Assembly: GCA_049840735.1 (NCBI GenBank)
Contig: JASGJN010000014.1
Location: 1-64,000, forward strand
DNA length: 64,000 nt
Direction: 5' to 3'
From: Anaeromyxobacter sp.
Lineage (GTDB): Bacteria > Myxococcota > Myxococcia > Myxococcales > Anaeromyxobacteraceae
Of the stretch, positions 1 to 64,000 are shown piece after piece. The notes under the pieces are model-generated. The model had not been told where the DNA came from, made no database searches, and saw only the letters and a program-made list of their open reading frames with translations. The position numbers were made by a program, and so were the translations under genes. How positions within the stretch are numbered: the first letter of the stretch is position 1; each line of letters begins with the position of its first letter.

Positions 1-639
1 TTGCCTCCACACCCGCATCGCCACGACGAAACTGGGTGCGGCGGGACCGGGGCAGGCGGCGGGGCGATGTCGGGCGGCATCATGATTGCTCCGATCGACG
101 GGGCTGCGGCCCGGCGAAACCGTTGGCTGCGACAGACCGTATCGAACAGGAGGCGGCATGACCTGGCAGGAGGTTCGCGCGGCCCCCGGCGTCCCGAATT
201 TGTTCCGGGCGCCGCCGCCGCGCTGCTGACGGGCCCACGGGGGCCGAGCTACGCGCTGGCGGCCTGCTCCGGCAGCTCGGCGATCCACGGCGCCGCGGCG
301 AGCGCGGGCCACCGCGACGCTCGCTGCGCGCCGCCGCGGGTTTCGCCAGGAGATCCACCATCCCCTGCGCCGACGCGCCCGGCCTGGTGGCGTTCGGGGC
401 GGAAGTGGCCATGCCCGGCTTCCCGCCCGCCAGCGTGTCCGGCACACCGGCTTGAGCTTCGGCCGCGCCTTCGAGTTCCTGGCCCTGGCCAGGCATCGAG
501 ATCGTCACACCAAGGCCGTCGCGGCTCACCCGATCCTCGCGCTTGACGAACGCGACGCGCTCGACCGCGCCGGGGACCGGCTGCGCGCGCTGTGGGAGGA
601 ATTGCGGCCGCATCGGCGCGACACGGCGCGGCCACCCGG

Positions 640-1057
640 CCCCGGTGCCTCGCGCTGGGGGTGGTCCCCATCGTGGCCGGGCTGGAAAGTTCACGAACCT
701 GCTGGCCGACTGGCAGGGCTACCTCAGCCCGCTGGCCGTCCGGCTGCTGCCCTTCAAGCGGAAGCACCTTCATGCACCTGGCCGGCGTGGTGGAGGTGGC
801 GGTGGGCGTGGCCATCCTGATCGGGCACGCCCGCGTGTTCGGCTGGGTGGCCATGGCCCTGGCTGGGCGCCATCGCGCTCAACCTCATCACCACCGGCCA
901 CTTCCTCGACGTGGCCGCGCGCGACGCGGTGATGGCGGTCGCGGCCGCGGCGCTGGCGCAGCTGGCCCAGCTGCACGAGCGGGCCCCCGCCGGCGCGCCA
1001 GGCCAGCCCAGACCCCCGGCCGCGGGCGGGGCCGGGCCGGCGGCGTCGCGCCCGTAG
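640..1057 (+). CDS. DoxX-like membrane protein (frameshifted; start uncertain)
   Basis: Pieces across frames read GVVPIVAGL-KFTNLLADWQGYLSP-FMHLAGVVEVAVGVAIL-WLGAIALNLITTGHFLDVAARD; stop TAG at 1055-1057. Confidence 0.6.
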
Positions 1058-1218
1058 CGAGGGGCGCGCGGGCCGGCGTCCCCGGCGGAGGCCCTCCGCC
1101 GGCCGCAGCCAGGAAGGGGCCCCGCCCCTCCTGGCACGCCTTTGCGCCGCGCTGCGCATTGACCGAGAGCGAACCCGGCCCCATACCCTGGGCAAAACCC
1201 GACGACAGGGGGCCGTCG

Positions 1219-4200
1219 ATGTCCCTGCCCAGGCCGGAGTCCGCACGCGTGCCGCTGCACTCGGTCCTCGCCGCGGAGCTGGAGCAGCTCCGCGGCCCGC
1301 GCGCGGAGCAGGCCCCGGCGGGCGGGACCCCGGACGGCGAGGCCTCCGCCCGGTCGCCGGCCGACCCGCTGGCCGCCCACTTCGCCCGCGTGGCCGCCCA
1401 GGCCGAGCCGCTCTCGGCGCTGTGCCTGTCCGGCGGCGGATCCGCAGCGCCACCTTCAACCTGGGCCTGGTGCAGGCGCTGGCGCGCTCCGGGCTCCTGC
1501 TCCGCTTCGACTACCTCTCACCGTCTCCGGCGGCGGCTACATCGGCAGCTGGCTGAGGCCTGGATTCAGCGGACCTCCTGCGGCGTGCCGGTGGACCGCA
1601 ACACCGCGCCGGCTCCCCTGCCCCGCGCCCGGCGTGACCCCCGGGACGCCCTCGGGGCTGGACGCGGCGGCCCCGGTGGCGGCGCGGCTGACGCGCGGCG
1701 TCGACGATCACGCCGGCCCGCGCAACCCGCTCCGCCCCGAGCCGCGGCCGGTGGACCGGCTGCGCGAGTTCGGCACTTTCCTTCACGCCGCGCAAGGGCG
1801 TCGGCTCCGGCGACACCTGGGCCGTGGCCGCCATCTTCTTCCGGAACCTGCTCCTCAACTGGCTGGTGATCGCCCCATCATCGCCGCCCTGCTGATGGGG
1901 CCGCAGCTCCTGGCCGCGGTGGTCGACGACGCCGGCTGGGCGCCGCGCCCGGACTGGGCGCGCACCTCGGCCTGGTTCGCCATCGGCCTGGCGCTGGCCG
2001 CCAGCGTCATCACGCACACGCTCCGCAGCCACGGCCCGGGCGCCACCCTGGCCCAGGCCACCGGCGACGCGGCCGCCGCGGCCCGGCCCGGCCCGACCGC
2101 ACCGCCCTGCGACAGGCTGAAGCCGGTGGAGCGCCGGGGCGACGCCGGCCAGCTGGCATTGTTCGTCGCGACGTTCGGCCTGTTCGTCCCGGCGGCGATC
2201 GCCTTCGTGATGGCGGCGGCCTGGGCGGACACCCCCTCCGGCGCGCTCCCCTGGTTCCAGCCCACCGACAGCGTGGTCCCGGCCTCCTTGCTCGCGCCGC
2301 CCAGCCACTACTGGGGCCGGGTGCAGGAGGTCGCGGCCTGGACCATCGGCATCCCGCTGGTGGGCTGGGCCATCGGCTCCGTGGTCCGGGCCGGGCTGGC
2401 GCGCCGGCGAGCCCGCCTGGCCAGCCCGCTGCCGCCTCCTGCGAGCCCGCCCGCCGCCGACACGCGGCCGTTCGGCCCGTGGATGGCGCCGGTGATCGAC
2501 GCGCTGGGGCTCGTCCTCTCCGGCGCCGTGATCGCGCTGATGCTGGGGGGCCTCCTGGGCGCCAACCTGCACAGCCAGGCCCTGCTCCAGCCGCGTGGCG
2601 TCGCCATCCTGGCCGTGCCCGCGCTGCTGGTGGCCTACGCCATCGGGCGAGCGCTCTTCGGCGCCATCGACAGCCTCAACGAGGACTGGGTGCGCGGGAC
2701 CACCGTCGGCGACGACGGCGACCGGGAGTGGTGGGCGCGGATCATCGGCCGCGTGCTGGCCGCCGCGGCCGTCTGGGCGGTGCTGGGCGTGGTCGTCCTG
2801 TACGGGATGGACCTCCTGCAGGAGGGGTGGTCGCGGCTGGTGGTGCTGGGCGCCGGAGGGGCGAGCGCGGTGGCCACCGCCCTCCTCGGCAAGGGCGAGG
2901 AGACCGGCTCCGGCCGCGGCTCGCCTGGCTCGCGCCGCCGCGAGCTGGTCATGAAGGTGGTGGCCGGGGTGGCGGTGGCCTGCGTCCTGGCCCTGCTCGC
3001 CGGGGCGACCCAGGCGCTCACCGGCTTCCTGGCCGAGTGGCTGCGGCTGCGCTTCGGCATGACCCAGCCGCTGGCCCCGCAGCTGTGGGGGTTCCTGGCC
3101 GCGGCCGGCTTCCTGGTGGCGGTGAGCCTCGTGTCCGGGTTCTTCGTGGACGTGAACCGCTTCTCGCTCCACCGCATGTACCGGAACCGCCTGGTGCGGG
3201 CCTACCTGGGCGCCTCCAACGTGGAGCGGCGGCCCGACCCGGTGAGCGGGTTCGACCACGCCGACGGCAGCGTGCTGCTCAAGGACTGCCGCCCCCGCGT
3301 GGACGGCCGCACGCGCCTCTTGCCCATCGTGAACTGCACGCTCAACCTGCTGCGCGGCGGGAAGCTGGGCTGGCAGGAGCGGCAGGCCGAGTCCTTCTCG
3401 ATGACCCCGCTCTACTGCGGGAACTTCTACGAGGGGTACCGGGCCACCGCCCACTACGGCTCGCCGCGCGGCGGCATCAGCCTGGGCAGCGCCATGGCCA
3501 TCTCCGGCGCCGCCGCCAACCCGAACATGGGCTATGTCTCCAGCCCGGCCCTCACCTTCCTGCTGGCGCTGCTCAACGCCCGGCTCGGGGTCTGGCTCGC
3601 GAACCCCAACGAGCGCGGCGACCACGTGGCCCACAAGCGCGGCCCCAGCCACGCCACCGCGCACCTGCTGCGGGAGCTGCTGGGCCTGACCGACCGCAAG
3701 TCACCCTTCGTGAACCTCTCCGACGGCGGCCACTTCGACAACCTGGGCCTGTACGAGGTGGTGCTGCGCCGCTGCCGGCACGTGGTGGTGAGCGACGCCG
3801 GCTGCGATCCCGCCGCCGGCTACGGCGACCTGGGCAGCGTCATCCGCCGCATCCGGGTGGACTTCGGCGTGCCCATCGTGGTCGAGCGCGAGTGGCAGAT
3901 CGCGCCGCGCGGACCGGCGGGCGAGCTGCCCACCACCGGCTACTACTGCGCCCAGGCGCGCGTCCTGTACAGCCGGGTGGACGGCACGCCGCCCGAGCGC
4001 GACGGCGTGCTGGTCTACTTCAAGCCCACCCTGGCGCCGTGGGGCCAGTGCCCACTGCCCCCGGACGTGCTGGCCTACGCCCGCCGCGAGGTGCGGTTCC
4101 CCCACGAGTCCACCGCCGACCAGTGGTTCTCCGAGTCGCAGTTCGAGAGCTACCGCGCGCTGGGCGAGCACCTGGTGGCGACGGTGATCGGCGAGGCGCC

Positions 4201-4432
4201 GCTCGACGGGTTCGAGGCCTTCCTGGCGCGCGTGCGCACCCACCTCGATCGCCAGGCCGCGGCCGAGGCGGCGGCGCAGCGCGCGGAGGTCACCGCCCCC
4301 GCCCGTCCGGCCGCCGGAAGGAACGAGGCGCTGCTGCCGGCGCCGCCCTCCGCCGGCGGGGAGGAGGCGATGCTGCCGGCGCCGCCACCGGACGGCGGGA
4401 ACGGCGCCGGGGAGGCGCCCCAGCGCCACTGA
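1219..4432 (+). CDS. Large multi-TM patatin/cPLA2-like phospholipase (5' part frameshifted)
   Basis: ALCLSGGG-IRSATFNLG, FDYL-TVSGGGYIGSW nucleophile region and LSDGGHFDNLG; many hydrophobic helices in between; indels at about 1440-1880. Confidence 0.8.
4325..4402 (+). repeat. Imperfect 39-bp tandem duplication in patatin C-terminal tail
   Basis: EALLPAPPSAGGE / EAMLPAPPPDGGN. Confidence 0.6.
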
Positions 4433-4444
4433 CCGGGAGCGGCC

Positions 4445-4774
4445 TCAGGGCCCCGGGGCGCTGGGCGGCGCGACGTGCGCGGGCGGAGACTCCCCGTGGA
4501 AGGCCGGCAGCGTCTCCGCCGCCTCCTCGTCCGCGTAGCACCAGCCCCACGCCTCCCCGGGCTCGTACGAGCGGATCACCGGGTGCTGGGCGCCGTGGAA
4601 GTGGCGGGTGGCGTGGCGGTTGGGGGAGCTGTCGCAGCAGCCCACGTGGCCGCAGGTGAGGCACAGGCGCAGGTGCACCCAGGCGCTGCCGGACGCCAGG
4701 CACTCCTTGCAGCCACGGGAGCTCGGCTGGACGGGGACCGTCCGGTGCTGCGCGGCCTCCAGGTGCTTGCACAT
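4445..4774 (-). CDS. UBP-type zinc finger protein
   Basis: CKEC...WVHLRLCLTCGHVGCCDSSPNRHATRHF. Confidence 0.9.
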   Translation of the reverse strand: MCKHLEAAQHRTVPVQPSSRGCKECLASGSAWVHLRLCLTCGHVGCCDSSPNRHATRHFHGAQHPVIRSYEPGEAWGWCYADEEAAETLPAFHGESPPAHVAPPSAPGP

Positions 4775-4943
4775 GGTTCCTCCGCCCCGAATCGACGGGG
4801 AGGGCGACATAGCCGGCGCCCCGGCGCGGCGCCCGCTCCGGTCGGCCGGGCAGCCGGGCGGCCACGCGTGGGGCGCCCGTCCGCCCGTGCGCGGGGACCC
4901 GGGCGGCGGCTATATCCAGCCCTCCCGCAGCCCGGAGGCGCAG

Positions 4944-5798
4944 ATGGCAGAGCGTGTCGTGAAGGACGTGATCGTGCCCATGGCGGCGAGCGACGGCGCC
5001 GGCGTCCGCCTCCAGCGGAGCATCGCCACGCCCCAGCTCGACCGGCTGGACCCGTTCTTCCTGTTCGACAACTTCGGCTCGGAGAACCCCGACGACTACA
5101 TCGCCGGCTTCCCCATGCACCCGCACCGCGGCATCGAGACCCGTCACCTACATGCTGGACGGCAGCGTCAGCCACCGGGACAGCCTCGGCAACCAGGGGA
5201 CCATCCAGGGCGGCGACGTGCAGTGGATGACCGCCGGCAGCGGCATCATGCACGAGGAGATGCCGCACGCCGGCCCGCGCCGGCTGGAGGGCTTCCAGAT
5301 CTGGGTGAACCTCCCGCGCAAGCTCAAGATGACCACGCCCCGCTACCAGGACGTCCCGGGCGCGAGCATCCCGGTGGTCACGGCGGCCGGCGGCGCCCGC
5401 GTGAAGCTGGTGGCCGGGCAGGTGGACGGGGTGGAGGGGGCGGTGCGCGAATCTTCGCCGGCCCCTCCTACCTGGACGTCGAGCTGCCCGCAGGCGCCAG
5501 CTTCGAGCAGCCGGTGACCCGCGGCCACACCGCGCTCCTGTACGTGTTCCGCGGCGAGGCCGAGGTGGCCGGAAGGACCATCCCCTCCCCGCGCCTCGCC
5601 ATCCTGGGCGACGGCGACGCGGTGCGCGTGCGCGCGCCCGCCGGGGAGGCCCGCTTCCTGCTGCTCTCGGCGCAGCCGCTGGAGGAGCCCGCCGTCCGCT
5701 ACGGACCGTTCGTGATGAACACCGAGGACGAGATCCGGCAGGCGCTGCTGGACCTGCGCCAGGGAACGTTCGTCAAGACCAGGCCGGCGCTGCGCTGA
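4944..5798 (+). CDS. Pirin family protein (two compensating frameshifts at about 5141 and 5450)
   Basis: DPFFLFD, GFPMHPHRGIET, VQWMTAGSGIMHEE, YGPFVMNT. Confidence 0.9.
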   Translation: MAERVVKDVIVPMAASDGAGVRLQRSIATPQLDRLDPFFLFDNFGSENPDDYIAGFPMHPHRGIETRHLHAGRQRQPPGQPRQPGDHPGRRRAVDDRRQRHHARGDAARRPAPAGGLPDLGEPPAQAQDDHAPLPGRPGREHPGGHGGRRRPREAGGRAGGRGGGGGARIFAGPSYLDVELPAGASFEQPVTRGHTALLYVFRGEAEVAGRTIPSPRLAILGDGDAVRVRAPAGEARFLLLSAQPLEEPAVRYGPFVMNTEDEIRQALLDLRQGTFVKTRPALR

Positions 5799-5816
5799 CC
5801 CGGCCGGCCCGGCGCC

Positions 5817-7028
5817 TCAGTGGCTCGGTCCGCGCCGCAGCCCCGCGCGGTCGTGCGGCAGCTCGAACCGGAACACGTTTCCGCCGCCAGGCGCCGGCAC
5901 CACCTCGATGGCGCCGCCGAGGGCCCGGACCACCAGCTGGCAGAAGGCCAGCCCCAGGCCGTGGCCCTCGGACGGCGCGCCGGCCGGGCCCCGCTCGAAG
6001 GCCTCGAAGATCCGCTCGCGCTGGCCGGGCTCGATGGTGCGCCCGTGGTCGCGCACGGCGCAGAAGGCGCCGCCGGCGCTGGAGGGCTCGACCGAGATCT
6101 CGATGGGCTGGCCGCTCGGACCGTGCTTCATGGCGTTGCCGATCAGGTTCTCGAGGACGCGGTCCAGGAGCTGCCGGTCGGCCATCACCACCGCCGGCCC
6201 CTCCGGCGCGGTGCAGGCGATCACCTGGCCGCGCTGACCGGCCAGGCGCGCCAGCCGGGCGCCGGCGCCGTTCGCCACCCCGGCCAGGTCCACCGGCTCG
6301 ATCCGCAGCGGGAGCTCGCGCGACCGGCTGAGCGTGAGGTCGAGCAGGTCCGCCAACAGGTGCCGCATGCGGGTGGAGGCCGCCGTCACGTCGAGCAGCA
6401 GCTCCCGGGATCCGGCGTCCGCCGGCTCGATCACCGAGGCCGCCAGCTCGATGGCGGTGAGCGGCCCGCGCAGATCGTGGACCACCATGGCCGCGAGGAG
6501 CTCCTGATCGCGCTGGTGCGACCGGGCCTCCTCGAGGCCGCCCTGCAGCCGCCGCTGTCCCCGCCGGAGCTCGAGCTCGCTCTCCACGAGGCGCCCCAGC
6601 GTGAGCAGGGCGCCCAGCGCGTCCTCCGGCAGCTGGCGCGGCGCCCGGTCGATGAGGCACAGCGTCCCGAGCCCGGCCCCCTCCGGCGAGCGGATGGGCA
6701 CGCCGCAGTAGAAGCGGATCCAGGGGTCGCCCGTGACCAGCGGGTTGGCGGCGAAGCGCGGGTCCTGGCGGGCGTCGGCGACCACCAGCGGCGCGTCGGC
6801 CGCGATGGCGTGGGCGCAGAAGGACCACTCCCTGGGCGTCTCCGCGGCCGCCAGGCCGACCCGCGCCTTGAACCACTGGCGCGACTCTTCCACCAGCGAG
6901 ACCAGCACGATGGGTACGGAGAAGAACCGCGAGGCCAGGCGGACCACCCCGTCGAACGACTCCTCCGGCACGGTGTCGAGGATCCCGTAGTCCCGCAGGA
7001 TCCGCAGGCGCTCCGCCTCGCTGTGCAT
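5817..7028 (-). CDS. GAF-domain sensor histidine kinase
   Basis: GAF (ETPREWSFCAHAI, DPRFAANPLV), H-box HDLRGPL, N-box NLIGNAMKH, G-box GHGLGL. Confidence 0.9.
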   Translation of the reverse strand: MHSEAERLRILRDYGILDTVPEESFDGVVRLASRFFSVPIVLVSLVEESRQWFKARVGLAAAETPREWSFCAHAIAADAPLVVADARQDPRFAANPLVTGDPWIRFYCGVPIRSPEGAGLGTLCLIDRAPRQLPEDALGALLTLGRLVESELELRRGQRRLQGGLEEARSHQRDQELLAAMVVHDLRGPLTAIELAASVIEPADAGSRELLLDVTAASTRMRHLLADLLDLTLSRSRELPLRIEPVDLAGVANGAGARLARLAGQRGQVIACTAPEGPAVVMADRQLLDRVLENLIGNAMKHGPSGQPIEISVEPSSAGGAFCAVRDHGRTIEPGQRERIFEAFERGPAGAPSEGHGLGLAFCQLVVRALGGAIEVVPAPGGGNVFRFELPHDRAGLRRGPSH

Positions 7029-7252
7029 CGCGTGCTCCCTGGTCGAAGCCCGCGCCCTGCCGGCTGGCGCGAGCCGCAGCCAGACGGGGATACGCGATCA
7101 CGAACGGCACTGCGCGGACCATTCGGGCTGCGTGCGCAGAGGGGCGGGCGACCGGCACCCCGGCGGCACCTCGAGTCGGGCGCGACAGGCTGGAAGGTCC
7201 CGCGGGTGGCCTCACGGTGCGTCAATGCCCCGGACGCGCCCGGGCGCGCGGC

Positions 7253-8263
7253 TCAGACCGTGACCAGCTCGTAGCGCCGGCTGCCCATCTGCAGCGTGCG
7301 CATGTGCTCGAGCTGGCGGAGCCCGCCGCGGGACTCGATCCGCTCCACCATGTCGCGGCGCTGGTCCGGCGGCAACGCGTAGACCAGGTCCACCGAGGCC
7401 TGGTCGATGGCCAGGATGTCGGTGGAGCCCAGGATCCCGATGTCCGGGCAGGTGGGCTGGCGGCCGGCGGCGTCACAGTCGCAGTCCACCGAGATGTTCT
7501 TCAGCACGTTGATGAAGGCGATGCGCGGGGCGAAGTGCGAGGTGATGGCCTTGCCCGACTCCACCATGCGCTCCAGGAAGAGCGAGCCCAGCTCCCAGTC
7601 CGGGCCGTGGACCTGCAGCTTCCCGACCTGCCCCGAGGCGCAGCCGATGCCGATGTTCTTGAGCGAGCCGCCGAAGCCGCCCATCTGGTGCCCCTTGAAG
7701 TGCGTGTAGACGAGGAGCGAGTCGTAGTCGAGGAGGTGGCTGCCCACCGCCACCTCGGTCAGGTGGCGGCCCGGCGTGAGCCCCCGGCCCGAGGCGATCA
7801 GCGCCTGCATGCCGGGGATGGGCAGCACGGCGTCACCCTCGGCGTCGGCGATGTCCACCGGGCAGAAGTCGAACCCGTTCACCCGCAAGACCTCCAGGTG
7901 GCCGGAGGTGCCCTGCCGCGGGCTCGGGTAGAGGACGTTGCACTCCACGATGGTGCTGTCCGGGATGGTGGCCTGCAGCCCCTTGATGAGCGAGATGGGG
8001 AGCAGGTTGGGCCCCAGCGGCTCGCCGCTGTGCAGCTTGATGGCCACCCTGCCGGTCAGGCTGGCGCCGATCTGCGCGTAGATCCGGAGCAGCCCGGCCA
8101 CGCTCAGGTCGCTGGTGAAGAAGACTGGCGACGGCTCGCCGGGATCCGGCTCCTCCGAGGAGGAGGAGCCGCCGCAGCCCACGCCCAGCTCCGCGGCGGC
8201 GACCGCGCCGACAGCCAGGGCGCCGTGCTTCAGGAAGGTGCGGCGGTGCAGGTGGCTGCTCAT
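7253..8263 (-). CDS. DUF362 family protein with Tat signal and possible lipobox
   Basis: HRRTFLK, LGVGC, VAIKLHSGE, HFKGHQMGGFGGSLKNIGIGCAS, ISVDCDC, DILAIDQAS. Confidence 0.8.
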   Translation of the reverse strand: MSSHLHRRTFLKHGALAVGAVAAAELGVGCGGSSSSEEPDPGEPSPVFFTSDLSVAGLLRIYAQIGASLTGRVAIKLHSGEPLGPNLLPISLIKGLQATIPDSTIVECNVLYPSPRQGTSGHLEVLRVNGFDFCPVDIADAEGDAVLPIPGMQALIASGRGLTPGRHLTEVAVGSHLLDYDSLLVYTHFKGHQMGGFGGSLKNIGIGCASGQVGKLQVHGPDWELGSLFLERMVESGKAITSHFAPRIAFINVLKNISVDCDCDAAGRQPTCPDIGILGSTDILAIDQASVDLVYALPPDQRRDMVERIESRGGLRQLEHMRTLQMGSRRYELVTV

Positions 8264-8418
8264 CGGATCCCCCTCTCGAGAACGCTGGATGACGGTGGGT
8301 GCACGTGGGCCATCACGCCCCGGACGAGGCTGCCCGCCGTTCGTGACGGCCGCCGGGCGCGGCGCGTCCGGCCGCAGGGACATCCCCGTGCCGCGGACCG
8401 CAGGGCGCGGGCGTCGGC

Positions 8419-9327
8419 TCAGGGGAACGCGTACAGCAGCACCAGCTCGGCCTTGGTGTCGGTCTCCTCGGCCAGCGGCCGGTAGCCGGTCTCCCAGGAC
8501 TGGCCGGCGGGCGGCGGCAGCGGCGCGGGGGCGGAGTCGAAGCGGGTGGACACATGCAGCCCGAGGGCCAGCAGCGCCGTGACCTTCACGTCCGCCTCGG
8601 CGCGCCCGATCAGCCGCAGGTGCTCGAAGGCCTGCAGGTGGCCGGCGGGGACGGTCTCCGGCGCCAGGTTGAGCAGGCCGTCCCCGGAGATCCGGAAGAC
8701 GATCTTGTCCCAGGGCGCGAGCTCGTAGCCGAGGAAGGCGCGCGCAGAGTGGAAGGTGGAGGGGTCGGCGCCGGACACGAAGGTCTGGTGCGCCAGGTCG
8801 TAGCCGAGCTCGAGCGTCAGCGACTGGACCTCGTCGAGCAGCAGCGCCCGGCCGTAGCCGACCTGCGCCGCTCCCAGGAACCGGGTGCCGGCGGGGCGGT
8901 CGCCGCCGCCCGCCAGCGAGGCGTAGAGCGAGTTCTTCTCCCCCAGGTAGCGGTCGGCGCGGAGCCTGGCGCCCCAGGCCTGCGTGGTGGCCTGGCTGAG
9001 GGTGCGGACCTCGCCCGCGCCGATCCCGGGGAGCCCGTCCGACTCCTCCGCCACGCGCACGCGCGAGCGCGCGTAGGCCCCGCGCAGCTCCGCCAGGAAG
9101 CGCCAGGCGCCCTCGCGCCGGGAGACGTCGCCGGTGAAGCTGGTCCCGAGCGCGCTGGAGTTGCCGGAGGCGGCGGTGAAGCCCAGCTGCGCGGAGCCCT
9201 TCCAGCGCGGCGTGTCGTCCGCTGGGCGCTCGGAGAAGGTGAAGGTGGGCGTCTGGGCCGCGGCGGCGGCCGGGATCGTCAGCGGGAGCAGGAGGGCCAG
9301 GAGGCGGGAGATCCGGTGGAGGCGCAT
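8419..9327 (-). CDS. DUF481-like outer membrane beta-barrel protein
   Basis: Signal peptide, WKGSAQLGFTAASGNS, amphipathic strands, aromatic C-terminus. Confidence 0.7.
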   Translation of the reverse strand: MRLHRISRLLALLLPLTIPAAAAAQTPTFTFSERPADDTPRWKGSAQLGFTAASGNSSALGTSFTGDVSRREGAWRFLAELRGAYARSRVRVAEESDGLPGIGAGEVRTLSQATTQAWGARLRADRYLGEKNSLYASLAGGGDRPAGTRFLGAAQVGYGRALLLDEVQSLTLELGYDLAHQTFVSGADPSTFHSARAFLGYELAPWDKIVFRISGDGLLNLAPETVPAGHLQAFEHLRLIGRAEADVKVTALLALGLHVSTRFDSAPAPLPPPAGQSWETGYRPLAEETDTKAELVLLYAFP

Positions 9328-9437
9328 CGGCGTGTCCGCCCCGCGCCTGCAGCGGCGGGCGCGGGCGGGAGGGCGTTATCGCACGCGGCCCGGCGCGGGA
9401 CCAGCGACCGGGGCCCGCCGGACCGGCGCGCCGCCGC

Positions 9438-11402
9438 TCACGCCGGCGCGCTCGCGGCGATGAGGCCGAGGAGCAGCTTGACGTCGGGCGGCTTGGGCAC
9501 GTGCGCGTCGAACCCCGCCTCGCGCGCCCGCGCCCGGTCCTCCGGCCGCGCGTAGCCGCTGACCGCGATGAGCCTGGCCCGCGGGAGGCGCGCCTCGGCC
9601 CGCAGGGTGCGCGCCACCTCGTAGCCGTCGATGTCCGGCAGCCCGAGGTCGCACAGCACCACCTGCGGGCGCAGCTCCAGGGCGCGATCCAGGCCCGAGC
9701 GCCCGTCATGGGCGAGCTGCACGCGGTGCCCCGCCAGCTCCAGGATCTCGGCCAGGCTCTCGGCGGCGTCCACGTTGTCCTCGATCACCAGGACCGAGAG
9801 CGCCGCCGCCGCCTCGGCCGGCGCGTCCGCGCGCGGCCCCGCCGCCTCGGCGAGCGGCAGCCGCAGCACGAACTCCGCGCCCTGCCCGGCCCCGTCGCTC
9901 CGGCCTTCCACCGACCCGCCGTGCAGCTCCACCAGCCCCTTCACCAGGGCCAGGCCGAGCCCCAGCCCGCCCTTCGAGCGGGCCAGCGGCTGCGCCGCCT
10001 GCACGAACGGCTCGAACATGCCCGCCACCGAGCCGGGCGCCATGCCTTCGCCGGTGTCCTGCACGCGGAGCTCGGCGCTGCCCTCGTGGGCCCGGATCGT
10101 CACCGCGACGCGGCCCCCGGGCGGCGTGAACTTCGCCGCGTTCTGGAACAGGTTGCCCAGCACCTGCGCGATGCGCGTCCGGTCGCCGTCGATCCAGACC
10201 GGCCCGGCCGCGCCCGAGAGGCGCAGCTCCACCCCCGCGTCCGCGAAGAGCGAGGCCAGATCCTCGGCGGTGTCGCGCGCCACCTCGCGCAGCTCCAGCC
10301 GCTCGCGCTGCAGCGTCACCTTGCCGGAGGAGATCCGGGTCACGTCCAGCAGGTCGTCCACCAGGCGGGACAGGTGCCCGCTCTGGCGGTCGAGCACCTC
10401 CAGGGCGCGGGCGGCGCGGGGCGAGCCGGGCGCGGCCTGCTGCAGCACGTGGATGCCGTTGCGGATGGGCGTGAGCGGGTTGCGCAGCTCGTGCGAGAGC
10501 ACGCCCAGGAAGTCGCTCTTGCGCTGATCGGCCAGGCGCAGCGCGTCCTCCGCCTGGCGCCGCAGCGTCACGTCGTTGAAGAGCACCGCCACCTGGCGCT
10601 GCTCCGGCTCCCCGGCGCGGAAGGCGTAGACGTCGTAGGTGCGCCCCAGGCTGCGCGAGGGCAGCTCGAAGCGGGTGGGCTCCCCGGTCACCGCCACCCG
10701 GCCGTAGACCTCGAACCAGCGCTCCTCCTGGACCGGCACCAGCTCCCGGACCCGTCGGCCCACCGCCTGGTCCAGCCCGGTCTGCTGCTGGAAGGCCCGG
10801 TTCACCTCCAGGAACCGGTAGTCGCAGGCCCGTTCGCCGTCGAAGAGGACCTCGATGATGCAGAACCCCTCGTCGATCGAGTCGAAGAGCGTCCGGTACC
10901 TGGCCTCGGTCCGGGACTGCACCTGGACGGCGTGGGTGGTCTCCTCGGTGACGTTCAGGACGGCGACCACCCGCCCGTCCGCGCCGACGAGGGGCGAGAG
11001 CGAGTAGGTGAAGAAGGCCTCTTCCTCCCGCCGGCCCCGGACGATGCGGTAGGGCGTGTCCACGTGGCGGAAGCTCCGGGCCTCCCGGAGGACGGCGGTG
11101 AACTCCTGCTCGACGGCGGACCAGACCTCGGCCCAGACCTCGCGCCCCGGGCGCCCCATGGCCCAGCTGCGCTTGCCGCCGAGCACCTCGGCGTAGGCGT
11201 CGTTGTGGATGAGCGTGAAGTCCTCGCCGGCCCAGAGCGCCATGGGCGTGGGCGAGGCCATGGAGACGGACACCACGCTGCGCAGCGTCTCCGGCCACAC
11301 TTCCGGCGGACCGACCGAGGTGGCGCTCCAGTCGATGCCGCGCGCCAGCCGGCGGGCCTCGCCGGGGCCGTCGAACGGGTCGGGGCGCGGAGCCGAGGTC
11401 AT
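9438..11402 (-). CDS. PAS-domain hybrid histidine kinase/receiver
   Basis: IDWSATSVGP N-terminus, PAS regions, SHELRNPL, NAAKFT, GGLGLGL, receiver VLCDLGLP. Confidence 0.92.
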   Translation of the reverse strand: MTSAPRPDPFDGPGEARRLARGIDWSATSVGPPEVWPETLRSVVSVSMASPTPMALWAGEDFTLIHNDAYAEVLGGKRSWAMGRPGREVWAEVWSAVEQEFTAVLREARSFRHVDTPYRIVRGRREEEAFFTYSLSPLVGADGRVVAVLNVTEETTHAVQVQSRTEARYRTLFDSIDEGFCIIEVLFDGERACDYRFLEVNRAFQQQTGLDQAVGRRVRELVPVQEERWFEVYGRVAVTGEPTRFELPSRSLGRTYDVYAFRAGEPEQRQVAVLFNDVTLRRQAEDALRLADQRKSDFLGVLSHELRNPLTPIRNGIHVLQQAAPGSPRAARALEVLDRQSGHLSRLVDDLLDVTRISSGKVTLQRERLELREVARDTAEDLASLFADAGVELRLSGAAGPVWIDGDRTRIAQVLGNLFQNAAKFTPPGGRVAVTIRAHEGSAELRVQDTGEGMAPGSVAGMFEPFVQAAQPLARSKGGLGLGLALVKGLVELHGGSVEGRSDGAGQGAEFVLRLPLAEAAGPRADAPAEAAAALSVLVIEDNVDAAESLAEILELAGHRVQLAHDGRSGLDRALELRPQVVLCDLGLPDIDGYEVARTLRAEARLPRARLIAVSGYARPEDRARAREAGFDAHVPKPPDVKLLLGLIAASAPA

Positions 11403-11579
11403 GGTGGGCTCAACCTCACGTCGCGGCGGGGCCAGCGGGCCTCCCCGGAACGATGCCGCAAGGGAGTGGCCCGAAACACGGACCCTGAGTCCTGGTCCCA
11501 CCGGGGCCGACCGGGATTGCCCTGGCCCCGGAAAGGCAGGCGACCGGGGCCACGAGGCTCCGGTCGCCATTCCCGGCCG

Positions 11580-12431
11580 TTACTCCGGGTAGATGTTCAG
11601 CTGGTACATCAGCATCAGCGCGCCGGCCGGCTTGGACGTGGGGCCGAAGGTGCCGCGGAAGACCTCCACCAGCGCGTCGCTGGCGTAGATCTGGGAGAGC
11701 GCACGGTTCACCGCCTGGCGGAGTCGGGTGGACCCCAGGGGCATCACGAGGGCATAGGGCACGTAGCCGATGTCGGCGTCCATCAGCTCGTAGATGCTGG
11801 GGTCCTTGAGCTTGGGCCCCATGCCCATGAGCATGGTCTTCCCGGCCGCGATGGCGTCCGCCTTGCCGTCCTCGAGCAGCGCGATGGCGTCCTCGTAGCT
11901 CCTGGCCGGCACGACCGTCGCGCTGACCAGCCCCTTCCTCAGCGCGTCCATCAGCGCCTGCTGGTTGGGCGTCCCCTCCACCGCGGCGATGTTCTTGCCG
12001 GCCAGATCGCTCAGGGCGCGGGCGCCCACCGACTTGCGCGAGATGATGCCGGTGACGTCGACCCAGATCGGGTTCGAGAAGTCCACCTCGCCCATGCGCG
12101 AGAGGCTCGCGGTGGTGGTGCCGCACTCGAGGTCGACCTCGCCCTTGCGGACCAGATTGAGCCGGGTCCGGACATCGGCCGGCACCCACTTCACCTTGAG
12201 CGAGGCGACCTTGAGCTGCTGCTCCAGGCTGGCCACCACCCGCTTGCAGAGGTCGACGCTGTACCCGGCCGGCTGGCCCTCCTTCTCGAAGGAGAAGGGC
12301 GGGGCGTCGGTCCGGTAGGCGAGGCGGATGGTCTTGCTGGAGCGGATGCGGTCGAAGGTCTTGTCGGCCGGCTCGGCGGAGGCGAGCACGGGGAGGAGCG
12401 CCGCCAGGAGCAGCAGGATTCGTCGCGTCAC
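11580..12431 (-). CDS. Amino acid ABC substrate-binding protein (GltI-like)
   Basis: Signal peptide; APPFSF, GYSVDLC, VDLECGTTT, VDFSNP. Confidence 0.88.
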   Translation of the reverse strand: MTRRILLLLAALLPVLASAEPADKTFDRIRSSKTIRLAYRTDAPPFSFEKEGQPAGYSVDLCKRVVASLEQQLKVASLKVKWVPADVRTRLNLVRKGEVDLECGTTTASLSRMGEVDFSNPIWVDVTGIISRKSVGARALSDLAGKNIAAVEGTPNQQALMDALRKGLVSATVVPARSYEDAIALLEDGKADAIAAGKTMLMGMGPKLKDPSIYELMDADIGYVPYALVMPLGSTRLRQAVNRALSQIYASDALVEVFRGTFGPTSKPAGALMLMYQLNIYPE

Positions 12432-12552
12432 GTGGACCTCGGGCGAGAAGGGGACGGCGGCAGGATCCGCCGGTTGGCTTGCGGCACGGGAGTGTCACCC
12501 ATCGGCGACCGCAGGATCGACGGGACCTTGGTCTGATGCCTGCTGCCTCCCG

Positions 12553-13305
12553 CTACATCTGCTTGAACCGGTGCGCGTACGCCCGGCTCACGGAGACCAC
12601 CCGATCGCCCCGCCGCAGGTGGATCACCGGCTGCCCGCCGGCGTCGCGCGACACGCGCGCGATGGCCGCGACCCGCACGATGGCGCTCCGGTGGACGCGC
12701 CAGAACCGGTCGGGATCGAGCTGCTCCTCCAGCTCCTTGAGCGGCGTCCGGATCACCCACTCCTCGGGGCCGGCCAGCGCCAGGGTGTACTTCTCGGAGG
12801 ACTGGAAGAGGTCCACCTCGTCCACCGCGACCAGCACGAGATCCTGGTGGACCTGGACCTGGAGCCACTCCAGGGTTCGCCCCGCGGGCCGCATCCGCCG
12901 CGCCAGCTCCGCCAGCACGGCCGCCAGGTCCGGCGGGGGCGCCGTCAGCCGGGCCCTGAGCCGCGCCACCGTCGCCGCGAGCCGCGCCTCCTCCACCGGC
13001 TTGAGCAGGTAGTCCACCGCCGCGTGCTCGAACGCCTGCAGGGCGTACTGCTCGTGGGCGGTGACGAACACGACGTGGCACCGCCCGGCCAGCGCCCGGG
13101 CCACCTCCAGCCCGCCCACCCCGGGCATCTGCACGTCCAGGAAGACGACGTCGGGCCGGAGCGCCTCGAAGCGCGCCAGCGCCGTGGCTCCGTCACGGGC
13201 CTCGCCCACGACCTCCAGCTCGGGCCAGCAGGCCGCGAGGGCGCGGCGCAGGAAGGCCAGGAGGCCAGCCTCGTCGTCCACCAGGAGGGCCGTGGGCCGG
13301 CTCAC
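12553..13305 (-). CDS. LytTR family response regulator
   Basis: LVDDE, FLDVQMP, FVTAH, DYLLKP, FWRVHRSAIV, VSRAY; GTG start overlaps the kinase stop. Confidence 0.92.
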   Translation of the reverse strand: MSRPTALLVDDEAGLLAFLRRALAACWPELEVVGEARDGATALARFEALRPDVVFLDVQMPGVGGLEVARALAGRCHVVFVTAHEQYALQAFEHAAVDYLLKPVEEARLAATVARLRARLTAPPPDLAAVLAELARRMRPAGRTLEWLQVQVHQDLVLVAVDEVDLFQSSEKYTLALAGPEEWVIRTPLKELEEQLDPDRFWRVHRSAIVRVAAIARVSRDAGGQPVIHLRRGDRVVSVSRAYAHRFKQM

Positions 13306-14434
13306 GCGCGCCCTCCCGTGGTGACTCCGGCCGCGTCGCCCCCGGCCGCGCCCGCCCCGGTGGCCGCTGGCCCCGGCATGTCCCAGGGGATCACGATCCG
13401 GGCGCACAGGCCGGAGGGGACCACCGGCTGCAGCGTGAGGCTCCCCGCACCGCCCGAGATGGCGCGCACGCGCTCCCGGACGTTGGCGAGCCCGACGCCC
13501 GGCGGGCGGTGCAGATCGATGCCCGCGCCGTCGTCCTGCACCTCGAGCACCAGCGCGTCGCCGGCGCGCACGGCGCTCACGGTCACCCGGCCGCCCTCGA
13601 CCCTCGGCTCGAGGCCGTGGCGGAGCGCGTTCTCGACCAGCGGCTGCAGGAGCAGCGGCGGCAGCGGCCGATCCCGCAGCGGCTCTGGGCAGCGGATGTC
13701 GAAGGCCAGGCGCTCGCCCATCCGCACCTCCTGGATCTCCAGGTATGCGCGCACGAGATCCAGTTCCTCGCCCAGGGTGGTGGCGCCGGACCGGGTGCGC
13801 CGCAGCGAGCCGCGCAGGTAGCCCGTCAGGTTCAGGAGCATGCGCCGGGCGCGCCCGGGGTCCTCCTCCACCAGCTGCAGGACGTGGGACAGGGTGTTGA
13901 AGAGGAAGTGCGGCTCGATTGGGCCTGGAGCAGCTTCAGCTCCGCCTCCGCCAGCGCCCGCGCGGCCGCCTCGCGCCTGAGCTGCTCCTGGCGGAGGCGC
14001 GCCCGCCCGTCGGCCAGGCGCGCGCGGCCGTCGAAGAACGCGGAGATCGTCAACCCGAACACCAGGGCGGCCGCCAGCGAGCCCGCGACGACCCGTCCCT
14101 CGTCCAGGAAGTACGCGAGCGGCGCGTGCCCGTCGTAGACGGCGCCGACCGCGGTCCCCAGCGCCGCGCCCAGGGGCAGCGAGGCGGCGGTGACCAACCA
14201 CGGGCGCGTGTTGCGCAGGGCGAAGTCGTGGCCGACCACCTGCAGGAGGAAGATGGAGAGGCCCACCGCCTCGGAGTGGACCAGGGTGGAGCGGAGCTGC
14301 CACCCGGTCAGCAGCCAGATGAAGACGGCGATCCCGGCGTTGAGGATCACGACCACGGGGAGCAGCCGCCCCGCCGCGCGCACCACCGCCCAGGCACCCG
14401 CAGGCCCTTCCCCCTCTCGCCTCAACCACCCCAT
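13302..14434 (-). CDS. LytS/YehU-type sensor histidine kinase (frameshift at about 13920)
   Basis: TM N-terminus; ELKLLQAQ / IEPHFLFNTL, LQPLVENALRHG, GVGLANVRER. Confidence 0.9.
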
Positions 14435-14451
14435 GGCGCCCCTCCAGCCGC

Positions 14452-15741
14452 TCACAGCGAGAGCTGCGCGGCCACGTAGACCATAGCCCAGGCAGGGAAG
14501 AGCCGGTGAGCGGCACCTGGCGGGCCCCCCGTCAACCGCACCCCGCCCTCGGCCCGCAGCCGCTCCCCCTGCCACGCCGCCGTCCCCGTCACCGCCCACC
14601 CCCGGTCCTCCGGCGTGAAGAGCAGGTCCACGGCCGGCTCGAGCCGTCCCGTGGGGCGCGAGGCGTGCAGGAACAGGTTCTGCCGGAGCAGGCTCGGCCG
14701 GTCGAAGGCCCCGAGCCCCCAGGCGAGGTTGCCGATCACCGCCGCCGGCGGAACCCGCCCCCTCCTGCGTCCAGGAGCGAGCGCTGCTCCGCCGCGAGCG
14801 CGCCGCGCTGGCGCCAGGTGGCCGCGGAGTCCCCGCCGGGATTCGAGCCACCCCTCGGCGATGAACGACAGGCCGGCTCCGGGCGTGAGCGTGAGCCCGG
14901 CCACGGCGGACAGCTCGTGCTGCGTGGGCACCTGGCCGGGCGGCGTGGTCGTGATCGGCCCGCCGCCGGGGCCGCGCGCCGGCGGCGCCAGGTGCTCGCC
15001 GCGGGCCTGCCAGCGCGCCGAGCCGTGCAGCTCCAGGGTCTCGCCCGCGACCAGGGCGACGCCGGCCCCGGCCTGCAGCCCCGTCCGCTCGGACCACCGC
15101 GACACGCCGTGCACGTCGGCGTCCCCGGCGCGCGCGAAGAGGTGCAGGGCGCCCGCCTCGTCGTGGACCGGCACCGCCTGGCGGCCGCTCAGCGGGTTCG
15201 TCCACAGGATTGAGACGGCCCAGGCCTCGCCGAACAGCTCCCACGTCAGCTGGGGGATGCCCTCGAGCGCATAGGGGACGAAGGCCAGCCGCCGCTCCTG
15301 CTGGACCACGTCCAGCGGCCGGTAGCCGAAGGAGACGTCCCAGGGGGTGACCTTCTTCCCCACGGTGAGGTGCCCTGCGGCGCCCAGGTAGAGCTCCTGG
15401 TAGAGCTCCGTCACGACCGCCGCGGAGACCGTTCCGAGCTCCCCGCGGTCCTCGAGCCGCAGCGAGAGCTCCCCGACCGTCCCCTCGCGGCGGGCGCGCA
15501 GGACCACCTCGGTGCGCCCCCAGCCCTGGCCGATCCCCGCTCGCGACGCCGCGGGGGCGTATGGGCTGTCGTCCCGGAACCAGGCCGCCTCCGGCGCGAC
15601 CCAGAGGCGGGCGGACGCGTCGAGCCCCGGCGGCAGGAGGGGGGCGGGCGCGGGGAGCGGGAGCGCCTCCTGCGCCGCCGCGGTGGAGGCCGCGAGCAGG
15701 AGGACCAGGGCCGGCGTGGGCCCGGCGGCGCGGAGGGACAC
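14452..15741 (-). CDS. Exported putative outer membrane beta-barrel protein (internal compensating indels)
   Basis: Signal peptide; ELYQE, LTVGKKVTPWDVSFGYRPLDVVQ; lies in the ABC/LolA-like operon. Confidence 0.65.
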   Translation of the reverse strand: MSLRAAGPTPALVLLLAASTAAAQEALPLPAPAPLLPPGLDASARLWVAPEAAWFRDDSPYAPAASRAGIGQGWGRTEVVLRARREGTVGELSLRLEDRGELGTVSAAVVTELYQELYLGAAGHLTVGKKVTPWDVSFGYRPLDVVQQERRLAFVPYALEGIPQLTWELFGEAWAVSILWTNPLSGRQAVPVHDEAGALHLFARAGDADVHGVSRWSERTGLQAGAGVALVAGETLELHGSARWQARGEHLAPPARGPGGGPITTTPPGQVPTQHELSAVAGLTLTPGAGLSFIAEGWLESRRGLRGHLAPARRARGGAALAPGRRRGRVPPAAVIGNLAWGLGAFDRPSLLRQNLFLHASRPTGRLEPAVDLLFTPEDRGWAVTGTAAWQGERLRAEGGVRLTGGPPGAAHRLFPAWAMVYVAAQLSL

Positions 15742-15744
15742 AGG

Positions 15745-16482
15745 TCACTCCGGCGCGTGGCGGGTGAGGAACCAGGGGTTGTAGTACTCGTCGGCGATCA
15801 CCCGGGGTGACCGCGAGCGGTACCGGATGATCGTCTCGCGGCCAGGCTGGATTTCGTCGTGGATCCGCATGGCCACGACCGCGCGCTGGCCCTCGAGCGC
15901 GCCCATCTCGAAGGTGGCGCGCTTGGCGAGCCGCTCCGAGGCGACGTAGAGGTCCGCCGCCACGGGGTGGGCGTCGCCGCGGTCCAGGAAGAGCGTGATC
16001 CGCTGGTAGGTGGCGCCGCGGCGGCGGGCCGTCAGCTCCAGCCGGTGGCAGGCGACCCCCTCCACCTCCGCCTCGCCCGCCACCGCGCCGTCGTAGTCGT
16101 CGGCCCAGGCGAGCGTGGCCACGTCGCCGGTGGACGCGTCGCCCAGGAGCTTCTGCGCCGGCGTGATGCGGATGGGGCGCTGCGAGCTGGGCAGGACGAT
16201 CCAGAAGTCGTCCTGCACCATCAGCACCTTCTGCCCTTCCTCCGCGGCGGAGCGCGCCAGCACGAGGGAGCGGCGCCCGGGCTTCACGTAGACCAGGTAG
16301 GTGCGGTCCTTGTCCGGCGCCCCGTGCTTGAGGACCTGCACCTCGGTGAGCACCGCCAGGGCCTCGGCCGGCTGGCGGTAGGCGTCGGCGCGGACCAGGA
16401 GCGCGTGCGCGTCGGGCGCGGGGGCCTCGGCGGCGCCGGCGGCGAATCCGGCCAGGAGGACGGCGACGAGCGGGCTAGACAT
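15745..16482 (-). CDS. LolA-like outer membrane lipoprotein-sorting protein
   Basis: EGQKVLMVQDDFWIVLPSSQRPIRITPAQKLLGDAS. Confidence 0.85.
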   Translation of the reverse strand: MSSPLVAVLLAGFAAGAAEAPAPDAHALLVRADAYRQPAEALAVLTEVQVLKHGAPDKDRTYLVYVKPGRRSLVLARSAAEEGQKVLMVQDDFWIVLPSSQRPIRITPAQKLLGDASTGDVATLAWADDYDGAVAGEAEVEGVACHRLELTARRRGATYQRITLFLDRGDAHPVAADLYVASERLAKRATFEMGALEGQRAVVAMRIHDEIQPGRETIIRYRSRSPRVIADEYYNPWFLTRHAPE

Positions 16483-17695
16483 GGGCGAGGGCCTCCGTGA
16501 TGGGCCGGGCCGCGGCCCTGCGGCTCGCCGCCCAGGCGGCCACCGCCGCGGCCAGGACGACCGCGGCGCAGGCGGTGAGGAAGAGCGGGGGGTCGAGCGT
16601 GAGGTGGAGCGGGTACCCCACCGACCGCCCGGGAGGCGGGGGCATCTGGACGTGGAAGGCGTCGATGAGGAGCGCCAGGCCCCAGGCCACGCCGCTGCCC
16701 AGGAGCGCACCTCCGGCCCCGACCAGCGTCCCCTCCAGCACGAAGGTCCGGGTGATCAGGCCTGGGACCGCCCCCAGCGCGCGGAAGGTCCCGATCTCGC
16801 GCGTCCGCTCGACCACGGCCATGCCGATGGTGTTGGAGATGGCGAAGAGGACGATGACGACGATCACCAGGCCGAGGAGCCCGAAGATCCGGTCGTACAG
16901 CGCCTTCACCGCCACGTAGTAGCTGGCCTGCTCGAGCCAGGTGCGGAGCGCCAGGTCCGGGTGGCCGGCCGCCACCGCCGCGCGCACCGCCTCCACGTCC
17001 TCCATCCGGCGCAGGTAGACGGAGAGCGTGCTGACACGGTCGGTGAGCAGGAGCTTCTGCGCCGTGGAGAGGTGGACCAGCACCGCGCGCTGGTCGAGGT
17101 CGGCCACCCCCTGCGTGTAGATGCCCCGCACCCGGACGTCCTGCGCGTTGAGCGCGCCCTCGGTGGTGGTGGAGAGCAGCGTGAGGGTGGCGCCCGGCGC
17201 TGCGTGGAGCGTCCGCGCCAGGCCGGTGCCGAGCATGACCTCGGGGAGCGCGCCAGGGCCGGGCCGCGGGGAGAGGGTCGTCCCCTCGGTGACCTCGAGG
17301 AACGGGCCGCGCACCTTGAACTCGCCCCCCGCGTCAACGCCCGACCCCACGAACACCGCTGACTTCTCCCCGTTGCTGACGAGGCCGGTGAGCTGGAGGC
17401 GGGGCAGGACGGCCTGCACCCGCGCGTCGGCCTGGAGCGCCGCGGCCAGGCGCGGCGCGCCGTCGAGCCCGTGCTGCAGGGGCAGGTCCTCGTCCCCGTC
17501 GAAGAAGGCCTGGTGCGCGAGCACGAGGTGGCCGGTGTCGCGCGCCGACGCCTCGCGCAGCCCGGCGTAGGTGTAGAGGCCGTACCCGCCGAAGACCAGC
17601 AAGGCGGTCGTGCCCACGCCGGCGATGAGGAAGGTGACGACCGCCCGGCGCGCGTTGCGTCGGAGGTTCTTGACCGCGAACCAGAGCCAGCTCAT
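16475..17695 (-). CDS. ABC transporter permease (LolE/MacB/FtsX type)
   Basis: AVKNLRRNARR, MAVVERTREIGTFRALG, four-TM layout with periplasmic domain. Confidence 0.92.
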   Translation of the reverse strand: MSWLWFAVKNLRRNARRAVVTFLIAGVGTTALLVFGGYGLYTYAGLREASARDTGHLVLAHQAFFDGDEDLPLQHGLDGAPRLAAALQADARVQAVLPRLQLTGLVSNGEKSAVFVGSGVDAGGEFKVRGPFLEVTEGTTLSPRPGPGALPEVMLGTGLARTLHAAPGATLTLLSTTTEGALNAQDVRVRGIYTQGVADLDQRAVLVHLSTAQKLLLTDRVSTLSVYLRRMEDVEAVRAAVAAGHPDLALRTWLEQASYYVAVKALYDRIFGLLGLVIVVIVLFAISNTIGMAVVERTREIGTFRALGAVPGLITRTFVLEGTLVGAGGALLGSGVAWGLALLIDAFHVQMPPPPGRSVGYPLHLTLDPPLFLTACAAVVLAAAVAAWAASRRAAARPITEALAHV

Positions 17696-18399
17696 GAGAG
17701 CACCCCGTCCTCGAGGAACACGGCGCGATCGCAGCGGGCCTCGAGCCGCCCGTCGTGCGTCGCCAGCAGGAAGGTCACGCCGCGCTCCCGGCCCAGCGAG
17801 CGCATGAGGTCGATCACCTGCGCGGCCGTGGCGCCGTCCAGGTTGGCGGTGGGCTCGTCCGCGACCACCAGGGCCGGGTCCTTGACGAGCGCCCGGGCGA
17901 TGGCCACCCGCTGCCGCTGGCCGCCCGACAGCGCGTCCGGGCGGCGGCCGGCCTCGCCGGCCAGGCCGACCGCCTCCAGCGCGGCCATGACCCGGCGCGC
18001 GCGCCCGGCGCGCGGGGCGCCCAGGAGCAGGAGCGGCACCTCGACGTTCTCGAAGGCCGTGAGCACCGGGACCAGGTTGAAGCCCTGGAACACGAACCCG
18101 ATCCGCTCCCGGCGGAGCCGCGCCAGCTCGGCGGGGCGGAGCCCGGCGGTGGGACGCCCCTCCAGCAGGTAGCGTCCGGAGTCGGGCCGGTCGATGAGCC
18201 CGCAGACGTGGAGGAGCGTGCTCTTGCCGCTCCCGGAAGGCCCCACCAGCGCCAGGAACTCGCCGGTGTGGACGGTCAGCGACACGCCGCGCAGGGCCGG
18301 GACCGCGGTGGCGCCGGTGCGGTAGGTCCGGGTCACGTCCTCGAGCTCGATGAGCCGCGCCGCCGGGGACGGGGCGAGCTTGTGCGCGGGCGCGCTCAC
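17692..18399 (-). CDS. ABC transporter ATP-binding protein (LolD-like)
   Basis: GPSGSGKST, LSGGQRQR, ADEPTANLD, ATHD. Confidence 0.95.
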   Translation of the reverse strand: MSAPAHKLAPSPAARLIELEDVTRTYRTGATAVPALRGVSLTVHTGEFLALVGPSGSGKSTLLHVCGLIDRPDSGRYLLEGRPTAGLRPAELARLRRERIGFVFQGFNLVPVLTAFENVEVPLLLLGAPRAGRARRVMAALEAVGLAGEAGRRPDALSGGQRQRVAIARALVKDPALVVADEPTANLDGATAAQVIDLMRSLGRERGVTFLLATHDGRLEARCDRAVFLEDGVLS

Positions 18400-19058
18400 G
18401 GCGCGAGCTCCGCCGCGCGGGCCTGGGCGGCCCGGGTCTCCGGGCCGGTGGGGTCGAGGGCGATGGCCCTGCGCAGCGCGGCCAGCTCCGCTTCGGGCTC
18501 GTAGCGGGCGCGGGCCACGCCCGCCTCCAGGCGCGCCAGCTGGGCCCTGAGGGAGGCGGGCAGGTGCGGCACGGCCGGGTGGGCCACGGCCCGGGCCAGC
18601 ACCACCTCGCCGTCTCCGAGCCGGTGGAAGAGCTGGTCGGGGACCCTCAGGAACGTGCTGGCCGCCACGAGGCAGGTCTCGAAGCTCGCCGGCAGCTGGC
18701 CCGGCGCGGCCTCTTCGTGGGCGGGTCCGAGGCGGGCCACGGCGTCGTCGATCCGGGCCAGGCCGGTCTCCGCCAGGCGGAGGGCGTCGAGCGGCGAGCG
18801 TGCGCCCCGCGCCACCAGCGTCTGCGCGGCGCCGGCGTAGGCCAGCAGCACCGGGTCGCCCGGGGCGGCGGCCGAGAGCGCATCGTAGAGCTCGCTGGCG
18901 CGGGCCGCGGCGCCGGCGTCGCCTGCGAGCGCCGCCTGGAAGGCCTGGGCCGCCTCGGCGCGGGAGCGACCCTCGGCGCGAGCGGTGCCGGGGGTTGCGA
19001 GGATCAGGGCCAGGCCCAGGGCCAGGCCACGCGGGACGACGGGGGTCTCGGATGCCAT
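18396..19058 (-). CDS. Exported all-helical (TPR-like) hypothetical protein
   Basis: Signal peptide, AGGAGG RBS, first gene of a translationally coupled operon. Confidence 0.7.
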   Translation of the reverse strand: MASETPVVPRGLALGLALILATPGTARAEGRSRAEAAQAFQAALAGDAGAAARASELYDALSAAAPGDPVLLAYAGAAQTLVARGARSPLDALRLAETGLARIDDAVARLGPAHEEAAPGQLPASFETCLVAASTFLRVPDQLFHRLGDGEVVLARAVAHPAVPHLPASLRAQLARLEAGVARARYEPEAELAALRRAIALDPTGPETRAAQARAAELAP

Positions 19059-19115
19059 GTGTGCTTCCTCCTGGGCCGGGACCGTAGGGCCGCCCGGAGG
19101 CAGCGGGGGCCGCGT

Positions 19116-19166
19116 GCGACGGCTGGCGCCCCGGGGCGACGGGTGGTCGCCCGCGGCGACGGACGG
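19116..19166 (-). promoter_or_regulatory. Three direct repeats, putative LytTR (AlgR-like) binding sites
   Basis: GCGACGGnYGG at 19116, 19136 and 19156; minus strand reads CCRnCCGTCGC, resembling the AlgR box CCGTTCGTC. Confidence 0.65.
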
Positions 19167-19243
19167 CGGGGCCCCGGCATGCCCCGCGCGCAGGGGACAC
19201 CGCCGCGCGGCGCCATGTGACCGGGTCCGTTACGTTGGGTGGA

Positions 19244-20711
19244 GTGGCCGCAGGCACCCCGACCATCCGCCTCGACCCGCACCCCGGGCGGCCCGTCTAC
19301 CTGCAGATTGCCCACGCGCTGATGGCCGAGATCCACCGCGGCCGCTTCCAGCCCGGGGACGCGCTCCCCGGGTACCGGACCCTGGCGGCCGAGCTGGGCG
19401 TCTCGCGCAACACCGTGCTCACCGCCTACCGCGAGCTGGCCGCGGAGGGCTGGATCCTGGCGGCCCAGGGCGAGGGCAGCACCGTGGCGCCGGCCCCGCC
19501 GACGCGCCTGCCCGGCCCGGCCACCCCCGAGCCGGCCGCGGCGCCCCGGCCCACCGCCGGCTTCGACCTGCGCCCCGGCACCACCCCCGGCCCCGCCGAC
19601 GCGGCCCGCAGCCTGCTGCGCGTCGCCACCGGGAACCCCGACCCCCGCCTGCTCCCGGGCGCCGCCCTGGCCCGCGCCTACCGCCGTGCGCTCACCGTCA
19701 ACCCGCGGGGCACGCTGGCGGTGGACGATCCCCAGGGCCACCCGGCCCTGCGCGAGGCGCTGGCCGCCCACCTGCGCGCGGGGCGCGGCGTGGCTGCGGC
19801 GCCCGGGCAGCTGGTCGTGACGCGCGGCGGCCAGCTCCCGCTGGCGCTGGTGGCCCAGGCCCTGCTCGCCCCGGGGGAGGCCGTGGCGGTGGAGGCGCTG
19901 GGCCCGCGCGACGCCTGGGACGCCATCGCCCGGGCCGGCGCGCGCTGCCTGGCCGTGCCGGTGGACGGCGACGGGCTCGACCTCGACGCGCTGGAGCGGC
20001 TGGCACAGGGCGAGCGGCTGCGGGCGGTGCTGGTCTCGCCGGTGCGCCAGTACCCCACCACCGCGACGCTGGCGCCGGCCCGGCGGGCGCGGCTGCTCTC
20101 GCTGGCGGCCCGCCTCCGCATCGCGGTGCTGGAGACCGACCACGACGCCGAGTTCCAGTACGACGGCGGCGCGCCGCTCCCCCTGGCCGCGGAGGACCGG
20201 GCCGGCGTGGTGATCCTGGTCGGCTCGCTCTCCAAGATCTTCAGCCCCGGGCTGCGCCTGGGCTACGTGCTGGCCCCGGCGGCGCTCGTCCCCGAGCTGC
20301 GCGCCGCGCGCGACGTCCTCGACCGCCACGGGGACCCGGTGCTGGAGCGGGCCATGGCCGAGCTGCTCGAGGAGGGCGAGATCGCCCGCCACCTGAACCG
20401 GATGCACCCCATCTACCGCCACCGGCGCGACGCGCTCTCGACCGCGCTGGCCCGCCACGCCGGCCACGCGCTCGCCTTCGCGCCGCCCACCGGCGGGCTG
20501 GCGCTCTGGGCGCGGGTGCGCGAGGGCGTGGACGTGGACGCCTGGACCCGCCGCGCGCTGGAGCGCGGCGTCTCCTTCCACGCCGGGCGGCAGTTCGCCT
20601 TCGACGGACGGCCCGTGCAGGCGCTGCGGATCGGCTTCTCCGGCCACGCCGAGGAGGAGCTGGCCGAGGTGGCGCGGCGCATGGGCGGAGACCGCCCCGG
20701 AGGTCGCGTGA
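19244..20711 (+). CDS. MocR/GabR family regulator (GntR wHTH plus PLP aminotransferase)
   Basis: LPGYRTLAAELGVSRNTVLTAY, SPVRQYPT, GSLSKIFSPGLRLGY; stop inferred after removing one G at about 20683-20685. Confidence 0.88.
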
Positions 20712-23700
20712 TGCAGCTGGAGCCGCTCGACCGCCGGCTGGAGCTGAGGGGGCTGCTCGGCGCCGGCGGCATGGGGCAGGTGCACCGGGCCTTCGACACC
20801 GTGCTGGAGCGGGCCGTGGCGGTGAAGTTCCTGCGCGGCGACGACCCGCGCGAGACCGAGCGGCTGGTGCTGGAGGCGCGCCTCCAGGCGCGGGTCGAGC
20901 ACGAGAACGTGGTGCGGGTGCTGGCGGTCGGGACCCACGGCGGCCGCCCCTGCATCGTGCTGCAGCTGGTGGAGGGCCGCACGCTGGCCGACCTGGCGCC
21001 CGCCCTGACGCTGGCCGAGAAGGTGGAGCTGGTCCGGCAGGCGGCGCTGGGGGTGGACGCGGCCCATCGCCAGGGGCTGGTGCACCGCGACGTGAAGCCC
21101 GGGAACGTGCTGGTGGAGGACGGCCCGGGCCCGCGGTCGGCGCGCCTGGGCGACTTCGGCCTGGCGCGCGGCGAGGAGGGCGGGCTCACCCGCACCGGCC
21201 TGCTGGCCGGCACCCTGCCCTTCATGGCCCCCGAGCAGCTCTCCGGGGCCGGCGTGGTGGACTTCCGGGCCGACGTCTACGGCCTGGGGGCGACGCTCTA
21301 CGCGCTGCTGGCCGGGCACCCTCCCTTCGGCGAGCCGCCCGGCGGCGCCGCGCCCGACGCGGCCAGCCTCCTGCGCCGCGTGCTGGACGATCACCCTCCG
21401 CCCCTGGGGCCCGGCGTGCCGCGCGAGCTGGCGCGCATCGCGGCCCACGCGCTGGAGAAGGAGGCCAGCGCGCGCTACGGCTCGGCGCTGGCGCTGGCCG
21501 AGGACCTGGCGCGCTTCCAGCGCGGCGAGCCCATCCTGGCGCGGCCGCCCTCGCGGCTGGAGCGCGCCATCAAGTGGGCGCGCCGGAACCCGGCCGCCGC
21601 CCGCGCGCTCCTGGCCGCGCTGGTCGCGGTGCTGGCCGGCGCCGGCTGGGCGGCGCTGGTCCAGCGGCGGGCCGGGCTGGAGGCGCTGGAGGCGGCGCGC
21701 CTGGGCGCGGAGGCCCAGCGGATGGAGAACGCGCTGCGCCTCGCCCACCTGCAGCCGGCGCATCGCCTCGCCCCCACCTACGCCGCCATCGCCCGCGCCG
21801 TGGAGGCGCTGCGGGCGGTCAGGGGCGGCGTGGGCGCCGCCCCGCGCGCCTTCGCCGTCGGCCGCGGCCTGCAGCTGCTCCGGCGGGAGGAGGAGGCCCG
21901 GGCCGCGCTGGAGGAGGGCTGGGCGCTGGGCTACCGGCCGCCGGAGGCGGCGCTGGCGCTGGGCGTGCTCGACGCCGAGCGCTACGCCCGCGAGCTGGCC
22001 CAGCTCCCGCGCATCGACGACGCCGCGCGGAAGGCCGCGCTGGTGGCCGGGCTGCGGGCCCGCTTCGGCGAGCCGGCGCTGGCGCGGCTGCGGCTGGTGC
22101 CGGCCGCGACCGCCGGCGACCGCGCCCTCCTGGACGCGCGCATCGCGCTGGTGGAGCGCCGCTGGGCCGAGGCGGCGGCCCGGGCGCGCCTCGCCGCCGG
22201 GGCCGGCGCCGACCCGCTCGACGCCGGCCTGCTCGAGGGCGAGGCCCTGCTCGGCCAGGGGCAGGAGGCTTTCGAGCGGCGCGACATCCCGGGCTCGCTG
22301 GCCGCCATGGAGGCCGCGACCTCGCCGCTCCGGCGCGCCGCCGGGATCGGCCGGAGCGCGCCCCGCCCGCGGCTGCTCCTGGCCCGCGCGCTCCAGGGGG
22401 TGGACACGGCGCGCGAGGAGCTGGAGTCGGGCGTGAAGAGCCGCTTCGAGGAGGCGCTGGCGGTGGCGCAGGAGGCGCTGGCGCTGGATCCGGACGACCC
22501 GGAGCTGCTCCTGGCCCGCTCCGAGATCCAGGCCGACGTGGGGCGCGTCGCGCGGCGCGTGGGGCGCGACCCCGGCCCGCCGCTGGCCGACGCGGTGCGG
22601 ATGGCCGACGCCGCCACGCGCGCCGCCCCGGGCAGCCGCCGCGCCTGGGACCGGCTGGCCTGGGCGTGCAGCAACTACGCGCGCGAGCTGCGCGACGTCG
22701 GCTACCAGGTGGACTGGGCGCTGGACAAGGGGATCGCCGCCGCCCGCCGGGGCCAGGCGCTGGAGCCCGGGTCGAGCGTTCCGCCCTCGCTGCTGTCGCA
22801 GCTCCACGCCGACCGCGCCGAGGCGGCCGCGGTCCGCAGGCAGGACGGGCGCGCCGACGTCGAGGCGGCCCTGGCCGCCGCCCGCCGCGTGGTCGAGATC
22901 GGCGATCGCCCGGTGGTCTCGCGCGTGCTGCTGGCCCAGGCGCTCCGGCAGGACGCCACCGCCCGCGCCGCGCGCGGCGAGCCCTCCAGCGCGCCGTTCG
23001 AGGAGGCCGGGCGGATCATGGCCGAGGCGCTGGCCATCTCGAAGGGGCAGACCGACCTGGCGGCGCACGGCGTGTACCTGGTCTCGCTCTGGGCCGAGGT
23101 GGAGCTGCTCGAGGGGCGCCCGCCGCGCCGGCCGGTCGAGGTGGGCGGCGCGTGGATCAGCGCCCTCCAGGCCAGGGCCGAGCGCGACGACGTCGCCGCC
23201 GGGCAGCTGGGCGAGCTGGACGTGATCCTGGCCGGAGGCGCGGTGCTGGAGGGGCGCGATCCATCGCCCGAGCTGGCCCGCGCCGTCCCGCGCCTGGACC
23301 GGACCATCCGCGCCGGGATCTTCCCGGCCATCCACGCGCGGCGCGGCGAGGCGGAGCTGGTCCGCGCCGCCTGGCTGGACCGGCGCGGCCAGGACCTTCG
23401 CCCGGCGCTGGCCGAGGCCCTCCGCCAGGCCGGGCTCATGAAGGCCGTCGAGCCCGCCTCGCCGGACGGCTGGCGGCTCGAGACCGAGGCCCTCCTGGCC
23501 GCGCCCTCCCCCACGCCCGCCGAGCTCCGGCGGGCGCGCGCGTCGATCGAGCGCGCGCTGCAGCTCACCCCCGCGGATCCGCGGCTGCACGCGCTCGACG
23601 GGCTGGTGCTGCTGGCCTCCGGCGACCGCGCCGGCGCCGGCGCCGCGCTCGCGAGGGCGGCGGCGGGCAATGGGCGGCTGGCGCGGGTGGCGGAGCTGCG

Positions 23701-23752
23701 GGAGCGGCTCAGCGCACCGCCCGCACCGCCAGCTCCTTCGCCGTCTCGATGA
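20711..23752 (+). CDS. Ser/Thr protein kinase with TM segment and TPR-like helical C-terminus
   Basis: LGAGGMGQV, VAVKF, HRDVKPGN, DFGLA, MAPEQ, DVYGLG; own GGAGG and ATG at 20711. Confidence 0.9.
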   Translation: MQLEPLDRRLELRGLLGAGGMGQVHRAFDTVLERAVAVKFLRGDDPRETERLVLEARLQARVEHENVVRVLAVGTHGGRPCIVLQLVEGRTLADLAPALTLAEKVELVRQAALGVDAAHRQGLVHRDVKPGNVLVEDGPGPRSARLGDFGLARGEEGGLTRTGLLAGTLPFMAPEQLSGAGVVDFRADVYGLGATLYALLAGHPPFGEPPGGAAPDAASLLRRVLDDHPPPLGPGVPRELARIAAHALEKEASARYGSALALAEDLARFQRGEPILARPPSRLERAIKWARRNPAAARALLAALVAVLAGAGWAALVQRRAGLEALEAARLGAEAQRMENALRLAHLQPAHRLAPTYAAIARAVEALRAVRGGVGAAPRAFAVGRGLQLLRREEEARAALEEGWALGYRPPEAALALGVLDAERYARELAQLPRIDDAARKAALVAGLRARFGEPALARLRLVPAATAGDRALLDARIALVERRWAEAAARARLAAGAGADPLDAGLLEGEALLGQGQEAFERRDIPGSLAAMEAATSPLRRAAGIGRSAPRPRLLLARALQGVDTAREELESGVKSRFEEALAVAQEALALDPDDPELLLARSEIQADVGRVARRVGRDPGPPLADAVRMADAATRAAPGSRRAWDRLAWACSNYARELRDVGYQVDWALDKGIAAARRGQALEPGSSVPPSLLSQLHADRAEAAAVRRQDGRADVEAALAAARRVVEIGDRPVVSRVLLAQALRQDATARAARGEPSSAPFEEAGRIMAEALAISKGQTDLAAHGVYLVSLWAEVELLEGRPPRRPVEVGGAWISALQARAERDDVAAGQLGELDVILAGGAVLEGRDPSPELARAVPRLDRTIRAGIFPAIHARRGEAELVRAAWLDRRGQDLRPALAEALRQAGLMKAVEPASPDGWRLETEALLAAPSPTPAELRRARASIERALQLTPADPRLHALDGLVLLASGDRAGAGAALARAAAGNGRLARVAELRERLSAPPAPPAPSPSR

Positions 23753-24620
23753 AGAGGCGCAGCGGCGCCGAGCGCTGCGACCGGCTGGGGAAGTACAGGA
23801 AGTAGCCCGGGACCACCGGCGCGTACGGCTCGAGCACCGGCACCAGCGTGCCGGCGCGGAGGTGCGCCGCCGCCGCCGGCTCGAAGGCGTAGGCCAGCCC
23901 CAGGCCCTGCGCCGCCAGCGACACGCTCACCAGGTGGTCGTTGGTGATCACGCCGCCGCGCACCGGCACCCGCCAGCTCCTGCGGCCGCGCTCCAGCTCC
24001 CAGGCGTAGCGCGCGCCGGTGGTCTGCGAGCGGAACGTGATGCACTCGTGGCGCAGCAGCTCCTGCGGCGTCTGCGGCGTCCCGTGGCTGGCCAGGTAGC
24101 CGGGCGCGCCCACCACCACGAAGCGGAACGGGCCCGTGAGCCGCACCTGCACCATGTCGCGCTCGATGGACTCGGAGAGGCGCACGCCCGCGTCGTACCC
24201 CTCGCCTACCAGGTCCACCAGCCGCTCCTCGACCACCACCTCGACCTCGACCCGAGGGTGCCGCTCGCGGAAGGCCGGCAGCACCGGGTCGATCACGAAG
24301 GGCACGGCCGTGCGCGGCACCGAGAGCCGGAGGCGCCCCACCGCCTCGCCGGGCCGGGCCGAGACCTCGGTGAGCGCCGCCGCAAGCTGGCCCAGCGACG
24401 GCGCCGCGCCCTCCACCAGCCGGCGGCCGGCGTCCGTCACCGAGACGCTGCGCGTGGTGCGGGTGAGCAGCACCACGCCCAGCTGCGCCTCGAGCTGCTG
24501 CACCGCCTGGCTGACCGCGGAGCGGGTGACGCCCAGGTCGCGGGCCGCCGCGGTGAAGCTGCGGTGCCGTGCCACCGCCAGGAAGGCCTGGAGCTGGGGG
24601 AACGGTGCGGCGGCGTGCAT
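23709..24620 (-). CDS. LysR family transcriptional regulator
   Basis: [34 protein letters not shown]. Confidence 0.95.
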
Positions 24621-24753
24621 GGAGGCCTCCCGGAGCAGCGCCAGCCTGCGACCCGGCCCGGCTGATTGTCAAGGCAAGGTGGACAGGTCATCGCGGCCTG
24701 CGGGCTGGTGGGACGGCGCGCAGGGGCCTAGATCCGTCCACGAGGTCCACCGC

Positions 24754-25272
24754 ATGAACCCGCTCGCCGCCGCTGCCCTGCTCCTGCTGCTCCCGGCCGC
24801 TTCCGCTGCCGGCCAGGCCCCGGCGTCCCGCGCGCCCAGCGCTCCCCGGACCCCGGCGGACGGAGGTCCGGAGAAGATGCAGATCACACGGGCAGGCACG
24901 CACCCCTCGCAGAAGGGACCGGCCGAGTGGTTCACCGGCACGGTCCGGATCGACCCCCTGTTCCACTCGGAGGCGCCCGGGCGAGCCGCCGGCGCCCTGG
25001 TGACCTTCGAGCCGTGCGCCCGCACGGACTGGCACACCCACCCGCTGGGCCAGACGCTGATCGTCGTCTCGGGGCTGGGCCGCGTGCAGGAGTGGGGCGG
25101 GCCGGTGCAGGAGCTGCGGCCCGGCGACGTGGTCTGGACCCCGCCGGGCGTGAAGCACTGGCACGGCGCCGCGCCGGCCACCGCCATGTCGCACCTGGCG
25201 ATCCAGGAGGCGCTGGACGGGAAGCTGGTGGAGTGGATGGAGAAGGTCACCGACGAGCAGTACGGAAAGTGA
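24754..25272 (+). CDS. Cupin domain protein with signal-like N-terminus
   Basis: [30 protein letters not shown]. Confidence 0.9.
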
Positions 25273-25282
25273 GCGAGCAGCC

Positions 25283-26308
25283 ATGGCCAGCATGAGAGGC
25301 GCCGTCATCCACGGCGCGCGCGACGTCCGGTTCGAGGAGGTCCCCGAGCCGAAGCTCCAGGCGCCCACCGACGCCATCCTCCGCATCACGGCCGCCTGCG
25401 TCTGCGGCTCCGACCTGTGGCCCTACCGCGGGATCAACGCCGTCACCCAGCCGACGCCCATGGGGCACGAGTACTGCGGCGTGGTCGAGGAGGTCGGGAA
25501 GGAGGTGACGCGCGTGCGGAAGGGCCAGTTCGTGGTCGGCTCCTTCTTCGCGTCGGACGGCACCTGCCCGCACTGCAAGGCCGGCTACCACACCTCCTGC
25601 CAGCACCGCGAGCTGGTCGGCGGCGCGCAGGCGCCCTACCTGCGCGTCCCGCTGGCCGACGGCACGCTGGTCGCGACGCGCGAGGCGCCGCCGGCCGAGG
25701 CCGTGCCGGGCCTGCTCGCGGCGTCGGACGTGCTGGGCACCGGCTGGTTCGCCGCCGACGCGGCCGAGGTGAAGCCGGGCATGACCGTGGCCGTGGTGGG
25801 CGACGGCGCGGTCGGCCTGCTGGGCGTGCTCTCGGCCCGCCAGCGGGGCGCCGGGCGCATCATCGCCGTCAGCCGCCACGCGCCGCGGCAGGCGCTGGCG
25901 CGCGAGTTCGGCGCCACCGACATCGTCCCCGAGCGAGGCGACGAGGCCATCGACCGGATCAAGGAGCTCACCCGCGGGGTCGGCGCCGACGCCGTGCTCG
26001 AGTGCGTGGGCACCGCCGACGCCATGAAGCTCGCCATCCGCTCCACCCGCCCCGGCGGCACGGTGGGCTACGTGGGCGTCCCGCACGGCGTCGAGCTGGA
26101 CGCGCAGGCGCTCTTCTTCTCGCACGTGCGGCTCTTCGGCGGCCCCGCGCCGGTCCGGCGCTACCTGCCGGAGCTGATGGACCTGGTGCTCGACGGGAAG
26201 ATCGACCCGGGCAAGGTCTTCGACCTCACGCTCCCGCTGGCGGAGGTGGCCGAGGGCTACCGGGCCATGGACGAGCGGCGCGCCATCAAGGCGCTGCTGC
26301 GGCCGTGA
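25283..26308 (+). CDS. Zinc-dependent alcohol dehydrogenase family protein
   Basis: CVCGSD, GHE, GDGAVG, RRAIKALL. Confidence 0.95.
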   Translation: MASMRGAVIHGARDVRFEEVPEPKLQAPTDAILRITAACVCGSDLWPYRGINAVTQPTPMGHEYCGVVEEVGKEVTRVRKGQFVVGSFFASDGTCPHCKAGYHTSCQHRELVGGAQAPYLRVPLADGTLVATREAPPAEAVPGLLAASDVLGTGWFAADAAEVKPGMTVAVVGDGAVGLLGVLSARQRGAGRIIAVSRHAPRQALAREFGATDIVPERGDEAIDRIKELTRGVGADAVLECVGTADAMKLAIRSTRPGGTVGYVGVPHGVELDAQALFFSHVRLFGGPAPVRRYLPELMDLVLDGKIDPGKVFDLTLPLAEVAEGYRAMDERRAIKALLRP

Positions 26309-26376
26309 GGGCCGCGCCCACCACGCGCGCCGCCGCCCGTGGTGGACCCGGCGCAGCAGGGGCTATCATCTCGCGC

Positions 26377-26877
26377 ATGAGCCCGCCCGCGATCACCATC
26401 CGCCCCGCCGCCCGCCAGGACGCCCCTGCGCTCGGGCGGCTGGGCGCCCTGCTGGTCCGGACCCACCACGGCTTCGACCCGGCCCGCTTCATCGCCGCGA
26501 CGCCGCGGACCGAGCCCGGGTACGCGTCCTAGCTCGCCTCGCAGCTCGACGACGCCGACGCCATCGTCCTCGTGGCCGAGGGCGCCGACGGCGTGGTGGG
26601 CTACGCCTACGCCGGCCTGGAAGGCATGGACTGGATGGCGCTGCGCGGCCCGGCCGGCGTGGTGCACGACCTGGTGGTGGACCCGGCGCACCGCGGGCGC
26701 GGGACCGGCCGCCGCCTGCTCGAGGCCGTCATCGCCGCGCTGGAAGCGCGCGGCGCGCCGCGGACCGTGCTCTCCACCGCCGCGCGCAACCAGGCCGCGC
26801 AGCGGCTGTTCGAGCGCGCCGGGTTCCGCCGGACCATGGTGGAGCTGACGCGCGAGACGGGCGGTCGGAAGGACTGA
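26377..26877 (+). CDS. GNAT N-acetyltransferase with in-frame TAG at 26530-26532
   Basis: IRPAARQDAPALGRL...GYAS*LASQL...HDLVVDPAHRGRGTG, NQAAQRLFERAGF, all in one frame. Confidence 0.85.
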
Positions 26878-26988
26878 GCGCGCTCCCGCAGCGCAACTAT
26901 TTCTCCTAGTCCGTTTGCACCAAGAGGAAAGGTGCTCGCCCCAACCGGGCGTCTTGAGCGCCCGGTGTGCGCCTGCTCACCTGGTCAC

Positions 26989-27825
26989 ATGTTCCACGTG
27001 ACCTCGAACGCTGACGCTCCCGCCGAGCAGAGCCATCACTTGCCGTGCGACCTCCCATGGGGGAAACGCAGCCGCGCGCACTGGGCGCTGCAGGGAGACG
27101 GAAGCGTCATCCTGTTCGTCCATGGCTTCGGTGGAGCCTCGGAGACCACGTGGCACGCCTTCCCGGCCATGCTCCCGCGAGAGCCGAAGTGCCGTTCGAC
27201 GGACGTCGTCTTCTACGGCTACGACAGCCTCAGGTCCGGCGTGATCGCGCTGGCTACGAGGTTCCGCGAGTTCCTCCAGGTGGTCCTCGAGTCACCGAGC
27301 GACGCGATCAACCCGACCATCGACTTCGGACGGCGCCCGAAGGGCTTCCAGTACAAGAAGGTCATCGTCGTCGCACACTCGCTCGGCGCGGTCGTGGCGC
27401 GGCGCGCGCTGCTCGATCTGGCACAGCTGGATACGCCAGGCCTCGATCGCGTCCGCCTGGTGCTGTTTGCGCCAGCCCACCTGGGCGCCGACATCCTGCC
27501 GCTGGCCCGCGAGGCGCTGGGAGTCATCCGGTTGGTCCCGATCGCTGCCCTGGCCTCGTGGTCCTACCGCGCCTTGCGCGATCTCGACCCGAGGCCCTCG
27601 CCGGTGCTGCAGCAGCTCATGGCCGAAACGCAGAAGCTCACCGCAACCCCGCCGTCGCCCCACATAGCCCGCGTCGTCGTCCATGGGTACAAGGACCGCA
27701 TCGTCGCGCAGCAGCAGTTCTGCGCCGACCCGCTCGCGAAGTTCGAGCCGAAGAACCACGTGGCCCTCTGCAAGCCGGACGCCCACTACACCAACCCGAT
27801 CGACTACGTGATGGGAGCGCTGTGA
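26989..27825 (+). CDS. Alpha/beta hydrolase, SERAC1/PGAP1/SesB-like lipase
   Basis: ILFVHGFGG, VAHSLG (Ser), KDRIV (Asp), NHVALCKP (His). Confidence 0.85.
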   Translation: MFHVTSNADAPAEQSHHLPCDLPWGKRSRAHWALQGDGSVILFVHGFGGASETTWHAFPAMLPREPKCRSTDVVFYGYDSLRSGVIALATRFREFLQVVLESPSDAINPTIDFGRRPKGFQYKKVIVVAHSLGAVVARRALLDLAQLDTPGLDRVRLVLFAPAHLGADILPLAREALGVIRLVPIAALASWSYRALRDLDPRPSPVLQQLMAETQKLTATPPSPHIARVVVHGYKDRIVAQQQFCADPLAKFEPKNHVALCKPDAHYTNPIDYVMGAL

Positions 27826-28806
27826 TGGATGTCGCCCTCGCGAACCTCCGCGCCCTGGAACGCCGGTATCTGCACGGCTCGCTCGCCCCGGCCGCACTGT
27901 CGAAGGTGGCGGCGGCGCGGCGATCCCCTGGGTCGGTCGACCTCGACTTCCTCCTTCGCCACCACGATGACGAGGAGGTCGTGGACAAGACCGAGATCCG
28001 CCTCCGTGATGCCTTCGATGACCTGCTCGCGTTCTACGGGCTGATCGGAGATCGGCGCACAGCTCGGCGTCCTCCCGCCCAAGCTGCCGGACGATCTCGT
28101 CCGATCCGCCCGGGGGGTGCTGGAGACCCCCGGAGTCCATCGCTACTACACGCGGTACTATCCGCTCCTCCTGCCTGAGCTGCTGCGATGCCGGCTCGAG
28201 GGGAGCTGGAGCCGCCAGCTCCCGGTGGATGGCGCCGAGGCGCCTGTCCTGTTCGCCCGGTTCCTGGACGTCAACGCCATCCTGGATTCGCCCTCACAGT
28301 CCGACGAGATTGAGACGTTTCTCTGGCTGCTGGACGCCGGCTCGTGGGGCACGGTGGACATCACCGCCTTCCTCGAGTTGCTGCGGGATCCGGAGGAGAT
28401 GGTGAAGGCCCTCCAAACCCCTGCCAAGAAGGCGAGCCGCCTTGGGCTCGCCGTCCACGGCTTCCGCGAGTTCCTGGTCTTCTGCAGCGCCCTGGACGCG
28501 CTGCTCCAGTCCTGTCCGCCACAGGTCGCGGCGGCCTTCTGGCACCAGCACGCCTACTGGTTCAAGATCGTCCGGCAGAAAGTCGCGTCGACCATCGACC
28601 AGGCCCTTGCCGCGCTCTCGGGCTGGGAGCCTCCGGCAACCGGGCCGCGCAGCCGCTCGGCCTCCTCGCCGGCCCAGGAAGACGACCTGGCCACCCTGCA
28701 ATCCGCGCTGGACGCGCGGGAGTCCATGGAGCGGCTTCGCGAGGTCGTGCGGCGGCTCACAGGTGGCGCCTACGGCGCGTCACTGGGGCGCTCCAGGCAG
28801 CGTTGA
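27825..28806 (+). CDS. Uncharacterised helical protein, about 326 aa (frameshift at about 28046)
   Basis: TGATG overlap with the hydrolase; MDVALANLRALERRY...LAFYGLI joins EIGAQLGVLP...WHQHAYWF after removing one G. Confidence 0.75.
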
Positions 28807-28995
28807 GGCCGCGGGGAGGCGTCCCCAACGACTCTCCGCCTGGTCACCGGCCGCTTGCGCCCCGGAAGGCACAGCGCAGCGCCGAGGTGGCGCACGAGCC
28901 AACATGCATCTCGCCGCGCGCGCACGTCTTCGCTGCCTCCGCTCGCGGCCCCCGTTAATGAAGGCGTTCCCTTCCCCCCCAACGAGGAGAGCGCC

Positions 28996-29427
28996 ATGCG
29001 CGTGATGGTGATCGTGAAGGCCAGCATCGAATCCGAGGCCGGCCAGATGCCGAAGACGGAGCTGATGGCGGCCATGGGGCAGTACAACGAGGAGCTGGTC
29101 AGGGCGGGCGTGATGCTCGCCGGAGAGGGGCTGCACCCGACCTCGCGCGGGAAGCGCGTGCGCTTCTCCGGCCGCCAGCGGACCGTGATCGACGGCCCGT
29201 TCACCAGCACGCAGACCAGCGATCGCGTGGCGGGCTTCTGGCTCTGGCAGGTGCAGTCGATGGAGGACGCGGTCGACTGGCTCAAGCGGGCGCCGTTCGA
29301 CGACGGCGTGGAGGTCGAGCTGCGGCAGGTGTTCGAGGCCGACGACTTCGGCAAGGAGTACACGCCCGAGCTGCGCGAGCAGGAGGAGCGGATCCGGGCG
29401 GAGGTGGAGCGGCAGCAGCAGGCGTAG
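28996..29427 (+). CDS. YciI family protein
   Basis: MRVMVIVKAS, LAGEGLHP, VIDGPF, VAGFWLWQV. Confidence 0.92.
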   Translation: MRVMVIVKASIESEAGQMPKTELMAAMGQYNEELVRAGVMLAGEGLHPTSRGKRVRFSGRQRTVIDGPFTSTQTSDRVAGFWLWQVQSMEDAVDWLKRAPFDDGVEVELRQVFEADDFGKEYTPELREQEERIRAEVERQQQA

Positions 29428-29464
29428 CGCGCCCAGGCGCGCTGCCGGCGCGACCGGCGCCGGA

Positions 29465-32362
29465 TCAGGACGACAAGCGCCGGGGCGCCTCCCCTGCCGC
29501 GTCCGGGTCCGGCGAGGGCTCCGTGGCCGCCGGCGGCGCGTACTCCGCCCGCACCTGCGTCATCCACCGCGACAGGCCCTCCGCCGCCGGGCCGATCGCG
29601 TCGATGAGGTCCGGCAGCCCCAGGAGCTCGCCCAGCGGCACCCACCCGCCCTCCACCTGCAGCTCCAGCGCAGGGCAGAGCGCATAGGCGCCGCGCCGCA
29701 GTCGCTGGAAGAGGCGGCGGCAGCATGGGCCGCTGGAGCCGAGCTCGTTCTTGACCAGCAGCGAGGACAGGTATTCCCGGCGGCGCCGGTAGGGCGCGAG
29801 GACGCCGGGCGGGAGCTCGGCCACCCACCTGGCCAGCGTGGGCGCGTCGAAGACCGGCGCCAGGCCCTCCGCTGCGGCCTGGGCCAAGAGCCCCCTCGAC
29901 TTCACCAGCAGGAGCTGCAGCAGGAACCACTCCCCGGTGCTCGGGTCGAGCTTGGTCATGCGGTCGCCGAGCTTCACCTTGAGCGGCACGGCCGCGAGCT
30001 GCTCCCAGACCTGCTGGAAGGCGGCCGCCTTGACGCCGCGCTGCTCGAGGAAGCCCGCCAGCGCCACGCGCAGCGCGCTCCGGCCGGCGGTGTCGATGGC
30101 CTCCGGATCGGCGCCCAGCGCCAGCAGCTCGGCCACCAGGTCCGGCCGCCCCAGCCGCGCGGCGACCATCAGCGGGGTCTCGTTGAGCGGGTTGCGGAAG
30201 TCCACGCCGTGGGCGCGGAGCTGGTCCTGCAGGCGGGGCGAGCGGCGCTGCCGGTACTCGGCGTAGTGCGTGCCCTCGATGTACGCGCGCCCGGACTCCG
30301 CCTTGCGGGCGTGGCGGAAGCCGGCGGCCACCAGCCGCGGGAGCAGCGCCGGGACGTCGTAGGTGACCGCGAACTCGAACAGGAGCTGCTGCGCCGCCTT
30401 GTCCACCGGCCCCGGGCCGAGCGCGCGGGACCGCAGCCCGGCCAGGGAGGCCGGATTGGCCACGGCCCAGGGCACCGGCCGCACCTCGAGGATGTCGCGC
30501 CGGATGCGCTCCGCCTGCTCGGCCTTGCCCTGCAGCTCCAGCCGCCGGGCCTCCCGCTGCCACTCCTCGCGAGACGACTCCTCGGCCGCGAGCGCGACCG
30601 CCTCTCCCGCCTGCCCCACCGCCAGGAGCGCCAGGAGCGGGTGGGCCGGGTCCGCCTCGACCACCACCAGCGACTTCACGGCCCGCGTCATCGCGACGTA
30701 CAGCGCGTTCACGTAGAACTTGTAGGCGTCGAGGCTCTTGTCCGACTTGTCGCGCGCCCGGGCGTAGTCCAGCCCGCCCTCGAGCTCCGCCGCCTCGACC
30801 CCGGCGGCGCACTCGCGGTACTCCCGGGCCGCGCTGCCCACCAGGTTAAAGAGGACCACGTTGTCGTACTCCAGCCCCTTCGCCTCCTGGACCGCGAACA
30901 CCAGCGGCGTGGAGAACGCGGCCCGCGCCGCCGCCTTGTCCTCGTCCCGGAGCACCACCACCGCCGTCCGCGCCGAGCGGCGGGTGCGCGCCTCCAGCTC
31001 GCCGCGCACCCGCGGGCCGTCGGTCAGGAGCTCGACCCGCCCCTCCTCGCCGCTCACGCACTCGACCAGGTAGTTGCTCTCCCGATCCACCGAGCCGAAG
31101 CGGCGCTGCTTGATCAGCAGCAGCCGGTTGGCGAGCGCGGTCACGGCCCGGGTGTTCCGGTAGTTGGCGGAGAGGATGTGGATCCGGTCCAGCGGCGACG
31201 CGGCGCCCTCCCGCCCGCCGGGGCGGTGGAAGATGGACTTCACCCGCGCCCAGGAGAAGAGGTTGGGGTGGACGATTCGGTTGGCGTCGCCGCAGAGCAG
31301 GAAGGCCGACTTGTCCTTGAGCGTGGCCAGCGCCAGCCTGAGCTCGACCGGCGTGACGTCCTGCACCTCGTCGATGACCAGGAAGTCGTAGCGCTCCGCC
31401 GCCAGCGCGCGCCGCTCCCAGGCGGCCACGTTGGCGTCGAACAGGCCGCGCTCGCGCAGGTGAGCCAGCCAGCGCTCGAAGAGCCGGTACACCGTCCGCC
31501 GCTCCTCCCCGAGGAAGATGGACTGCCTGATCCCCAGCGCCAGGTACTCGGCCTCCGAGAGGTGCGGCCCCTTCTCGGCCGAGCCGGTGAGCACCCCGGT
31601 CACCTCCTCGAAGATCCGGTGCGGCTCCCGCAGCTTGAACGTCCCCTGGTGACGGCTGAACCAGGCGGCGAAGTCCGGCCAGCGCGCCTCGCGTCCCGAG
31701 GGCACCTGGATGGTCTCGACCAGCTCGGAGAGCGAGAGGAAGTCCACCTCCTGGCCGTCGTTCGCGTAGCGGTGCGCGTAGTAGAGCGAGCGCGCGTTCT
31801 CGACCAGGAAGGAGGAGCGGGTCAGGTAGAGCCCGTGCCCGGGGAGGGTCTTGAGCTTCTCCAGGGTGAGCGCCGTCTTGCCGGAGCCGGCCGAGCCGAT
31901 CACGATGAGCGGGAGCGGCGTGCCGAAGACGGCCGACTGCGCGTCGTCGAAGGAGAGCGGCTTGTCGAGCAGGTGGAAGACGCTCGAGGTCGGGTGGAGG
32001 TACGCGAGCCGCTCCCGCTCAAGGCCGTCCCACGCCTCCGCGGTCGCCCTCCCCGCCGCCGGCTCGAAGTCCTCCTCCCGCACCTCGCCGCCGCCCAGGA
32101 ACCGCGAGCGCGCGTAGTCGTGGTTGTGCACCACCTCGAGGATCAGCAGCGCCCGGCGCCCCTCGTGCTGGCCGAACTTGAAGAGCAGCCGGTTCCGCTC
32201 GTCCAGCCGGGCCCGATAGAGCCCGGTCCCCTTCAGCTTGCGGGCGTCCGCGGCGCGGAAGTCACCGGCGCGCAGCTGCTCCACCGCCTGGTCCACGTGG
32301 CGGCCGAGCTGCCGGACGTCGAGCTCGCGGTTGAGGAGGACGTGGATGGGCTGGTCGAACAC
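29465..32362 (-). CDS. RelE-like / UvrD-like SF1 helicase / ankyrin repeat fusion protein
   Basis: GSAGSGKT, IDEVQD, ANYRN, EAKGLEYD, LYVAMTRA; ankyrin ETPLMVAARLGRPDLVAELLALGAD; N-terminal KLKGTGLYRARLDERNRLLF...HDY. Confidence 0.85.
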   Translation of the reverse strand: MFDQPIHVLLNRELDVRQLGRHVDQAVEQLRAGDFRAADARKLKGTGLYRARLDERNRLLFKFGQHEGRRALLILEVVHNHDYARSRFLGGGEVREEDFEPAAGRATAEAWDGLERERLAYLHPTSSVFHLLDKPLSFDDAQSAVFGTPLPLIVIGSAGSGKTALTLEKLKTLPGHGLYLTRSSFLVENARSLYYAHRYANDGQEVDFLSLSELVETIQVPSGREARWPDFAAWFSRHQGTFKLREPHRIFEEVTGVLTGSAEKGPHLSEAEYLALGIRQSIFLGEERRTVYRLFERWLAHLRERGLFDANVAAWERRALAAERYDFLVIDEVQDVTPVELRLALATLKDKSAFLLCGDANRIVHPNLFSWARVKSIFHRPGGREGAASPLDRIHILSANYRNTRAVTALANRLLLIKQRRFGSVDRESNYLVECVSGEEGRVELLTDGPRVRGELEARTRRSARTAVVVLRDEDKAAARAAFSTPLVFAVQEAKGLEYDNVVLFNLVGSAAREYRECAAGVEAAELEGGLDYARARDKSDKSLDAYKFYVNALYVAMTRAVKSLVVVEADPAHPLLALLAVGQAGEAVALAAEESSREEWQREARRLELQGKAEQAERIRRDILEVRPVPWAVANPASLAGLRSRALGPGPVDKAAQQLLFEFAVTYDVPALLPRLVAAGFRHARKAESGRAYIEGTHYAEYRQRRSPRLQDQLRAHGVDFRNPLNETPLMVAARLGRPDLVAELLALGADPEAIDTAGRSALRVALAGFLEQRGVKAAAFQQVWEQLAAVPLKVKLGDRMTKLDPSTGEWFLLQLLLVKSRGLLAQAAAEGLAPVFDAPTLARWVAELPPGVLAPYRRRREYLSSLLVKNELGSSGPCCRRLFQRLRRGAYALCPALELQVEGGWVPLGELLGLPDLIDAIGPAAEGLSRWMTQVRAEYAPPAATEPSPDPDAAGEAPRRLSS

Positions 32363-32578
32363 GGGCGCAGGTTAGCTGCACGATCCGACGGGCGCGTTGC
32401 GGTGAGGGGACGCCGGGGGAAGGGACCACCGCGTCACCATCCCCCGCGGGTGCGCCCCGCTGCCGCGCGGGCGCCACAGGGAGGGTTGACCGGGGGCTCC
32501 ACGGACACCTGGGATTGGCGCGAGCCATCCAGGGCGTTACGTACCAGCGGCGTCGCAACCCCCGCCCTGGGAGCCCGC

Positions 32579-33469
32579 ATGCCGCGGATGAAGGCCTCCG
32601 ACTTCCACCCCGAGGTGCTGAGCCTCTTCGATCGGTATGTCCACGGGCTGATCGACCGCCGCGCCTTCCTGGCCGGGGCGGCGAGGTTCGCGGTGGGCGC
32701 CATGACCGCCAGCGCGCTCCTCGACGCGCTCAGCCCGCGGTTCGCCGAGGCGCAGCAGGTGGCCAGGGACGACCCGCGGCTCCAGGCCGGCACGGTCGAG
32801 CTCGACTCGCCCCGCGGCTCGGGGAAGCTGCGCGGCTACCTGGCGCGGCCCGCCAAGGCGCAGGGCAAGCTCCCCGGCGTGCTGGTCATCCACGAGAACC
32901 GCGGCCTCAACCCCCACATCGAGGACATCGCCCGCCGCGTCGCGCTGGAGGGCTACCTGGCCTTCGCGCCCGACGCGCTCACCCCGCTGGGCGGCTATCC
33001 GGGCGACGAGGACAAGGCGCGGGAGCTGTTCGCGAAGCTCGACCAGGAGAAGACCCGCGAGGACTTCCTGGCCGCGCTCGCCTTCCTGGAGAAGCGCCCG
33101 GAGTGCACCGGCAAGGTGGGCGCGGTGGGGTTCTGCTGGGGCGGGGGGATGGTGAACTTCCTCGCCACCCGCGCGCCGGAGCTGGCCGCGGGCGTGCCCT
33201 TCTACGGCGGCCAGCCTCCGCCGGAGGAGGTCGCGAGGATCAAGGCCCCGCTCCTCATCCAGTACGCGGAGAAGGACGACCGCATCAACGCCGGCATCCC
33301 CGCCTTCGAGCAGGCGCTCGAGGCGAGCCACGTGCGCTACCAGCTGTTCGTCTATCCGGGCACGCAGCACGGCTTCAACAACGACACCACGCCTCGCTAC
33401 GACCAGGCCGCCGCCGACCTGGCCTGGAAGCGGACCCTGGCGTTCCTGGGGAAGCACCTGCGCGGCTGA
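32579..33469 (+). CDS. Dienelactone hydrolase family protein (YghX-like)
   Basis: IDRRAFL, IHENRGLNPHIED, GFCWGG, HGFNNDTTPRY. Confidence 0.92.
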   Translation: MPRMKASDFHPEVLSLFDRYVHGLIDRRAFLAGAARFAVGAMTASALLDALSPRFAEAQQVARDDPRLQAGTVELDSPRGSGKLRGYLARPAKAQGKLPGVLVIHENRGLNPHIEDIARRVALEGYLAFAPDALTPLGGYPGDEDKARELFAKLDQEKTREDFLAALAFLEKRPECTGKVGAVGFCWGGGMVNFLATRAPELAAGVPFYGGQPPPEEVARIKAPLLIQYAEKDDRINAGIPAFEQALEASHVRYQLFVYPGTQHGFNNDTTPRYDQAAADLAWKRTLAFLGKHLRG

Positions 33470-33862
33470 CCTCTGCACGTCGATTGGGCTTCGTGTGGAT
33501 GTTGCAGGCCGTGAAGTCGACCTTCATCGGATGAGCGAAGCCGGCTCCCGGCGAGGTCCAACAATGGTTCTCCCGCACCTGCTCCGGTTCGCCTGGCCGA
33601 TCATCATCGGCTACGGTCGCTCCGCGTCCGCTACGATCCGGGCGATCACGCGCGCCTGATGGTGGAGGAGTGAGCGCGGTGACGCGAGCGGCGCTCGAGG
33701 AGCTGGTGCGGACCTGGCCCGGGTGAGGATCCGGGAGCGGGTCGACCTCACCGGCGCGAACCTCCAGAAGGTGCGCGTGCAGCCGCTGCGGACCAGGTGA
33801 GTGGAGTTGCCGGGCGCCCCACCGGCGGCCATATCACTGGCTCTCCCTCCCGAGGAACGCAC

Positions 33863-34336
33863 ATGGCCAAGAACACGATCTGCCTCTGGTACGACAAGGA
33901 CGCCGAGGCGGCCGCCCGCTTCTACACCAGCACCTTCCCTGACAGCGCCATGGAGCGCGTGGTCCGTGCGCCGGGCGACTACCCCAGCGGCAAGAAGGGC
34001 GACGTGCTGGTGGTCGAGTTCACCGTGGCCGGCCTGCCCTGCGTCGGCCTGAACGGCGGCCCCGAGTTCAAGCACTGCGAGGCCTTCTCGTTCTCGATCG
34101 CGACCGAGGACCAGGCCGAGACCGATCGCTACTGGAACGCCATCGTCGGCAACGGCGGCCAGGAGAGCGCGTGCGGCTGGTGCAAGGACCGCTGGGGCGT
34201 CTCCTGGCAGATCACGCCCCGCGTCCTCACCGAGGCGCTCTCGGCGGGCGGCGACAAGGCGGCGCGCGCCTTCGAGGCCATGATGCCGATGAAGAAGATC
34301 ATCGTCGCGACCATAGAGGCCGCCATCCGCGGCTGA
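33863..34336 (+). CDS. VOC family protein (PhnB/3-demethylubiquinone-9 methyltransferase-like)
   Basis: NTICLWY, LNGGP, CGWCKDRWGVSWQI. Confidence 0.92.
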   Translation: MAKNTICLWYDKDAEAAARFYTSTFPDSAMERVVRAPGDYPSGKKGDVLVVEFTVAGLPCVGLNGGPEFKHCEAFSFSIATEDQAETDRYWNAIVGNGGQESACGWCKDRWGVSWQITPRVLTEALSAGGDKAARAFEAMMPMKKIIVATIEAAIRG

Positions 34337-34473
34337 CGCTCGCTGCCGGGCCAGCGGAGCCGGCGTCCACTCCATGAGCCGCGGCCCCATCCGGGCCTGT
34401 TCCCACTCCCGGCGCGCAGGCCGGTCTCTCTCTCGAACCCGGGCCATGCCGCCCGCGCCCGAAGGAGACCGTC

Positions 34474-35940
34474 ATGCCCCGCCCGCACGCGAAGCCCGCC
34501 CCGAACCGCCGCGCCCTCGTCCTGCTGGCCCTGCTGGCCGCCGCCTGTGGGAGCGAGCAGGGGCCGGACCGGGCGCCGCCGGAGGAGGTGGTGGACGTCC
34601 AGATCGACCCGGCGGCCGTGACGCTCGACGTGGGCGAGCAGCTCACGCTGGCCGCGCTCGTCACCACCAGCACCACCGAGCCGGCCCGGGCGGCCCTCAC
34701 CGACGTCGAGTGGGCGTCGCTCTCCACCGCGGTGGCCACCGTGGCCGCGGACGGGACCGTGCTCGCCCTCGCCCCGGGCACCGCCCGCGTCACCGCCACG
34801 GCCGGCGGGATCACCGGCCAGGCCCTGGTCACCGTCCGCGAGCCGGACGTCGAGCCGGGCCGGGTCGCGTCCGTGGAGCTCTCCGAGACGGCGGTGACGC
34901 TCGAGGAGGGGGCGGCGCGCGCGCTCGTCGCCACGCCGCGCGACGCCCAGGGCGGCGCCCTCGACGGCCTGCCGGTGGGCTGGCGCACCAGCGACGAGGG
35001 CGTGGTCTACGTGACCGCCGGCGGCGAGCTGCGCGCCGTGCGGGCCGGCAGCGCCGAGGTGACCGCCACCGTGCACGGCGTCACCGCCACCGCCGTGGTC
35101 ACCGTCACGCTGGAGAGCGCCTGGGATTTGTTCTTCGAGGCCTGGTCGGAGGAGGCGGCGCGCTTCCGCTGGATCACGCGCGACCTGCGCGACCCCGCCG
35201 CCGGGAACGCCTACCTGATGGCCGGGAGCACCGTCTCGGGCGCCCCCGTGCCTTCCCCGTCAGGCGACCGGATCGCCTTCGCCATCTCCTCCCCGCTGTC
35301 GCCGCAGAACCAGCTCCGGGTGGTGGACCTGCAGCGGCAGACCGTCTGGTTCGTGGCGCTGCCGGGGATGGTCGTCGACGTCGCCTGGTCCTGGGAGGGC
35401 GACCGGCTCGCCTTCGCGCTCAGCTCGGACGAGACCGGCTACGACGTCTGGACCATCCGCGCCGACGGCACCGGCCCGGTGAACGTGACCGCCATCCTGG
35501 GGACCAGCGACGAGACCCAGCCGACCTGGGCCCCCGGCCCCGTGGGCAAGCTGGCCTTCACGCGCGCGGTGGGCGGCGTGCAGGACATCTGGACAATGGA
35601 CGCCGTGGGCACCAACCTGACCCGCCTCACCACCGGCGGCGCCGACGCCGACCCCGCGTGGTCGCCCGACGGCACCTCGATCGTCTTCCAGCGCTCCGGC
35701 GCGGCACTCTTCGGCGACCTCTTCTTCGTCTCCCCGGCCACCGGCGCCGTCCAGCGGAGCCTGGTCGGCGTCCCCGGGATCCAGGCCCGCCCGGCCTGGT
35801 CGCCGGACGGCCGGATGGTCGCGTTCACCTCCGGCGGCGATGTCTACACGGTGAGGACCACCGACGCCTTCCTGGCGCGGCGCACCTTCGACGGCGAGGC
35901 CACCGTCGAGCTCAGGCCGGGGTGGCTGAAGCGGCGTTAG
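34474..35940 (+). CDS. Lipoprotein with two Ig-like (BIG2) domains and a TolB-like beta-propeller
   Basis: Lipobox LAAAC; VEWAS..VATV..DGTV and VGWRTSD repeats; PAWSPDG repeats. Confidence 0.85.
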   Translation: MPRPHAKPAPNRRALVLLALLAAACGSEQGPDRAPPEEVVDVQIDPAAVTLDVGEQLTLAALVTTSTTEPARAALTDVEWASLSTAVATVAADGTVLALAPGTARVTATAGGITGQALVTVREPDVEPGRVASVELSETAVTLEEGAARALVATPRDAQGGALDGLPVGWRTSDEGVVYVTAGGELRAVRAGSAEVTATVHGVTATAVVTVTLESAWDLFFEAWSEEAARFRWITRDLRDPAAGNAYLMAGSTVSGAPVPSPSGDRIAFAISSPLSPQNQLRVVDLQRQTVWFVALPGMVVDVAWSWEGDRLAFALSSDETGYDVWTIRADGTGPVNVTAILGTSDETQPTWAPGPVGKLAFTRAVGGVQDIWTMDAVGTNLTRLTTGGADADPAWSPDGTSIVFQRSGAALFGDLFFVSPATGAVQRSLVGVPGIQARPAWSPDGRMVAFTSGGDVYTVRTTDAFLARRTFDGEATVELRPGWLKRR

Positions 35941-35949
35941 CGCCGCGGC

Positions 35950-36432
35950 TCAGCCCGGCACCACGCGGTAGAACGCCCCCAGGACGGCGCCGAAGACGAC
36001 GTGCGCCAGGAGCGTGGTGAGGGGCGTCTGCGCGCCGTAGTTGAGGGCCAGGAACCCCGGCGGCTCGAGCTGGCGGGTGACGTCCGGGCCGCGCTCCTCG
36101 CTCGCCATGCGCGGGTGCAGGCCGGGCAGGAGCCGCATCCCCGCGGTCAGGACGAAGGCGGCGTGCACCGTCCCGATGGCCGCGCCGAGCCAGGGGGAGG
36201 CCCGCCCCCAGGCCTCGAAGGCGGCGACGTAGAGGAGCGAGAACAGCCAGCCGTTCAGCAGGTGGGCGGCGAACCCGACCAGCTTGGCGCGGTCCCGGCT
36301 GGGCGTGAACAGCGTCCCGAGCATGTAGGGCAGGCTCATGCGCGTGAGCCGGAGCCCCTGCCCCGCCGCCAGGGTGGTGGTGAGGGCCACCGTCGCCACG
36401 AAGCCCCACAAGAGCCAGCTCCCCACGCTCAT
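35950..36432 (-). CDS. Hypothetical membrane protein
   Basis: Four hydrophobic helices; ATGA overlap with the GH15 gene. Confidence 0.75.
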   Translation of the reverse strand: MSVGSWLLWGFVATVALTTTLAAGQGLRLTRMSLPYMLGTLFTPSRDRAKLVGFAAHLLNGWLFSLLYVAAFEAWGRASPWLGAAIGTVHAAFVLTAGMRLLPGLHPRMASEERGPDVTRQLEPPGFLALNYGAQTPLTTLLAHVVFGAVLGAFYRVVPG

Positions 36433-38325
36433 CTGGCCTCCTCCCGCGGCGCCGGCACCGCCCGCCGCGCCGTCCCCGCGCCGGGCGGCTCGCGGCGGAG
36501 CCGCTGCTCGAGCGAGAGGGCCGCGTTGATGAGCCCCACGTGCGTGAAGGCCTGCGGGAAGTTCCCGACCGCCTCGCCCGTCTCCGGGTCGATCTCCTCG
36601 GCGAACAGCCCCACGTCGTTCGCGAAGCCGCACAGCCGCTCGAAGGTGGCCTGCGCCTCGGCCGCGCTCCCGCCCCCCAGCGCCAGGGCCTCTGCGCCCC
36701 AGAAGCTGCAGATCCCGAACGCGCCTTCGCCCGGCGACTCGTCCCCGCGGTAGCGGAACAGGAGGCCGTCGCGAGCGCCGAGCTGGGCCCGGATCCGCGC
36801 CAGCGTGGCCCGCATCCTGGCCGAGCCCGCCTCCTCGAAGCCGTACCAAGGCAGGAGCAGCAGCGCCGCGTCCAGCTCCGCGCCGCCGAGCCGCGAGGCG
36901 TAGCTCCCCAGGGCCGCGTTCCACCCCTGGGCCTCGACCTCGCCGCGGATGGCGGTCCGGTTCCGCTGGAAGTGCTCGACCGGCGCGCCGCGGAGGTGAC
37001 CCCGGGCGTGGAGCTCGAGGAGCCGGTCCAGGGCGGCCCAGCAGAGCACCCGCGAGTGCGTGTGGTGGGCCGCGCCGGAGCGGGGCTCCCAGAATCCCCT
37101 CGTCCGGCTGCCGCCAGGTCCGGCACACGTGCTCCCCGACCCTGCACAGCATCCGCTCCGTCTCGCGATCCAGCGTCCCGCCGCCGCGGACGAAGTGCGC
37201 CACCGCGTCGATCACCTCGCCGTAGACGTCCAGCTGCAGCTGGCCGGCGGCCCCGTTGCCGGTGCGCACCGGGCGCGACCCGCGGTGGCCGGAGAGGTGG
37301 TCCAGCGTGCGCTCGGGCGCCGGCGGGTTGCCGTGGACGTCGTAGAGCACCCGCAGCTCCGGCTGGGTGAGCCGGGTCGAGTGGAGGAGCCAGCTCACGA
37401 ACGCGTCCGCCTCCTCGTCGAAGCCCAGCCCGGCGAGCGCGCGGAAGGTGAGCGAGGCGTCGCGCAGCCAGCAGTACCGGTAGTCCCAGTTCAGCCCGCC
37501 GCCCACCCGCTCCGGGAGCGAGGTGGTGGGCGCGGCGATGACCGCGCCGGAGGGCGCGTGGACCAGGAGCCGCAGCGCGAGCGCGCTCCTCACCACCGCG
37601 CCACGGGCCGGCCCGCCGTAGCGGATCCGCGCCGCCCAGCGGCTCCACCAGCGCAGGGTCCGCTCCAGGGCCTCCGGCGCGGCCGCGAGCGGCGCCAGGA
37701 CGGCCGGCCACTCGCTCGCGAAGGTGAGCGCGAAGGAGCAGGTCTCTCCGGCGCGCAGCCTGAGCCTTCCCTCGGCGCGTCCCTCGCCTTCCAGCCGGAG
37801 GGGGAGCCCGGCGCGGAGCGTGAGCAGCCCGGCGCGGGTCTCGACGCGCAAACCCAGGCCTCGCGCCTCGACCAGGCGGGGCCGCTCCCGCCCGTAGTCC
37901 GGCCTCGGCTCGAAGACCGCCTCCAGCTCGACCTCGCCGCGCTCGCAGCGCGCCAGCCGGAGGAGGGCGTGCTCCGGCTCCAGCAGGCGACGCCGCTCCG
38001 CCTCGGAGGCCACCGGCATGAAGTCGGTGACCGAGAGGGCGCCGGCGTCCGTCTCGAACCGCGTCTCGAGCACGTTGGTGTCCCCGAGGTAGCGCTGCCG
38101 CGGGCGGGACGGCGCCGCCGGCGCGACCGTGAAGCGGCCGGCGCCGTCGTCGAGCAGGGCGCCGAACAGGCTCGGGCTGTCGAACCGCGGCCAGCACAGC
38201 CAGTCGATGGCGCCGCCGAGCGAGACCAGCGCGGCCGAGCGGCCGTCGCCGATGATCGCGTGATCGTGGACCCGCTCCACCCGAACCCCCTGCGGCCCGG
38301 CGCGCGTCGCCGTGCCCTCCTTCAT
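36429..38325 (-). CDS. Glycoside hydrolase family 15 (trehalase/glucoamylase-like; frameshift at about 37095)
   Basis: IIGDGRSAAL, APTTSLPE, NWDYRYCWLRD, QLDVYGE, GNFPQAFTH. Confidence 0.92.
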
Positions 38326-38812
38326 TGGATCTGCGGAGCGTGCGCGGGTTACGCCGCGGGCACAGGCGGCCGGGTGGGTGAGCAGGCGGCCGGGCAGCGC
38401 CTCATGCAGCAGGGACCGTCCACTCCTGCTCGAGCAGGGCCCACGCCCGTCGGCCGGCTCGGCTCAGAGGAGGTGGGACGTCGAAGAAGGAACCGCTCGC
38501 GGCGCTGGCCTATTCGCCGCGGAGTGGCTCGCTCGTTGCGTTCGGCGACGGGCCTGGTTAGGCTAGGAATGACGTGATCGACCGTGCCTCCAGATCGACG
38601 ATGCGCCAGCTGCCGTGCGGAACGGCCGTGCTGCTCGCACACGTCTGCGACACGGCCTGTCTCACGGTTCGCGCCCCGACCCCGGCTCGCTAGCGGCTCG
38701 AGGCGCCTCCCCCACACACACACCCGTGCACGCCCGCGTGGCGCGCCAGCGCGTCCGCTGGCGGGCGCGAGCGCGCGTTCCCGCAGCACGATCCAGAGAG
38801 CGAGGTACTCCC

Positions 38813-39241
38813 ATGGCCGGACCCATCTACATCGTCGAGACCGAGCTGGAGCGGCTGAAGTCGCTGGTGGACCAGCACCTGGACGGGCGCGACGGCGCCG
38901 CGGCCGAGCGGCTCGGCGCGGAGCTGGACCGCGCGCTGGTGCGCGATCCCGCCGAGCTCCCGCCCGACGTCGTCACCCTCGACTCCAGCGTCTCCTACGT
39001 GGACGAGCGCACCGGGGTGGTGCGCGAGGTGACCGTCGTGTTCCCGGCGGCGGCGGACGCGAACACCCGCCGCATCTCCGTGCTGGCGCCCGTCGGCGCC
39101 GCGCTCCTGGGGCTGCGGCAGGGCGATGGGATCGAGTGGCCGCTGCCGGACGGACGCGTCGCCCAGCTCAGGATCCTGCGCGTCGTCCAGCCCGCGGCCG
39201 CCGCGGCGCCCGGGCAGGCGGAGCGGGCGGCTGCGTCCTGA
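38813..39241 (+). CDS. rnk: Regulator of nucleoside diphosphate kinase (Gre-family, short coiled coil)
   Basis: LPPDVVTLDS, RISVLAPVGAALLGL, IEWPLPDG. Confidence 0.88.
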   Translation: MAGPIYIVETELERLKSLVDQHLDGRDGAAAERLGAELDRALVRDPAELPPDVVTLDSSVSYVDERTGVVREVTVVFPAAADANTRRISVLAPVGAALLGLRQGDGIEWPLPDGRVAQLRILRVVQPAAAAAPGQAERAAAS

Positions 39242-39253
39242 CGCGCCCGCCGC

Positions 39254-39676
39254 TCACCCCGCCGGCGAGCGCTGCACGTCGCACTCGCCATCGACATACA
39301 GCCAGCGCCCGCCCACCTTCCGGAAGCGCGACCGCTCGCGGAGCGTGTAGCGGTACCGGGAGTCCCGGGACCGGGCCGTGAACTCCACCACGCCCTGGTC
39401 GTCGCCCGGGCCGCCCGCCTCGGTCCGGTGGACGGTGAGGCCGAGCCAGGTCACCGAGCGCGCGGCGGCCTCGATCGCCTGCCGCTCCGCCGCGGTGGCC
39501 GGCGCGTCGTGGGTGGAGAGGAGGTAGTCGGGGAGGCAGCGGGCGAAGGCCGAGTAGCGCGAGCGCATGAGCGCCTCGGCCGTCTCGGCTGGCCGCGAGC
39601 CATCATGGCGCGGGCCGCAGCAGGCGACGTAGCGTGCGCCGCCGCAGGGGCAGGGTTCGTCGGTGGGCGGAGCCAT
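39254..39676 (-). CDS. YchJ family (SEC-C) protein
   Basis: CPCGG..Y..CC, AEALMRSRYSAF, ERSRF..W.YVDG. Confidence 0.92.
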   Translation of the reverse strand: MAPPTDEPCPCGGARYVACCGPRHDGSRPAETAEALMRSRYSAFARCLPDYLLSTHDAPATAAERQAIEAAARSVTWLGLTVHRTEAGGPGDDQGVVEFTARSRDSRYRYTLRERSRFRKVGGRWLYVDGECDVQRSPAG

Positions 39677-39713
39677 GCGGGGAGGAGGATACCGCCTCCC
39701 CGTTCGGCGCACA

Positions 39714-41627
39714 TCAGCCTCCCCTGCGGAGCCAGACCTGGAGCTGCCCCGGCGCGCGGTTCGCCCAGGCGAAGTAGGGGATGGCCTGGAGCTGGACGGG
39801 CCGCGGCGGCGCCGCAGCGGTCGCACCCACGGTCCGGTAGAGCCGGTCGCTCCAGCTCGCCCCGGGCTCGGCCACCGCGCCCGCGCCCTGCAGCGCGACC
39901 ACGCCGCCCAGCAGCTCCGGCCGCCACCCGGGCGCCGGGAGGGACCGCGGATCGACCGCGAGGTCGCGCAGGTCCACGCCGGGGTGGTCGAGCCCCTCGA
40001 CGCAGTACAGCAGCGGGCCGCGGGCCAGCGCGACGCGGCCGGCGTCCTCGAGCGCGTGCGGGTGCGCCTCGATCAGCCGGACGGGCATGGGGAGCTCCAG
40101 CTCCACGCGATCCCCGGGCGTCCAGCTGCGGTGGATCACGGCGTAGGTGCCGGGGACCGGCTGCGCCTCCGGTTGGCCGTTCACGGTGAGCCGGGCTCCG
40201 GCCTCGCACCAGCCCGGGATGCGCAGGTGGAGCGCGAACGTCCCGGCCCCTCGCACCTCCACCGAGATGCGCCCGTCCCAGGGATAGGCGGTGCGCTGCA
40301 CCAGCGTCACCGGGGCACCGCCCGCCTGGAGCCGGACCTCGCTGGCGGCGTACTGGTGGACCAGCACGGCGCCGTCGTCCCGGGTGCCGTAGAGGTAGCC
40401 GGGGAGCGCGGTGAGCGTGCGGGCCACGTTGGGCGGGCAGCAGGCGCAGGTGTACCAGGGCTTCCGCTGGTGCGAGCCGTCCGCCTGGAGCGGGTTCACG
40501 TAGAAGTAGCGCAGGCCGTCGAGCGACCAGCCCGGCAGGACGCCGTTCAGGAGCGTCCACTCCAGCAGGTCGGCGTGGCGCGCCTCGCCGGTCGCCGCGA
40601 GCATGCGCTGGTTCCACATCACGCTGGCGATGGCGGCGCAGGTCTCGGTGTAGGCCCGCGCGTTCGGCAGCTCGTGGTCGTCGCCCAGCGACTCGCCCTC
40701 GTGACGCGAGCCGGCGCCGCCCGACACGTAGAGCTGGCGGGAGACCAGCTGCTCCCAGAGCCGGGTGAGCGCGTCGCGCAGCGAGGCGTCGCCGGTCTCG
40801 AGGTGGAGATCCGTCACCCCGCAGCAGTAGTACAGCGCCCGCACCGCGTGCCCGGCCAGCCGCGGCAGCTCCCGGAACGGGAGGTGGTCCTGGTAGTACT
40901 CGCGCCCGTAGCGGCCGCCGTCGAGGAGCCCGTGGCCGCGCGCCTCCAGGAAGTGCCGAGCCAGGCGCAGCCAGCGCGGGTCGCCGGTCTCGCGGGTGAG
41001 CTCGACCAGCGCCAGCTCCACCTCCTGGTGTCCGTCGATGCCGCTCCGCCGGATCGCGCCCTCCGGCGCGAACTGGGCCCAGATGTGCTCGGCCCAGCGC
41101 ACGGCCACGGCCAGGAGCCGCCCGTCGCCGGTGGCGCGGTGGTGCGCGATGGCCGCCTGGACCAGGTGGCCGCCGCAGTAGAGCTCGTGCATGTCGCGCA
41201 GGTCCGACCAGCGCTGGCCGGCCCGATCCCCGGCGTAGAAGGTGTCCAGGTAGCCGTCCGGCTCCTGCGCCCGCTCCACCAGCGCGATGGTCTCCCCGAC
41301 CAGCCGCTCCAGCGCGGGATCGCGCCGCGCCGCCAGGGCCCAGGCGGCGGCCTCCAGCCACTTGTAGACGTCGCTGTCGTCGAAGAACAGCCCGCTGCGC
41401 GGCGTGTCCAGCTGACCGGCCGCCCTGCGGAAGCCGTCGAGCCGCCCGTGCCGCTCCAGCTCGCCGTGCAGCGCGGGGAGGGACACCTCCACCGCCAGCC
41501 GGTAGCGCTCCCCCCAGGGCCCCGGATCGAGCCGGACGGCGTTCACCGGGACCGGACGCACCCGGGCGTAGGGGCTCCTCGAGGTGTCCACGACGGGGCG
41601 TCCAGGCGCCGATTCACGCATCGTCAT
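39714..41627 (-). CDS. GH127 beta-L-arabinofuranosidase family protein
   Basis: DSDVYKWLEA, HELYCGGH, GHAVR, YTETCA, CACCPPN. Confidence 0.92.
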   Translation of the reverse strand: MTMRESAPGRPVVDTSRSPYARVRPVPVNAVRLDPGPWGERYRLAVEVSLPALHGELERHGRLDGFRRAAGQLDTPRSGLFFDDSDVYKWLEAAAWALAARRDPALERLVGETIALVERAQEPDGYLDTFYAGDRAGQRWSDLRDMHELYCGGHLVQAAIAHHRATGDGRLLAVAVRWAEHIWAQFAPEGAIRRSGIDGHQEVELALVELTRETGDPRWLRLARHFLEARGHGLLDGGRYGREYYQDHLPFRELPRLAGHAVRALYYCCGVTDLHLETGDASLRDALTRLWEQLVSRQLYVSGGAGSRHEGESLGDDHELPNARAYTETCAAIASVMWNQRMLAATGEARHADLLEWTLLNGVLPGWSLDGLRYFYVNPLQADGSHQRKPWYTCACCPPNVARTLTALPGYLYGTRDDGAVLVHQYAASEVRLQAGGAPVTLVQRTAYPWDGRISVEVRGAGTFALHLRIPGWCEAGARLTVNGQPEAQPVPGTYAVIHRSWTPGDRVELELPMPVRLIEAHPHALEDAGRVALARGPLLYCVEGLDHPGVDLRDLAVDPRSLPAPGWRPELLGGVVALQGAGAVAEPGASWSDRLYRTVGATAAAPPRPVQLQAIPYFAWANRAPGQLQVWLRRGG

Positions 41628-41714
41628 AGCCTCTCCCCTCGCAGCCGGCGGCGCGGTTCGCGGCCGTCGCCAGCGTGACGTTGACACGGACGATCCGCGG
41701 GTCACAAGATGCGA

Positions 41715-41743
41715 GAACCGGCAAAACCGGGACGATTCCGACC
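41715..41743 (-). promoter_or_regulatory. Putative AraC operator upstream of GH127
   Basis: GGTCGGAATCgTCCCGgTTTTgccgGTTC, matches 42611-42639. Confidence 0.65.
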
Positions 41744-41755
41744 CGGGGGGCGGCC

Positions 41756-42586
41756 ATGTCGAGCGACGGGCTGGAGCTCTCAATCGGGCTCGAGCTGCAG
41801 GCCAGCAACGGTGGGCTCTTCCTCTCGCGCGGCGTGGGGACCCATCCCACCCGCGTGATCGGCTCGTTCGAGCTCATCTTCGTGAAGCGCGGGGTGCTGG
41901 AGATCCGCGAGGGCGAGACCGGGTTCGCGGTGCAGCAGGACGAGACCCTCATCCTCTGGCCCGGGCGCAAGCACGGGGGCACCGTGCCCTACCCGCCCGA
42001 CCTGCGCTTCTTCTGGGTCCACTTCACCCTGGCGCCGGATGGCCCGCCCGCAGGCGGGCTGCCGCTGAGCGTGCCCCAGCACGCCCGGATCGAGCGGCCG
42101 GACCACCTCACCAACCTGTTCCGCCGCCTGCTGGACGACCAGGAGGCGTTCGGCGTCCGCCCGCTCCCGGCCTCCCTCCTCATCCTGCTCATGCTCTGCG
42201 AGGTCACCGCGTCGAGGCCCGCCTCCGCGCGCTCCGACGGCGCCGCCCAGCTGCTGGCGGCGAGGGCGGACACGCTGATCCTCTCCCGCTTCAACGAGCT
42301 GCTCTCGGCCTCCAGCATCGCCGCCGACCTGGGCTGCAACCCCGACTACCTGGGCCGCGTCTACCGCTCCACCCACGGTCGAACGCTCACCGAGGCCATC
42401 CACGACCGGCGCATCCGCCACGCCACGCGCCTGCTGGCCGAGGGGCGGGAGACCATCGACGAGGTGGCCCGCCAGTGCGGCTTCGAGGACGCAGGCTACT
42501 TCCGCAGGCTCTTCAAGCGCATGCAGGGGATGACCCCCCACGCCTACCGGCGGCTCTACGTCCGGGTCCACGTGAACACTTCCTGA
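41756..42586 (+). CDS. AraC family transcriptional regulator
   Basis: N-terminal cupin (HPTRVI..FELIFV, FFWVHF); VARQCGFEDAGYFRRLFKR..GMTP. Confidence 0.92.
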   Translation: MSSDGLELSIGLELQASNGGLFLSRGVGTHPTRVIGSFELIFVKRGVLEIREGETGFAVQQDETLILWPGRKHGGTVPYPPDLRFFWVHFTLAPDGPPAGGLPLSVPQHARIERPDHLTNLFRRLLDDQEAFGVRPLPASLLILLMLCEVTASRPASARSDGAAQLLAARADTLILSRFNELLSASSIAADLGCNPDYLGRVYRSTHGRTLTEAIHDRRIRHATRLLAEGRETIDEVARQCGFEDAGYFRRLFKRMQGMTPHAYRRLYVRVHVNTS

Positions 42587-42610
42587 GCGGGGCCCGCTGC
42601 GGCGCCGGAA

Positions 42611-42639
42611 GGTCGGAATCCTCCCGCTTTTCTACGTTC
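42611..42639 (+). promoter_or_regulatory. Putative AraC operator upstream of the sugar ABC operon
   Basis: GGTCGGAATCcTCCCGcTTTTctacGTTC; -10-like GAGAAT at 42671. Confidence 0.65.
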
Positions 42640-42702
42640 CGGTCGTCTGGACGGTGCCGCACCTGCGCCGGAGAATGCTGACACCGTTCCCAGGAGGGCG
42701 CG

Positions 42703-44055
42703 ATGCACACGACGAGGCCGTTGCTGTCGGCGCTGGCGCTGCTGCTCGTGGTCGGAATCGTGCAGCCCGCAGCTGCCCAGGCGAAGAAGGAGCCGGTCAC
42801 CATCAAATACGTCTACTGGGGAAGCCCCCAGGAGAAGCTCGCCGTCGAGAAGGCCTGCGCCGAGTTCTCGAAGAAGAGCGGCTACGTCACGGTGGTGCCG
42901 GTCTACATCCCCGAGCAGGATTTCGATGCCAAGGTCACCGCCATGGCCGCCGCCGGCGACACGCCGGACGCGGGCTACTGCACGGCGCAGCTGGCCTCGA
43001 TCTGGAGCACCCAGGGCAAGTTCGTGAACTGGTTCGAGATGCTGGACAAGGATCCGGCGCTCGACAGGTCGGACTTCGTGGACGGGATCTGGTTCCAGGA
43101 CAGCCCGACCAACGCCTACGGGATCAGCACCGCGGTGGAGGCGTTCGGGCTCTTCTACAACAAGGCCGCGTTCAAGGACGCGGGCCTGCCCGAGCCGCCC
43201 ACGCGCTTCGACCAGGCCTGGACCTGGGAGCAGTTCGTGGAGGTCGCGCGGAAGCTCACCATCGACCGCAACGGCAAGAACGCCACCCAGCCCGGGTTCG
43301 ACCCCACCGCCATCAAGCAGTTCGGGGTCACCTTCGAGAGCTGGTGGGGGCCCTGGTCCGTGCACGTCCTCAACAACGGCGGCGACTACCTGACCGCCGA
43401 CGGCAAGGGGCTGGGGCTGACCGACCCCGCCGCCACGCGCGCCATCCAGCGGCTGGCGGACCTCATCAACGTCTACCACGTGGCCCCCAACCCCATTCAG
43501 TTCAAGGCCATCCCCAGCCAGGCCGCCGCCATCCAGGCGCGCCTCGCGGCCATGTCCATGCACGGCCAGTGGATCAACCTCGACCTCGGCGCCGCCCGGG
43601 CCAACTACGGCATCGGCGTCCTGCCGCGCATGGACCAGCGCAGCGGCACCATCCTCATCTCCGGCGTGAGCGTCATCTTCAAGGCCACCAAGCATCCCGA
43701 GGAGGCGTGGGCGCTCAGCAAGTACCTGGCCAGCGACGGCGCGCTGCCGCTGTACCAGAACGGCCTGTGGATGCCGACCATGAAGCGCTACTACACCGAC
43801 CCGGCGCTGCTCGCGAAGTGGGCGGGGCCCGACGCCGCCCACCCGGCCGGCTTCAAGGACTCCATGCTGGACATGGTCCTGAACCACTCCCGGCCCAGCA
43901 TCACCTACTACGTCAGGAACTTCGGGAAGCTGGACTCGATGGTCTCGGCGGCGCTGGACCCGGTCTGGCAGGGCAAGATGACCGCCGAGCAGGCCATGAC
44001 CGAGCTGGCACCCAAGATCACCCCGGAGATCCAGGGCAAGTACCAGCTGCGGTGA
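42703..44055 (+). CDS. Sugar ABC transporter substrate-binding protein
   Basis: Signal peptide, LFYNKAAF.DAGL, WTWEQF, TKHPEEAW. Confidence 0.92.
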   Translation: MHTTRPLLSALALLLVVGIVQPAAAQAKKEPVTIKYVYWGSPQEKLAVEKACAEFSKKSGYVTVVPVYIPEQDFDAKVTAMAAAGDTPDAGYCTAQLASIWSTQGKFVNWFEMLDKDPALDRSDFVDGIWFQDSPTNAYGISTAVEAFGLFYNKAAFKDAGLPEPPTRFDQAWTWEQFVEVARKLTIDRNGKNATQPGFDPTAIKQFGVTFESWWGPWSVHVLNNGGDYLTADGKGLGLTDPAATRAIQRLADLINVYHVAPNPIQFKAIPSQAAAIQARLAAMSMHGQWINLDLGAARANYGIGVLPRMDQRSGTILISGVSVIFKATKHPEEAWALSKYLASDGALPLYQNGLWMPTMKRYYTDPALLAKWAGPDAAHPAGFKDSMLDMVLNHSRPSITYYVRNFGKLDSMVSAALDPVWQGKMTAEQAMTELAPKITPEIQGKYQLR

Positions 44056-44059
44056 GAGA

Positions 44060-45037
44060 ATGAGGAGCGTGGCCGAGGCCCTCAAGGTGATCGCGGCGGC
44101 GCGGCAGCGGGAGTCCCCGCTCGCCGCCGCGCCGCGCACCCGGCACCGCGCGTCGCCGGCCGGCTGGCTCTTCACGGCCCCGGTCATCGCCGGCTGGCTC
44201 GTCTTCGTGGCCGTGCCGGTCCTGGCCACGCTCCTCCTCTCGTTCACCGACTACGTGGTGGGCGGCGCCCCGACCCTCGTCGGCCTGCGCAACTACCGCG
44301 ACCTGTTCACCAGCACCGATCCCTCCTTCTTCGACTCGGTGCGGGCCACCGCGCTCTACGCCTTCCTGAGCGTGCCGGTGTGCCTGCTGGCCTCCTTCGG
44401 GCTCGCCAGCCTGCTCAACCTGCAGATCCGCTTCCGCGCCTTCTTCCGCGCGGCGCTCTTCCTGCCGGTGGTGATCCCGCTGGCCGCCAGCTCCGTCATC
44501 TGGATGTGGCTCTTCCAGCCGGACTTCGGGCTGGTCAACGTCGTGTCGCGCGCGCTCGGGCTGGGCTCGCCGGCGTGGCTCGCCTCCGAGACCACGGTCA
44601 TCCCGACCATGGTCCTCATGAACGTCTGGCTGACCGGAAACTCGACCCTGATCTTCCTGGCCGCGCTGCAGAACGTGCCGCGCCACCTCTACGAGGCGGT
44701 GGAGGTGGACGGGGGCAACGCCTGGCACAAGCTGCGGCACGTCACGCTGCCGATGGTGTCCCCCACCCTCTTCTTCAACGCCATCACCGGGTTCATCACG
44801 GCGCTGCAGGCCTTCGTGCAGCCCGCCATCATGACGTCGGACGCCTACCACCAAGGCGGGCCGAACAACGCCAGCCTCCTCTACGTGCTCTTCATCTACC
44901 GGGAGGCGTTCCGCTTCTCGCGGCTGGGGAGCGCCTCGGCCGCGGCGGTGCTCCTCTTCGCGGTCATCGCCGCGCTCACCTGGGCCTTCTTCAAGCTCTC
45001 CCGGTCGCTCATCTACTACGAGGGGGAGCGCGCATGA
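44060..45037 (+). CDS. Carbohydrate ABC transporter permease
   Basis: VGLRNY; EAA loop LYEAVEVDGG. Confidence 0.93.
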   Translation: MRSVAEALKVIAAARQRESPLAAAPRTRHRASPAGWLFTAPVIAGWLVFVAVPVLATLLLSFTDYVVGGAPTLVGLRNYRDLFTSTDPSFFDSVRATALYAFLSVPVCLLASFGLASLLNLQIRFRAFFRAALFLPVVIPLAASSVIWMWLFQPDFGLVNVVSRALGLGSPAWLASETTVIPTMVLMNVWLTGNSTLIFLAALQNVPRHLYEAVEVDGGNAWHKLRHVTLPMVSPTLFFNAITGFITALQAFVQPAIMTSDAYHQGGPNNASLLYVLFIYREAFRFSRLGSASAAAVLLFAVIAALTWAFFKLSRSLIYYEGERA

Positions 45038-45879
45038 CCGCGGTGCGCGGCCGGCGGCGGGGCCTGGGACGGACGGCCACCTACGCGGCCCTGGTCGCGC
45101 TCGCCCTGGTGTTCCTCTTCCCCTACTACTGGATGGTGCGCAGCTCGCTGGTGGACCTGGGCAGCATCTTCGAGCCCTCGCCCAGCCTGCTCCCGCGCCG
45201 GCCCAGCGCGGACAACTACGCCACCGCCCTCACCATGTTCCCGTTCGGGCGGTTCTTCCTGAACAGCCTGGTCGTGGCCGTGCTCACGGTGGCGGGGACG
45301 CTCCTGTCCGCCTCGCTGTGCGCGTTCGGCTTCTCCCGGCTGCGCTGGAAGGGGCGCGACTGGGTCTTCTCCACGGTCCTCACCGGCATGATGCTGCCCT
45401 TCTTCGTCGTGATGATCCCGCACTTCGTCATGTGGCGGTGGCTCGGGCTCACCGACTCGCTGACGCCGCTCATCGCGCCGGCCTGGTTCGGCGGCGGCGT
45501 GTTCAACATCTTCCTGCTCCGCCAGTTCTTCCTCGGCATCCCGCGCGAGCTGGACGAGGCGGCGCTCCTGGAAGGCGCCACGCCGCTGCAGGTCTTCCTG
45601 CACATCATCGTGCCGCTCTCCAAGCCGGCGCTGATCGTGGTGGGGCTCCTGACCTTCCTGGCCAGCTGGAACGACTACCTGGCCCCCATCATCTTCATCA
45701 CCTCGGAGGACAAGTACACGCTGATGCTGGGCCTGAACCTGTTCCTGGGGAGCTACACGGCCCAGTGGAACTACCTCATGGCCGCCACCTGCATCATCGT
45801 GCTGCCCTCGCTGGCGCTGTTCGCGGTCGCGCAGCGCTACCTGATGGAGGGCATCGTGATGACGGGGCTGAAGGGCTGA
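45034..45879 (+). CDS. Carbohydrate ABC transporter permease
   Basis: FLLRQFF.GIPRELDEAALLEGA, SWNDYL, GIVMTGLKG. Confidence 0.93.
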   Translation: MTAVRGRRRGLGRTATYAALVALALVFLFPYYWMVRSSLVDLGSIFEPSPSLLPRRPSADNYATALTMFPFGRFFLNSLVVAVLTVAGTLLSASLCAFGFSRLRWKGRDWVFSTVLTGMMLPFFVVMIPHFVMWRWLGLTDSLTPLIAPAWFGGGVFNIFLLRQFFLGIPRELDEAALLEGATPLQVFLHIIVPLSKPALIVVGLLTFLASWNDYLAPIIFITSEDKYTLMLGLNLFLGSYTAQWNYLMAATCIIVLPSLALFAVAQRYLMEGIVMTGLKG

Positions 45880-46062
45880 GGGCCCGAGCCCGCCTGGCAG
45901 CGATAGGAGCGCCCTGGTCCCGCCCTCCCTGGCGAGCGCTGGACGTGCGTGCGGCTGCCCCTCCAGAGCACCCACGAGCGCGTGCCCCACGGACGCAGGA
46001 TGCGTATGGTGTGATCCCGAAAGGAACACCCGCTCGCTGCACCTTCGCCCCGAGGGAGCCCC

Positions 46063-46671
46063 ATGAACCCCAAGCGCATGATCCTGCTCGCTGCACTCGC
46101 TCTCCTCGCTCCCGTCGCCGCGAACGCAGGGGGTGTCGGCATCGAGGCGCTGTACGGCGTCGCGTGGCCTCCCGCGACCGACTTCGACTCGGCCGTCGGC
46201 GGCGTCAACACCGACCACCTCTCGGAGGACACCTCGCAGATCTACGGCGGGACGCTGCTCCTGAACTTCGGGCTCCTGGACATCGGGGCCATCGTGGACA
46301 CCACCAGCCCGGACCAGGGGCCCGACCAGACCGCGATCGGCGGGCTGGCCGGGCTGCGCTTCGGCGACAAGCTGCGCTTCGACCTGCTCGGCGAGATCGG
46401 CGGCCAGCGCTACGGCAACGTCTTCGAGAACACCGACGTGGTGACCGAGAGCACCTCCGACCAGTGGCTCATGTACCTCGGGCTCAGGCCGGGCATCGCC
46501 TACAGGTTCGGCCCGTCCGAGGGCCTGGGGCTCGTGGTGGGGGTGTGGGGCTTCGCCCGCTGGGACGTGACCGACAAGAAGCTCTCGGTGGACTCCGGCG
46601 ACGCGCAGGGCGAGGTGAAGCTCGGCGGCACGACCATCGGCGCGACGCTCCGGGCCGGCATCGAGTTCTAG
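46063..46671 (+). CDS. Putative small outer membrane beta-barrel protein
   Basis: Signal peptide, alternating strands, C-terminal Phe (LRAGIEF). Confidence 0.65.
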   Translation: MNPKRMILLAALALLAPVAANAGGVGIEALYGVAWPPATDFDSAVGGVNTDHLSEDTSQIYGGTLLLNFGLLDIGAIVDTTSPDQGPDQTAIGGLAGLRFGDKLRFDLLGEIGGQRYGNVFENTDVVTESTSDQWLMYLGLRPGIAYRFGPSEGLGLVVGVWGFARWDVTDKKLSVDSGDAQGEVKLGGTTIGATLRAGIEF

Positions 46672-46765
46672 CGGCCGCGGGACGACGCTCCCCGGGCGAG
46701 CGGACGTCGCGCGGCCGGCGCGCGTCGGCCTCGCGGCCGGAGCGCCAATCCGCTATCAGGAAGGC

Positions 46766-48479
46766 ATGCACGAGCTCGACATCCTCCTCACCTTCGCCGG
46801 CGGCCTCACGGGGGCGCTGGTCCTGGGCTTCGTCGCTCACCGCCTCAAGCTGTCACCCATCGTCGGCTACCTCCTGGCAGGGGTGCTCGTCGGCCCGTTC
46901 ACGCCTGGTTACGTGGCCGACCGGGCCGTCGCCGATCAGTTCGCCGAGATCGGCGTCATCCTGCTCCTCTTCGGCGTGGGGCTCCGGTTCCACCTGCGCG
47001 AGCTCATCGCGGTCTGGCGCGTGGCCGTCCCGGGGGCGCTCATCCAGAGCACGGTCTCCACCCTGCTGCTGGCGGCGCTGCTGCGGCCGTTCGGCTGGAG
47101 CTGGGCCTCCGGGCTGGTCCTGGGGATGGGCATCTCGGTCGCGAGCACGGTGGTCATGGCCCTGGTGCTCGCCGAGCGGCACGACCTGCACGCGCCCATC
47201 GGCCACATCGCCATCGGCTGGACCGTCGTGGAGGACCTGCTCACGGTCGTGCTGCTCCTGGTGCTCCCCATCCTCTTCGGCCCGGACCAGGGCGAGGGAC
47301 AGGGAACGGCGGCCGTCCTCGGGCTCGCCGGGCTGAAGCTCCTCGGCCTGGTCGCGGCCGTCGTCGTCCTCGGTCGATGGGCCATCCCCTGGGCGCTGGA
47401 GCGGATCGAGCGGACCCGGGTCCGGGAGCTCTTCACCCTCGCCGTGCTGGTCCTCGCGGTGGGCATCGCGGTCGGATCGGCGAAGGTCTTCGGCGTGTCC
47501 ATGGCGCTGGGGGCCTTCCTGGCCGGGCTGGCGGTGGGCCGCTCCGAGTTCGCCGCCCGCGCCGCCGGCGACGCGGTGCCGATGCGCGACGCCTTCGCCG
47601 TGCTCTTCTTCGTCTCGGTGGGGATGCTCTTCGACCCGCGGAGCATCCTGGAGGTGCCGCTCCTGGTGCTGGTCGTGCTCGCCGTGGTGCTGGTCGGCAA
47701 GCCGCTGGCCGCGCTGGCCGCCGTGCGGCTCCTGGGGGTCCCGCTGGCGACGGCCGCGCCCGTCGGCGCCGCGTTCTCGCAGGTGGGGGAGTTCAGCTTC
47801 ATCCTGGGGACGGTGGCGCGGCAGCTCGGGCTGCTGGGCGACGCAGGCTGGAACGCGCTGGTGGCCAGCTCCATCATCTCGAATCTCGCTCAACCCCGTC
47901 CTCTACCGGTGGGTGCGCCGGATCTCGTCCCCGACGCCTCGGCGCGAGCCGGCCGCGCCTGTCGCCCGGCCCGTGGTCGACCCGCAGCGCTGCATCCTGG
48001 TCGGCCATGGCCCGGTGGGACGGATCGTCCACCGCCTGCTCACCGACCGCGGCGTCGCGGTCACCCTGGTCGATCTCAACCTCGACACCATCCGCCGGGC
48101 CAAGGCCGACGGGCTGACCACCGTGTACGGCGACGTGCTCCGGCCGGGGACGCTCGAGGACGCCGGCATCGCCAGCGCCGGGAGCCTGGTCCTGAGCGCG
48201 GATCTCGAGGACGCCGCCGAGGTCATCCGGCAGGCGCGGATGCTCAACCCGGAGCTGCGCGTGCTCGCCCGCTGCGCGCACCTGCGCGACGCGCCCGCGC
48301 TCGAGCGCGCCGGCGCCGCCGTGGTCGCCGCCGGCGAGGCCGAGGTCGGGGTGGCGCTGGTGGAGGCCATGACCGCCGGCGAGGGGAGCGACGGACATGC
48401 GCAGACGGCCCAGCGGCGGGACGTCCGGGCGCGGCTCTACTCCGACGGAGCGTCCGAGGCCGCCACGGGCCCGGCCTGA
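46766..48479 (+). CDS. CPA2 cation:proton antiporter with TrkA-N domain (YbaL-like; frameshift at about 47885)
   Basis: VGYLLAG..GPFTPG, AEIGVILLLF, QVGEFSFIL; GHGPVG, YGD. Confidence 0.9.
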
Positions 48480-48500
48480 GCACGCACAGCCGGACGAACG

Positions 48501-49013
48501 TCAGTCCTTGACCGGGCGCGCGTCCGACTGGAGCCCCGACACACGGAGCGCCTCCGCTGCCGTCCGGCACGCGCGCGGGCCATCGTGGTAGCGCGCGACC
48601 CGCACCGGCGGGTAGGCCCGCATGCGGTCGAGGAGGCCCTGCTCGTCGTTTGGCGAGAGGAGGGCGGCGCACGCCTCGTACAGCCCGCCCGGCCCCTCCT
48701 CCAGGGCGTTGTGGGGGACGAGGATGGTCCGCAGCTCGTCGGCGGTGGACTGCAGCGGCGTGGGGACGAGGAGCGCGGCCAGCGCCCCGTGATCCACGCG
48801 CAGCCGGCGCGCGAAGGGAAGCGGCTCGCCACCGCGCGCGGCCGTGAGGGCCGGGACCAGCAGCTTCTCCTCCAGCGCGATGTGGCGCAGGAGCCCTTCG
48901 CGGAACTCGCCGAAGCTCGCCAGGTCCACGTCGGGCCCGCGGAAGGCGCGGGCCAGCAGCGCCTCGAGGCGGGCGTGGTCCTGGGCCAGGAACTGGAAGA
49001 TGGGGCCGGTCAT
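48501..49013 (-). CDS. Hemerythrin domain protein
   Basis: DHARL, HIALEE, DH, HNALEE motifs. Confidence 0.8.
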   Translation of the reverse strand: MTGPIFQFLAQDHARLEALLARAFRGPDVDLASFGEFREGLLRHIALEEKLLVPALTAARGGEPLPFARRLRVDHGALAALLVPTPLQSTADELRTILVPHNALEEGPGGLYEACAALLSPNDEQGLLDRMRAYPPVRVARYHDGPRACRTAAEALRVSGLQSDARPVKD

Positions 49014-49185
49014 GGAGCGGGGAGGAACACTATCCCACCGGTGTGGCAACCTCCAGGCGGCCGGCGGCCAGGTCCCCTTCGGCATCCTCGTCGCTGCGCC
49101 CCGCGGACCGCAACCAGTTCGGTCGACGTGCGACTGGCCAGGACGCAGCCTTGTGGAGGCCCACCCGGCTGCCTACGTTTCTCGG

Positions 49186-49590
49186 GTGGCCCGAGCGCGT
49201 CGAGACAGCTGGTTTCGCGACCTCTCCTACCGCTTCGCGGCGGTGAGCGGGACGCACTGGGCGTTCCTGGGCGCGCTGGGCGTGGTGCTCGGCTGGGCGG
49301 TCACCGGGCCGCTGTTCCACTACTCGGACACCTGGCAGCTCGTCATCAATACCAGCACCACCGTCGTCACCTTCCTGATGGTGTTCCTGATCCAGGCCAC
49401 CCAGAACCGCGACGGGAAGGCCCTCCAGCTGAAGCTGGACGAGCTCATCCGTTCCCAGCGCTCCGCGCGCAACGCGTTCGCCGACCTGGAGGACGCGAGC
49501 GAGGAGGAGCTGCGTCAGTTCGAAAAGGAGTTCCAGGCGCTGCGCGCCCGCTGGCGCTCGCGACACCAGGAGCGGGCGCACGAGGCTTGA
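49186..49590 (+). CDS. Low-affinity iron permease (Fet4-like) family protein
   Basis: SDTWQLVINTSTT..TFLMVFLIQATQNRD, LKLDELI. Confidence 0.9.
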   Translation: MARARRDSWFRDLSYRFAAVSGTHWAFLGALGVVLGWAVTGPLFHYSDTWQLVINTSTTVVTFLMVFLIQATQNRDGKALQLKLDELIRSQRSARNAFADLEDASEEELRQFEKEFQALRARWRSRHQERAHEA

Positions 49591-49642
49591 CGCTCCGCGC
49601 CGAACGCCTCCCCGCGCCGCCGACCGCTACGCGTCATCTCCC

Positions 49643-51031
49643 TCACCCCGGGAACGCCCGCACCAGCCGGGCGATGGCGCCGGGCGTCGAGCGCACGCGC
49701 ACCGAGCGGCCCGTCTCGTCGTAGTTCTCGGACAGGACGCGCGCGGCCTCGTACACCTCGCCGATGCGCCCCTGGCTGGCGTACGGGATCCGCAGCTCGG
49801 CCTCCACCATCTGGGCCTCGAAGAAGTCCAGGATGGCCTGCCGGAGCGACGCCACGTCGCCGGGCGCATGCGCCGAGAGCTGGATGGCCCCCGGGAAGCG
49901 CGTCTTCAGCTCGCGCCGCGCCGCCTCGTCGAGGCGGTCCACCTTGTTGAGCAGGAGCAGCGAGGGCACGTCGGTCGCGCCGATGTCGCGGAGGACGGAC
50001 CGGGTGACCTCGAGCTGCGCCTCGCAGGTCGGGTCGGAGGCGTCCACCACGTAGAGCAGCAGCGAGGCCTCCAGCGCCTCGTCCAGCGTGGAGCGGAAGG
50101 AGGCCACCAGGTCGTGCGGCAGCTGGCGCAGGAAGCCCACCGTGTCCGAGACCAGCACCCGGGGGCGGGACTCGGGCTGGAGCGCCCGCACCGTCGTGTC
50201 CAGCGTGGCGAAGAGCTTGTCCGCCACCAGCACCTCGCTGCCGGTGAGCGCCCGCATCAGCGACGACTTGCCCGCGTTGGTGTAGCCCACCAGCGCCACC
50301 CGGAGCTGGTCGCGCCGCGCGTGGCGGCGGTGGTCCTGCTCCTGCTGGACCGCGGCGATGCCGGCGTTCAGCTCGGCGATCCGGTCGCGGATCTTGCGCC
50401 GGTCCAGCTCCACCGCGGAGTCGCCCGCCCCCCGTCCCGCCTGGCGCTCGGAGCGCCCCGCCGACTCGCGCAGCCGCGGCGCCAGGTACTTGAGCCGCGC
50501 GATCTCCACCTGCATGCGCGCCTCGCGGCTGCGGGCGTGGCGGTGGAAGATGTCGACGATGACGCCGGTGCGATCGAGCACTAGCGCGCCGGTGGCCTTC
50601 TCGAGGTTGCGCAGCTGGCTCGGCGAGAGCTCGTGGGCGACGACCACCACCGTGGCCCGCTCTCCGGCCATCACCGCGGGCGCCCCGCCCTCCTCCTCCG
50701 CGGCCTCGGCCGGCTCGTCCTCCTCCGCCGCTTCCGCCTCCCAGCGCTCCCTGGCCTTGGAGGTCCGGTCGGCGGCCCCCGAGGCCACCACGCCCGGCCC
50801 GCCGGTGAGGTCCGCCAGCTCCTTCAGCTTCCCCGAGCCGAGCACCGTGCCCGCCCCGGTCCCGGCGCGGCGCTGGCTGACCGTGGCGACCGTCTCGTAG
50901 CCCAGCGTGTTCACCAGCCGCCGGAGCTCGGCCAGGTGCGTGGCGTGCTCGAGGTCGGAGACCTCCGGGACTTGGACGCCGACGAGGACGGCGCGCGGTC
51001 GAGCGGGATGGGTCTCTGGCATGGGGCGCAT
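49643..51031 (-). CDS. hflX: GTPase HflX
   Basis: VGYTNAGKSS, LFATLDTT, DTVGF, FRSTL.E, NKVD. Confidence 0.93.
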   Translation of the reverse strand: MRPMPETHPARPRAVLVGVQVPEVSDLEHATHLAELRRLVNTLGYETVATVSQRRAGTGAGTVLGSGKLKELADLTGGPGVVASGAADRTSKARERWEAEAAEEDEPAEAAEEEGGAPAVMAGERATVVVVAHELSPSQLRNLEKATGALVLDRTGVIVDIFHRHARSREARMQVEIARLKYLAPRLRESAGRSERQAGRGAGDSAVELDRRKIRDRIAELNAGIAAVQQEQDHRRHARRDQLRVALVGYTNAGKSSLMRALTGSEVLVADKLFATLDTTVRALQPESRPRVLVSDTVGFLRQLPHDLVASFRSTLDEALEASLLLYVVDASDPTCEAQLEVTRSVLRDIGATDVPSLLLLNKVDRLDEAARRELKTRFPGAIQLSAHAPGDVASLRQAILDFFEAQMVEAELRIPYASQGRIGEVYEAARVLSENYDETGRSVRVRSTPGAIARLVRAFPG

Positions 51032-51086
51032 GTCCTAGCAGATTCCGGACGGATCATGCCGCGCGACCACAGGACCGCCCCGCCGC

Positions 51087-51845
51087 CTACACCCGCCCGC
51101 GCACCGCCAGCGCGCGCCCCGAGAGCGTGAATGGGCCCGGCGGGTCGCCGAGCAGGGTGCGGCAGCGCTCGCGGAGCTCTGCCTGGCGCGCCGGCGGCTG
51201 CCGCAGGAGATAGTCGCCGGTGGGGCCCACGCCCTGGGCGAAGAAGCCCCAGAACGCGTCGAAGGAAGGGATTGTCGCCTCGACGTCAATGGCCCCGCCC
51301 TCCACCTCGCGCAGGCCAGCCGCCGACCAGAGCGCTTCCAGCTCGCCGCTGCGCCGGAACGGGAGCCCGCCCTCGTCCGGCGCCGCCGGGTCGAGCGCGT
51401 GGGCCGCTTCCCAGAAGATGCGGGCCGACTGGAGCCCGTTCGCCTCCCACATGCAGGCCGCCACCGCTCCGCCGGGCCGGACCACCCGCGCCAGCTCGCG
51501 CGCAGCGCGCGGCGCGTCCCCCACGAACGCGAAGACCAGCTGGGCCAGCGCGGCCGCGAACGTCCCGTCGGCGAAGGGCAGCGCCTCGGCGGTCCCCGCA
51601 CGCACATCTGCGCCCGGGACGCGGGCCCGGCAGGCCTCGGCGAAGGAGACCGACGGCTCCACCGCCGCGACCGCACCCGGCCCCAGGCGCGCCGCCAGCT
51701 CGGCCGTGAGCGCGCCGGGGCCGCTGCCCACGTCGAGGACCGGGCCCTGCGTCACGCCGGCGAAGTCCACGAAGCGCGGCGCGAGCTGACGCGAGAAGCG
51801 GCCCACGACCTGGTCGTACGCTTCAGCGGGGAGGGCGAAGGACAT
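51087..51845 (-). CDS. Class I SAM-dependent methyltransferase
   Basis: VLDVGSGPG, AEALPFADGTF, VVRPGG. Confidence 0.9.
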   Translation of the reverse strand: MSFALPAEAYDQVVGRFSRQLAPRFVDFAGVTQGPVLDVGSGPGALTAELAARLGPGAVAAVEPSVSFAEACRARVPGADVRAGTAEALPFADGTFAAALAQLVFAFVGDAPRAARELARVVRPGGAVAACMWEANGLQSARIFWEAAHALDPAAPDEGGLPFRRSGELEALWSAAGLREVEGGAIDVEATIPSFDAFWGFFAQGVGPTGDYLLRQPPARQAELRERCRTLLGDPPGPFTLSGRALAVRGRV

Positions 51846-51979
51846 GGGGCAGCGGTAACGGGCGTGGGAGCTGGGTGCAGCGGTCTGCTTCGAAGCATCG
51901 GAGGCGGCACGGAGCGACGCACTCAGCCTTCCAGCCCCGACGGGTACCGCGCTGCGCTTCACTGGCCGATGTGCGCGTC

Positions 51980-51997
51980 CATCCGTAATAACGGATG
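51980..51997. promoter_or_regulatory. Palindromic putative operator between divergent genes
   Basis: CATCCGT-AATA-ACGGATG. Confidence 0.5.
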
Positions 51998-52047
51998 AGT
52001 TGTCAGCTCACGCCGGCCCGGACCGCGGCCTCACGAGGAACCCCGTC

Positions 52048-52707
52048 ATGTCGAAGACCTTCACCGACACCCTGCTCGAGAACAACCAGCAGTACGCAGC
52101 AGGGAAGCCCCTCCACCGCCCTCAGCACCCGGGGCCACAGCCCATCCGCCCGGCGCGCCAGGTGGCGGTGGTCGCCTGCATGGACGCCCGCCTGGCGGTG
52201 GAGGACCTGCTCGGGCTCCAGACCGGCGAGGCCCACGTGATCCGGAACGCGGGGGGCGTCGTGACCGAGGACACCATCCGCTCGCTCGTCATCTCCCACC
52301 ACCTGCTCGACACGCGCGAGATCGTCCTCGTCCACCACACGCGCTGCGGGATGCTGGCCTTCACGGACGACCTGCTGAAGGCCGGCCTGGAGGGTGACAA
52401 GCCCGCCGGCGACCTCCTGGCCAAGGCGACCGGCCGCGCCTTCAAGCCCACGGAGCGCGCCTCCAGCTCCCCCGCCTCGTTCTTCGCCTTCCGGGGGCCG
52501 ATCGAGCCGCTCGACAATCCCCACAGCCCGGAGGCCCAGCGTCGCCTGGAGTGGGACGTCCGCCGGGGCATCTCCGCCATCGTCAGCCACCCCTGGATCC
52601 CGACCGCGGGCCCGGACGCCGTCACGGTGCGCGGCTTCATCTACGACGTCGACACCGGGCGGCTCTCCGAGGTCTCCTTCCCCGGGGCCACCGGATCCAT
52701 CGGGTGA
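52048..52707 (+). CDS. Beta-class carbonic anhydrase
   Basis: [26 protein letters not shown]. Confidence 0.9.
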
Positions 52708-52737
52708 ATCGCAGGCGCCCTGGGTGACCAGCCGAGC

Positions 52738-54069
52738 TCAGCGCCGTCCGCGTGACGGCCCCGCGGCGCCGGTCCGGAGGCCGTCACCCCGGCCCGCGCC
52801 TCGGCCGGGCCGGCCCTGCGCCGTCGCGAGCGAGACCGCTCCGAAGCCGAAGCGCGCCCTGAGGCTGTCCACGACCGCTCCGACCCGCTCGTTGCGATCG
52901 AACAGGGGGAGCTGCTCGAACGCCCCCAGGTTCGAGAGCTGCAGCCCGAGCAGCCGGATGGGCAGCCGCCGGGTGCGCGCCGCGACGAACATGGCCTTCA
53001 CGACCGGGAAGAGCTCGAGCTCCGAGCTGGTCGCCGACGTGGTCTGCGAACGCGTCAGCGTGTGGAAGTCCGCGTAGCGCAGCTTGAGGGTCACCGTCCG
53101 GGCCTTCACGTGGCGCCGGCGCGCGCGCCAGCAGACCCGCTCGCAGAGGCCGCACAGGACCGCCTCGATGGACGCAGGGTCGTCGACGTCCTCGGCGAAG
53201 GTGCGCTCGTTGGAGATGCTGCCGACCGCCTCGCCCTCCGGGTCGTGCTCCGTGAACGCGGGGCGTTCGCGGCCGAGCTGGCCCGAGCCCAGCCCCCGGA
53301 CGCCGCGCGAGATCGACGCCGCCCAGGCGCCGAAGATCTCCTGGAGGTCCACGAGCGGGGCCTCGGCCACCTGGCCCAGGGTCCGGTAGCCGGCGGCGTT
53401 CAGCTTGGCCTCCCCGACCGGACCGATGCCCGGGAAGGACCGCACCGGCAGCGGCGCGAGCACCTCGCGCTCGACGCCCGCGGGGACCAGCATCACGCCG
53501 CGGGGCTTGGCCAGCGCCGACGCGACCTTGGCCACCACCAGGCTGGTGGCGATCCCGGCGCTCGAGGGCAGGCCGACCTCGTCGTGGATGGCGCCGGTGA
53601 GCCGGAGCACCGCCCGCTCGATGACGCCGTCCCCGGCCCGCTCCGCGCCCGCCGGCGAGCTGGCCAGGTCCCCAGCGCCGTGGAGCCGCTCGCAACCGGA
53701 GAAGTCGAGGTACATCTCGTCGATGCTGGCGACCCGCACCCTGGGCGTGAACCGGCGGGCCAGCTCGCGCACGCGCTCGGCGTAGGTGCCGTACAGCTCG
53801 TGGCGTGTGGGCAGGTAGATCGCCTGCGGCGCCAGCCGCCCCGCCTCGACCAGCGACATGCCCGACTTCACGCCCAGGCGCCGCACCTCGTAGCTGGCGG
53901 CGGTGACCACGCCGCGGCTCCCGGGCTTGCCGCCCACCACCACCGGCTTGCCCTCGAGCGTCGGGTCGAGGAGCCGCTCCACCGAGACGAAGAAGGTGTC
54001 GAGGTCCAGGCAGCAGATGCGCGGCGCCTGGAGCGGCTGTTCACGCGCGAGTTCCGACGCCTGGCCCAT
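52738..54069 (-). CDS. dinB: DNA polymerase IV
   Basis: LDLDTFFVSVE, ASYEVR, ASIDEMYLD, KVAS..AKP.G, SISNERTF. Confidence 0.93.
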   Translation of the reverse strand: MGQASELAREQPLQAPRICCLDLDTFFVSVERLLDPTLEGKPVVVGGKPGSRGVVTAASYEVRRLGVKSGMSLVEAGRLAPQAIYLPTRHELYGTYAERVRELARRFTPRVRVASIDEMYLDFSGCERLHGAGDLASSPAGAERAGDGVIERAVLRLTGAIHDEVGLPSSAGIATSLVVAKVASALAKPRGVMLVPAGVEREVLAPLPVRSFPGIGPVGEAKLNAAGYRTLGQVAEAPLVDLQEIFGAWAASISRGVRGLGSGQLGRERPAFTEHDPEGEAVGSISNERTFAEDVDDPASIEAVLCGLCERVCWRARRRHVKARTVTLKLRYADFHTLTRSQTTSATSSELELFPVVKAMFVAARTRRLPIRLLGLQLSNLGAFEQLPLFDRNERVGAVVDSLRARFGFGAVSLATAQGRPGRGAGRGDGLRTGAAGPSRGRR

Positions 54070-54075
54070 GGCCGG

Positions 54076-54104
54076 ACGATAACTGATCGCTTGTTCAGTG
54101 GCAA
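54076..54104 (-). promoter_or_regulatory. sigma70 promoter of dinB with LexA-like box (54083-54098) in the spacer
   Basis: TTGCCA-17-TATCGT on minus strand; plus strand CTGATCGCTTGTTCAG nearly matches the Myxococcus LexA consensus CTRHAMRYBYGTTCAGS. Confidence 0.78.
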
Positions 54105-54294
54105 GCCTCAGCGGCGCGCCGCCTACCGGCCTGGTCGGACAGCGGACGCCGCCTGGGGGATGACGCTCCGAGGCGCAGGTCGAATGGGTGGCCGCCGCCA
54201 TCCCAGGTTGTCGATCGGACCTCGACCGGCCATCTCTTCTCGCCGACCGGTCGAACCGGGCTCGAGCGCAGGTCGACCAGACGGAGACGTGCAC

Positions 54295-54909
54295 ATGCCC
54301 AAGATCGTCGTGAACGCATTCCTGACCCTGGACGGCGTCATGCAGGCTCCTGGCGGCCCTGACGAGGACCGCGAGGGCGGCTTCGCCCACGGAGGCTGGC
54401 AGGCTCCCTACTCCGAGGAGGCCATGGGACGGCTGGTGACCGAGGGGATCGCCGACGCCGACGGGTTCCTGCTCGGGCGCAAGACCTACGACATCTTCGC
54501 CGGCTACTGGCCCAAGGTCACCGACCCCGCCAACCCCATCGCGACCGCGCTCAACTCGCGGCCCAAGTACGTAGTCTCGCGCAGCCTCCAGCGCGTCACC
54601 TGGAACAACTCCAGCCTGATCAAGGGCGACGTGGTGGCGGGGCTCCAGGCCCTGCGGCAACAGCCCGGCCGGACGGTACAGACCTGGGGCAGCGCCGAGC
54701 TGCTGCAGACGCTGCAGAAGAACGACCTCATCGACGAGTACCGGCTGTTCATCTACCCGCTGGTGCTCGGCACCGGGAAGCGGCTCTTCGGCAGCGGCAC
54801 CGTGCCGGCCGCGTTCAAGCAGGTGGAGTCGGTTACCACCGGTAAAGGTGTGACGTACAAGCGACTGGAGCCCGCCGGGAAGCCGGAGTACGGGGTGGTC
54901 GGGGAGTAG
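54295..54909 (+). CDS. Dihydrofolate reductase/RibD C-terminal family protein
   Basis: TLDGVMQAPGG, LLGRKTY, GSAEL, LGTGKRLF. Confidence 0.92.
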   Translation: MPKIVVNAFLTLDGVMQAPGGPDEDREGGFAHGGWQAPYSEEAMGRLVTEGIADADGFLLGRKTYDIFAGYWPKVTDPANPIATALNSRPKYVVSRSLQRVTWNNSSLIKGDVVAGLQALRQQPGRTVQTWGSAELLQTLQKNDLIDEYRLFIYPLVLGTGKRLFGSGTVPAAFKQVESVTTGKGVTYKRLEPAGKPEYGVVGE

Positions 54910-55101
54910 GCTTCACGCCGAGGCGGCCACGCGAACGACGAAGGCCGCGACCGACGGCTTCCGGCCTCACCTGCCTGCGGGCCGGGCTCTTCGCGAGAAG
55001 ACACGGCGCTGCTTGTGTCGCCCCATCTGTCACCAAGGTTGGTATGAAGGTCACCCGTGCGCTCGGGCTCGGACCACTCGGCGCGCCCGCCTGGGAGAGA
55101 G

Positions 55102-57803
55102 ATGAGCGACGGCAACCTCACGCTGGGCCTGACTCCCCACGGCCACGTCGTGACCACGGTCGACGACGACGTCTCCGCGCTCGAACCTTCGCGTGCGCAG
55201 CGCATCGAGCGCTCCTTCGCGCGCGGGCCAGGCCACGGGCTCCTCCACCTCGGGGCCGCCGAGGTTGGGACCTTCCTGCCGCCGGTCCTCGGCTACTGGC
55301 GAGACTTCGCCACCCGCTTCGTGTCTGCCCTGTGCACGAGCCAGGCCGCGGATGACCCTGACGTGCTGCTGGTTCCGCGACCGCCGCCCACCGAGGTGCT
55401 CGAGGAGCTCGCGACCGCGGCTCCGCCGATGTCCGGAGCCGAGTACCTCGACGCGGAGGTCCTGACGACGCTCTGGACCGACCTGGGCGAGGCCTTCGCC
55501 GAGGAGCACCGTGCCTCGCGGGCCACGCTCCAGGCGTTCCTGACGAGCCTCAACCCTGCCTGGAACCTCGTCGGGCGCGTCCACTTCAACCTCGCCGAGA
55601 ACCGCCGCGACGAGGAGGCGCCCTTCGCCTTCCTGGCGACCTACACCAGCAAGCTGTCGGCCCACGGCAAGGCGCAGCACCTCCCCCTCGGCGAGGCCCT
55701 GCGAGAGTACGCCGGCGCAGCCGACAGGCCGCGCCTGCTCTCGCTGCTCGTGCCCGTGCAGCGCGCCGCAGAGCGCTGCGGCTGGCTCCGGGAGATGGTG
55801 GACGCTGGCGAGGTCTTCCATCCGCTCCGCTGGTCGCCGAAGGAGGCCTGCCGGCTCCTGGGCGACGCGCCGGAGCTGGAGGCGGCCGGCGTGGTGGTGC
55901 GGATGCCGGCGAGCTGGCGTTCCGGTCGCCCTGCCCGCCCGCTGGTGACCGCGACCGTCGGCGCCGCTGCGCCCCCCCAGCTCGGCAAGGACGCGCTGTT
56001 GGATTTCCGCGTGAGCCTGACGCTCGACGGAGAGGCGCTGAGCCCTGCGGAGGCGAAGGCGCTCCTGGCGACCACCAGCGGCCTGGCCCTCATCCGTGGC
56101 CGGTGGGTCGAGGTCGACCGCGGGCGGATCTCCCGGACGATGCAGCGCCTCCAGGAGGTCCAGGCGCTGGCAGACGAGCGCGGAATCACCTTCGCCGAGG
56201 CGATGCGCGCGCTCGCGGGGGCCGACGTCACGGGCGAGGGCACGGGGTCGAGCCCGGACGTGCAGTGGTCGCAGATCGTGGCCGGCCCGTGGCTCGCCGA
56301 CGTGCTGAAGGGCTTGCGCTCACCGGAGGGGCTCGCACAGGTGACGCCCGGGCGTGAGCTTCGCGGCACGCTCCGCCCCTACCAGGAGGTCGGCCTTCGA
56401 TGGCTGCACCTCCTCACCAGCCTGGGGCTCGGCGCATGCCTTGCCGACGACATGGGGCTCGGCAAGACCATCCAGGTGTTGTCGCTCCTGCTCGTGAGAC
56501 GGGCTGCCCGCACGAAGCACCTCCCCAGCTTGCTGGTGGCGCCGGCCTCCCTCCTCGCCAACTGGATGGGAGAGATCGAGCGGTTCGCGCCGGGGCTCAG
56601 GGCGGTGGTCGCCCATCCCTCGGCCATGCCGGCCAGCGAGCTCGCGGCCATGGACGCGCGGAGGCTCTCGGCGACGGACCTCGTCATCACCAGCTACGGC
56701 TCGCTGCTCCGGCTACCGTGGACCGCCTCCACCGCCTGGGACCTCGTGATCCTCGACGAGGCCCAGGCCATCAAGAACCCCGGCGCCAAGCAGACCCGGG
56801 CGGCCAAGAAGCTCTCCGCCCGGAGCCGGATCGCGCTCACCGGGACCCCCATCGAGAACCGGCTGGGCGATCTCTGGTCCATCTTCGACTTCACGAACCC
56901 CGGGCTCCTCGGCTCGGCGAAGGAGTTCACCGCCTACGCGAAGCGCCTCGCGGCCGCGGAGGGCACGGCCTATGGACCGCTGCGAAAGCTCGTCCGGCCG
57001 TACGTCCTGCGGCGGCTCAAGACCGACAAGGCCGTCATCTCCGATCTGCCGGGGAAGACGGAGGTGAAGGCCTTCTGCCCGCTCAGCCGCAAGCAGGCGG
57101 CGCTCTACCAGCAGGCCGTCGAGGAGCTAGGCCGGGAGCTCGAGCGCACGGACGGGATCCGGCGCCGCGGGGTCGTCCTCGCGAGCCTCACGCGCCTCAA
57201 GCAGATCTGCAACCACCCTTCCCAGTGGCTCGGCGACGGCGCCTGGGCCGAGGACGACAGCGGGAAGTGGGCCCGGCTGCGGGAGATCGCCGAGGTGCTC
57301 GCCTCCCGGCAGGAGAAGGCGCTGGTCTTCACCCAGTTCCGCGAGGTGGTCGGTCCGCTCTCCGCATTCCTCGGCGGCGTCTTCGGCCGGCCGGGGCTGA
57401 TGCTCCACGGCCAGACCGAGGTGAAGGAGCGAAGGGAGCTGGTGCGGCGGTTCCAGGAGGACGAGTCGGTCCCTTCTTCGTGCTGTCGCTCAAGGCGGGC
57501 GGCTCGGGGCTCAACCTCACCGCCGCCTCGCACGTGGTGCACTTCGACCGATGGTGGAACCCGGCGGTCGAGGACCAGGCGAGCGACCGCGCCTTCCGCA
57601 TCGGCCAGCGGCGGAACGTGCTCGTCCACAAGCTCGTCTGCAAGGGGACCGTGGAGGAGCGCATCGACGCGCTCATCGAATCGAAGAAGCGGCTGACGCG
57701 GGATCTGCTAGAAGGGGGCGCGGAGCTGAACCTGACCGAGCTGGAGGACGAGGAGCTGCTCCGCCTCGTCGCCCTCGACCTGGGCGCGGCCCTGAAGGAG
57801 TGA
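55102..57803 (+). CDS. SNF2 family helicase (frameshift at about 57470)
   Basis: [56 protein letters not shown]. Confidence 0.93.
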
Positions 57804-57807
57804 CAAC

Positions 57808-58675
57808 GTGTTCGACGACTGGCGCCCCTACGTACCGGTCGCGGAGCGCCGCCGCAGGGCCGAGCGGGAGATGCAGCGGCGCCGCAAGAAGGGCCACCCC
57901 GTGTCGCCCGTCGTGGTCGAGGGACGGACCATCGCGCGGACCTTCTGGGGAAAGGCGTGGTGCGACAACCTCGAGCGCTACAGCGACTTCGCCAACCGCC
58001 TGCCCCGGGGGCGCACGTACGTGCGGAACGGCTCCGTGGTGGACCTCCAGAATCTCTCCCGGCCTCGTCGCCGCCTTCGTCTCGGGGTCGGAGCTCTACG
58101 AGGTCGCGGTGAAGATCGCTCCCGTCCCCGGGCCGCGGTGGACGGCGATTTGCCGGGACTGCGCCGGCGCCATCGACTCGGTGGTCGAGCTGCTCCAGGG
58201 GCGCTTCTCGACCGGCGTCATGGAGCGGATCAGCCGACAGGACACCGGGCTCTTCCCGGCGCCGGGGCAGATCGAGCTCTCCTGCAGCTGCCCGGACTGG
58301 GCCGACCTGTGCAAGCACGTCGCGGCCGTCCTCTACGGCATCGGCGCCCGCCTCGACCACGAGCCAGAGTTGCTCTTCCGGTTGCGGGGGGTGGACGAGA
58401 AGGACCTGCTCGCCACGGCCGGCGGCAGCGCTTCGCTGTCGAAGGCCGCACCTGCGCAGGCGAAGGTCCTCGCCTCCGACCAGCTCTCGGAGCTGTTCGG
58501 GATCGAGCTCGCCGCGCCCTTCCAGGAGAAGGGCGTGCGCGAGGACGGCAGGCCGTCTCGAAGGTCCCGTCGTCCGACAGCGAAGGCCGCAAGACCGGCG
58601 GTGAAACCAAAGGGCGAGGGTCACCAGCGTCCAAGACGACCGCTCGCTCGAGCAGCGAGGAAGGCCCGCCGATGA
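57808..58675 (+). CDS. SWIM zinc finger protein (frameshift at about 58050)
   Basis: FWGKAWC, NRLPRGRTYVRNG, CSCPDWADLCKHVAAVLY, LFRLRG. Confidence 0.9.
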
Positions 58676-58915
58676 CGATGCGCCCGTTCCACGACCTCTT
58701 CCCGGAGCTCGCCGAACGCCAGCGCCTCCCGGACCACCGCACGAGGACGAATCCCAGACCTTCCTCGACCCGCTCAACCCCGCCACTACCTCGCCTGGAA
58801 GTCCATCGTCGATGACCCCGGGCACCCCGACCACCATAAGGTCCTCCTCGAGTCCATCACCTGCGCACTCGGACCCGCTCTAGCGCGAGGAGGGCTTCGG
58901 CCCCGTTCCTGCGGA

Positions 58916-60148
58916 TCAGGTGAACCGGGTGATGACCTCGAAGCCCACGGTGTCGAAGGTGGTCATCCGCCGGAGCGTGTCGGTGATGTCGCCAAGAGCG
59001 ACCTGGCGGGTCACCAGCCTTGCGGGATCGAGCTTTCTGCGGGCCACCAGGGAGAGCAGCTCGGCATATTGGGGATGGGGATTTCCCAGCGATCCGACGA
59101 CCTCCAGCTCCAACATGGTCAACATGTCGAGCGGGAGTGAGACCTGACCACGCTCTTCCTGCGAGGTGATGCCGACCTGCACGTGACGGCCCCGCTTGCG
59201 CAGCGACCGGAACGACTGCTCGAAGGTGAACGCGCGGCCCAGTGCGTCGATCGAGACGTGCGCGCCGCCGCCCGTCAGCTCCTTGACGGCATCGCCGACC
59301 TGAGCCGGCGTGAGCGCGCCGGCGTTGATGGTGGCGACCGCGCCTTCTTCGCGCGCCTTGGCGAGCTTGCGGTCATCGACGTCGACGGCGACGACCAACG
59401 CCTCGGAGGCTGCCGCGATCTGGACGGCCGACAGCCCGACCCCACCGCATCCCTGAACCGCCAGCCATTCGCCGGGCCTGGCCTGCCCTCGGCCGGTGAC
59501 AGCCCGGTAGGCCGTCATGAAGCGACAACCCAGTGCGGCGGCCGAGAGCGCGCTAACGCCTTCAGGCAGCTTGATGCAGTTGAGGTCGGCCGCTCGCACC
59601 GTCGCGTACTGCGCCCAGCCGCCGATCCGCTGGTCTCTCGGGACGGGGTTGTCGCACAGGTTCTGATACCCGCCGCGGCACGACGGACACGTGCCGTCGG
59701 CGGAATGGAACGGGATGGTGACGCGATCGCCGACCTTGATCGCGCGCACGGCAGGTCCGACCTCCTCGACGATGCCGCCCACCTCGTGCCCGGTATTGGT
59801 CGGCAGTTTCAGCTCGAAGCCGAACCAGGTGAGGTCGTGATTCCAAAAATGCCAATCGCTCCGGCAGATGCCGCTGGCTTCCACGCGTATGATCGCGCCG
59901 TCGGGGGGCAGCGGCAAGACGGCCTGATCGACCACTTCGATGGGCCCGCGAAAGCTCGACATCTGCGCAGCACGCATGATGCGCGGAGCGCTCCTGGTCC
60001 CACGGGCGCTTGCTTGCCCCGCCTCGACGGTGCCGGTCGCGAACAGGGCGGCCGCGGCCACTCCGGTCGAACCGACGAGCTTCAGCGCATCGCGCCTGCT
60101 CATGTTGCTTGCGGGGTCATTCGAAGCTGCTGCATCAGGTGGCTTCAT
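58916..60148 (-). CDS. Zinc-binding alcohol dehydrogenase with Tat-like N-terminus
   Basis: SRRDALK, ICRSDWH, GHE, LGCRFMT, GCGGVG. Confidence 0.9.
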   Translation of the reverse strand: MKPPDAAASNDPASNMSRRDALKLVGSTGVAAAALFATGTVEAGQASARGTRSAPRIMRAAQMSSFRGPIEVVDQAVLPLPPDGAIIRVEASGICRSDWHFWNHDLTWFGFELKLPTNTGHEVGGIVEEVGPAVRAIKVGDRVTIPFHSADGTCPSCRGGYQNLCDNPVPRDQRIGGWAQYATVRAADLNCIKLPEGVSALSAAALGCRFMTAYRAVTGRGQARPGEWLAVQGCGGVGLSAVQIAAASEALVVAVDVDDRKLAKAREEGAVATINAGALTPAQVGDAVKELTGGGAHVSIDALGRAFTFEQSFRSLRKRGRHVQVGITSQEERGQVSLPLDMLTMLELEVVGSLGNPHPQYAELLSLVARRKLDPARLVTRQVALGDITDTLRRMTTFDTVGFEVITRFT

Positions 60149-60183
60149 CCTGGGGCCTCCATCCACTGCGAGCGGGAAACGCA

Positions 60184-60331
60184 TCACTTCCTGAGAATCC
60201 TTCCGAGGAACTCCCTCAGCCTGGTCATGGCGGCGTCCGCGCACCTGGGGAGCCAGTACGTCTCGATGTGCCTGGCACCGTCGATCTCGCGGAGTTCCTT
60301 GTCCTTCGTGCCGGTGGCCTCGGCGAACGCG

Positions 60332-60333
<2 letters not shown>
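60184..60333 (-). pseudogene. C-terminal remnant of a YcjY-like alpha/beta hydrolase
   Basis: DAFAEATGTKDKELREIDGARHIETYW...; no start codon, abuts the AKR stop. Confidence 0.65.
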
Positions 60334-63351
<3,018 letters not shown>

Positions 63352-63355
<4 letters not shown>

Positions 63356-63780
63356 TGACGACGGTAGATCCACGGCGCGGCGGGCTTGTCCATTTGGGAC
63401 GACGACCCGGAAGATCCATCTGGGATGGGGGCTTTCCAGTGATTGGGGCGCCCGACGCGGCCGAAGTCGATCCCGTCGAGCAGCATCGCGAGCTGCGTGG
63501 CGTCGATCTCCGACGGCCATCGTGGACGGGTCCATGTGCGGCAGCTTGAACTGGCCGCGCTCGCAGTCGCTTGTAGACGAGCACGAAGCCGCCCCTTGTC
63601 CCACGCCAGGATCTTCACCCGGTCGGCGCCGCCGCGGACACAAAGATGAAGAGGTGGCCCGAGTAGGCATCCTCCTTCATCTCCTGCTGCACGATGGCGG
63701 TGAGGCCGTCGATCGACTTCCGCATGTCGATGGGGCGTGGTGCCGATCAGGATGCGGACCGACTGCGGGATCCCGATCAC
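63352..63780 (-). CDS. tnpB: IS66 accessory protein TnpB (frameshifted; true stop uncertain)
   Basis: DMRKSIDGL, HLFIF, VKILAWD, LVYKRL, LAMLLDGID. Confidence 0.88.
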
Positions 63781-63783
63781 GGC

Positions 63784-64000
63784 CTACAGCGCCGCCGCCA
63801 GCGAGCGCACGTACCTGGGATCGGTGCCGACGGGGAAGCGCACCCGGACGCCGGAGAGGAGCGCGATCCTCGACCATCTCGCCCCAGGCTCACCCGCCAC
63901 CACCGAGGTCCGCGCGCTTCGCCCCGCGGACGCTACCACACGGAACCGGCACCAGACGCGAGCCCGTCGGGCGCGGGCGCCCGCTCAGGGGCTTGACCAG
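63784..64000 (-). CDS. tnpA: IS66 TnpA, 3' part
   Basis: SGVRVRFPVGTDPRYVRSLAAAL* directly upstream of tnpB. Confidence 0.65.

Follow-up and report, generated by a model that had tools for sequence, protein, structure and literature searches.

The gene analyzed here lies in a 64,000-nucleotide stretch of Anaeromyxobacter sp. DNA (contig JASGJN010000014.1; the window). It is a real open reading frame on the reverse strand, which starts at a GTG codon and encodes a 965-residue fusion of a RelE-like domain, an SF1 helicase and ankyrin repeats. The full-length predicted model (pLDDT 89.6, pTM 0.89) forms one compact unit. A first-pass annotation made from the sequence had proposed a RelE-like domain, an SF1 helicase, a helical linker, ankyrin repeats and a C-terminal winged helix, and this anatomy is borne out apart from the winged helix. 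The parts of the gene and its two flanking genes are as follows.

29465–32362, reverse strand: whole fusion gene, 965 residues; stand-alone RelE-helicase-ankyrin protein (full-length predicted model)
32093–32347, reverse strand: RelE/YoeB-fold domain, residues 6–90 (predicted fold, conservation, dN/dS)
31958–32092, reverse strand: linker, residues 91–135 (predicted model, conservation)
30593–31957, reverse strand: SF1 helicase core, Rep/UvrD/HelD-like, residues 136–590 (Pfam, motifs, fold match)
31874–31897, reverse strand: Walker A motif GSAGSGKT, residues 156–163 (Lys-162 in 265/265)
31277–31279, reverse strand: codon 362 in motif III, CGA for Arg in place of the family's Gln; probably an assembly error
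30218–30592, reverse strand: helical region, residues 591–715 (predicted model)
29993–30217, reverse strand: roughly two ankyrin repeats and the helices beside them, residues 716–790 (Pfam)
29618–29992, reverse strand: C-terminal domain, residues 791–915, winged-helix-like by predicted secondary structure; conserved Arg-859, Arg-887 and Tyr-893
28996–29427, forward strand: YCII-family gene, convergent downstream neighbor outside the unit
32579–33469, forward strand: YghX/dienelactone hydrolase gene, divergent upstream neighbor outside the unit, after a 216-bp gap

No antitoxin gene was found adjoining the fusion gene on either the YghX or the YCII side, and no conserved partner emerged elsewhere: no neighbor family occurs in more than 6 of 81 homologous loci, and those that recur are generic. 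The gene is thus stand-alone, as first described, both at this locus and across the 81 loci. We rejected assignment to a type II toxin-antitoxin system, since no cognate antitoxin gene lies next to the fusion gene in the window and the 81 loci share no conserved neighbor. The lipase cassette is indeed close (659 bp, against ∼650 bp in the first-pass annotation), but the gap is occupied by the YCII gene. A local defense hotspot, suggested on the basis of this proximity, did not hold up: we found no other recognized defense gene in the 64-kb window, and the GC3 of the fusion gene is host-like (0.979) compared with 0.872–0.874 for the cassette. PADLOC returned no whole-protein match for the fusion protein.

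The RelE-like domain and the helicase core

Folded alone, the N-terminal domain yields a predicted model with a pLDDT of 94.5, for which Foldseek returned YoeB/ParE 6n90 as best match (E 8.7e-4). Among the best 24 rows in VIA, 23 are RelE/ParE-type toxins or Cami1 by title and the remaining one is Txp40. The top match is YoeB (7v6w; Z 9.3, r.m.s.d. 2.6, 76 aligned), and the first unrelated row has a Z of 5.3. YoeB, RelE, YafQ and HigB head the list, with ParE rows lower but within ∼2 Z units. The structural comparison that had been called for thus recovers a predicted RelE/YoeB fold at the proposed RelE/ParE-like N terminus. From sequence alone the evidence is weak: Pfam ParE_like is matched by 17 of 72 members with a best E of 0.0012, hhalign gives 0.2–0.4% against 28 RelE/ParE proteins from relatives and 3–5% against a hand-picked 11-member subset, and PDB sequence searches with profiles of the N- and C-terminal domains gave chance-level matches only. 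An N-domain HMM run over 222 sequences placed RelE-type proteins in five of the top six ranks (best E 0.006), which a reversed control failed to do.

Six residues of the domain are nearly invariant across the family (Lys-42 and Arg-58 in 263/263, Arg-50 in 262/263, Glu-76 in 261/263, His-81 and Tyr-83 in 264/264) and are kept in 82–87 of 88 representatives at 50% identity; dN/dS of the domain is 0.07–0.21. By their pattern, they may occupy places comparable to the catalytic positions of RelE and YoeB. Their conservation suggests an active-looking nuclease with a putative RNase site. The linker that follows (residues 91–135) is the least conserved part of the protein, and two short strands in it precede the Q motif.

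The helicase core contains the full set of UvrD-type motifs anticipated from the sequence (Walker A, 156–163; DEVQD, 331–335; III, 358–371; IV, 399–403; V, 492–499; VI, 553–561), and at the family level motifs Q, I, Ia and II–VI and two RecA-like domains are present. It matches PF01443, PF13538, PF13245 and PF00580 in Pfam. In whole-model searches the closest fold is Rep (Z 24.3, residues 13–590), HelD ranks second (Z 20.9 and 19.4) and Upf1 scores 14.2. Lys-162, Asp-331, Glu-332, Gln-362 and Arg-560 occur in 82 of 82 representatives, so that the family helicase appears to be an active motor. In SF1 UvrD/Rep-like helicases, motifs IV and V are typically set apart by a large 2B subdomain; because only ∼90 residues separate these motifs in the fusion, we infer that subdomain 2B is missing or small. 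Rep/UvrD/PcrA, HelD and GajB share the SF1 fold and motifs at 12–18% identity but differ in this short span. Neither HelD itself (13.9 bits with the NCBIfam model, cut-off 419) nor Gabija GajB (short motif matches only, best E 4.8e-7; no GajA partner and no conserved neighbor) is a tenable assignment.

Motif III of the Anaeromyxobacter copy reads GDANR, with Arg-362 encoded by CGA, whereas all 268 other members have Gln, making the variant private to this copy. An error had been suspected here, and several observations strengthen the suspicion. Arg-362 is the sole departure among 182 columns conserved at 95% or more, it arises from CAG by a swap of two adjacent bases, and CGA encodes only 2 of 103 arginines. 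Frame changes affect 6 of the 51 genes tested in the assembly (5 when one with an internal repeat is set aside). We conclude that the codon is probably an assembly error. That Arg-362 is real, with an impaired helicase in an allele decaying in this copy only, is somewhat unlikely: the uniform Gln elsewhere would fit such decay, and 15 of 81 homologues likewise differ from all the others at one or more columns that are invariant apart from them, but the points just listed speak against it, as does a dN/dS of 0.14–0.21 against relatives outside the C-terminal domain.

An exchangeable tail and the distribution of the family

Pfam matches (PF00023 at 728–757 and PF12796 at 718–768) agree with the two or so ankyrin repeats first noted. 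In the C-terminal domain, helices at 840–847 and 862–871 followed by a hairpin at 885–895 are predicted, an order that fits the suggested winged helix, but no family or structure bears it out: Pfam families match at most 2 of 64 members each, the Atlas gave no usable match, and hhalign against a low-diversity HARE-HTH set gave 0.05%. The proteins recovered when short sequences were searched appear to be fragments of this family. The domain is the fastest-evolving part in Myxococcota pairs (dN/dS 0.33–0.49). Ten of 16 representatives, chosen as long or divergent, keep the RelE and helicase motifs without the C-domain motif; among 13 scanned, five carry long ankyrin arrays instead, two a second ankyrin block and one DUF1186 plus SEC-C. 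The family has a fixed RelE-helicase core and a variable tail that is exchanged in distant members.

It comprises no fewer than 592 GTDB loci from a dozen phyla, and is large, widespread and unannotated. The literature we searched, which took in few subscription papers, contained no description of the four-domain family, and an earlier mention is possible. Occurrence is patchy: a copy is present in 1 of 24 genomes of the same genus and in 117 of the 5426 E. coli genomes. The gene is carried on islands and plasmids, with 101 Shigella plasmid records and a single viral locus. In E. coli, 123 of 133 places are chromosomal, two of five inspected chromosomal copies are pseudogenes, and comparison across strains shows that on islands the gene is inserted singly, with unchanged flanks on both sides. 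This slot is not a defense-specific hotspot, as it holds general cargo in seven other strains (Dnd in one, CDI-type secretion in two, metabolic, resistance or IS genes in four). The Shigella plasmid copies lie near yacA and ccdAB. The family tree is mostly ordered by phylum (16 changes, against 37 when shuffled and a minimum of 11), and identity across phyla stays near 40%, which would suit an old accessory housekeeping factor. Overall, an accessory and mobile distribution is supported.

Toxin-antitoxin, RM or CRISPR genes account for 23 of 226 near neighbors (17 of 76 loci) and 8 of 113 distal ones (4 of 44 loci), a modest linkage that is not significant (Fisher p 0.43 for genes, 0.082 for loci) and that weakens further when one distal RM gene left out of the control is counted (9/114 in 5/44). 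Toxin-antitoxin pairs are the commonest defense-type neighbors. One homologue sits inside a type III CRISPR locus (L049, the only CRISPR-linked locus of 76), four adjoin RM genes (L019, L065, L074 and L082), and a Piscirickettsia plasmid island holds a homologue together with DruA, MazEF, RelE/ParE and SIR2 genes. Most homologous loci have housekeeping neighbors, for most GTDB loci the scanned neighbors include no mobility gene, and no translation gene recurs as a neighbor in 81 loci.

Orf182, encoded on the Shigella virulence plasmid, is a member of the family (SF_p0234 on pCP301; WP_164925050 on pSD1_197). It shares 41% identity with the Anaeromyxobacter protein over 92% of the query and keeps all RelE and helicase motif residues. 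Published primers match the gene ends and identify it as orf182; the names orf186 and orf185 were discarded, orf186 being an rfbU-like gene. In the accessible part of the source (PMC5658099), Orf182-bla is well expressed in Shigella, is not secreted and serves as a non-secreted control, and the protein is annotated with an ankyrin domain only, with neither a RelE or helicase domain nor a function. Good expression without secretion fits self-silencing, although the strain carried the complete plasmid and the protein was tagged at its C terminus, so that an antitoxin encoded elsewhere or inactivity of the fusion may explain the tolerance. This conserved virulence-plasmid gene and the whole family can now be assigned an intact helicase together with a predicted RNase domain.

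A candidate self-silenced toxin and its rivals

We put the probability at about one half that the fusion is a stand-alone translation toxin, probably serving defense, that silences itself until a trigger activates it. A trigger such as phage infection would be sensed by the variable C-terminal module and relayed by the SF1 helicase at the expense of ATP; the RelE domain would then cleave mRNA on ribosomes and so halt translation, probably as a defense against phage or other invading DNA. Until triggered, the whole protein would be silenced in cis. The predicted RelE and Rep folds and the conserved, active-looking nuclease and motor favor this toxin, as do the lack of a partner gene, tolerance of the whole protein, the fixed core with its variable tail, the accessory and mobile distribution and some clear defense settings; from these we infer that the RelE domain acts as a nuclease, that the protein is silenced in cis, that the tail is the sensor and that the role is defensive. 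Against defense stand the modest linkage, mostly housekeeping neighbors, a window without another defense gene, the general cargo of the E. coli slot and the phylum-following tree. Of the two roles suggested initially, abortive infection is plausible, with linkage that is modest (p = 0.082 against distal genes), and RNA or ribosome surveillance is a less probable alternative.

Surveillance is the main rival, though an unlikely one: in an accessory quality control factor of this kind, stalled ribosomes, stalled RNA polymerase or RNA:DNA hybrids would be engaged by the helicase, and the RelE domain tethered to it would cleave the mRNA trapped there without toxicity to the cell. The vertical signal at the phylum level, host-like GC3, mostly non-defense neighbors, HelD as second fold match, the compact predicted unit and the tolerance of Orf182 when expressed would all agree with this. 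The very patchy occurrence, carriage on islands and plasmids, pseudogenes among E. coli copies, swappable ankyrin-rich tails and lack of a recurring translation-gene neighbor do not. If it is true, the family would represent an unrecognized bacterial helicase-plus-endonuclease surveillance factor. A ribosome-independent machine, whose motor feeds single-stranded RNA or DNA to the N-terminal domain or whose N-terminal domain acts on gyrase in a ParE-like manner, is improbable. The closest helicase structures are DNA helicases, ParE_like is the sole Pfam lean, and the winged-helix-like tail may bind nucleic acid, but mRNase-type toxins head the fold list, and the invariant His, Tyr and basic residues agree with an RNase site; according to PMC11980606, residues of this kind are missing from ParE toxins. 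Quite improbable is a one-gene addiction module harming cells that lose or damage a mobile element. The Shigella plasmid records near yacA and ccdAB and the toxin-antitoxin pairs among neighbors point that way; the lack of an antitoxin gene, the mainly chromosomal E. coli places, the scarcity of mobility genes and the single viral locus point away from it.

The fusion has partial counterparts among known systems. RelE/YoeB-type toxins share the predicted fold of its N-terminal domain and may have the conserved basic, His and Tyr residues at comparable places, but the fusion has no antitoxin gene and carries 870 residues of attached helicase and sensor-like domains. In Cami1, a CARF-RelE CRISPR effector, a RelE domain is held in a larger protein until a signal arrives. 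The fusion likewise embeds its RelE domain (Z 7.3 to 8phb), but there is no CARF match at E 0.1, the model regions are taken by other folds, the switch would be an SF1 helicase, and CRISPR linkage is confined to the one locus. Z5902-type fusions, reportedly noted by Anantharaman and Aravind in 2003, are said to join an N-terminal RelE domain to an SF1 helicase with no ankyrin tail. Effector, NTPase and variable repeat tail follow one another in STAND/NLR-like defense proteins; the fusion has the same order, but its NTPase is an SF1 helicase and not STAND. We tentatively consider a one-gene class of NLR-like immune receptors with a UvrD-type helicase switch, a RelE mRNase effector and a variable ankyrin sensor, spread over a dozen phyla, in which Orf182 would guard plasmid-bearing Shigella cells. 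If the defense role is real, a helicase would turn on and off a RelE toxin that has no antitoxin and whose sensor tails can be exchanged.

RelE-like domains fused to helicases also occur in Tiamat type I-K neighborhoods and in CoCoNuT CnuH, predicted defense systems that differ in being multi-gene. CnuH is described as Upf1-like with an internal RelE-like domain and belongs to an McrBC-type operon; the fusion core is nearer to Rep (Z 24.3) than to Upf1 (Z 14.2) and has no conserved operon in 81 loci, and we rejected CnuH membership. The Tiamat ATPase and methyltransferase were not found as recurring neighbors of the family, and the word ankyrin is absent from the main text of both papers. The first-pass annotation likened the helicase plus ankyrin combination to animal TRANK1, which has a UvrD-like helicase and a TPR plus ankyrin architecture; any kinship is putative.

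Domain anatomy and conservation

The fusion is encoded by a single open reading frame:

29465-32362, minus strand: RelE-helicase-ankyrin fusion gene (965-aa ORF)

A 216-bp gap and a divergent YghX hydrolase gene lie 5' of it and a convergent YCII gene lies 3'; neither flank offers an antitoxin candidate, in agreement with the first-pass annotation. A Pfam scan matched the protein to SF1 helicase families and, at residues 718-768, to an ankyrin repeat, with no match at the N-terminal or C-terminal end. The whole-chain AlphaFold2 model, based on a 101-sequence alignment, has a pLDDT of 89.6 and a pTM of 0.89, and the domains are thus predicted to pack as one unit.

Sequence tests of the proposed RelE-like N-terminus were weak: Pfam matched ParE_like in 17 and YoeB in 2 of 72 members, Atlas placed the domain in a RelE cluster at 0.90, and hhalign against RelE-type proteins gave at most 5%. 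The assignment is settled by the predicted fold of the separately modelled domain (pLDDT 94.5), for which Foldseek returned YoeB, RelE, YafQ, HigB, Cami1 and ParE. In a VIA search, RelE/ParE-type toxins or Cami1 make up 23 of the 24 top rows and all 7 rows with Z ≥8; YoeB ranks best (Z 9.3, r.m.s.d. 2.6, 76 aligned), and the first unrelated row has a Z of 5.3. Across 268 distinct family members, Lys-42, Arg-58, His-81 and Tyr-83 are invariant where aligned, and Arg-50 and Glu-76 are kept in 262 and 261 of 263, respectively. These key residues are kept in 82-87 of 88 representatives (<50% identity), and dN/dS for the domain is 0.07-0.21 (8 pairs). We take their places to fit, at the level of pattern, the basic, His and Tyr residues that RelE and YoeB use for catalysis, and infer that the domain is an active RNase.

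The helicase core is of UvrD type, as initially proposed, with Rep as its top structural match (Z 24.3, r.m.s.d. 3.9, 395 aligned), followed by HelD (Z 20.9 and 19.4) and PcrA (20.3); Upf1 reaches only 14.2. Rep/UvrD helicases feature a 2B subdomain; because motifs IV and V are only ∼90 aa apart, this subdomain is probably absent or small in the fusion protein. The unusual motif III (GDANR), flagged earlier as a possible error, is private to the window copy: the other 268 family members all carry Gln, and codon 362 is CGA here, whereas 69 of 81 loci use CAG and 12 use CAA. Arg-362 is the sole departure of this copy among 182 columns conserved at ≥95%. Frame changes affect 6 of 51 tested genes in the window assembly (one of the six is an internal repeat). 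A sequence error is the likelier reading, but private changes at invariant columns also occur in 15 of 81 homologues.

After the helicase come a helical region, about two ankyrin repeats, as previously noted, and a C-terminal domain. Its predicted helices and hairpin in the whole-chain model fit a winged helix, and Arg-859, Arg-887 and Tyr-893 are nearly invariant among the 268 members; Pfam, Atlas, a PDB profile search and hhalign returned no family or structure match backing this fold. Distant members retain the RelE and helicase motifs but differ in the tail: the C-domain motif is missing in 10 of 16 picked representatives. Tails of 13 scanned distant members include long ankyrin arrays (5), a second ankyrin block (2) and DUF1186 plus SEC-C (1). 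Mainly because a fixed effector-plus-motor core carries an exchangeable repeat tail, we read the tail as a putative sensor. A 1400-aa subfamily (proteins P0076, P0091 and P0361, locus L064) extends beyond the C-domain with DUF1186 followed by SEC-C. Homologue locus L055 holds a 1788-aa open frame (5625-10988), either a fusion or a read-through, whose ∼790 aa before the RelE domain have no Pfam match at 1e-8.

Family distribution and Shigella Orf182

The best 120 of 3141 matches share ≥44% identity, mostly over full length, and at least 592 GTDB stretches (of 599 matches listed) encode a relative. Among 40 relatives' genomes, members occur only in G028 (80%) and, as a broken copy, in G011; presence within the genus is 1 of 24 genomes. 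The G011 copy (contig C2; loci L083/L086/L088/L089), split over multiple frames in an assembly that is 56% complete, is the only other same-genus copy and, at 31-46%, far more distant than homologues L002, L003 and L082. In a FastTree phylogeny (80 rows) the window copy groups with Anaeromyxobacteraceae at 100%, and the tree mostly tracks phyla (16 changes versus a minimum of 11 and 37 when shuffled).

The family occurs in 134 of 72,556 plasmid records (101 from Shigella), at one viral locus and in 117 of 5426 E. coli genomes, which are not independent since many matches have an identical 89.2% identity. E. coli copies are chromosomal in 123 of 133 places and sit in AlpA/YagK-type islands, where the same flanks occur with and without the gene; 2 of 5 inspected are pseudogenes. 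In 7 other strains the slot holds Dnd (1), CDI-type secretion (2) or other cargo (4). E. coli EC958 carries an intact homologue (L160, chromosome 1177644-1180493) in an island with Ag43 and the afa/dra adhesin operon.

The Shigella plasmid homologue is Orf182: the orf182 primers in the available part of PMC5658099 fit the gene at its first and at its last codon, and its GC content (50.8%) agrees with the 50.9% given there. It lies divergent from shf-rfbU-virK-msbB2, upstream of ospG, and retains all key RelE and helicase residues. The same excerpt reports detection by mass spectrometry, with the ankyrin domain as sole feature noted, and good expression of an Orf182 fusion without secretion. 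That whole Orf182 is tolerated fits silencing in cis, with the caveat that the protein was tagged and the strain held the entire plasmid. For the Shigella plasmid, the available part of PMC4267944 describes deletions of all plasmid genes dispensable for maintenance.

RelE-helicase fusions were reportedly noted in a 2003 paper, and our literature searches found no description of the RelE-helicase-ankyrin family, including in the portions available of PMC3710099 and PMC7355660. Fusions of RelE to a helicase have been described for Tiamat type I-K neighbourhoods (preprint 10.64898/2026.09.30.754977) and for CoCoNuT CnuH (PMC11090510). A 2025 survey of multidomain RelE toxins set aside antitoxin-less proteins, and its main text, as excerpted, lacks the words "helicase", "UvrD" and "ankyrin" (PMC11980606).

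Genomic settings and proposed mechanism

Among 81 homologue loci, no family of neighbouring genes is shared by more than 6. Of the 237 genes at the first and second positions beside the homologues, 226 were scanned (the 11 dropped are near-duplicates or pieces of the homologue itself), with classes assigned by hand from Pfam matches; 17 of 76 loci hold a total of 23 genes of toxin-antitoxin, RM, Abi or CRISPR type. As a control, 113 of 115 genes at the fifth and sixth positions were scanned and gave 8 such genes in 4 of 44 loci; the near and distal sets compare at p = 0.43 (genes) and 0.082 (loci). One of the two control genes left out encodes a type III RM subunit, and counting it would make the control 9 of 114 in 5 of 44. 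Kin loci are not independent, and distal genes can share an island with the homologue. The settings of L049, L065 and L074, among others, are clearly defensive, but most are not. The L049 homologue, a candidate ancillary effector, is inserted in a type III-B CRISPR-Cas locus, where RAMP genes flank it on one side and csx16-card1 on the other; cmr5 and cas1 are close by. The local defence hotspot suspected earlier was not borne out: PADLOC and Pfam found no other defence gene in the window, and GC3 is 0.979 (host-like) for the fusion gene versus 0.87 for the lipase cassette.

We propose, at a probability of about 0.5, that the fusion protein is silent at rest and that a trigger, either a ligand on the tail or nucleic acid on the motor, would induce ATP turnover by the helicase. 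This would set free the RelE domain, which would cut mRNA on ribosomes and arrest the cell, likely in defence. The anatomy, conservation, distribution and identity with Orf182 are direct observations and the folds are predictions; nuclease activity, silencing, the trigger and the defence role belong to the proposal. A role as quality-control factor for stalled ribosomes or polymerases is a tentative alternative of clearly lower probability. We consider a ribosome-independent nuclease-helicase unlikely, and maintenance of mobile elements slightly more so.

Other features of the window

An alpha/beta hydrolase gene and an unannotated ORF region seemingly split across frames (26932-28806, plus strand) have no PADLOC match, and their GC3 of 0.87 versus ∼0.97 for most window genes points to a recent two-gene acquisition. 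A SNF2 helicase with DUF3670 (55102-57782, plus strand) has a frame change close to its end; its family adjoins homologues at L032, L043 and L048. YchJ-like and pRiA4-ORF3 genes adjoin those at L045, L036 and L065; the window has a YchJ-like gene of its own at 39257-39826. A GntR-aminotransferase regulator and a Ser/Thr kinase form a single 1500-aa ORF (19217-23752, plus strand), probably by loss of a stop codon in an error-prone assembly, and a GH15 glucoamylase-like gene (35950-38325, minus strand) is in pieces across frames. An IS66 transposase fragment (61906-62199, minus strand) lies in a lower-GC3 stretch at the window end.
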